32,378 nucleotides of DNA from a virus. Taxonomy: Duplodnaviria > Caudoviricetes. Below, one piece after another: positions 1-32,378 of the stretch (positions are counted from its first letter, which is position 1; the number at the start of each line of letters is the position of its first letter). A program made the translations under genes and the position numbers. The notes under the pieces are model-generated. The model worked only from the letters and a program-made list of their open reading frames with translations, made no database searches and was not told the DNA's origin. The stretch is from positions 1 through 32,378 of IMG/VR virus record IMGVR_UViG_3300030397_000191. One strand, given 5' to 3'.

Positions 1-244
1 ACGCTTCGACTGTCATGCACGAGGATGACACAGGAAGCAAGCGCATAGACGCCTTGTGACGCGCCTGCTCGTCGCTCAGGATCAAGTATTGAGCAGCGTT
101 TGTGTCGTATTGATCGACCTCCCAGCCTGCCTCAGTGACTGTGACGTCCCAACCAAGGCGTTCCTTGAACATACGACGGCGAGCCTGGTACATCCCATCT
201 AAAAGTGGGGTAGTCCATTCATTCGTGTGGATCGTGTAAGTCAT
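1..244 (-). CDS. luxI: Acyl-homoserine-lactone synthase, LuxI family (N-terminal 81 aa; gene continues beyond the left edge)
   Basis: Manual translation from ATG 244, which overlaps the denV stop (ATGA): MTYTIHTNEWTTPLLDGMYQARRRMFKERLGWDVTVTEAGWEVDQYDTNAAQYLILSDEQARHKASMRLLPVSSSCMTVEA. It carries the LuxI signature R22-F26-W32-E42-D44-D47-R68. Confidence 0.88.
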   Translation of the reverse strand, partial: MTYTIHTNEWTTPLLDGMYQARRRMFKERLGWDVTVTEAGWEVDQYDTNAAQYLILSDEQARHKASMRLLPVSSSCMTVEA

Positions 245-630
245 GGGTTCTTCATTCCTGCAAGGCGCTCCGCTATGCGTTCACGATTGAGACGCAAAGC
301 TCGGCGCGTGGGTTTGTAGTCGTTGAACAGATGCTCAGGTGCGGACATGAAGTCAGCTCGTGCATCCTGTGGGTTATGCTTCACATTGAAACCACGTTCG
401 AGACATTCACCATACAGGGCAAACTGCCGATTGAAGCAGAAGAGCAGTTTGTCGTAGAAGAATAGGACGTGACCCTTGCCGAGACGGTAGGTTCGGGGCA
501 GGTCGTCAACGCTGCCACCGCGCATGTGCCATTTTCGTGAGGCACCAAAGATGCGAGGGAGTTCGCGGTACTCGGCAAGCAGGTGCTTGTCGTGAAGCTC
601 GGTCACGGGGACAACATTGATGCGGGTCAT
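241..630 (-). CDS. denV: Pyrimidine-dimer DNA glycosylase (T4 endonuclease V family)
   Basis: MTRIN N-terminus (catalytic Thr2), HLLAEYRELPRIF (catalytic Glu) and LGKGHVLFFYDKL motifs. Start ATG 630 overlaps the upstream stop. Confidence 0.95.
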   Translation of the reverse strand: MTRINVVPVTELHDKHLLAEYRELPRIFGASRKWHMRGGSVDDLPRTYRLGKGHVLFFYDKLLFCFNRQFALYGECLERGFNVKHNPQDARADFMSAPEHLFNDYKPTRRALRLNRERIAERLAGMKNP

Positions 631-833
631 TTCCAAAGCCTTTCACCAAAAGGCAACAGCTCGGGAGACGTCGGCTGCTGGTTGATGAACACAGCGGTGG
701 GCAGCTTCATACCGTTGTAGTAGTCACGGACAGAGCGTGACTCCTTGGCGGAACGCACCGGGTCGATGTTGCGACGGCGCGCTTGCTTGCCGGGTTTGGG
801 TACTTCGTAGAAGTGGTAGTAGCGGTTCTTCAT
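627..833 (-). CDS. Hypothetical protein
   Basis: ATGA overlaps with neighbours on both sides. Confidence 0.7.
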   Translation of the reverse strand: MKNRYYHFYEVPKPGKQARRRNIDPVRSAKESRSVRDYYNGMKLPTAVFINQQPTSPELLPFGERLWK

Positions 834-1135
834 GGGATCAGCTCCTTGGTTGTGACGATGCCCCAGATGAGACGAGCGTCGTGGTATTTGTTCCTGACTA
901 TATCATCTGCTTCCGCAAATGTATAGGCCATTGCTCTGTCCGGATGCTTTGTGTTTGCAGAGCCGGCACACCAGCGAGCCTTGCCCCCGGGTGTGTAACG
1001 GTCATCGGGCCAGGTGAATTTTATACGATACAGACCCTTCGGGATATGGAGGTCACAGTAACCGGAGGCGGTAGCCGGTCGAGGACAGCGCCATGGTCGC
1101 ACTGCCCCCGTGTGTATGGTGGCACGACAGGTCAC
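830..1135 (-). CDS. Hypothetical protein with possible N-terminal Cys/His zinc-binding motif
   Basis: ATGA coupling on both sides; C3...C17...CDLH pattern. Confidence 0.7.
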   Translation of the reverse strand: MTCRATIHTGAVRPWRCPRPATASGYCDLHIPKGLYRIKFTWPDDRYTPGGKARWCAGSANTKHPDRAMAYTFAEADDIVRNKYHDARLIWGIVTTKELIP

Positions 1136-1755
1136 GACAGCATGCCCTCATCACAATCACCACACTTGATGTAGATGCCAGGTTTGCCGTAGGCGTTGAG
1201 GTCGCACATGGGGCAGGTGTACTTGGTACGCTTGCTGCCTTTCTTCTCGCGCTCGATGGGAGCGCCTCGCCATTCGATCACACCGAGGAACTTCACTTCG
1301 GCCAGATCGAACTGCCCATCCTCAATGATGTAGTGCGACACTCGACGACCGGTGCGCTTGCCTCCTGGCGCGCCTGTGCTGCTCGGCATCAGGCCTATTT
1401 CTTCCATCTTCGCTGCCCATTCCTTGTCGTGAGCAGTCTTCGTTTCGAGCTCACCGAAGTGATGCTGCCACAGGTGAACCATCTCATGCACAAGGGTCGA
1501 GAAAATCTCCCGATCTGTGCGGCCGGCAAAGGTGAAGGGGTTGAGGGCAATCTCGTCGACCACCTGGTCCTTCTTCTTTGTGCCCTTGAACGGGTGATGG
1601 CGATAGTAGCCATAGGCACGGCGCATTTCCGCGGACAGGGTGATGAGGCACTGGGGCAGCTCGTTGCCGAAGATCTCTTTGTTGAAGTGGTCATAGGCGT
1701 CTTGCAACACCGTGTAGGTTTCGCGGGTCGGGGTGCTTGCGGGTTTACGTGCCAT
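1132..1755 (-). CDS. SprT-like zinc metalloprotease with C-terminal zinc ribbon
   Basis: TLVHEMVH (HExxH), downstream HDKEW, CPMC...CGDC. GGAG RBS and TAATG coupling at 1755. Confidence 0.88.
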   Translation of the reverse strand: MARKPASTPTRETYTVLQDAYDHFNKEIFGNELPQCLITLSAEMRRAYGYYRHHPFKGTKKKDQVVDEIALNPFTFAGRTDREIFSTLVHEMVHLWQHHFGELETKTAHDKEWAAKMEEIGLMPSSTGAPGGKRTGRRVSHYIIEDGQFDLAEVKFLGVIEWRGAPIEREKKGSKRTKYTCPMCDLNAYGKPGIYIKCGDCDEGMLS

Positions 1756-1985
1756 TAGTTGTTCTCCCATGCTTCGCCAGGGGCGTAGGGGTTTTCATTG
1801 TAAGGGGCGGAGGAGCCTGCTGCGAGCCACAGGAACTCCTGCTCATCGCAATCCTCGGCAATCGTCACATTGCTCAGCGTTGCGCGAAGGGGCCATGAGG
1901 GCTGATAGGCAATGCGGACCTCAGGATCAGCGTCAGTGCTCTCCGCCAGTTCGGTCAGGTGGTCAATGAGTTCGGAGAGAGTCAT
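1755..1985 (-). CDS. Hypothetical phage protein
   Basis: Coupled ORF; MTLSELIDHL...EVRIAYQPSWPL. Confidence 0.75.
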   Translation of the reverse strand: MTLSELIDHLTELAESTDADPEVRIAYQPSWPLRATLSNVTIAEDCDEQEFLWLAAGSSAPYNENPYAPGEAWENN

Positions 1986-2215
1986 TGGGTCACCCCTTCG
2001 ATGAACTTGGACATGGCATACTGCGTGTGGGGTCCTTCGTGGACAGCCAGCACAGACAGGTTGAACACCACGTAGGCGGTGCGCTCGTGCGGGACTTGGC
2101 GCAGCATCGCGGAGGCGGTGTTTGCGTGTCCCTCAATCCATGAGTTGTAGATCGCTGCCGCTTGTGCGCGGAGCGTCTCCATCATTGTGGTGTTGGGTGT
2201 TTTGGGTTCTGACAT
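1982..2215 (-). CDS. Hypothetical protein
   Basis: AGGAG RBS; ATGA overlap with the next gene. Confidence 0.7.
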   Translation of the reverse strand: MSEPKTPNTTMMETLRAQAAAIYNSWIEGHANTASAMLRQVPHERTAYVVFNLSVLAVHEGPHTQYAMSKFIEGVTQ

Positions 2216-2763
2216 ATCTGTCTCCTATCGCGTTTGATAAGGAGACTATAAGCTAGTTCCGGAAGCTGCGCAAGACCAGAACTCTGCTGCCTGCACTTGT
2301 CGCAAAGGTGCGTTCCGAGGTTGATCGGTTTGCCGCAGTTCATGCAACCGCGCTCGGGCTTGGGAGGGAGGAGGCTGTCGAGGTTGCCGGCTTCACGGAG
2401 ACGGTATATTCTGTGGCGACTGACACCGAAGTGCTCAGCGCAGGCCTTGATGGAGTCGAACTCCTGCCTGCCGACTGTGACCTTGATACCCTTCGGGGTG
2501 TATGTGTCCTGCCCCTTCTCGAGCAGTCTCATAATCACCCCTTTGTGGACTCGGAAGTGTTCGGCTGCCGACTTGATAGATGGGAAGTCAAGACCATTGA
2601 TCCTGACGGGCTGGCGATAGTAGCCCTTGCCCTTTCCTACGTCATCAAGTCGACCTGCCAGCTTTGCCTTGTGCAAAGTGTTCGGCTCGAAGCCATGGGC
2701 ACGAGCAGCGGCAGCCATTGAAGGATACCACTGCCCGCGGAATTTAACACGCTTCTTCGGCAT
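2182..2763 (-). CDS. Putative DNA-binding protein with three NUMOD1-like repeats and a C4 zinc finger
   Basis: Repeats WYPSMAAAARAHG / DFPSIKSAAEHFRV / EFDSIKACAEHFGV; CMNC...CDKC. Start reassigned to ATG 2763 (MPKKRVK). Confidence 0.7.
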   Translation of the reverse strand: MPKKRVKFRGQWYPSMAAAARAHGFEPNTLHKAKLAGRLDDVGKGKGYYRQPVRINGLDFPSIKSAAEHFRVHKGVIMRLLEKGQDTYTPKGIKVTVGRQEFDSIKACAEHFGVSRHRIYRLREAGNLDSLLPPKPERGCMNCGKPINLGTHLCDKCRQQSSGLAQLPELAYSLLIKRDRRQICQNPKHPTPQ

Positions 2764-3466
2764 CGGTGTACTCGAGGATTTTGAGGGCCTCACTGTTGTC
2801 AACCTCACCGCCCGTCTTCATCGTCGCGTGGAACAGGACGTGGGGTTTCTGGCTGAAGGGGTCACGCAGGACGGTGATCCAAGGCCGTGCGTCAATGCGG
2901 TATCCCTCGCGGAAGTCACCAAACATGAGCTGACCGTCGGGCGCGTCGGGATCAACGTGCAGCGGGTAGCCGATCAATCGCGCAGGCACACCAGCAGCAA
3001 GACTGTCCTGGAACAGGAAGCGTCCGTCTCGATCCTTCAGGCGCTTCACGTCTCGCGCTGTGTTTTCGCTGCACAGGAACGCTGAGGAAGGCCTGTAGCG
3101 CGCGTCTAGGCGATACACGAGGTCTATGATAGCATCGCTGTCGAGCAGTGCTGTGTTGACGCGCTGAACGCGATTGCTGCAGAACACGCCTTGCGGTTCG
3201 TCGTGATTGCGACCTACCATATAGGCCTTGCCTTCGATCCGACGCAACCCCTCGTAGAGCTCCTGCCCGATGGCAGTGACAATGACTTCCGGAGGAGTCT
3301 CGTCAAGCCAACGCTGGTTGCGTTGAATGATCGTGCCGATCTCGTAGGGCACACTGTGTTCGACCATGTGGATGGTTGCCAGCTGCTTCATCGTGCAGGG
3401 GATGTAGGGGCCCACAATGGACAGCTTTGTTTCGGTGTTGCCACCGTCGATATAGAAGTTGGTCAT
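2744..3466 (-). CDS. Truncated, divergent HK97-fold major capsid protein paralog (240 aa)
   Basis: C-terminal half aligns by eye with the MCP at 13879: IIDLVY, KDRDGRFL, LIGYP, FGDFREGY, VLRDPFSQKPHVLF. ATG 3466 is coupled to the upstream small ORF. Confidence 0.85.
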   Translation of the reverse strand: MTNFYIDGGNTETKLSIVGPYIPCTMKQLATIHMVEHSVPYEIGTIIQRNQRWLDETPPEVIVTAIGQELYEGLRRIEGKAYMVGRNHDEPQGVFCSNRVQRVNTALLDSDAIIDLVYRLDARYRPSSAFLCSENTARDVKRLKDRDGRFLFQDSLAAGVPARLIGYPLHVDPDAPDGQLMFGDFREGYRIDARPWITVLRDPFSQKPHVLFHATMKTGGEVDNSEALKILEYTDAEEAC

Positions 3467-3612
3467 GGGGTCACCAGGAGGTAGGATGTGAGACCAGAAA
3501 GGCCAGCGCCGAGTAGATACCCGATCCGCTGACCTGTCCGATAAGGGCGGGTGGCCTGAACGACCTGGTAGATACACCAGGCCGCCCAGAGTGCTGCGAC
3601 GGTTTCCCGCAT
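3463..3612 (-). CDS. Small hydrophobic protein (49 aa, not in ORF track)
   Basis: MRETVAALWAAWCIYQVVQATRPYRTGQRIGYLLGAGLSGLTSYLLVTP. It fills the gap exactly, with TGATG and ATGA overlaps. Confidence 0.7.
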   Translation of the reverse strand: MRETVAALWAAWCIYQVVQATRPYRTGQRIGYLLGAGLSGLTSYLLVTP

Positions 3613-4505
3613 CAGTCGATCACGGTGTGGGAGCAGTACACCCAGCCGTGTCCGTCCATCTCATCGGCCATGACCTGCGTGGCAGTCTCGATGTACTGCA
3701 TACAGTTCTCGGCATCGAGCACGGCCATGATTGCACCGTTGACGGTGAACGGGGTGACGCCCGGACCATGGATCGCCGGGTTGTCCTCGTCGCCCATCGA
3801 GTAGTAGGCAGGGTCGAAGGTCACGTCTGCTTCTTCGCCGCCGAGCATAAGGAACACGCGGTACCAAAGGGAGCGGAAGTCCATGTCGCCGGCCTCGTCG
3901 ATCAGCGGCGGCAGTGCGTCGTCTTCGTCATCGTCGAGCAATGCGCCCAGATTGATTGCCACGATACCAGCCCCGCGGAGCATGTCGGCCAGTGTGATAC
4001 CGGGATCACCCTCCTCGATGGCCGTGTCCTGACCGCACAGGTCCTTGAGCCAGTCGGGCAGTTCGACTTCCGGCTGAGCACGTTGCCCTGCGAAGGCGGT
4101 CACCTCGTTGTTCTCGGGCATGCCGTGGCAATGACCCATCAGTGTGGCCAGGTCCATGATGAGTTTGGGATCACCGGCCAGCGACTTGGCAATGCGGTCG
4201 GAGACGCGGGAGTGTTCGCCGTGCTCGGGCTCGCCGGGAGTGCTGCGGTTGTGATACAGGCTGAACAGAAACTCAGACAGGCGGCGGATTTTCGGGTCGG
4301 TGATGTTTTCGGGATTGCGGTCCATGGGATCGAGCTCCTGGATGTTGGGTTGGGCGTTGGTGAAACGACCGGTCACTGTGGGAGTGTGTCCCATGAGATT
4401 GTGCCGGTCGATCCGGGTTTGGATCAGGCCTTTGCTGGTGAAGACCGGGAACTGGAAGTACCGCGTCGTGCCATATTCCAGCCAGCGGGCGTATTCCGGG
4501 GTCAC
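3612..4505 (-). CDS. Hypothetical acidic protein (about 297 aa)
   Basis: GTG 4505 overlaps the upstream stop (GTGA); long open frame in the operon direction. Confidence 0.75.
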   Translation of the reverse strand: MTPEYARWLEYGTTRYFQFPVFTSKGLIQTRIDRHNLMGHTPTVTGRFTNAQPNIQELDPMDRNPENITDPKIRRLSEFLFSLYHNRSTPGEPEHGEHSRVSDRIAKSLAGDPKLIMDLATLMGHCHGMPENNEVTAFAGQRAQPEVELPDWLKDLCGQDTAIEEGDPGITLADMLRGAGIVAINLGALLDDDEDDALPPLIDEAGDMDFRSLWYRVFLMLGGEEADVTFDPAYYSMGDEDNPAIHGPGVTPFTVNGAIMAVLDAENCMQYIETATQVMADEMDGHGWVYCSHTVID

Positions 4506-4684
4506 TTGTCCACGCCTTTGACGGTGACTTCCAGGAAGGCGGGCATGCCTTCGACGCAATCCTTGCGGACATAGAGCGTCGGCACCGGGGCGGTGTGCTT
4601 GTCGTCATCGGGCACCTGGTACTGGAGCATGTTCTTCGTCTCCTTCTTGAAGGGCAGCTTCACGGTGGTCGGTTTCTGTGCCAT
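4502..4684 (-). CDS. Hypothetical protein, first gene of the coupled operon
   Basis: AAAGGAG RBS; promoter directly upstream. Confidence 0.8.
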   Translation of the reverse strand: MAQKPTTVKLPFKKETKNMLQYQVPDDDKHTAPVPTLYVRKDCVEGMPAFLEVTVKGVDK

Positions 4685-4715
4685 CGGATATCTCCTTTGT
4701 TGATGTGCAGGTTCT

Positions 4716-4744
4716 AACGTAATTGCTCAGCGTGTGAACGTCAA
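4716..4744 (-). promoter_or_regulatory. Sigma70-type promoter of the leftward operon
   Basis: TTGACG-17 nt-TACGTT. Confidence 0.6.
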
Positions 4745-4749
4745 CGCCA

Positions 4750-5292
4750 TTAGTCTATGATAATCTCTCCTTTCATATACAGGCGCTTAGAGTCGTTGAT
4801 TGCCCGGTGGAGGGTCATGTAGTAAGGGTCCACCCCTCGCTCGCGGTTCTTGCTGCTTAGCTCGTCGATATACTGGATAGCGAACCGACGGATACGGTCC
4901 AGCTGTCGCAGGTGGAGTTTCGGCTGTCGCAGGATGCCACGGATAACGCGGTCAGAGTAGCCCTTCTTCACCTGCTTGGTGCCGTGATATATAGCAGTGG
5001 GCTTGCCAGACAGGTCCAGGTTCCTGACGTAGTGGAGCAGGTGGTAGATGTGTGGCCGCGTGTCTGGGAAATAACAGGCCCACAGGTCCTTTCGGCGTGG
5101 GTCGCGCAATCGCTCGTACTGTCCCCATTCGACCATGATGGCCTCGAACGCGAGACGCTGGAACTTCTGTGGGCATGACGGTGCAGTGACCGCCTTGTGC
5201 AGCTGATCGAGGTGCTTGTAGCGGCATATCTCCTGGTTGATAAGAGCGAGTGACCACCCGCAGTGGGTATGAAGAAGCATGAGAGGGTTCAT
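4750..5292 (-). CDS. Hypothetical protein (about 180 aa)
   Basis: AAGGA RBS before ATG 5292 (MNPLMLLH). Confidence 0.7.
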   Translation of the reverse strand: MNPLMLLHTHCGWSLALINQEICRYKHLDQLHKAVTAPSCPQKFQRLAFEAIMVEWGQYERLRDPRRKDLWACYFPDTRPHIYHLLHYVRNLDLSGKPTAIYHGTKQVKKGYSDRVIRGILRQPKLHLRQLDRIRRFAIQYIDELSSKNRERGVDPYYMTLHRAINDSKRLYMKGEIIID

Positions 5293-5317
5293 GTCGGAGT
5301 CCTTTTTCTGATGCGCG

Positions 5318-5346
5318 ATGATACTGGGAAAACCGGTGCACGTCAA
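5318..5346 (-). promoter_or_regulatory. Sigma70-type promoter
   Basis: TTGACG-17 nt-TATCAT. Confidence 0.7.
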
Positions 5347-5480
5347 TCGCTCACGCTCGCGCGTATATTATTTATTCTCTCAAGTTCTATGAGCTTGTCA
5401 TTGAAAACATTGAACTTTTTAGGCGTCATGCTGTCGCTCACGGGTGTCAAAAGTGCAGTTACGCCTAAATGGGTGTGCAA

Positions 5481-5493
5481 AATCAATCACTTA
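5481..5493 (+). promoter_or_regulatory. IHF-like binding site in an AT-rich intergenic region
   Basis: AATCAATCACTTA matches WATCAANNNNTTR. Confidence 0.45.
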
Positions 5494-5679
5494 GGTGTGG
5501 AAGCCTGAAATAGCGCCAAAGAGCTACTGGGTATAAAAAAGTCAATAAAATCATATATATGTCCATAGAAATTAAAAAAGTGTGTATATATCGCGCGTGA
5601 CGCTACCAGAATTGACTGATAGCGCCAGCGAATTGCAGGGCGAACAGTGCCCAGCAGAACGCGAGGATGGCTAGGTCTG

Positions 5680-6318
5680 CTAACCTTTGGCCAACACTTC
5701 GCGGATCGTAGTGAGGAGTGGGTCGTCCGTCTTGAACGTCCAGCCGGCTTTGGGCTTCTGGATTTGGGCTTTCCGGAGCAGTTGTCGGCCCTTGTTCGGC
5801 TGGATGTTGAGCTCCGCGCATATCTGGGCTACCGTGATTGTGCCCTCGGGAGAGGCTTTCTGGGAACGGTGCCGGGGTGCCTGTCTGGGTTGCGAGGGCT
5901 TTGGCGTACTTTTCGTCTTCGGTTCGGAAGCCGTCGGCTCTTCGGGCTGCGAACTCATGGTACGGTGTGACGTTGTTTCGAAGTTCTCCAGTCTGCGTAG
6001 GTGGGTTGCGTCGGGTTCTGGGGGTGTCCATTGGCTCTCTTCCTTGGTTGGGGTGTATTCGATGGCGCCTTCGAGGTCTGAGCCTTTGATGTGCAGTTCG
6101 TGGCCATTAGGGGCTGTTAGGACCAGGTAGTTGGGTGTTTTCCAGTTCTGCGTAGACGGGTGCTCGAGTATGGCAGTGATCCAGTAATGGGCGGCATATA
6201 GTGCCCCGAAGCCATGGGTGAAAAACCGGAGTTCTTCGCCATCGGCGTCCCGGATGCTGAAATAGAAGTGCTCAACCGGGGGTCGAGTGGGTGAGGATGG
6301 GCTATGAGGTTTTAGCAT
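5680..6318 (-). CDS. Protein with C-terminal HTH-like domain
   Basis: AAGGAG RBS before ATG 6318; C-terminus ITVAQICAELNIQPNKGRQLLRK...WTFKTDDP. Confidence 0.75.
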   Translation of the reverse strand: MLKPHSPSSPTRPPVEHFYFSIRDADGEELRFFTHGFGALYAAHYWITAILEHPSTQNWKTPNYLVLTAPNGHELHIKGSDLEGAIEYTPTKEESQWTPPEPDATHLRRLENFETTSHRTMSSQPEEPTASEPKTKSTPKPSQPRQAPRHRSQKASPEGTITVAQICAELNIQPNKGRQLLRKAQIQKPKAGWTFKTDDPLLTTIREVLAKG

Positions 6319-6481
6319 CTTGCATCTCCTTGGCAATCGCTTTGGCTTCTGTGAGCTGGGGATCATCAGGTGACCATTGCCAGCGCTGGTTGGGTTTGTG
6401 TTTGAGGGCTTTGCGGAGTTTCTGCCGCAGGGGGTATGCGTCGAGGTCGAACTCGCGGCATAAGTGTTTGAGGGTAATCAT
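6302..6481 (-). CDS. Small HTH-like protein (59 aa, not in ORF track)
   Basis: MITLKHLCREFDLDAYPLRQKLRKALKHKPNQRWQWSPDDPQLTEAKAIAKEMQDAKTS; AAAGGA RBS; similar to the C-terminus of the next gene. Confidence 0.8.
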   Translation of the reverse strand: MITLKHLCREFDLDAYPLRQKLRKALKHKPNQRWQWSPDDPQLTEAKAIAKEMQDAKTS

Positions 6482-6508
6482 GTCAGGTTCCTTTGTTGTC
6501 CTGCTTCT

Positions 6509-6538
6509 AAGCTATCATACGTTATATTGCCCTGTCAA
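6509..6538 (-). promoter_or_regulatory. Leftward sigma70-type promoter
   Basis: TTGACA-18 nt-TAGCTT. Confidence 0.6.
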
Positions 6539-6574
6539 CAGATTAAATAAGATCAATTTGATTGCAGTTTCCTA

Positions 6575-6603
6575 TTGCAGGAAGTATTAGGATTTGGTAT
6601 CTT
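6575..6603 (+). promoter_or_regulatory. Rightward sigma70-type promoter
   Basis: TTGCAG-17 nt-TATCTT. Confidence 0.6.
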
Positions 6604-6634
6604 GTGTGTATGTTGAACGAAGACTTAGGAGAAT

Positions 6635-6847
6635 GTGATGCAAGTCTGGGAAGTTAAAGTGATCGACCAGTCGGACTTTGGTGCGGAGCTGTTCTGTGAA
6701 CTGTTCGCTGATGAGGCGGTAGCGCTGGATGTTGGCGAGGAGCAGCTCAAAAGCTACCGTGACGACCAAGACGAGGAGTTCAAGAGCTCGATAGTCCTGG
6801 AAGTGGTACCTCGGACGCTTCACCCTGTGGGAACCAAAGTCGGGTAG
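6635..6847 (+). CDS. Small acidic hypothetical protein
   Basis: AGGAG RBS; promoter upstream. Confidence 0.75.
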   Translation: MMQVWEVKVIDQSDFGAELFCELFADEAVALDVGEEQLKSYRDDQDEEFKSSIVLEVVPRTLHPVGTKVG

Positions 6848-6900
6848 AGACTGGGGCAGGATTAGAGACTGTAACCTAGCCCCGAGGGCCAGAGCCATAC

Positions 6901-7047
6901 GCGGGCGCGGCCGTATAACGGTGCGGCCCTAGGTCTGCCTAGACGGTACGGCCCTAAGCTCTACACAGGTGGTAGGGCCCTGTCTGAATAGACGGTGCGG
7001 CCGCAGGCGCCGAACGCGCTGGACCTGGTATATGAACGGCCGCCCGC
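6901..7047. repeat. GC-rich non-coding element with terminal inverted repeat and internal direct repeats
   Basis: GCGGGCGCGGCCGT (6901) and ACGGCCGCCCGC (7036) form an imperfect inverted repeat; a 22-mer recurs at 6933 and 6982 (18/22 identical). Confidence 0.6.
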
Positions 7048-7109
7048 GCCTACCACATTCGAGAATGGATGTCAACAAAACAATCTTGAAAATAACTCGG
7101 AGATACCTG

Positions 7110-7138
7110 TTGCAATATCCGATTGCGGATGGTATCTT
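7110..7138 (+). promoter_or_regulatory. Sigma70-type promoter
   Basis: TTGCAA-17 nt-TATCTT. Confidence 0.7.
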
Positions 7139-7174
7139 GTAATCATCGAAACGCAGACAATAGGAGATACTGCA

Positions 7175-7597
7175 ATGACCACCGCTACCAACACCACCGA
7201 CCGTGAACTGATTGACGCCGCTGTTGCCGAAGGCAAAGTGACCAAGGTGAAAGCAGGCAAAGCACGGGGCGTCACGAAACGCACTGCGCCCATGACCACC
7301 ACACGCAAGACGAAGGCACAGCGCAAAGCAGACGGTGAAACAACCACCCGCCGCACACGCAGCACACGCGCCAAGGATAAGGCGGCACCTGCCAAGGCAG
7401 CAGCACCGAAGGCACGTCCTGCCGGTACGATCACAACCGTTGACATTGCCGCTGAGCAGGGCATCAGTGCCAAGACGCTGCGCGCTCGTATCCGCCGCAA
7501 CCTCGACGACTGGGCACCGCTGTTCCATGATGGTGTGAAGCACGTCTTCAAGGACAACAAGACGAACCGTGCCAAGATCGAAGCCCTGATGGCATAA
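7175..7597 (+). CDS. Basic Lys/Arg/Ala/Thr-rich protein with C-terminal HTH-like domain
   Basis: AGGAG RBS before ATG 7175; ITTVDIAAEQGISAKTLRARIRR. Confidence 0.85.
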   Translation: MTTATNTTDRELIDAAVAEGKVTKVKAGKARGVTKRTAPMTTTRKTKAQRKADGETTTRRTRSTRAKDKAAPAKAAAPKARPAGTITTVDIAAEQGISAKTLRARIRRNLDDWAPLFHDGVKHVFKDNKTNRAKIEALMA

Positions 7598-7644
7598 CAA
7601 CGGGACCGTGCCCTACGGGGCACACCCATTTTCTTCCGCTCTCT

Positions 7645-7672
7645 GCCCTACCCGGGCGGGGGGCTTTTTTTA
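7645..7672 (+). terminator. Intrinsic terminator
   Basis: GC-rich imperfect stem followed by T7. Confidence 0.7.
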
Positions 7673-7755
7673 TTCGGAGGGCCCTGTGAGGGCGGACGAG
7701 CACCGATCTCTAGCCCCACCAGTTTCACTTTCTAGCTTCTCCGTAAACAGGGCTA

Positions 7756-7784
7756 TTGACAAACAAACCCACTTAAAGTATACT
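7756..7784 (+). promoter_or_regulatory. Near-consensus sigma70 promoter
   Basis: TTGACA-17 nt-TATACT. Confidence 0.85.
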
Positions 7785-7803
7785 AAAGCTAAAGGAGAAA
7801 ACT

Positions 7804-7992
7804 ATGGCTACTAGAAGATCAGTTATGAAGGCTTTTGGTAAGTACCTAGACCATGTTGAGTGGTTTAGCCGGATTAAGAGGGGGGAAGCAGAGTACCCTC
7901 CCGGCTATGACGCCTCTTACTTTGCCCGATATGCTCAACAACTACAGAGCGACTATGAAAGAAAAATGGATGAGTACCTAGGAGTAGAATAA
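7804..7992 (+). CDS. Hypothetical protein (62 aa)
   Basis: AAAGGAG RBS; strong promoter upstream. Confidence 0.8.
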   Translation: MATRRSVMKAFGKYLDHVEWFSRIKRGEAEYPPGYDASYFARYAQQLQSDYERKMDEYLGVE

Positions 7993-8046
7993 TCTCTAGC
8001 CCCAAGGTTTTGGCTCCCTAGCTTCTCTGTAATCAGAGTATCACTC

Positions 8047-8075
8047 CTGACAACTCTCTAGCCCTCTGATAAACT
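8047..8075 (+). promoter_or_regulatory. Sigma70-type promoter
   Basis: CTGACA-17 nt-TAAACT; the spacer contains the TCTCTAGCCC motif. Confidence 0.5.
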
Positions 8076-8096
8076 CAATCCTGAAGGAGAAATATC

Positions 8097-8411
8097 ATGG
8101 CTAGACCTTGGGGTACACTATCTGAACTAGTCCGGCGGGATCGTATCCGAGTAGCCGTAGCTGCTTGGGCCTATGAAACCGGCCACCGTCCGATCATGAC
8201 TGACCGGCAGTACGACCAGCTTTCCCAGCGCGTTCACGAAACCCGGAACGTCGCAACCGGTAACCACAGGCTTGATCGGTTCTTCAGTCGTAACTTCCAG
8301 GCGGACACTGGACTGTGGGTTCATTCCCACCCAGACAAAGCAGGCCTGGAAAACATATACGCGCGTTATTACCAGAAACCCAAAAGACGCCGCAAGCGCA
8401 AACGCCGTTGA
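8097..8411 (+). CDS. Stand-alone NAD-dependent DNA ligase domain Ia-like protein with basic tail
   Basis: AAWAYETGHRPIMTDRQYDQL resembles the LigA Ia motif (YY..D.P.ISDAEYD.L); AAGGAG RBS. Confidence 0.65.
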   Translation: MARPWGTLSELVRRDRIRVAVAAWAYETGHRPIMTDRQYDQLSQRVHETRNVATGNHRLDRFFSRNFQADTGLWVHSHPDKAGLENIYARYYQKPKRRRKRKRR

Positions 8412-8465
8412 CAACCGCACACAAACTCCTTAAGCTCATCGCCAACCATCGAACGAGGATGAGCT

Positions 8466-9050
8466 ATGCCACGCAAAGGACGCAAGAAACCCCTGGTCAA
8501 TGATAAGTTGGCCCCAAAGCGAACTACCATCAAGGTCAACGGCAAGACCCTGAAGATCAAACAGAAGCAGGCCTACGACAAGGGCCGCTTTGATGCCGAA
8601 ATGCGCGAAGGCTACCTGGCACTGATCCGGGAGGGCTTCACGAACAAGGATGCTGCGGCTGCCTGCGGCTGTGGCACCAAGTACTTCCAGCGACGGCGCA
8701 AGGAAGACCCCGACTTCGAACAGGCTTACCAAGATGCGAGAGCTGACGGCGATGACGTGATCCGGGCGGAAATCAAACGGCGCGGCGTTGACGGCGTGAA
8801 ACGAGCGATCTACCACGATGGCAAAGTCGTCGGGCACAAGCAGGAGTACTCCGACAATCTGCTGATGTTCTTAGCCAAGAGCCGTATGCCCACTGAGTTC
8901 GGTGACAAGCAGCAGGTTGAGCACACCCACAAGTTCGAAGGCGCAGCGGAACAACTCGCTGACAAAATCGCAGGCATCCTCGGTGTGGCAGCCCCTGCAC
9001 TCCCACCCAGCAACCCCGACATGATCGACATTACCCCGGAGGAAACATGA
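8466..9050 (+). CDS. terS: Terminase small subunit
   Basis: Immediately upstream of TerL; HTH region, DPDFEQAY and YSDNLLMFLAK motifs. Confidence 0.85.
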   Translation: MPRKGRKKPLVNDKLAPKRTTIKVNGKTLKIKQKQAYDKGRFDAEMREGYLALIREGFTNKDAAAACGCGTKYFQRRRKEDPDFEQAYQDARADGDDVIRAEIKRRGVDGVKRAIYHDGKVVGHKQEYSDNLLMFLAKSRMPTEFGDKQQVEHTHKFEGAAEQLADKIAGILGVAAPALPPSNPDMIDITPEET

Positions 9051-10396
9051 GCCTTGCGAACTTCAGCCTACATGAACTGCGACAGCAAGTCGACCCCGAG
9101 GACCTGGTCAAGCTGTTTGCTTCCCTCACTGATGAAGAAGCTACGATGCTGCAGTACCAGTGGTCGTTTTGGGCCCGTCCTCAGCAGATACCTCCCACAC
9201 TCACGAAGACCGAGCACGATTGGCTCACCTGGCTCATCCTCGCTGGACGCGGCTTCGGCAAAACACGATCAGGAGCTGAGTGGGTCCGCGATCTGGTCGA
9301 GAACCATAACTACCGGCGGATTGCACTTGTCGCTGAGGACGCAGGTGACGCCCGTGACGTTATGGTGGAGGGAGAAAGCGGCATCATTGCCGTGTGTCCA
9401 CCGTGGAACCGACCGAACTATGAACCCTCAAAACGGAGGCTTACGTGGCCCAATGGCGCAAGAGCAACAATCTTTTCTGCAGATGATCCTGAAAGCCTTC
9501 GTGGTCCGCAGCATGACGCGGCTTGGCTTGACGAGCTATGCAAGTGGCGGTATCAGCAAGAGGCCTGGGACCAGCTGCAGTTTGGTCTCCGTCTTGGAAA
9601 GCGGCCGGTGCAGTGCATCACTACCACACCCAAACCCACCAAGCTGCTCAAGGAGATCGTCGCTCGCCAAAGCACACTCATCACCAAGGGCCACACCTAC
9701 GATAACCTTGACAATCTCGCATCCTCCTTCCGAGAAGCTATTGTCGCCAGATACGAGAACACTCGTCTCGGCCGTCAGGAACTCAGTGCTGAAATCCTCG
9801 ATGACAACCCGAACGCGCTCTTCCACCAGCCGCTGATCGACCAGCACCGCATCCCCAAGAAGGACCTGCCCGAAGACCTGCAGATGACTGTTGTGGCTGT
9901 GGACCCTCCCGCTACTGGCAACGCCACCAGTGATGAATGCGGCATCATCGTCTGCAGCCGTGATATCCCGAACACGAACCACGCCCACTTCTACGTCGAG
10001 CACGACGGCACGGTCCAGGGACGCAGTCCGGAACAGTGGGCACAGACGGCAATCAGCAACTACTACAAGTTCGAGGCGAACGCGATTGTAGCCGAGGTGA
10101 ACCAAGGCGGCGATATGGTCGAGTCCGTGATCCGCGGTGTTGATCCCACGGTGAAGGTCATCAAGGTCCGTGCATCGAAGGGCAAGTGGCTGCGCGCTGA
10201 ACCCATCGCCGGTCTCTACGAACAAGGCCGAGTGCATCACGTCGGCAGCTTCAGTGACCTAGAAGATCAGATGTGCGACTTTGACCCGTCCGGAACCGTA
10301 GAAGGTAAATCACCCGACAGGCTCGATGCACTGGTGTGGGGCTTGGCCGAATTAAGCAACCGCAAACAGTCCGAACCGGGTATTCGGCGCTTGTAA
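9047..10396 (+). CDS. terL: Terminase large subunit
   Basis: AGRGFGKT Walker A, WLDE Walker B, ITTTP, VAVDPP and SPDRLDALVW nuclease motifs. Confidence 0.97.
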   Translation: MSLANFSLHELRQQVDPEDLVKLFASLTDEEATMLQYQWSFWARPQQIPPTLTKTEHDWLTWLILAGRGFGKTRSGAEWVRDLVENHNYRRIALVAEDAGDARDVMVEGESGIIAVCPPWNRPNYEPSKRRLTWPNGARATIFSADDPESLRGPQHDAAWLDELCKWRYQQEAWDQLQFGLRLGKRPVQCITTTPKPTKLLKEIVARQSTLITKGHTYDNLDNLASSFREAIVARYENTRLGRQELSAEILDDNPNALFHQPLIDQHRIPKKDLPEDLQMTVVAVDPPATGNATSDECGIIVCSRDIPNTNHAHFYVEHDGTVQGRSPEQWAQTAISNYYKFEANAIVAEVNQGGDMVESVIRGVDPTVKVIKVRASKGKWLRAEPIAGLYEQGRVHHVGSFSDLEDQMCDFDPSGTVEGKSPDRLDALVWGLAELSNRKQSEPGIRRL

Positions 10397-10434
10397 CGTG
10401 CGTTATACGTGCGTAACGTAAGCCATAATCGCGG

Positions 10435-10464
10435 TTGACGTTCCCCCTCCTTTGGCACTATGAT
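10435..10464 (+). promoter_or_regulatory. Sigma70-type promoter upstream of portal
   Basis: TTGACG-18 nt-TATGAT. Confidence 0.6.
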
Positions 10465-10486
10465 GGTTGTCGAAGGAGATCTCCGT

Positions 10487-11782
10487 ATGGCAAAGATGAC
10501 ACAAGAGACGAAGGCGTCGAAGACAGGCAGGGGCATTCACCTGCAGACGCTTGGTCGTCCGACATGGACCCCTCGCGAGTATGACAAGCTCGCCAAAGAG
10601 TCCTACGAAATGAATGCAGTCTCTTACCGATGCGTCCGGCTTATTGCTGAAGCCGCCGCCTCGATGCCCTTCCTCGTCATGGAAGGCGACAAAGAGATGG
10701 AAACCCACCCCTTCCTCGACCTGATGAAGCGGCCCAACCCCTTCGAGTCCCGACACGAGCTGCTGACCCGGCTCTACTCCTTCCTTCTTCTGTCGGGGAA
10801 CAGCTACATGGAACCCGTCATGCTCGACGGCAACCCACGTGAGCTGTTCATCCTTCGCCCCGACCGTATGAAGGTTGCCGTTGGAGCTCGTGGCTATCCT
10901 GAGAAGTATATCTATACCGTCGGCCAGACCGAGATCATCTACAGTGTGGGCAATGAGAGTGGTCAGCTGCCCATCCTGCACGTCAAGGAGTTTCACCCAA
11001 CGAATGACCACTATGGCCTCAGCCCTGTGGAAGCTGCAGCCTATTCGATTGACGTCCACAACCAGTCAAACGCTTTCAGCAAGTCGCTCCTCGAGAACGG
11101 TGCGAGACCCTCGGGTGCCCTGGTTTACAGCGGTGGTGAGTCAGGGACGGAGACGCTGTCCGACGAGCAGTTCACTCGGCTGAAAGCAGAGCTGGAGGAA
11201 AAGTACATGGGGCCAAAGAATGCTGGCCGGCCCCTGCTGCTTGAAGGCGGGCTAGACTGGAAGGAGATGTCGCTCGCACCGAAGGACATGGAGCAGACCG
11301 ACGCGAAACAGCAGTCGGCACGGGACATTGCTCTTGCCTTCGGTGTTCCCCCGCAGCTCCTCGGTATCCCTGGTGATAACACCTACACCAACTACTCCCA
11401 GGCCGTCCGTGCGTTGTATCGCCAGACGGTCATTCCTTTGGTCAATCACGTATGCGAGGACCTGACCACGTTCTTCGGCCCCTCCTATGGCGATGACTTC
11501 CTGGTCAAGACCGACCTCGACACACTCGAAGCTCTGGCCGATGAGCGCAAGGAACTGTGGGATCGTGTGGAGAAGTCGACCGTGCTGACGCTTGACGAGA
11601 AGCGCGAGGCCATCGGCTATGACAAGGCGAAGGACCGCAAGGTCGGTGAGGCGATCTGGGCACCCATGAACGAAATGCCCCGCAACGCTGACGAACCGAA
11701 GGAAGACCTCAACGACGGCAAGGAGCCAAATAGCGAAGACCCCTTCGATGATGGCAAGGAGCCTGAGGAGGATGACTCCTAA
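10487..11782 (+). CDS. Portal protein, HK97 family
   Basis: HPFLDLMKRPNP, YGLSP, NGARPSG, NAGRPLLLEGGLDW, IALAFGVPP motifs; AAGGAG RBS. Confidence 0.96.
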   Translation: MAKMTQETKASKTGRGIHLQTLGRPTWTPREYDKLAKESYEMNAVSYRCVRLIAEAAASMPFLVMEGDKEMETHPFLDLMKRPNPFESRHELLTRLYSFLLLSGNSYMEPVMLDGNPRELFILRPDRMKVAVGARGYPEKYIYTVGQTEIIYSVGNESGQLPILHVKEFHPTNDHYGLSPVEAAAYSIDVHNQSNAFSKSLLENGARPSGALVYSGGESGTETLSDEQFTRLKAELEEKYMGPKNAGRPLLLEGGLDWKEMSLAPKDMEQTDAKQQSARDIALAFGVPPQLLGIPGDNTYTNYSQAVRALYRQTVIPLVNHVCEDLTTFFGPSYGDDFLVKTDLDTLEALADERKELWDRVEKSTVLTLDEKREAIGYDKAKDRKVGEAIWAPMNEMPRNADEPKEDLNDGKEPNSEDPFDDGKEPEEDDS

Positions 11783-12483
11783 TGCGCGAAGCGGGTATTA
11801 TATCGAGCCAGTTGCTCATTCGTTATGAAAAGCGTATGACGACTAGCGTTTCAGCGTCATTGAACGCTCTGGCTCGCGATATCGACGCTCGCTGGGCCTT
11901 TGATCCTATCCCGATCATCGCTGAAGAGCTGCTCAAATGGCAGTCGACGCTTGCAGACCTGATCTTCCGCTTCAGTGAGACGGTCGGTCGAGAAGGCGCA
12001 ACCCACATCATCCGCGCCCGTGACCAGAAGAACGAGGCAGTCGATCTGGTCATGATGGGTATCCGGCATAGACTCCGGAACTACTCCCGTGCAAGGGCTG
12101 AACTCATTGAGCGGTACCTGCGTGACCGTGTCGCTCGTGAACTGCGCGAAGGCGTATCAATCGCCGACGCCCGACTGACTATCCGAAACATCTTGAAGAA
12201 CCCAGCGTATGCAGAACGCATCGCACGGACAGAGAGCCACATCGCTCTTGAGCGTGGCGCGTTCGAGGCTGCGCGGTCACTCGGGGTTCGTATCACCAAA
12301 GAATGGATATCCCGAGAGGATGCTCATGTCCGACCCGAACACGCAGCTGCTCATGGTCAGGTTCGCGAGATAGAGGCACCGTTTGACGTAGGGGGCGAGC
12401 ACCTTCTATACCCCGGTGACCCTTCAGGTACCGCGAAGAACACTGTCAACTGCCGTTGCACCGTCAACTACAGATTGGAGTAA
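11782..12483 (+). CDS. Head morphogenesis protein (Mu gpF / SPP1 gp7-like)
   Basis: AERIARTE, KEW...D..VRPEH, YPGDP...NCRC. Confidence 0.9.
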   Translation: MREAGIISSQLLIRYEKRMTTSVSASLNALARDIDARWAFDPIPIIAEELLKWQSTLADLIFRFSETVGREGATHIIRARDQKNEAVDLVMMGIRHRLRNYSRARAELIERYLRDRVARELREGVSIADARLTIRNILKNPAYAERIARTESHIALERGAFEAARSLGVRITKEWISREDAHVRPEHAAAHGQVREIEAPFDVGGEHLLYPGDPSGTAKNTVNCRCTVNYRLE

Positions 12484-12486
12484 TGG

Positions 12487-12741
12487 ATGACTAACGACAC
12501 AAGTGACCCCCACCGCGTTGCCGCTCGAGTCACTGAGCTTGAGCAATGGAGGCACAAGGTAGATACCGAACGTGCTGTCCATGATGAGCGGGACCGGTAC
12601 GCCAAAGAACGCTTCGATAATGTCGAGAAACGCCTTGACAAGATCGACTCCCATATCAGTAGAGTGGTATGGCTCGTATTAACCGCAATCATAGGGGCCC
12701 TGATGGCCTTCCTAATCTCTGGGGGTTTCAGCCTTGGGTAA
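12487..12741 (+). CDS. Small coiled-coil plus transmembrane protein (resembles GTA g3.5)
   Basis: EKRLDKID followed by a C-terminal hydrophobic helix; located between portal and protease. Confidence 0.6.
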   Translation: MTNDTSDPHRVAARVTELEQWRHKVDTERAVHDERDRYAKERFDNVEKRLDKIDSHISRVVWLVLTAIIGALMAFLISGGFSLG

Positions 12742-13141
12742 ATTCAACCTTACATCACTCGTTCTGTCCAACATCAGCGTAACCCTGATCACCGCTATGG
12801 TGGCTTTGCCATTCCTACCTGTCATCGAAGCGAAGCTGTTCCCCGTTGTCAGCAAGATGTCCTTCGAGCAGGTAGTCGAAGGTGATGGCTTTCTGGACGT
12901 CTATGTCCACTTCGAGAAGTATCGCGCCTGCGAGTTTATGGGGCTCACATTCATCCAGAGTAATGCTCGGGTGGCCGTTGAGTTTCCACCAGCTGATGAC
13001 GCACTCCCAACGTCCCGTCCAGTTGGTGAATGGGTTGACGGGCCATGGCGCATACATACGCCTTCCTTAGACGGCGTGAGTGTCGTTGTTGAACATCGTT
13101 GCCATGGTATGTGGAACATTTTTACCAACCTATACCCCTAG
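12734..13141 (+). CDS. Hypothetical protein with N-terminal membrane anchor
   Basis: Hydrophobic N-terminus; overlaps the previous stop. Confidence 0.6.
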   Translation: MGKFNLTSLVLSNISVTLITAMVALPFLPVIEAKLFPVVSKMSFEQVVEGDGFLDVYVHFEKYRACEFMGLTFIQSNARVAVEFPPADDALPTSRPVGEWVDGPWRIHTPSLDGVSVVVEHRCHGMWNIFTNLYP

Positions 13142-13166
13142 GCCTACGGAGGAAGAGACGGCCCTA

Positions 13167-13195
13167 TTGCAAATATGGCGGTGCCAATTTATGAT
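13167..13195 (+). promoter_or_regulatory. Sigma70-type promoter upstream of protease and capsid genes
   Basis: TTGCAA-17 nt-TATGAT. Confidence 0.65.
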
Positions 13196-13219
13196 CCGCC
13201 CATGAAAGGAAACTGAACC

Positions 13220-13882
13220 ATGACCACGAACACTGAGCAAAAATTCGCACCCCTTGATCTGAAAGAGGTGTCGGAGGAAGGCGAGTTCGAGGGCTACGCT
13301 TCGAAGTTCGGTGACCGCGATCAAGGCGGTGACACGGTCGTGAAGGGTGCCTTTCTGAACTCGCTGGGACGACGGCAGGCCAACGGCATCAAGATGCTCT
13401 GGCAGCACGATCCGTCCTATCCCATCGGCGTCTGGGACGAGGTGAAGGAGGACAAGACGGGACTCTTCGTCAAGGGTCGCATCCTCACCACAGTCCAGAA
13501 GGGACGCGAAACACTTGAACTGATGAGGGCAGGCGTCATTGACGGCATGTCCATTGGTTATCGCACAATCAAGGCCCTGCGCGACGATGCCACTGGCACT
13601 CGTATGTTGAAGGAACTCGATCTGTGGGAAATCTCCCTTGTCACCTTCCCCATGCTGACCTCGGCCACGGTCACGTCAGTCAAGGGCGACTGGGACAAGC
13701 GGACGGTAGAGCGTGTACTGCGTGACGCAGGCATGCCGAACGCGATGGCTGTAAAGCTTATCGCAGGTGGCTGGGATGCCGCCAACACTTCCGGAGCACA
13801 GGGCGATCCTGGCGACGGGCTTAGCGATCTGTCGGAACAACTCCGGCGGATGAATGAAACCCTGCAAAGGAGACTCACATGA
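13220..13882 (+). CDS. Prohead protease, HK97 family
   Basis: FEGYAS, MLWQHD, GMSIGY, LWEISLVTFP. Confidence 0.96.
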   Translation: MTTNTEQKFAPLDLKEVSEEGEFEGYASKFGDRDQGGDTVVKGAFLNSLGRRQANGIKMLWQHDPSYPIGVWDEVKEDKTGLFVKGRILTTVQKGRETLELMRAGVIDGMSIGYRTIKALRDDATGTRMLKELDLWEISLVTFPMLTSATVTSVKGDWDKRTVERVLRDAGMPNAMAVKLIAGGWDAANTSGAQGDPGDGLSDLSEQLRRMNETLQRRLT

Positions 13883-15198
13883 AAGACTTCATGTACCCCG
13901 AGGGCCCGCTCGAAACCAAGGACGCGGGCAATGGCGGTGATGGTGGCAATGCGCCGGATACCGTCGAAATCAAACGGCAGCTGGATGCCTTCGACACCAC
14001 GCTGACGGCCTTCATGAAGAAGACCGACGAGAACCTGGAACTGGCTAAGAAGGGCAAGGACGTCGATCCCCTCGACACCGAGTCCGGCAAAAAGATGGCT
14101 GCTGACCTTGATGGCCTGAAGAAGTCCATCGAGAACCTTCGCCTGAAGGAAGCCCGCCCGATCCTGACCGCGCCTGATGGGACCAAGACCCAGATGACCG
14201 AGGAACAGATCGAGCACAAGAAGCAGTTCGAGCGCTTCTTCCGCAAAGGCGTCGAGTCCGAGGAACTCCAGGCCATCGAGCAGAAGACGTTGTCCGTGGG
14301 TTCCGATCCCGACGGCGGCTATACGGTTCCTGTCCAGATGGAAACGGCCATCGACCGTGTTGTCACGGAAATCTCCAACGTGCGCCAGATCGCTCGTGTG
14401 GTTCAGGTCTCGACTGCGTCTTACAAGCGCATGACGGGTCAGGGCGGTGCGACCTCCGGCTGGGTTGGTGAACAGGAGTCGCGTCCTCAGACCAACACCC
14501 CGCAACTCGCGGTGCAGGAATACCCTGTCATGGAGCTCTACGCGATGCCGGCGGCCACGCAGTCCATCTTGGATGATGCGGCCATCAACATCGACAACTG
14601 GCTCGCCGACGAGGTTGCCATCGAGTTCGCCTACCAGGAAGGTGCTGCCTTCGTGAACGGCAACGGCTCTGCGAAACCGAAGGGCTTCATGCAGGGTGAC
14701 AAGGTGGCGAATGACTCTTGGGCCTGGGGCAAGCATGGCTACATCGCAACGGGCCAGTCGGGTGATTGGGCGGACAACTCGTCCGATCCGGGTGCAGAGG
14801 CGACCAATATCATCGACCTGGTCTATGCCTTGAAGCCGACCTTCCGTTCCAACGCTCGCTTCACCATGAACCGCAAGACGGTGTCTTCGGTCATGAAGCT
14901 GCGTGACGCGGATGGCCGTCCTCTGTGGCACACGAACCTGCGCGAAGGTCAGCCCGACACGCTGATGGGCTATCCGATCACCGAACTGGAAGACATGCCG
15001 GATATCGCAGCTGACAGCTACTCGATCTCCTTCGGCGACTTCCGCCGCGGTTACATCATCGTGGACCGCATCGGTACCCGGGTTCTGCGCGATCCGTTCT
15101 CGTCCAAGCCTTACATCCTGTTCTACACCACCAAGCGTGTGGGCGGCGGCATGGGCCACTGGGACGCGATCAAGCACCTGAAGTTCGGCGCTTCCTGA
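13879..15198 (+). CDS. Major capsid protein, HK97 fold
   Basis: DGGYTVP, AFVNGNG..KPKG, FGDF, RDPFSSKPYILFYTTKRVGG. Confidence 0.97.
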   Translation: MKDFMYPEGPLETKDAGNGGDGGNAPDTVEIKRQLDAFDTTLTAFMKKTDENLELAKKGKDVDPLDTESGKKMAADLDGLKKSIENLRLKEARPILTAPDGTKTQMTEEQIEHKKQFERFFRKGVESEELQAIEQKTLSVGSDPDGGYTVPVQMETAIDRVVTEISNVRQIARVVQVSTASYKRMTGQGGATSGWVGEQESRPQTNTPQLAVQEYPVMELYAMPAATQSILDDAAINIDNWLADEVAIEFAYQEGAAFVNGNGSAKPKGFMQGDKVANDSWAWGKHGYIATGQSGDWADNSSDPGAEATNIIDLVYALKPTFRSNARFTMNRKTVSSVMKLRDADGRPLWHTNLREGQPDTLMGYPITELEDMPDIAADSYSISFGDFRRGYIIVDRIGTRVLRDPFSSKPYILFYTTKRVGGGMGHWDAIKHLKFGAS

Positions 15199-15207
15199 TC
15201 CACCACC

Positions 15208-15233
15208 GGGTGAGGCGAATGAGCGCCTTACCC
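15208..15233 (+). other. Hairpin after the capsid gene (possible attenuator or mRNA stabiliser)
   Basis: GGGTGAGGCG-AATGAG-CGCCTTACCC, 10-bp stem, no U-tract. Confidence 0.5.
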
Positions 15234-15264
15234 ATCCACTAACCGTTCAAACAAGGAGATACCC

Positions 15265-15690
15265 ATGAAACGGGACCTTATGAACTCGATCCACCCGGTG
15301 GTTGCAATCGCTCCCGTGGTGGTGACTGATGGCACGGCACAGGTTTCCGCTGCCATTGACGTGCGGGACTACCGCTCCGTCACCTTCGTTATCCTGCTCG
15401 GCACTCTTGCCGACTCCGATGCCACCTGGGCCGTCACGGTCAAGGAAGGTTCGGACTCGACGCAGGGCAACCACACTGCTGTCGCTGACGCCGACCTGGT
15501 CGGTACCGAGGCGCTGGCAGGCTTCACCTTCGAGGACGACGGGGAGACCCGCAAGATCGGCTATGTCGGATCAGCGGACTACGTGTCCATCGAGATTGAT
15601 GACGTGACCGCCAACTCGGGCAACGCGCCTATGGCAGTCCTGGCCATTCTCGAACCGCTGGAAGGTCCGGCCTCGAACCCGCCTGCGTAA
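15265..15690 (+). CDS. Putative capsid-associated or decoration protein
   Basis: Strong RBS; directly after the MCP gene; beta-strand-like acidic sequence. Confidence 0.6.
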   Translation: MKRDLMNSIHPVVAIAPVVVTDGTAQVSAAIDVRDYRSVTFVILLGTLADSDATWAVTVKEGSDSTQGNHTAVADADLVGTEALAGFTFEDDGETRKIGYVGSADYVSIEIDDVTANSGNAPMAVLAILEPLEGPASNPPA

Positions 15691-15768
15691 TCCTCGTTCG
15701 CTGGTGGTGCGGGGGTCATCATTATCCTCCTCCCTGGATGATGGCCCCCAACCTCAAAGGAGATTGTC

Positions 15769-16428
15769 ATGTACTCGAATAAAAGAACAACCGACCCGGC
15801 ATCTGAACCCGTCACGAAAGCGGAGCTTGACGCTCACCTTCGTGGCGATGGCGTTTTGGAAGCCAATGAGGCGGACCTGCTTGACTCTCTCATCCTTGCG
15901 GCGCGTGAATACGTGGAGGAGTTCACACGTCGCGCCCTTATCACACAATCATGGACCCTTGTGATGGACGCCTGGCCTCAAGCCAAAGGCGACAACCTGG
16001 GTTGGTGGGACGGTGTCCGTGAAGGCTCGATCTCCTCGGGCACTCAGGGCTTTGTTGAGCTGCCTATCGGTCAGCTCCAGTCCGTTACGTCCGTGACCAC
16101 CTACGACAATGACAACTCGTCCACGGTGTTCGCCTCGTCGAACTACTTCCTGGACACCAACGCCACTCCTGGCCAATTGATCCTCAACACAGGCACTGTG
16201 TGGCCTGTCTTCACTCGTACTCGCAACGGGATCGAGATTGAGTATGTGGCCGGGTATGGTGACAACGCAACCGACGTTCCGGGCGCATTGCGTCAGGCGG
16301 TGAAACAACTTGCTGCTCACTGGTACGAGAACCGTGAGCTTGTCAAGACGCAATCGGATCAGAACCAGGCGATGGCCCCTGTCCATGTCCAGTCGATCCT
16401 GAACCGGTGGAAGGTGCAGCGGCTATGA
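15769..16428 (+). CDS. Head-tail adaptor (gp6 / GTA g6-like)
   Basis: EPVT..E..AHLR, AAREYVE, YVAGYG, AAHWYENRE. Confidence 0.92.
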   Translation: MYSNKRTTDPASEPVTKAELDAHLRGDGVLEANEADLLDSLILAAREYVEEFTRRALITQSWTLVMDAWPQAKGDNLGWWDGVREGSISSGTQGFVELPIGQLQSVTSVTTYDNDNSSTVFASSNYFLDTNATPGQLILNTGTVWPVFTRTRNGIEIEYVAGYGDNATDVPGALRQAVKQLAAHWYENRELVKTQSDQNQAMAPVHVQSILNRWKVQRL

Positions 16429-16787
16429 AGACACGAAAGTTCGATATCGGCAAGATGCGCCATCGTATCCGGGTCTATAACGTAGATCAGGTTGACGATG
16501 GCTCTGGTGGTTTTGATAGGGGCGATCCCGACCCGAGTGATCTGCTCACGACTGTCTGGTGTCATATCGAGCCAGTGACTGCGCGTGAACGTCAGTGGGG
16601 TGAGCAATATACCGAGCTGACGACACATCGCTGCTGGCTCCGCTACAACGACCAGCTGGCTGAAGGACAGACCTGGCAACGTGACGTTGGCGGCACGACG
16701 ATCAACTACTACGTCGAGCAGCTCTATGACCCCGACAACCTGCAAGAGTTCCATCTTGCCATGCTGCGTGAAGGAGGACCGATGTAA
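16425..16787 (+). CDS. Head closure (stopper) protein
   Basis: IGKMRHRI, DDGSGG, TVWCHIEP; ATGA overlap. Confidence 0.85.
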   Translation: MKTRKFDIGKMRHRIRVYNVDQVDDGSGGFDRGDPDPSDLLTTVWCHIEPVTARERQWGEQYTELTTHRCWLRYNDQLAEGQTWQRDVGGTTINYYVEQLYDPDNLQEFHLAMLREGGPM

Positions 16788-17227
16788 TGCCTGCCCTCAC
16801 CGTTCGCGTCAGAAACATGGGTCGCCTCCAAGCGAAGGTCAAGAAGTTGCCCCTCGACATTCAGGCTGGTGTGGTCATCGGTCTTCGGTCCCTGACGTCT
16901 CCCATCGAGGAAGATATCAAACGCAGCATCCGGACTGGTGCTCGCACTGGCCGTATCGTCAAGCGGTACCATCCCGCCCGTGTTCATCAGGCGTCTGCAC
17001 CCGGTGAGGTTCCCGCCAATGACCGCGGTATGCTCGCGAACTCGATTGAGGTGGACGTTGATCCCACTCAGTTCAACCTGACCATGAGTGCATCGGCACC
17101 CTACGCTCAGGAACTCGAATACGGAACCAAGCACATGCTGCCTCGTCCGTTCCTTCGTCCCGCACTGACGCGGTGGCGTGAGCGGATCATCAAGGCAATA
17201 CAAGACGCGATAAAGGGGAAGCTCTGA
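16787..17227 (+). CDS. HK97 gp10-like tail completion protein
   Basis: HQASAPGE.P...G.LANSI, YAQELEYGTKHMLPRPFLRPA. Confidence 0.88.
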   Translation: MPALTVRVRNMGRLQAKVKKLPLDIQAGVVIGLRSLTSPIEEDIKRSIRTGARTGRIVKRYHPARVHQASAPGEVPANDRGMLANSIEVDVDPTQFNLTMSASAPYAQELEYGTKHMLPRPFLRPALTRWRERIIKAIQDAIKGKL

Positions 17228-17634
17228 TGGCTGAAGACGCAGCAGACCAACTCATTGCCGCATTCGTCGCAGCCTTCAAAGCTGACGCGACTATCGGCTC
17301 AACCTGTGGGGATCGGGTCTTCAACTACGTGCCCCGTCGAACACAGGAACCCTACATCATTGTCCACATCACGGACAGCGATGAGTGGGACACAGACACA
17401 GATGACGGGGAAGAACACTCCGTCTACATTCACGTATGGGACGACAAAGAAGGTTCCAAACGTGTCAACCAGATTATGCGGCGGGTCAAGGAGCTGCTGC
17501 ATGATGAAATGGCCAGCTTCTCGCTGACTGACCACAACCTGGTGAATTGCCGGCGCGTGTCAAAGCAGGTAGTGAGGGATGGCCAACTTTACCACGGCAT
17601 CGGGCTATTCCGTGCCATAACAGAGGAGACTTAA
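17227..17634 (+). CDS. Tail terminator (DUF3168-like)
   Basis: RVFNYVP, YHGIGLFRAITE; gene position. Confidence 0.85.
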   Translation: MAEDAADQLIAAFVAAFKADATIGSTCGDRVFNYVPRRTQEPYIIVHITDSDEWDTDTDDGEEHSVYIHVWDDKEGSKRVNQIMRRVKELLHDEMASFSLTDHNLVNCRRVSKQVVRDGQLYHGIGLFRAITEET

Positions 17635-17636
17635 CC

Positions 17637-18050
17637 ATGGCTGCACAACCCGGCAAGGACGTGCTTATCAAGGTGGACTCGGACGGCGCTGGTACATTCG
17701 TCACCATTGGCGGAATGCGCTCGAAGTCCATCTCACTCAATTCGGAGACGGTCGACGTATCGGACTCCGACTCAACCAACCGCTGGCGCGAGCTGCTGGC
17801 TGGTGCGGGGCTGCGCTCTGCAACTGTCACAGGTTCCGGTGTGTTCAAGGACTCGGCAGGGGAGGAAGACGTTCGCGGCTACTTCTTCGCTGGCACCCAT
17901 GAAGACTACCAGTTCATCGTGCCCGACTTCGGTACCATCGAAGGTGCGTTCCAAGTGACCGCCATCGACTATGCCGGCGAACACAACGGCGAAGCGACGT
18001 ACTCCATGACTTTCGAGTCCGCTGGGGAACTGACCTGGACCGCTGCATAA
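17637..18050 (+). CDS. Major tail tube protein (GTA g9 / TP901-1 family)
   Basis: MAAQPGKDVLIK, WRELLAGAG, PDFGTIEG.F, YAGEHNGEATY; GAGGAG RBS. Confidence 0.95.
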   Translation: MAAQPGKDVLIKVDSDGAGTFVTIGGMRSKSISLNSETVDVSDSDSTNRWRELLAGAGLRSATVTGSGVFKDSAGEEDVRGYFFAGTHEDYQFIVPDFGTIEGAFQVTAIDYAGEHNGEATYSMTFESAGELTWTAA

Positions 18051-18087
18051 CCCATCAACCACAAGGTCATTTCAGGAGGATAGACCA

Positions 18088-18447
18088 ATGAACGCCAACA
18101 AGCAACGCGGTGAAGTAACAATCGAAGGTCCCGAGGGTAAGGAGTACAAGCTCTGTCTCACTCTCGGGGCCATCGCACAAATCGAAGACCAGATCGAGGG
18201 CATGGACTCTTTGTCCGAAGTCGACAAGGTCTTCCAGAAGGCTCGCATGAAAGACGTGATGACCATCTTTGTGGCTCTACTCAACGGTGGGGGCCATATC
18301 GAGATCACGTCCAAGGATATGATGACCTGGAACGTCCCGCTCAAGGACCTCATGCAGAAAATCCGCGATGCCTTCCAAGCTGCCGGCTTCGATGACGGGG
18401 AAGGTGATGAAAACACAGAGGATGGTGAGGGCAAGGGAAAAAACTAA
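18088..18447 (+). CDS. Tail assembly chaperone (GTA g10-like)
   Basis: NKQRGEV...LCLTLGA; position between tube and tape measure genes. Confidence 0.88.
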   Translation: MNANKQRGEVTIEGPEGKEYKLCLTLGAIAQIEDQIEGMDSLSEVDKVFQKARMKDVMTIFVALLNGGGHIEITSKDMMTWNVPLKDLMQKIRDAFQAAGFDDGEGDENTEDGEGKGKN

Positions 18448-18665
18448 AGCGGGGCAGAACGCCCTGGGAAGGATGGATGAAGATTGCCTTCGGGCACATG
18501 CACCTACCATCCGAGGTCTTTTGGAACTACAGCTTGCGAGAATGGCAGGCCTGCTTCAAGGGATACACCGAAAAAACCCAGGGCAAACGCGAAGCCCCGC
18601 TATCCCGATCCTCACTTAACTCGCTAATGGAAAGGTATCCTGATGGCCCTCGGAAGACTGATTGA
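18435..18665 (+). CDS. Tail chaperone C-terminal extension reached by -1 frameshift
   Basis: G GGA AAA AAC slippery site before the stop; the -1 frame is open (KLKRGRTPWEGWMKIAFG...FWNYSLREW). Confidence 0.8.
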   Translation, partial: GKKLKRGRTPWEGWMKIAFGHMHLPSEVFWNYSLREWQACFKGYTEKTQGKREAPLSRSSLNSLMERYPDGPRKTD

Positions 18666-20742
18666 AAGACTGTTCGTTCAGGTCCGCGCTGATCTGTCCC
18701 AGCTCTCCGGGGAGCTTCAGGAGGGTGTGACCCAAACCCAACGGGCCACCCAACAGATGTCTCGTCAATGGGAGACTGTGTCAACGAGCATCGAGAACCT
18801 GACCACCGACTTGCAGAAAGGCATTATCACGCAGGGGCAGTATATGTCCCAGCTGAACCGCCACGCCTCTGCAATCTCGAAATTGGGCGGAGACTACCGG
18901 GAGGCGCAGCGCCAGGTGCATGGCTATGCTGCGTCTCTTCGGCAGGCTGCTACGGTGGCCCCGCCCGCCTTCGATGCTCGACCCGTTCGGAACTTCGGTC
19001 GTTCTGTGGGTATGGCTCGAATGCAGATGATGAACCTGGGTTACCAGATCAATGACGTTGGGATGACGCTTGCCACAGGCATGAACCCGCTCACGGTCCT
19101 GATCCAGCAGGGTTCTCAAATCCTTCAAATCTACGCTGGGCAAGGCGGCGTCCGAGCAGCACTGTCTGATATCGGCAAGATCATTTCCGGCCTCGGCAAG
19201 CGCCTGTGGCCTTTGGCTGTTATCGCTGGGGGCTTCGGCATCCTGCAACGGGAGATCAACAAGACGACCGACGTGTCTGTCTCGTTCGGTGACACTGTGG
19301 CTGCTGTGTTCCAGGTGCTCGGTCGAAAGATCATGGGTGTTATCGGTGGGCCGCTTCAATGGCTCAAGGAGAAGTTCGGGGAGGTCCTGGACTTCATTGC
19401 CGAGTGGACGCCGAAGATCATCAATGTGGTGGTAGGCGTCATTGCCGGTTCCGTTCGAGCCATCGGTGCATTGTGGAACGCACTGCCTGACCTGTTCAGT
19501 GACGCCTTCGGCACGATCCGTAACTACGCCGTTGACGTGGCTGAGTGGCTCGGTATGTTGTTCCTCGTGACTATCCCCGAGAACGTGCTCGTTGGGGTGA
19601 ACAAGATCGTCCAGTCCTTCGTGTTTGCCTTCCGTGCCATCAAAGGCATCTGGGAGGCCTTCCCCGATATCCTGCGCATCGCCATCGCCGAGGCGGTCAA
19701 CTGGATCGTCACTGGTGTGGAGAAGATGGTCAACGGTGCCGTGGATGGCATCAACAAACTGATCGAGGGGATTAACCAGCTTCTTGAGTTTGTGGGTGCT
19801 GACAAGGCGCTTGAGCTGTTTGGCTTCTCAGGCACGTTGGGCGAACTCGACCAAGCAAGCCTTGACCAGTTCCGGATGGATGCCTCAGGCAGTATCGGTG
19901 ACGTTATGGCTGAGGTAGGTGCTGCCGCTGCCACAGCCTTCAATGAGAACTTCGTTTCGGGTGTATCGCTGCCGAGTGCGCCCAACCTCGACGCATGGCG
20001 TGTTGAGGTCGGTGACTCCTTCGGTCAGCTGGGTGCCGAGTTCGCTCGTATCTTCACTGAGACCATGAGCCGGGATTGGGCGGGTGACTTCTTCGATGAG
20101 GTTCGGGCCCAGGCGATCCAGAACGCCATGAACCGGATTGCCCAAGGCGTCGAAGGTGTGGGTGATGCTGCTCGCCGTGCCGGCGAAGAAGTCGAAGACA
20201 TGATGAAGACGCTTGAGGATGGTTTGCAGACCGCAGCTGACAACCTTGCCCAAGTGTTCGGCAATGCGTTTGAACGATTGGCTGAGACGGGTCGCTTCAC
20301 GTTCAGCGACTTCATCCAGGACCTTAACCAGCTCATCATCAAATCGACCTCGGAGCTGTTGCAGGAAGAGCTGTCCAATATGTTCAAGACACTGGCCACG
20401 TCGAAAGGCGGGCTTGGGTCACTGTTCTCCAACCTGTTCACTGGGCTGTTCGGCGGAGGCAATATGTTCGGCGCCCGTGCTCGAGGCGGTGTGGAAATGC
20501 CGTGGCGGAACTTCATCGCTGGTGAAGAGGGTGCTGAGCTTATCAGCCAGGATGGTCCTTCGGGCGCTCGTCGCGTAACTACTGCGGGTCAAACTCGACA
20601 CATGATGCAGAGCATGGGAGGTGCGGCACCGCAGATCACTATGATCGTCAACACGCCTGACGTGGAGAGCTTCCAGAAATCACAATCGCAGCTTGCCTCT
20701 CGAATGGGCATGTTCTTGCAGAGAGGGCAGAGGAACCAATAA
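18643..20742 (+). CDS. Tape measure protein
   Basis: Ala/Gly-rich helical sequence; NLGYQINDV...IQQGSQI motif; C-terminal TPDVESFQKSQSQ. Confidence 0.93.
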   Translation: MALGRLIERLFVQVRADLSQLSGELQEGVTQTQRATQQMSRQWETVSTSIENLTTDLQKGIITQGQYMSQLNRHASAISKLGGDYREAQRQVHGYAASLRQAATVAPPAFDARPVRNFGRSVGMARMQMMNLGYQINDVGMTLATGMNPLTVLIQQGSQILQIYAGQGGVRAALSDIGKIISGLGKRLWPLAVIAGGFGILQREINKTTDVSVSFGDTVAAVFQVLGRKIMGVIGGPLQWLKEKFGEVLDFIAEWTPKIINVVVGVIAGSVRAIGALWNALPDLFSDAFGTIRNYAVDVAEWLGMLFLVTIPENVLVGVNKIVQSFVFAFRAIKGIWEAFPDILRIAIAEAVNWIVTGVEKMVNGAVDGINKLIEGINQLLEFVGADKALELFGFSGTLGELDQASLDQFRMDASGSIGDVMAEVGAAAATAFNENFVSGVSLPSAPNLDAWRVEVGDSFGQLGAEFARIFTETMSRDWAGDFFDEVRAQAIQNAMNRIAQGVEGVGDAARRAGEEVEDMMKTLEDGLQTAADNLAQVFGNAFERLAETGRFTFSDFIQDLNQLIIKSTSELLQEELSNMFKTLATSKGGLGSLFSNLFTGLFGGGNMFGARARGGVEMPWRNFIAGEEGAELISQDGPSGARRVTTAGQTRHMMQSMGGAAPQITMIVNTPDVESFQKSQSQLASRMGMFLQRGQRNQ

Positions 20743-21371
20743 TGGCTTTTCACGAAACACGCTTCCCGACCAACATCGCCTTCGGTGCCCGTGGCGGCCC
20801 GAAACGTAAGACCATCATTGCTGCCTCCGGGTCCGGCTTCGAACACCGGAACTCACAGTGGGCAGACTCGAAGCGGGAGTACAACGCGGGCTACGGTGTC
20901 AAGAGTCTGGACGATATCCATGATGTGGTCGAGTTCTTCGAGGAACGCCGGGGCATGTTGCACGGCTTCCGCTGGAAAGACAAGTTCGACTGGAAGTCCT
21001 GCAAGCCGAAAGAGACGCTGGCGTTCAATGACCAGACCATCGGTACGGGTGACGGCAGCACCACGACGTTCCAGTTGACCAAGACCTACGGCTCGTCCTA
21101 TGCGCCCTACACCCGGGATATTAAGAAACCCGTCAGTGGCACTGTGTTGATCGGCGTCAATGGAGCTGACACGGGAGGCTCGGGTTGGTCGGTTGATTTG
21201 ACCACAGGGGTCATCACGTTCAGCGTTGCACCCACATCCGGTCACGCGATCACAGCGGGTTATGAGTTCGACGTTCCTGTCCGCTTCGATACCGACTACC
21301 TTCAAATTGACCTGACTGCATTCCAAGCGGGACAGGTTCCCGATATCCCCATTGTGGAGATCAGAGTATGA
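20742..21371 (+). CDS. Distal tail protein (DUF2460, GTA g12-like)
   Basis: MAFHETRFP, FFEERRG.LHGFRWKD, FDVPVRFDTD. Confidence 0.95.
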   Translation: MAFHETRFPTNIAFGARGGPKRKTIIAASGSGFEHRNSQWADSKREYNAGYGVKSLDDIHDVVEFFEERRGMLHGFRWKDKFDWKSCKPKETLAFNDQTIGTGDGSTTTFQLTKTYGSSYAPYTRDIKKPVSGTVLIGVNGADTGGSGWSVDLTTGVITFSVAPTSGHAITAGYEFDVPVRFDTDYLQIDLTAFQAGQVPDIPIVEIRV

Positions 21372-22276
21372 GAACCGATATTCCGGCGGGACTACAAACG
21401 CACCTCGAAACCCGGGAGACCACGCTCGCCTGGTGCTGGAAGATCACGAAGACTGACGGCAGTGTTCTCGGCTTCACAAACCACGACAGAGACCTCACCT
21501 TTGACAGCACGACCTACGAGGCTGCCACCGGCTTCCTTGGTACAGAGATCGAAAGCCAACTCGGCATGTCTGTGGATAACATGGACGTCTATGGCGCAGT
21601 CGACTCCGACAACATCACCGAAACCGATATCGAGGCGGGTCTCTATGACAACGCCGAGGTGGTTGTCTATCTGGTTAACTGGGAGGACGTGTCTGAGCGT
21701 GTCGTTATGAAGAAGGGAAACCTGGGCGAGGTCAAACGGGGAGCCACCATGTTCCAGACCGAAGTTCGTGGTATCTCGAACCAGATGCAGAACGTCAAAG
21801 GTCGGATGTATGAATACGGCTGTGACGCTTTGCTTGGGGATGGGCGTTGTGCTAAGACAGGTCTGTCTGGGGCAAGCTTCACCGGCAATGGCACAGTTGC
21901 CTCCACTAACGGCTACTCGTCAATCGTTGCCACGGGGCTTGACTCCTACAGCAACAGCTGGTTCAGTCGGGGCAAGGTCACTTTCACGTCAGGAGCTAAT
22001 AACGGCATTGTCCGCGAGGTTAAGGCACACTTCAACACCGACGGCGTGGTGACCATCAGCCTGTGGGAACAGACCCCTTTTGAGATACAGGCGTCCGATA
22101 CCTTTGACGTTCTGGCTGGCTGTGACAAGACGTTCAAGACCTGTAAGGCCAAGTTCAGCAACGAAGAGAACTTCCGTGGCTTCCCCCATATCCCGGGCAG
22201 TAACACGGTTGTCCAGTATGCGAACACAGGCGATCCGAACTTTGATGGAGGAGGGAACTTCGTTGGTAAAGACTGA
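21368..22276 (+). CDS. Baseplate hub protein (DUF2163/BR0599, GTA g13-like)
   Basis: GFTNHDRDL, CDALLGD.RC, GCDKTFKTC, NFRGFPHIPG. Confidence 0.95.
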   Translation: MRTDIPAGLQTHLETRETTLAWCWKITKTDGSVLGFTNHDRDLTFDSTTYEAATGFLGTEIESQLGMSVDNMDVYGAVDSDNITETDIEAGLYDNAEVVVYLVNWEDVSERVVMKKGNLGEVKRGATMFQTEVRGISNQMQNVKGRMYEYGCDALLGDGRCAKTGLSGASFTGNGTVASTNGYSSIVATGLDSYSNSWFSRGKVTFTSGANNGIVREVKAHFNTDGVVTISLWEQTPFEIQASDTFDVLAGCDKTFKTCKAKFSNEENFRGFPHIPGSNTVVQYANTGDPNFDGGGNFVGKD

Positions 22277-22697
22277 GGATATCATTGCCGAGGCGAGGAC
22301 CTGGATCGGTACGCCCTACCACCACCAGGCTTCGCTTAAAGGCGTCGGGTGTGATTGCATTGGATTGGTTCGCGGTATCTTCCGCGAGCTTTATGGCTTC
22401 AACCCTGCCGAGAATATCAACTATTCCGCTGACTGGGGTGACAGCAATGGGAATGAGGACATAATCGCCGCTGGGTTCAAATATATGGAGCCAGTAGCAC
22501 TCGAGGATATGCAACCGGGTGACATGGTCGCAGTGCGCTGGGCAAAGGGACGTGTGGCCAAGCATGTGATGATCCTGACCGAGAACGGGAAGGCTATTCA
22601 TTCCTACAACAACTCGCCCACAACCGAGATACATTTGAACGACTGGTGGAGGCGTCGCATCGTCTACGTCTTCCGGTTCCCGCAGGAGGTGAAGTAA
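22263..22697 (+). CDS. NlpC/P60 cell-wall peptidase (GTA g14-like)
   Basis: ARTWIGTPYHHQ, GCDCIGLVRG, AKH..I; probable TTG start after GGAGG. Confidence 0.93.
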   Translation: MVKTEDIIAEARTWIGTPYHHQASLKGVGCDCIGLVRGIFRELYGFNPAENINYSADWGDSNGNEDIIAAGFKYMEPVALEDMQPGDMVAVRWAKGRVAKHVMILTENGKAIHSYNNSPTTEIHLNDWWRRRIVYVFRFPQEVK

Positions 22698-22698
22698 C

Positions 22699-25600
22699 AT
22701 GGCAGGTCTATTGCTCGCAGGCGTCGGTGCCGCAATTGGTTTAAGCATCGGGGGCACGTTCCTCGGGATCAGCGCGGTTGTGATCGGCCAGACAATCGGT
22801 TCCGTTATCGGTACAGCGATTGATAACTTCTTGTTTGCTCCTACGTTGAAGTCGACACAGGAAGGGCCTCGATTGAATGAGGCCAACGTCATGACCTCTG
22901 TGGAAGGGACCAACATCTACCGAGGCTATGGTCGGTTCAAAGTTGCGGGCAACGTCATCTGGGCAACTCGTCTGCGTGAGGAGGTTGTCAAGGAGACAAC
23001 AAAGACCGGCGGTAAAGGTGGCGGCGGTGGCAGCGAGGTGACAACGACCACCTACAACTACTATGCCAACTTTGCAGTCGGTCTGTGTGAGGGTGAAATC
23101 CTCGACGTTCACCGCGTGTGGGCTGATGGCAAGCTGCTCGATCTGTCTGACTACACCTATCGGATTTACAAGGGCACTGAGACCCAGAACCCGGACTCAC
23201 TCATCGAGACTAAAGAGGGCAGCGGCAATGCTCCTGGCTATCGGGGGTTGGCCTACATCATCTTCGAGGATATGCAGATCAACAAGTTTGGTAACCGCAT
23301 CCCCCAAATGACATTCGAGATCACTAAGCCGATCACTCGATCCGACAATGATGCTGTAGGCGACCTCATCACGGGTATTGATTTGATCCCGGGAACCACT
23401 GAGTTCGGCTATGACCCCCGCGAGATTGACCAAGTGATCTATGAGGGCAGTGATATCGTTGAGCGCCGCGTAGAGAACAATCACACCGGCGATGGCAAGA
23501 GTGACTGGGAACACGCACTCGACCAGATGGAGGTGAACCTTCCCAACTGCAACATCGTCACCTTTGTGGTTACCTGGTTTGGTGATGACTTGCGCATTGG
23601 TAACTGCACACTTAAGCCGAAGGTGGAGAACCACACCAAAAGGACAACGCTTGCTGGAGAAACTTCCGAAATCGGTTGGCGTGTGGCACAGCTTGATCGA
23701 GCGGATGCCGGGATCATCTCAACCTATGAGGGCTACTCAGCCTTCGGGGGTACCCCCAATGACGTCTCAGTCTATCAAGCCATCCTCGACCTGAAGTCCC
23801 GTGGCTTCGAGGTTCTGTTCTACCCCTTCATCATCATGGACGTTGAGGCAGGCAACACCTTGCCGGACCCCTACAGTGACAACGCAGCTACCGTGGGTCA
23901 GCCCGTGTATCCGTGGCGAGGTCGTATCACCTGCTCACCCGCGGCAGGGTATGTGGGGTCGGTCGACAAAACAGCCACCGCTCGAACTCAGGTTGACGCC
24001 TTCCTTGGGACTGCTGACGCCAGTGAGTTCTCGGGGTCCAACGGCGCAGTGACCTACAGCGGCGCCGCTGAGTGGGGCTTCAAACGCTTCACGCTTCATA
24101 TGGCTGAGTTGTGCCGTCAGGCTGGTGGCGTAGACTACTTCATTGTCGGGACTGAGATGGTGGGTGCCTCCACAATCCGGGATGAGAACAACGACTTCCC
24201 ATTTGTCGAGGGGTTGATTGACCTTGCGGCTGAGGTGTCTGTCTTGCTCCCATCAGCACAGATCGGTTATGCTGCCGACTGGTCGGAATTCCACTCTCAT
24301 CGCCCGAGCGACGGCACCAATGATGTGTACTTCCACCTGGACCCCTTGTGGGCTGATAGCAATGTCGACTTCATTGGCATTGACAACTACATGAAGCTGT
24401 CTGACTGGCGTGACTCCGATGACCACGCTGACTACGGCACTGGCAACGACGTGTATGGTCGACCGAAGGGTGAGTCTATCTATGATCTGACTTACCTCAA
24501 GGGCCAGGTTGCAGGTGGTGAGGACTTCGACTATTTCTATGCTTCCACAGCTGACCGAGTGTCACAGACACGGACGACGATCACTGATGGCACTTCGGTC
24601 TTCGACGTTGATCCTAGTGACGCCGACCGCACTCTTGCTGTCAGCACGGGTGGGGGTATCGCCTATGCTGACTTTGGCTCTGGCGCTACTCGAAGCCAAG
24701 ACACCGCCTTCAGCTGTAAGGTAACGCTGCCGTCTTCTCCCACCGACGGGGTTCTGTTTGAACGGGGTGGCTCCGGTACTGGTATGATTGTCTGTATCCG
24801 TGACTCCGGAACCTACCTTCGCGCTAGAGCAGGGTCCGGGGGTGAGACTGTTGCCGGTGGCGGAACGCCTTCAACCGCGAATTTGATTGTTGGGGATGAG
24901 CTTATCTCTAATCTGTCCCAGTACTTCGACGATGAGGTCCATGAGGTTTGCTGGGACGTTCAGATGGGTAACCCCGGTCAGATGCGTCTGTGGATTGATG
25001 GCGATCTTATCATTGATGCCTACTCCTCAGGCAACCATACCACCTGGACTGGCTCAGGTTCCGGTACCTACATTGGCACTTCAGGATCAGCTACCAACAT
25101 CAGTGGAGAACCGACAACCGGATGGTCAGCAGGTTCAACTGGAGCGAGCGATCTGTCCATGTATGACCAGGCGTTTGACTGGAGTGCGCCCAGCGAACCT
25201 TGGGTCTTCCGTCAAAAGGACCTGGTGAATTGGTGGTCCAACAAGCACTACAATCGTCCCGATGGCAACAGCCTGATCCACCCGACGGATTGGGTTCCGG
25301 AGAGCAAGCCGATCATCTTCACTGAGTACGGCTGTCCCGCGATCAACAAAGGCACGAACCAACCCAACGTGTTCTATGACCCGAAGTCGTCTGAGAGCTT
25401 CGTGCCCTACTTCTCGTCGGGCGGTCGGGATGATGAAATCCAACGCCAGTATATCCGGGCGATGATGGAGTACTGGTCTGACGGATCGAACAACCCCACG
25501 TCGAGTGTCTACGCGGCGAAGATGGTTGATGAGACCCGCATGAACTACTGGTCCTACGATGCTCGACCTTGGCCGACGTTCCCCCTTGACGGTGACACCT

Positions 25601-27900
25601 GGGCTGACCAAGCGAACTGGCAGTATGGTCACTGGATCAGTGGTCGTATCGACACGGTCTATATCCCCGACTTGCTCGAGCAGTTGGCTGAGGACTACAA
25701 CATCACTGTAGACTACGACTTCTCTCGTGCCTATGGCTCATGTGATGGGTTCGTGCTTCAGACAAAAACGTCCTTCCGCTCAGCTGTTGAGCCTCTCGCC
25801 TCGCTGTTCCTGTTTGATATCATCGAAAGCGGTGACACGATCAAAGCAGTGAGCCAGCAGGAGAGCCAGTCACGAGCGACTGTGTCACTGGACGATATCG
25901 CTGACGCAGGGACTGAGGAGCCTGTCACGTTCACCGAGAAACCGAGCCACGAGCTCCCGGGATCAATGACTATCAAGTACCTCGACCTGTTCAACGACTA
26001 TGAGCTTGCCGCTGTGTCTCAACGCCGCGAGGTGGTTGACAGTGAGTCCGAACCGAGCAGCGACACTCCTGTGGTCATGGATTACTCCCGGGCCCAGCAG
26101 TTGGTTGACAAGCTGCTCTATTCCGTTTGGGCGAAGCGAACTGTGAGTGAGTTTGGTTTGCTTCCTGAGTTTCTGTATCTCGAGGCGGGCGACGTTGTGA
26201 CTATCAGCACCGATGACTTCGAGAAGCCGGTTCGTATCCAAGGGATTGCCGATGCTGCGTTCCGTCAGATTAGCGGGCTGTCCTTCGACCTCGGTATCTT
26301 CCAACCGGGTGGTGGCGCGTCACGCACTCAACCCCTCACTGTGGTCAATGTATCGACCTCGCCGGTGATTGCCCTCATGGACTTGCCTGTTCTCCAGAGC
26401 ACGGATATTGAGTACCAGCCCTACGCTGCTGCATATGTCAACCCGTGGCCTGGCGTCAACGTCTATAAGTCGATCACCGATAGTAACTACGGCTTGGACA
26501 GCACACTACTTGCTCCCACTGTGATCGGTGAGCTGACTGATCCCTTCGACGTTGCGTCAACCACTGACACCTGGGACTACAGCCAGGAGTTGAAGGTCTT
26601 GATCTACTCGGGCGAGCTCGAGAGCCTTGACGAGCAGAACGTCTTGAATGGTAGTAACGCCATTGCCATCGAGAACAGCTCTGGGGGCTGGGAGATCGTG
26701 CAATTCGTCACGGCAACGCTGACTGGCACCCGGACCTACACACTCACCAAACTGCTTCGAGGTCAGTTGGGTACTGAGGATAACATGGAAGCCAACCTGG
26801 CAGCGGGGGCACGTATCGTGGTCCTTGAGTCCACGGTCCAACAGATGTCTCTTGGGATCAATGATATCAACCGCGAGTACTACTTCCAGTATGGTCCCGC
26901 AGACAAGGACATTGGTGACCCGACCTACCTGACCACCCAGAAGACATTCACCGGTCGAGGCCTTAAGCCTTACAGCCCTGTGGATGTCCGGGGTACGGGA
27001 CACAGCTGGGACCTCGCGACCATTCGAGGACTGACTCCCACAGAGTCCTTGTCGCCGGGTATCGTTGAGACCACCTGGGGTGACAGCTACCGGGCTAACC
27101 CCGTTGTGCTTGAGGGTTCTGCCTTCTTGCCTGATAACCCCGGAACCTCCGGAGTGCTGTTCAAGCATGGTGGTACATCCTACGGCTGTATCATCGCGGT
27201 CTATGACGGTGTGTTCCGCTTACAGTTTGGTGAGTCCAATGATGCTAGAGCGGATGCCTACGTAACTGACGATGACCGGGCCACCCTCGACATACCTCTC
27301 GAGCTTATCCCGTTCGATGGTCAGGAGCATGAGTTCATCCTCTGTATTGACCCCGATGCTGATGGCGGGGGTTATGTTCGTCTTTGGATTGACGGGAAGT
27401 TCATGGGAGAAGGTCGAGAACCTAACGGAAACCATATCGGCAGCAATGGGGGTAGTGCTTACTGGACCGGCACCAACCCCACCTTCTGGGCCTATGCAGA
27501 TGCTACCGAGGGGACAGGTCCTCAGGGGTGGGAAGGTGACGGCACTGACCCATACCTCGGCTATGGCACGACTGATACCCTCGACCTCCACAACAACCAG
27601 TCTGTGGCCATGACCGGTGATATCACGATCTCTTGGAAGCGTCGGACACGTATCAACGGCGACAGCTGGGACCAGGAGGAGGTGCCTCTGAATGAAGCCT
27701 TCGAGAAGTATGAGGTGGACGTCCTCGATCCCACCGGTACCGTGGTCAGAACTCTGACCGTGACAGATGCCACTGAGGTGACATATACTGAGGCACAATA
27801 TAACGCCGACGGGATAACGGGCCCGTTTGATGTAATCGTCTATCAGATCAGCGAAACCGTTGGTCGAGGCACAGGAAGGAGGGCCACAATCAATGGCTGA
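22699..27900 (+). CDS. Megatron-like baseplate / host-specificity protein (GTA g15-like) with two inserted domains
   Basis: GNVIWAT, PGYRGLAY, GYAADWSE, IGIDNY, FTEYGCPAINKGTNQPNVF, LLRGQLGTE, W.RRTR. Confidence 0.95.
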   Translation: MAGLLLAGVGAAIGLSIGGTFLGISAVVIGQTIGSVIGTAIDNFLFAPTLKSTQEGPRLNEANVMTSVEGTNIYRGYGRFKVAGNVIWATRLREEVVKETTKTGGKGGGGGSEVTTTTYNYYANFAVGLCEGEILDVHRVWADGKLLDLSDYTYRIYKGTETQNPDSLIETKEGSGNAPGYRGLAYIIFEDMQINKFGNRIPQMTFEITKPITRSDNDAVGDLITGIDLIPGTTEFGYDPREIDQVIYEGSDIVERRVENNHTGDGKSDWEHALDQMEVNLPNCNIVTFVVTWFGDDLRIGNCTLKPKVENHTKRTTLAGETSEIGWRVAQLDRADAGIISTYEGYSAFGGTPNDVSVYQAILDLKSRGFEVLFYPFIIMDVEAGNTLPDPYSDNAATVGQPVYPWRGRITCSPAAGYVGSVDKTATARTQVDAFLGTADASEFSGSNGAVTYSGAAEWGFKRFTLHMAELCRQAGGVDYFIVGTEMVGASTIRDENNDFPFVEGLIDLAAEVSVLLPSAQIGYAADWSEFHSHRPSDGTNDVYFHLDPLWADSNVDFIGIDNYMKLSDWRDSDDHADYGTGNDVYGRPKGESIYDLTYLKGQVAGGEDFDYFYASTADRVSQTRTTITDGTSVFDVDPSDADRTLAVSTGGGIAYADFGSGATRSQDTAFSCKVTLPSSPTDGVLFERGGSGTGMIVCIRDSGTYLRARAGSGGETVAGGGTPSTANLIVGDELISNLSQYFDDEVHEVCWDVQMGNPGQMRLWIDGDLIIDAYSSGNHTTWTGSGSGTYIGTSGSATNISGEPTTGWSAGSTGASDLSMYDQAFDWSAPSEPWVFRQKDLVNWWSNKHYNRPDGNSLIHPTDWVPESKPIIFTEYGCPAINKGTNQPNVFYDPKSSESFVPYFSSGGRDDEIQRQYIRAMMEYWSDGSNNPTSSVYAAKMVDETRMNYWSYDARPWPTFPLDGDTWADQANWQYGHWISGRIDTVYIPDLLEQLAEDYNITVDYDFSRAYGSCDGFVLQTKTSFRSAVEPLASLFLFDIIESGDTIKAVSQQESQSRATVSLDDIADAGTEEPVTFTEKPSHELPGSMTIKYLDLFNDYELAAVSQRREVVDSESEPSSDTPVVMDYSRAQQLVDKLLYSVWAKRTVSEFGLLPEFLYLEAGDVVTISTDDFEKPVRIQGIADAAFRQISGLSFDLGIFQPGGGASRTQPLTVVNVSTSPVIALMDLPVLQSTDIEYQPYAAAYVNPWPGVNVYKSITDSNYGLDSTLLAPTVIGELTDPFDVASTTDTWDYSQELKVLIYSGELESLDEQNVLNGSNAIAIENSSGGWEIVQFVTATLTGTRTYTLTKLLRGQLGTEDNMEANLAAGARIVVLESTVQQMSLGINDINREYYFQYGPADKDIGDPTYLTTQKTFTGRGLKPYSPVDVRGTGHSWDLATIRGLTPTESLSPGIVETTWGDSYRANPVVLEGSAFLPDNPGTSGVLFKHGGTSYGCIIAVYDGVFRLQFGESNDARADAYVTDDDRATLDIPLELIPFDGQEHEFILCIDPDADGGGYVRLWIDGKFMGEGREPNGNHIGSNGGSAYWTGTNPTFWAYADATEGTGPQGWEGDGTDPYLGYGTTDTLDLHNNQSVAMTGDITISWKRRTRINGDSWDQEEVPLNEAFEKYEVDVLDPTGTVVRTLTVTDATEVTYTEAQYNADGITGPFDVIVYQISETVGRGTGRRATING

Positions 27901-28594
27901 CACTGACAACCTACAACTCCCACTTCTCGCAGCCAGCCAGGCTCAGAAGCATGTAACCCACAACGAAGCGATCCGGGGCCTCGATGCCCTGGTTCAGCTG
28001 AGTGTGATCGACCGTGATCTTGCAACGCCGCCTGGATCACCGACTGCGGGTGACCGCTACATCGTCGCGTCTTCTGCGACGGGCGACTGGGCTGGCGAAG
28101 AAGGAAACATCGCTGCCTATCAAGACGGCGCCTGGGCCTTCTACACACCCCAGAACGGATGGCTGTGTCTTGTCGAGGATGAGAACCAGCTGCTGAAGTA
28201 CAACACGGGTTGGGATATCTACCACCCATCCGAACAACCGAACGGTGCAGCAACGCAAGTTCACTGTGTGGAAGAGGAGTTGACCGGTCTGTCCGGTGCC
28301 TCGGTCACAACGACAATCGCCTTCCCGAACCAGTGCATCATCCTGGGTGCTTCGGTTCGTGTCACGACTGCCATCACTGGCGCCACGTCCTTTGATGCCG
28401 GCGACGGTTCAACTGTAGATCGCTTCGGGGGTTCGCTAGGTATTTCAGCGGGCTCTACAAACCAAGGTACTGTTGGTCCTGCCGGCAACTACGGCAGCAC
28501 GACTGTGACTCTCACCGCGAACGGATCGAACTTCACGGCTGGGGCTGTTCGCGTTGCCCTGCACTACATCTACCTCCAGCCGCCAACCTCGTAA
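27893..28594 (+). CDS. Tail fibre protein (DUF2793)
   Basis: LPLLAASQAQKHVTHNEAIRGLD, PP.SP..GDRYIV, W.G. Confidence 0.9.
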   Translation: MADTDNLQLPLLAASQAQKHVTHNEAIRGLDALVQLSVIDRDLATPPGSPTAGDRYIVASSATGDWAGEEGNIAAYQDGAWAFYTPQNGWLCLVEDENQLLKYNTGWDIYHPSEQPNGAATQVHCVEEELTGLSGASVTTTIAFPNQCIILGASVRVTTAITGATSFDAGDGSTVDRFGGSLGISAGSTNQGTVGPAGNYGSTTVTLTANGSNFTAGAVRVALHYIYLQPPTS

Positions 28595-28606
28595 GGAGAA
28601 AGACCA

Positions 28607-29404
28607 ATGTCAACCATTGACCTCAACCTGGGTGACACTCAGCTCATCCTGAACTATTGCATCACGAAGGGGCTGCTTCGCAACCAGACCGCCTACGTGC
28701 TTGCCACCTCCTATTGGGAGTCGGGTCGCACCATGCTTCCTGTGGAGGAAGCCTATTATCTCCAAGCCAAGTACAACTGGACTGCTGAGCGCATGGACCG
28801 CTGGCGTCAGGAAAACCTGCGCTACTATCCTTGGCACGGTCGCGGCTATACCCAAACGACTTGGGAACGCAACTATCAGCGGCTCAAGCTGGCCACAGGG
28901 GTTGACGTGATCGAAGACCCGACCAAGGCGATGGAAGCTGAGATTGCGGTCGTTGCTCTGGTCGACGGGATCATGGAAGGTTGGTGGACCGGCAAGAAGC
29001 TCACCGACTATGTGACCCTGCAGCGTTCGGACTACGTCGGTGCTCGTCGCTGTGTTAACGGGACAGACAAGGCGCAGGCCATCGCAGAACTCGCCCGCGA
29101 ATACGAAGCGGCATTGCTTGCTGTGGGCTACGGTGTTGACGAGAAGCCTGCTCCGGTCGTCAATGAGCGTCGGGACGGTTCCCAGCCTCGCAGCACACCG
29201 GCTCAGTCGACAACGATCCAGGCGATCCTTGCCGCAGCGGCCGCGACTGCAGGTCAAACCATGGAAAGCGTCAAGTCTCTGATTGCCTCGGTATCCGAGG
29301 GGCTGGGTGTGTCACCTGAGGTTGCACTCGCCCTCATCGCCGCAGGTGCGCTTGCCTGGATTTACCGCGAGCGTATCAAGAAGTGGGCAGAAGGAGACCG
29401 CTGA
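28607..29404 (+). CDS. Endolysin, GH19/lysozyme-like, with hydrophobic C-terminal extension
   Basis: AYVLATSYWES, GRGYTQTTWERNY, ARRCVNGTDKA. Confidence 0.85.
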   Translation: MSTIDLNLGDTQLILNYCITKGLLRNQTAYVLATSYWESGRTMLPVEEAYYLQAKYNWTAERMDRWRQENLRYYPWHGRGYTQTTWERNYQRLKLATGVDVIEDPTKAMEAEIAVVALVDGIMEGWWTGKKLTDYVTLQRSDYVGARRCVNGTDKAQAIAELAREYEAALLAVGYGVDEKPAPVVNERRDGSQPRSTPAQSTTIQAILAAAAATAGQTMESVKSLIASVSEGLGVSPEVALALIAAGALAWIYRERIKKWAEGDR

Positions 29405-29775
29405 TGCTACGTGTCCTTAAATGGTTTGGTTCACTGTTGACTGGGGGTCTGCTCGACCGGGTCCTCGAGACAGTGGACAAACGTATCGAAGCTGAGACGG
29501 ATCGTGAGAAGATCAAGTCAGAGATCATCATGTCTCACTACCGCAACCGTGGCGACTTCATGCGCTCCGGCGGCTTCATCCTCATGCTGCTGTTTGCTGT
29601 ACCCCTCGCGGTATGGTTCTCAGCAGTGGTGATCTACTCGATCCTGTGGTGTCAAGGTTGCGCTTACCCACAGGACTGGTCGATTGCTGCACTCCCCGCC
29701 CCGCTCGATCAATGGGCAGGCGGGATCATCGTCTCCATCTTCGGAGTCATCGGCGTCAGCCGTTTCAAATCTTAG
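29404..29775 (+). CDS. Putative holin
   Basis: Two or three hydrophobic segments; TGATG-coupled to the endolysin gene. Confidence 0.65.
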   Translation: MLRVLKWFGSLLTGGLLDRVLETVDKRIEAETDREKIKSEIIMSHYRNRGDFMRSGGFILMLLFAVPLAVWFSAVVIYSILWCQGCAYPQDWSIAALPAPLDQWAGGIIVSIFGVIGVSRFKS

Positions 29776-29785
29776 GAGAACCACA

Positions 29786-30298
29786 GTGAAAAATGACCAC
29801 GAAATCAAAGCCGCATTCGACGAAGCGTTTAAGCCGGGCGAAGCGGAAGTCGATCAAGAAGCCGTGGATGCGGCTTGTGAAGCCGTTCTTGCGAAGGCCA
29901 CCGAGCAGTTCGGCAAGGAAGGGATCTACGTCTTCGGGAAATTGAACTCCGATGCCGGCGGCGTCTCGTTCCGGTTCAAGCGTCCTTCCCTGCGTTTGCG
30001 TGTGGAACACTTCATCGCTTGCAACGTCCCGAAGCCTGAGCGCGCTGAGGAGGCCCAGGACGATGACAACGAAGGCGCCGGGAGTGACGACGCAGCGAAC
30101 AGCGACAGCACTGACTCTGGCTCGACTGACGAGCGCTTGTCGCGCCTGATCGAACTCGCTGACATGCTCGAGGAGGACGACTTCACGAAGGACGGCAAGC
30201 CCGAGGTCGGCGCCTTGAATGATCTGCTGGATGATGAAGAGGCAGAGTTCACCGCGGCGGAACGTGACGAACTGTGGAAGCAGGTACCGCAGGACTGA
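29786..30298 (+). CDS. Acidic hypothetical phage protein
   Basis: AGGAG RBS before GTG 29786; C-terminal FTKDGKP...TAAERDELW motif. Confidence 0.75.
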   Translation: MKNDHEIKAAFDEAFKPGEAEVDQEAVDAACEAVLAKATEQFGKEGIYVFGKLNSDAGGVSFRFKRPSLRLRVEHFIACNVPKPERAEEAQDDDNEGAGSDDAANSDSTDSGSTDERLSRLIELADMLEEDDFTKDGKPEVGALNDLLDDEEAEFTAAERDELWKQVPQD

Positions 30299-30313
30299 CC
30301 CTGACAGCAGCTA

Positions 30314-30354
30314 CTAAGAAGGCCCGGCATCATTGCGATGACCGGGCCCTTTAG
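30314..30354. terminator. Probable bidirectional terminator between convergent operons
   Basis: GGCCCGG-CATC...GATG-A-CCGGGCC hairpin with flanking CTAAGAA / CTTTAG. Confidence 0.7.
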
Positions 30355-30376
30355 TGGACGTAGTGTCCCGTGAGTG

Positions 30377-30685
30377 TCAGGCGGCTTTCTTGCCACGACC
30401 GCGCTTGGCGGCGGGCTTCTTCTCTTCGCCTTTGTCAGCGACGGCCGACTTGGCATTGCGTTCCTTCAGCGCCTTGACCACCTCGTCGAAGTCCTTCTTG
30501 GTGTTCCAGCCGTACTGGTTGCCGAAGTTCTTCTCGACCTCAAGGGCGCGCAGTGCAACGCGGACCGATGCGGGCTGAGTGCCGACAGCTTCGGCCAGCT
30601 CATTCACGCCGTACTTCGGCTTTTCCTTTTCGGCTTTCGCAGGTGCTTCCTTCGACGCCGTTGCTTTCGTGGTCTTCCGTGCCAT
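30377..30685 (-). CDS. Small Lys/Ala-rich HTH-like DNA-binding protein
   Basis: GAGGAG RBS; YGVNELAEAVGTQPASVRVALR. Confidence 0.85.
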   Translation of the reverse strand: MARKTTKATASKEAPAKAEKEKPKYGVNELAEAVGTQPASVRVALRALEVEKNFGNQYGWNTKKDFDEVVKALKERNAKSAVADKGEEKKPAAKRGRGKKAA

Positions 30686-32112
30686 GATGTGGCTCCTCGT
30701 TTCAGATGTTTCAGTGTCCGTTCTGTGTTGAACTTTTTAACTATTACGAGATCGAAGAGGTCCTCGTCAATAGAATTCTCGCTGCACAAGACAAAAAACT
30801 CTGTCGGCCACTTTTTGCCTTTGGCGCTCAATCGAGACAGCGCCTGATCCCAGTCACGGTAGGAATGCGTCATGCTATAGACGATTGCATTATTGGCCTT
30901 CCACAGATCGACACCGACACCTCCTGTCCGGGTCTGGACAACCGCCACGTCATATCGACCCTTCTGGAAGTCACGCCATATCTGGGGCCGGAGCTTCTTC
31001 TTCGTTGACCCGTTGACCTGCACAACGTCATAGCCTTCCTCAACCATCGCCTCATAGACGAGGTCATTGTCTGGGCGGAATGCCGTGAATATGACAACGG
31101 GTTTGCTCAGTCGATCGACCAAACGCAACGTCTCCTGAAGCTTCGTGTCGCTGAGGTCGTGCAGGCGCTCATCGTCGTCATATACGAAGCCAGTAGCGAT
31201 CTGGCGACGTTTCGCTATGTTCGTTATCGCGAGCGCAGCAGTGACGCGCCTGGCTCGACCTTTTCGACGTGTCGGAAGGTAGGAGAATGAGTCCTTCTTC
31301 ATCGAGTCGTAGACCTTGCGCTGAAGGGGTGACATAGGCACAGACACCTTGGTCACCTTCGCCTTCTTGATCCCGACGTCTTCCTGGGTCAGTCGAACGC
31401 AATAGGGCTTGAGTTTGTCGAGGAACTCCTGGCGGCGGTTCTCGCGGAACGTGGCCTTGTTCTTGAGGATGCGCTGCTGCAACGTCTTCTTCTGCCACAG
31501 GGCTGATCCCGCAGGCGCGTGTTCGAAGTCGACCAGAGGCCACTCCATGTATCGCTTCTCGAACTTCGCCCAGTTCGTGCCAAACACATCCGGGTCTAGG
31601 AACTTGAAGATGCCGAAGTAATCGGTCTCGCGAACCTCCTGTGGTGTCCCGGTCAGGGCTAGCCGACGTTCAACCCAGGACATACGTGCCATTGCGCGTG
31701 ACGCCTGGTTGCCTCGGTTCGATATGCGTTGGGCCTCATCCACACAAGCCCAGTTGAACTTCTTGTACTTGACCAGCTTGTTGATTAGCTTCGGCAGCAT
31801 TTCGTAGTGGACGAGTAGGATGCGGGGGGCAGGTAGTTTCTTGAACTCCTCCCAGTCGCTCGTCACGTTCACCTGTGGGAGGAACTCATTGAGTGCATCA
31901 AGCCATGTGCTATCCCGGTTGGTCAGCAGTGTGACGAGCAACCCGCAGAAGTCAACCCCACGGACCGTATCCCACCCGACGTTGTGTTCCACGTTCTTCA
32001 GCGTGACGTATGTCTTTCCGGTCCGCTGTTCGCAGAACATGGCGGTCGCGTCTCGTTCTACGCTGAACTGAAAGACGCCTTGCTGCTCGGGCCAAAGTTG
32101 TAAGGACGACAT
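30604..32112 (-). CDS. SNF2-like superfamily 2 helicase
   Basis: EQRTGKT, VDEAQ, LALTGTP, TGGVGVDL, QALSR. Confidence 0.92.
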   Translation of the reverse strand: MSSLQLWPEQQGVFQFSVERDATAMFCEQRTGKTYVTLKNVEHNVGWDTVRGVDFCGLLVTLLTNRDSTWLDALNEFLPQVNVTSDWEEFKKLPAPRILLVHYEMLPKLINKLVKYKKFNWACVDEAQRISNRGNQASRAMARMSWVERRLALTGTPQEVRETDYFGIFKFLDPDVFGTNWAKFEKRYMEWPLVDFEHAPAGSALWQKKTLQQRILKNKATFRENRRQEFLDKLKPYCVRLTQEDVGIKKAKVTKVSVPMSPLQRKVYDSMKKDSFSYLPTRRKGRARRVTAALAITNIAKRRQIATGFVYDDDERLHDLSDTKLQETLRLVDRLSKPVVIFTAFRPDNDLVYEAMVEEGYDVVQVNGSTKKKLRPQIWRDFQKGRYDVAVVQTRTGGVGVDLWKANNAIVYSMTHSYRDWDQALSRLSAKGKKWPTEFFVLCSENSIDEDLFDLVIVKKFNTERTLKHLKRGATSWHGRPRKQRRRRKHLRKPKRKSRSTA

Positions 32113-32352
32113 CCACCGCCTCCTCTTCTGAGCGAACGACTGTGGCGCAGCCCCCGCCTTGTGTTACGATATCCCGAATGGTCTCGAGCTGGATGAGCGA
32201 AGGCTTGGACGACTTCTTCGGCAGCTTGACTTCGAGGGCAAAGAACATCCCGTCCACACAACCGATGAGGTCAGGAATACCGGCAGGGGTGAATGGACCT
32301 CCCCACACCTTAAACCACCAACCGCCGACTTCGCGGCGTAGTGTGTCTTGAA
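31952..32352 (-). CDS. VRR-NUC domain nuclease (5' end truncated)
   Basis: GIPDLIGC...FFALEVK PD-(D/E)xK motif; the frame stays open upstream of the tracked start (IQDTLRREVGGWWFKVWGG). Confidence 0.9.
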
Positions 32353-32361
32353 TACTTTTTG

Positions 32362-32378
32362 GATCGTGACTGGGAAAC
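32362..32378 (-). other. Random-amplification primer tag (library artefact)
   Basis: Reverse complement reads GTTTCCCAGTCACGATC and ends exactly at the sequence end. Confidence 0.85.

Follow-up and report, generated by a model that had tools for sequence, protein, structure and literature searches.

A short LuxI-family gene, with no LuxR partner found, in the genome of a likely lytic phage

The phage genome studied here carries a gene, luxI, whose 176-aa product, P0165, is a LuxI-family member by every sequence and fold test applied and a predicted acyl-homoserine lactone (AHL) synthase, and no gene for a LuxR-type receptor was found in the completed genome. The gene starts near the left end of the window, which is the whole 32,378-nucleotide stretch of DNA that was analysed (IMG/VR record IMGVR_UViG_3300030397_000191), and runs off it. 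Phage LuxI proteins as such are already known; the new part is the receptor-less form.

The luxI gene belongs to the phage genome

1..244, minus strand: 5′ 81 codons of a LuxI-family synthase gene (PF00765); the remaining 95 are past the end of the contig
241..630, minus strand: denV (endonuclease V; PF03013 / phrog_1183), whose stop overlaps the luxI start (ATGA)
627..1135, minus strand: two small hypothetical genes of the overlapping chain
1132..1770, minus strand: SprT-like gene, its place conserved in relatives without luxI
1755..4684, minus strand: upstream chain of small hypothetical genes, an HTH/NUMOD1-like gene and a capsid-like paralogue
8466..29775, plus strand: terminases, HK97 head, RcGTA-type tail (TIGR02217, TIGR02218, TIGR02219, megatron), DUF2793 fibre and endolysin
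32143..32371, plus strand: second overlap with contig G001 (99.1% identity), which closes a circle of about 45 kb

As the first-pass annotation had described, a minus-strand frame with LuxI motifs starts with the ATG at 244, overlaps the denV stop through ATGA and runs for 81 codons off the left end. Because the window is an entire IMG/VR record (71% complete), the end of the frame at position 1 is the end of the contig and not a stop. The truncated 81-codon part matches PF00765 with 48.7 bits (E 8e-13; cut-off 24).

The sequence left of the window was recovered from G001 (L002, L170; 13,139 bases), the one matching contig from a viral scan, which was used to complete luxI. This contig is identical to window positions 1-222 at 221 of 222 bases (99.55%), and by arithmetic the two together form a circle of about 45.1 kb. 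This size resembles that of the complete relatives OP947159 (46,186) and MW202777 (45,280), which match at 66-81% across many blocks. In G001 the luxI frame stays open until its stop (L002:3-509), with no stop or frameshift soon after codon 81, and yields the full 176-aa P0165, which is also present in the protein collection. The 3′ end of luxI tightly overlaps the end of a convergent primase gene, beyond which lie kinase, pyrophosphohydrolase, thymidylate synthase, exonuclease, dCMP deaminase and DNA polymerase genes; the next genes are thus of phage type, and luxR was not found there.

The annotation had further taken luxI for a genuine gene of the phage genome and not flanking host DNA. This holds, because G001 overlaps both window ends and closes a phage circle; phage-type genes lie beyond the overlap, and synteny with the complete relatives is kept on both sides of luxI. 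There is no chimeric join to host DNA, and in two public assemblies a single contig reaches 4,222 bases past the left end of the window. As both assemblies belong to a single study, and the source sample may be one of them, they confirm how the sequence was assembled but say nothing of a broader distribution. Residue 49, outside the core set, reads N in the window, whereas G001 and both high-depth public assemblies have D.

The minus-strand chain from 4684 to the luxI start, claimed to be unbroken and overlapping, proved so at all 11 junctions, ten of which are ATGA, GTGA, TGATG or TAATG overlaps; the remaining one, at 2744, is an overlap of about 20 nt. The ATGA overlap of denV and luxI suggests translational coupling, and luxI is the final gene of the probable operon that starts at 4684. 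A promoter and terminator scan of positions 1-8200 gave 5 promoter sites (3.8 expected) and 7 terminator sites (7.1 expected), and nothing above chance is claimed. A repeat search near luxI gave no outstanding lux-box-like palindrome or insertion scar.

Protein family and predicted fold

Full-length P0165 matches PF00765 with 80.3 bits (cut-off 24) over profile positions 9-159 of 183. Residues R22, F26, W32, E42, D44, D47, R68, E99 and R102 are invariant in all 13 aligned LuxI proteins (18-58% identity); they make up the conserved N-terminal set of the family (R, F, W, E, D, D, R, E, R), as checked on alignments of LasI, EsaI and TofI. P0165 falls below the cut-offs of the FeeM N-acyl amino acid synthase model PF21926 (23 bits; cut-off 27) and of the TraI-type models NF052393 and NF010408 (67.5 and 67.7; cut-offs 250 and 292).

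All four matches of P0165 in a PDB sequence search are AHL synthases, as are the top 11 Foldseek rows and the top 11 VIA-align rows for the AlphaFold model of a 168-aa part (pLDDT 83.4). The model aligns 163-165 of its 168 residues to RpaI, MesI, TofI, BjaI and LasI (Z 16.3-17.1, rmsd 2.9-3.1), and its best structural match reaches Z 17.1 (rmsd 2.9 over 165 residues), while FeeM and other GNATs score Z 12.9. Structures of CoA-type and ACP-type synthases tie within 1 Z unit against the model, and the basic residues R143, K146 and K147 are compatible with either the acyl-ACP or the acyl-CoA subtype.

P0165 ends right after the last strand, with 176 aa against 202-227 aa in the 30 closest Rhodobacterales LuxI proteins, which places it inside the range of 157-257 aa quoted for AHL synthases (PMC13136126). 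The missing C-terminal tail could alter or abolish activity. Gly135 of P0165 aligns with EsaI Thr140, at the position governing C3 substitution, which hints at an unsubstituted acyl chain without the 3-oxo group. A threonine that governs C3 substitution is described in PMC9654057.

An accessory gene without a phage receptor

In this phage luxI is an insert between denV and the primase gene. None of seven close relatives (L003, L004 and L207-L211; primase 53-57% identical; L209 and L210 apparently near-identical) has luxI there, and in these seven denV or sprT faces the primase gene directly. Likewise, PF00765 had no match in 15 whole records of primase relatives, while it matched all three cultured phages added as positives, and a denV-based scan of 28 distant loci found none with luxI. 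Because the gene is absent at the site in all seven close relatives, any benefit that it brings is conditional.

The reported absence of luxR from the window extends to the completed genome. PF03472 (LuxR) matched none of five records, including G000 and G001, which make up the completed genome, and PF00196 had no match in G000, G001, G002 or phage R26L. A LuxR profile was also built from the luxI loci gathered in this analysis (163 loci with a luxI match), and its best E value was 0.36 over the window, G001, G002, OP947159, MW202777, L009 and L010. As a control, this profile was applied to 84 loci with a 2.5 kb flank on both sides, the N4-like locus included, and detected LuxR within 2.5 kb of luxI at 71 of them. 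Since the other 13 control loci also have no luxR nearby, solitary luxI genes are not special to phages.

Furthermore, the integrase and resolvase families PF00589 and PF00239 matched none of five records, and a PHROG scan of 76 hand-picked ORFs showed no integration gene. The scan left many small genes without a match and gave one weak Cro-like HTH, situated beyond the primase gene, at a place where a regulator is annotated in both named luxI-less relatives (OP947159 and MW202777). Relative MD02 is predicted to be strictly lytic (PMC10370329). A lytic lifestyle is likely for this phage too, judging from its gene content.

Short LuxI proteins in other phages

Nine proteins of 169-189 aa are 48-91% identical to this LuxI. 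The homologues with DNA context, in an N4-like phage and a prophage-type lysis cassette, are 52-59% identical to it and are also without luxR, and the short luxI is thus seen in three settings: a siphophage-like genome, the N4-like G002, and the lysis cassette of L009/L089 and L010. The G002 phage genome is complete at 74,047 bases; it encodes a virion RNA polymerase of the N4 type, its capsid has its nearest matches in N4-like roseophages (61-64%), and it gave no luxR or integrase match. Its LuxI gene is as follows.

L172:5112-5621: LuxI P0008, 169 aa, of the N4-like phage G002

Cultured N4-like phages gave no tblastn match to the LuxI query. In L009/L089, a short contig, luxI follows a peptidase M15 endolysin gene and two small spanin-like genes, and in L010 it follows the spanin-like genes alone; the lysis-cassette luxI contig is binned to a Rhodobacteraceae genome. 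No further phage came out of viral scans with P0019 and alignment A4.

The phage-associated copies are under purifying selection. Among the six pairs of four such copies, mostly near saturation, dN/dS is 0.14-0.23 in five, with 0.23 for the unsaturated pair, and the sixth is saturated. The best LuxI score in 401 Rhodobacterales genomes is 110.6 bits, against 173.8 bits for the prophage-type copy, and identity to Rhodobacterales LuxI proteins is 34-45% among the matches listed.

A tree of 52 LuxI rows (18 short and 34 cellular proteins, with those of Rhodobacterales) separates the short from the cellular forms with SH-aLRT 92 in a quick version and 64/77 in a careful one. A 13-row group that contains P0165 has SH-aLRT 95 in the quick tree and is not resolved at 80 in the careful tree. 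This group is backed by sequence similarity and only weakly by the tree, and a single origin of all 18 short proteins is not claimed, given the careful-tree support of 64/77 and the long branches. A larger tree of 246 rows was set aside.

Known AHL systems of phages and prophages

Phage-borne AHL synthases had been put down at first as rare or uncharacterised; the latter does not stand, as prophage LuxI proteins have been shown to make AHLs and others are annotated. According to a preprint by Bunsick et al. (bioRxiv 10.64898/2026.07.02.736140), prophage LuxI proteins make AHLs, promote lysogeny and control the lysis-lysogeny decision; the AHLs also act across rival prophages, and one of them activates the quorum sensing of the host. 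There, an xre-luxR-luxI module is reported in 53 of 93 roseobacter prophages, any molecule that activates prophage LuxR drives lysogeny, and prophage LuxR proteins respond little to most non-cognate AHLs; orphan luxI genes were left out of the survey (bioRxiv 10.64898/2026.07.02.736140). Like the phage studied here, the prophages with such switches (Phaeobacter inhibens T5 and others) encode LuxI and live in what is likely the same host group; their luxI is exchanged as a module. However, they are temperate, and their switches include a cognate luxR, xre and a divergent hth, whereas luxI here follows denV and faces a convergent primase gene, with no luxR and no integrase match. Assignment to the prophage xre-luxR-luxI switches was rejected, as neither the luxR operon nor xre/hth was found.

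In a fold search of viral models, the "N-acyl-L-homoserine lactone synthetase" of RDJL Phi 2 ranked first, and gp55 of this phage (KT266805) is an annotated AHL synthase. R26L gene 2 (PP882867) scores 58 bits and RcCWillis gp81 scores 41 bits against PF00765. The latter (OP009268; L176:4920-5429) is annotated as hypothetical and is a LuxI-family protein, 40% identical to RDJL Phi 2 gp55. Like P0165, these three are short (163-184 aa) PF00765 proteins with the core residues, receptor-less and accessory, but they are only 18-33% identical to it and belong to other phage groups and other sites. PF03472 had no match in the RDJL Phi 2, R26L or RcCWillis genomes, and a tblastn search with the cultured-phage LuxI proteins found nothing in their sister phages, RDJL Phi 1 and R5C. 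The annotation lists an integrase for RDJL Phi 2 and, for RcCWillis, an immunity repressor four genes upstream, so that the lytic status of these two is not clean. R26L is described as without lysogeny markers in PMC11806900. Its hypothetical AHL synthase is discussed in PMC11981692, where metabolomics of infection found no intracellular AHLs and export was suggested; R26L gene 2 was equated with gp44 of that paper from the single PF00765 match in the genome.

Cellular LuxI proteins (those of Rhodobacterales, LasI, TofI, EsaI, RpaI and BjaI) share the Pfam family, core residues and predicted fold with P0165, which differs in being about 30 aa shorter and in having no adjacent luxR; 25 of the 30 closest cellular proteins have luxR within 1.5 kb. 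Viral raiI has been reported together with bjaR1 (PMC11309003, PMC11295528). Phage LuxR-type receptors without synthases (PMC6456758; CRP-810 LuxR, PMC11288001) are likewise half of an AHL circuit for which the host supplies the rest. Such receptor-only phages listen, while the present phage would only speak, as their mirror image. Searches of the accessible literature turned up neither an experiment on a phage LuxI that lacks a receptor nor an account of the short group, though such genes may be listed in supplements.

Host

The structural region at 8466..29775 served to infer phage type and host. Its tail genes match RcGTA-type models above the cut-off, the DUF2793 fibre is closest to those of RDJL Phi 2, RDJL Phi 1, R26L and R5C (53-60%), and the endolysin is closest to that of an Octadecabacter phage (54%). 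A LuxI match occurs in 205 of 401 Rhodobacterales genomes. Tail fibre and endolysin make a roseobacter the likely host (for background on such hosts, see PMC9437464 and PMC5026251). MD02, the closest named relative, was assigned to a Desulfofustis host by three CRISPR spacer alignments, with weaker Rhodobacteraceae matches (PMC10370329). This assignment is a point against a roseobacter host. The CtrA site motif, TTAA-N7-TTAA, occurs twice in the window against 1.97 expected, and is at chance level also in G001 and the relatives. As CtrA boxes are not enriched, membership in the CtrA-regulated alphaproteobacterial phages (PMC9437464) was rejected.

Other features of the window and related sequences

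The non-structural chain contains a second, shortened major-capsid-like gene (2744-3463, minus strand; PF05065, 115.6 bits), which shares 33% identity with the C-terminal portion of the capsid protein of this phage and may act as a decoy or modulate assembly. A capsid gene is annotated at a similar position in MW202777. On the plus strand, a stand-alone NAD+-ligase N-terminal domain (8097-8411; PF22745, 39.8 bits) lies directly before the small terminase, and a 45-nt direct repeat (7706-7750 and 7992-8036, 78% identical) lies ahead of two small plus-strand genes, its first copy adjoining an 11-of-12 sigma-70-like site (7756-7784). Public assemblies X1 and X3 contain, at lower depth, a variant that agrees with 3074-5093 in short pieces only, and a related phage with other accessory genes therefore co-occurs. 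Runs X4 and X6, which have only short, low-depth pieces of relatives, were left out for habitat.

In G001, a 350-aa gene (L170:8108-9157, minus strand) in the cluster of thymidylate kinase, thymidylate synthase and dCMP deaminase genes had no match in Pfam, PHROG or NCBIfam and is perhaps a base-modification gene. In IMG/VR record L008, a luxR-luxI pair (L008:9138-10813) adjoins chromosomal-looking genes and is probably host DNA flanking a provirus.

Proposed function and alternatives

A compact LuxI without a phage luxR would, during a probably lytic infection of a likely roseobacter host, make an AHL that host LuxR reads, and quorum behaviour would be switched on; we give this proposal about an even chance of being right. 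luxI would be expressed together with the denV operon, and the synthase would use host SAM and an acyl donor to form an AHL whose acyl chain, to judge from Gly135, may be unsubstituted. Host LuxR receptors would then read the phage-made AHL, the infected cell and its neighbours would be pushed into a quorum state, and the phage may gain through AHL-controlled roseobacter states, namely the CtrA phosphorelay, a replication burst, flagella, pili and capsule. In D. shibae, AHL starts the CtrA cascade and first stimulates replication (PMC6473078), and in P. inhibens an AHL made by a phage switches on the quorum sensing of the host (bioRxiv 10.64898/2026.07.02.736140). Host manipulation fits better than signalling between infections because neither a phage receptor nor lysogeny genes were found. 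Against it, one lytic cycle may be too short for a diffusible signal to pay back, and the R26L infection metabolomics, in which no intracellular AHLs were found, also speak against it (PMC11981692). The broader statement that the AHL is read by a LuxR not the phage's own, which joins reading by the host and by resident prophages through the same chemistry, is quite probable.

Resident xre-luxR-luxI prophages, if the host has any, could themselves be the target, held in lysogeny so that they neither induce nor compete during infection. LuxR activation drives lysogeny, AHLs cross-activate and 53 of 93 prophages have the module (bioRxiv 10.64898/2026.07.02.736140), a synthase that comes without a receptor offers no handle for counter-manipulation, and the patchy distribution of luxI fits. 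However, prophage LuxR is described as little responsive to most non-cognate AHLs (bioRxiv 10.64898/2026.07.02.736140). This target is unlikely, though not markedly so.

A drain on SAM or acyl donors, or the making of another acyl amide, for instance to blunt SAM-dependent defences, appears rather improbable as the role of the enzyme. Phage SAM lyases blunt such defences, luxI is grouped with small accessory genes next to denV and SprT, and the C-terminal trimming, the weak FeeM match (23 bits; cut-off 27) and the lack of a receptor are consistent with such a role. Yet the fold and the nine core residues are closer to AHL synthases than to FeeM or other GNATs. LuxI enzymes are slow and need an acyl donor, and P0165 would thus be a poor SAM sink.

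The AHL might also report infection density from phage to phage, through an unrecognised phage receptor or a relay by host regulators, and tune lysis timing. Prophage AHL and arbitrium systems operate in this way (bioRxiv 10.64898/2026.07.02.736140), and between 4.7 and 8 kb many genes could be assigned to no family. This is improbable given that no LuxR-like gene, integrase or resolvase was found and CtrA boxes are at chance level; moreover, the neighbours of luxI differ among carrier phages, and therefore no partner gene travels along.

That luxI is a neutral passenger from the host or another phage, without fitness effect, is still harder to credit. Its absence from close relatives would agree with this, and its GC3 of 0.60 is the lowest of 10 genes compared, yet near the 0.62 of denV. 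The dN/dS of about 0.2, the coupled start, the tight convergent overlap with the primase end and the same short group in three unrelated phage settings all argue otherwise, as does the lack of any score above 110.6 bits in 401 Rhodobacterales genomes, against 173.8 bits for the prophage-type copy. Finally, an assembly artefact or flanking host DNA is barely conceivable and largely refuted: luxI does lie at a contig end, and L008 does show luxR-luxI beside chromosomal-looking genes, but G001, holding only phage-type replication genes, overlaps both ends at 99.1-99.55%, single contigs in two public assemblies extend 4,222 bases leftward, and synteny with complete relatives is kept on both sides.

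Implications

In the AHL systems of phages that have been tested, a phage receptor decides between lysis and lysogeny. A synthase that has no receptor, in a phage that has no integrase, would act in one direction only, as a chemical lever on the host population or on competing prophages. Cultured pairs with and without such a gene exist (R26L and R5C, RDJL Phi 2 and RDJL Phi 1), the quorum sensing of their hosts is well studied, and RcCWillis gp81 adds a further unrecognised LuxI case. Tentatively, and at somewhat less than even chances, unrelated roseobacter phages (GTA-tailed siphoviruses, an N4-like phage and prophage lysis cassettes) may trade a trimmed, receptor-less LuxI as a stand-alone effector, and would then be lytic broadcasters that steer their hosts and keep rival prophages in lysogeny, yet hear no counter-signal themselves.

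Follow-up and report, generated by a model that had tools for sequence, protein, structure and literature searches.

A loop-less capsid homologue of likely GTA origin, optional and under selection, in a siphophage and its relatives

Phage T4 has a second HK97-fold gene in its genome, gp24, a paralogue of its own major capsid protein (MCP) that builds the vertices; it is a regular part of the virion and is encoded near the head genes. In the SaPIbov5 system, as far as the available portions of its published accounts go, a capsid homologue of one element, Ccm, disturbs the head assembly of another; it is the tool of a satellite against a phage, forms no shells alone, keeps the delta domain, N-arm and E-loop, and joins pentamers (PMC8569155, PMC6893505). 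TgrL, encoded by phage phiCbK, can suppress the GTA production of the host; the accessible part of its description presents it as the product of an early gene with relatives among host genes, and as a transcription factor that targets gafYZ, without a capsid fold (PMC10688885). The MCP of the Rhodobacter capsulatus GTA (RcGTA), Rcc01687, is a protein of 398 aa with known structures (g5; PDB 6TB9/6TBA; PMC7296036). Finally, the sensors Avs7, Avs8 and Avs10 take MCPs as ligands and bind them on the A-domain surface, and the available text on them describes no decoy (bioRxiv 10.64898/2026.01.04.697583).

The phage gene described here adds a variant, of putative function, to the known capsid-homologue interference proteins; full-text literature searches, covering few subscription papers, found no description of such a short capsid gene. 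Rcc01687 is its best PDB match and shares its diagnostic A-domain and C-terminal motifs, and the short capsid family nests among Rcc01687 orthologues in both trees reported below. In contrast to g5, the gene is neither full-length (240 aa) nor part of a chromosomal head-tail cluster: it is phage-encoded outside any head module, evolves far faster, and its product lacks the delta domain, the E-loop, part of the N-arm and an A-domain insertion. It differs from T4 gp24 in being optional, remote from the head genes and closer to GTA. Like Ccm, it is a capsid homologue of one element that may act on the head assembly of another and presumably forms no shells alone; unlike Ccm it is loop-less, and whereas Ccm serves a satellite against a phage, here it is the phage that carries a protein of likely host-GTA origin, with a putative action. 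With TgrL it would share early expression, relatedness to host genes and suppression of GTA production, although by a different kind of protein. The A-domain surface recognised by the Avs sensors corresponds to its best-kept part.

The window (the whole stretch of 32,378 nucleotides analysed here) is a 32-kb piece of a siphophage whose plus strand encodes terminase, portal, protease, MCP, tail and a GTA-like tail tip. Its own MCP of 439 aa (13879..15198) lies within the terminase-portal-protease head module, and the GTA-like tail-tip module (20742..27900) comprises DUF2460, hub, NlpC/P60 and GTA TIM-barrel proteins; this full head-tail module is unlike satellites that lack head genes. A leftward arm of small genes, including ones for an SprT-like protein and endonuclease V, occupies the minus strand, and here an ATG-started ORF of 240 aa is found at 2744..3466 (P0001), 10.4 kb from the MCP gene and on the opposite strand, in agreement with the preliminary description, which had placed it about 10 kb away. 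The protein matches the Pfam family Phage_capsid (PF05065) with an E value of 3.6e-33 over profile positions 74-279 of 280 and a score of 115.6 bits against a cut-off of 24.2, so that by profile the P-domain/A-domain core is present, and it shares 33% identity with the window's own MCP across 183 aligned residues. A sequence search of the PDB returned three matches, the best being the RcGTA capsid chain 6tb9 (E 7.9e-40). The diagnostic motifs quoted earlier, such as KPHVLF where the phage's own MCP has KPYILF, occur as given in both proteins, and the variants that had been described as GTA-type are indeed present in 6tb9 when aligned to the short capsid protein. The ORF is confirmed as a real gene, and an artefact or shadow ORF is rejected.

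The start codon of the short capsid gene overlaps the stop codon of an upstream 49-aa ORF (3463..3612, minus strand) as ATGA, and at the other end its final codons share bases with an ATG of the following ORF, overlaps on both sides that look as they do in a coupled operon. Downstream on the same strand (241..2808) lie a NUMOD/HTH ORF, small ORFs, the gene for the SprT-like protein (1132-1770) and that for endonuclease V (241-636). No structural-family matches were found in this arm. Scans of window positions 1-8500 found five promoter matches against 4.0 in shuffled sequence and eight terminators against 7.4, none of either tied to the short capsid gene; its position alone suggests early expression. 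Among nine related records, the NUMOD/HTH ORF directly downstream (2182-2808) is confined to the window and L030, a partial contig. Upstream, two syntenic ORFs of 315 aa (3612-4559) and 198 aa (4750-5346) belong to no known family and, with identities of 30-34% and 30-37%, change as fast as the short capsid gene.

Searching with the window's own MCP reached six near-complete relatives of 44-47 kb (MW202777, OP947159, G002, G003, G004 and G005), whose MCPs are 68-71% identical to the window's. Scans of IMG/VR and of JGI metagenomes with the short capsid protein or the family alignment returned no relatives. The short capsid gene sits at one fixed site, between the homologue of the 49-aa ORF and SprT, in MW202777, G002 and G005, and at the same site in L030; sequence and profile searches did not find it in OP947159, G003 and G004, which share the head module, and it is thus present in three of the six near-complete genomes and absent from three. 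Hidden divergent copies in G003 and G004 were considered and rejected, as the slots hold other ORFs and the profile search gives one match each. Three fragments (L003, L005 and L192) do not span the site and were left out of this count. In G003 (L021-L023) the head module is conserved and there is no tblastn match to four GTA-like tail-tip genes; by this comparison its tail tip is swapped.

Beyond these genomes, a first protein search listed 17 proteins from 671 candidates, eight of them relatives of 226-243 aa with 53-86% identity, and a search with the MW202777 orthologue gave four matches among 2245 candidates, three of 261 aa. A profile search of 1.84 billion representatives yielded, among the best 150, at least five proteins of 231-261 aa that match the whole profile. 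The family ranges from 226 to 261 aa, and several members come from contigs whose length, 45-47 kb, is that of these uncultured aquatic phages; down to 32% identity, members retain the start motif, the length and the deletion pattern. Annotations of 'major capsid protein' for products of 230-260 aa in these genomes should not be read as the virion shell protein. In a protein of 376 aa, P0035, the first part has 98% identity to the N-terminal 55% of the short capsid protein of MW202777 and is followed by unrelated sequence; the protein lies on a contig of 1320 bases and is either a fusion or a misassembly.

What distinguishes the family from full-length capsid proteins is a set of shared losses. 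In an alignment of 16 family rows to the R. capsulatus GTA protein (L050, a 401-aa ORF), residues 117-131, 148-182, 249-265 and 338-342 of the latter are missing in at least 90% of the rows, together with most of the delta domain; the losses include 15 residues after the N-arm, 35 that take in the E-loop, and 17 of the A-domain insertion. The alignments place the delta/scaffold domain and the full N-arm among the absent parts, and the extended E-loop is absent from the 16-row alignment, with a short loop in its place in the structural model. Residues 148-152 of the 398-residue RcGTA protein belong to the extended loop, according to the part of the structural report available (PMC7296036), and fall within the 35-residue gap. 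The gene had been described as a truncated MCP; the absence of the delta domain bears this out, but internal deletions common to the whole family show that it is no plain truncation.

Along the protein (minus strand throughout), residues 1-24 (3395..3466) are a short family-conserved N-terminus replacing the delta domain and most of the N-arm, with M1, F4 and G8 invariant in 12 of 12 family rows, and residues 35-40 (3347..3364) are a short turn where full-length MCPs have the 35-residue stretch that includes the E-loop. Residues 59-84 (3215..3292) make a long helix, presumably the spine helix of the HK97 fold, strongly remodelled relative to the GTA MCP (identity to GTA 0.20, vs 0.79 within GTA). 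Residues 105-190 (2897..3154), presumably the A-domain, are the most GTA-like part, with segments 105-126 and 145-168 kept and 127-144 remodelled, and the hairpin tip at residues 201-209 (2840..2866), presumably the P-loop, is the family's best conserved segment. An AlphaFold2 model built on a 143-row alignment has a mean pLDDT of 94.2 and a pTM of 0.88, a confidence that leans on the approximately 125 rows that are ordinary MCPs, full-length or fragmentary; a model from a 13-row alignment has a pLDDT of 30. In the former, strands 31-34 and 41-50 are joined by a short loop and residues 59-84 form a 26-residue helix, and the protein is predicted to be a compact HK97 core fold. In related shells, the accessible parts of two structural accounts describe E-loops and N-arms as making key contacts within and between capsomers, with A-domains packing at the capsomer centre (PMC8569155, PMC10276861), and since the short capsid protein lacks the former it is probably unable to form a shell. 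A natural loop-less HK97 core would be useful for studying capsomer contacts and capsid sensing.

The relationship to GTA capsids is concentrated in the second half of the protein. Residues 105-236 have a mean identity of 52% to 22 Rhodobacterales GTA MCPs and 40% to eight MCPs of the phage's own group, the GTA proteins having been chosen among 79 loci ordered by similarity to the query, which is a bias; over residues 24-104 the corresponding values are 22% and 20%. The same GTA clade also takes in two rows drawn from a class-wide sample that was ordered by similarity to the own MCP. In segments 105-126, 145-168 and 201-222 the likeness to GTA matches that between family members, and segments 59-104 and 127-144 are remodelled. 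At 44 columns that differ between GTA and phage MCPs, the window protein agrees with GTA at 15, with phage at two and with neither at 27, and GTA-type residues outnumber phage-type ones in all 16 family rows (9-15 vs 2-6 of 44); distant family members have lost the GTA-type tip residues.

Phylogenetic reconstruction agrees with this pattern. In an LG+G4 tree of 65 rows and 212 columns, from which eight of the 22 GTA MCPs were left out for speed and which carries a long-branch warning inside the family, the 12 family rows form one clade (100/100) placed inside the Rhodobacterales clade (100/99) and apart from phage MCPs (100/100). A mixture-model tree of 39 rows again places the family inside the Rhodobacterales GTA clade (SH-aLRT 99). 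The stem branch of the family is long (0.9-1.3). When the family was forced to group with phage MCPs, the AU test rejected the arrangement under LG+G4 (p-AU 0.037) and did not reject it under the mixture model (p-AU 0.127). The proposal that the gene was captured from a GTA therefore stands in so far as the family clusters apart from the phage's own MCP in both trees, and is tempered by the divided AU result; on these comparisons a GTA origin through one old capture is very probable, and a recent duplicate of the own MCP is rejected as its source. The Loktanella GTA capsid gene at L060:7395-8645, which gene calling splits into ORFs of 225 and 153 aa, was left out of the trees.

The gene is under purifying selection in both halves. 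Against the L030 orthologue, 69% identical, dN/dS is 0.24 for the whole gene, 0.23 for residues 1-104 and 0.22 for residues 105-240, and comparison genes give 0.10 (SprT), 0.17 (endonuclease V) and 0.26 (a 228-aa ORF); dS is saturated against more distant orthologues, so that only L030 and close contigs inform on selection. Parts of the gene are also present on contigs from four other studies, in every case with at least 90% identity; 40 of their 54 differences are listed, and 27 of these 40 are synonymous (23% expected), none makes a stop, and the sole indel is of three bases. The first half had been called degenerate, which these ratios and the confident model of that region contradict: it is remodelled and conserved within the family, and ten columns hold family-specific conserved residues, such as R49, R138 and E187. 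The suggestion that the gene has been retained intact, and is not a neutrally decaying copy, is borne out. Orthologues are nevertheless only 34-43% identical to one another, vs 74-84% in the same columns for own MCPs (four genomes) and 76-91% for the 22 GTA MCPs. Taken together, this is an optional, intact, selected, loop-less capsid homologue that is likely GTA-derived.

The host may belong to the Rhodobacterales. Behind two uncultured relatives, the 13 further matches listed for the tail hub are all to Rhodobacterales phages (45-50% identity), namely those of Roseobacter, Rhodobacter, Paracoccus and Dinoroseobacter, and the best match to the endolysin is from an Octadecabacter phage (54%). 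Against such a host, the highest-scoring matches of the own MCP and of the hub come from alphaproteobacterial genomes that lie outside the Rhodobacterales clade. Matches to the own MCP with an E value of 1e-40 or lower occur in 64 of 251 sampled alphaproteobacterial genomes. Also against it, the relative OP947159 has been assigned to Desulfofustis through CRISPR spacers sharing no less than 80% identity, in a community that includes a Rhodobacteraceae species as well, according to the available part of that study (bioRxiv 10.1101/2023.02.06.527410). The 'Gammaproteobacteria' label of the L030 contig was set aside as host evidence because the contig carries this phage's gene order.

Among the functions considered, we tentatively prefer, at somewhat less than even likelihood, that the protein is a non-assembling mimic that binds GTA capsid subunits and stalls host GTA heads. 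A short capsid gene captured from a Rhodobacterales GTA would present a GTA-like A-domain surface that binds GTA capsid subunits, and a subunit without the E-loop, the delta domain and part of the N-arm would stall GTA head assembly in the infected cell. The phage might benefit in that fewer GTA heads could take phage DNA or tails, or in that fewer GTA subunits would mix into its related capsid. This reading is favoured because it explains why the source was the host GTA and not the own MCP: a GTA-derived protein would have a built-in preference for GTA subunits, and for most other jobs duplicating the own MCP would have been the simpler route. Only a fraction of a population makes GTA, which would limit the benefit to the phage. 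Ccm, as a capsid homologue that disturbs another element's heads (PMC8569155, PMC6893505), and TgrL, as a phage factor that represses GTA production (PMC10688885), would be partial precedents in what the accessible accounts tell of them. Counting against a GTA-binding mimic is the divergence of the orthologues (34-43% identical) though GTA MCPs are 76-91% identical, since a nearly fixed target should hold its binder tighter. In addition, a neighbour's E-loop would lie on the spine helix, to go by the available text on related shells (PMC8569155), and with this helix so remodelled only part of the interface could remain. The 27 of 44 diagnostic columns at which the window protein agrees with neither side, the loss of GTA-type tip residues in distant members, the AU result under the mixture model, the long stem branch and the host indications outside the Rhodobacterales also count against it.

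A stronger form of the GTA-binding proposal, that phages have converted the gene for a host GTA capsid protein into a chain-terminating poison for GTA heads and kept it through deep divergence, is possible and rather doubtful. Were it true, GTA production would harm phages enough for selection to favour a dedicated structural counter-weapon, GTAs would act partly as anti-phage interference, and a single-gene switch for blocking GTA heads would be at hand. Why alphaproteobacteria keep GTAs, and whether these interfere with phages, is an open question, and a loop-stripped, selected, probably GTA-derived phage gene makes such interference directly testable with one small gene.

The main rival, which we regard as possible and less likely than the GTA-binding mimic, is a soluble decoy for capsid-sensing immune receptors, whose A-domain would occupy the sensor without triggering it and so shield the phage's own MCP. 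Fast divergence under purifying selection, patchy presence and a non-structural position are what a changing target would lead one to expect, and the binding of A-domains by Avs7, Avs8 and Avs10 fits; but the same source, in its available portion, has these sensors recognising the core fold with variable extensions unbound (bioRxiv 10.64898/2026.01.04.697583), so that a bare core might trigger them and not block. In Caulobacter, GTA release is under the control of an NLR-like system that structural components of the GTA may trigger, whereas R. capsulatus lyses by holin-endolysin instead, as reported in the accessible part of one account (PMC13236601). A decoy for the own MCP would also be more simply derived from that MCP, the literature search found no published capsid decoy, and the two ORFs upstream diverge as fast, so that speed alone is weak evidence for a decoy. 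If this explanation were true, the protein would be a whole-fold capsid mimic, and no such anti-defence protein was found described.

It is improbable that the protein binds the phage's own MCP, or that of a rival phage or prophage, as a holding chaperone, timing device or exclusion factor. Of the 89 columns on which GTA and phage MCPs agree it keeps 55, and the sampled alphaproteobacterial genomes often contain related capsids, but every family row is closer to GTA than to the own MCP and the gene is missing from half of the near-complete relatives with the same head module. There is a slim chance that the protein does something that has nothing to do with capsids. That it is a regular minor part of the virion, for instance a vertex protein of the T4 gp24 kind, is very unlikely: the core is confidently modelled as HK97-type and vertex-building capsid paralogues exist, Ccm forming pentamers in the available description (PMC8569155), but the gene lies on the opposite strand 10 kb from the head module, in an arm without structural-family matches, is not conserved with that module, and its product is without the E-loop, the delta domain and part of the N-arm, which are all retained in Ccm. 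A decaying captured fragment without function, with which fast divergence and loss from half of the relatives would agree, is refuted by the selection data, the open frame, start and deletion pattern held to 32% identity, and the family-specific conserved residues.

Several other features of the window are recorded here. Between the divergent arms (6918-7007) there are three copies of a 16-nt repeat. A 45-nt direct repeat occurs at 7706-7750 and 7992-8036, with copies 78% alike that each lie immediately upstream of a sigma-70-like match (7756 and 8047), and may be a promoter element that was duplicated where the rightward arm begins. At 1733 aa, the large GTA-like tail protein (22699-27900) exceeds that of MW202777 and OP947159 by about 400 residues. 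A stand-alone gene for an NAD-ligase N-terminal domain (Nlig-Ia; 8097-8411) precedes the small terminase and is kept in all six near-complete relatives with 54-69% identity.
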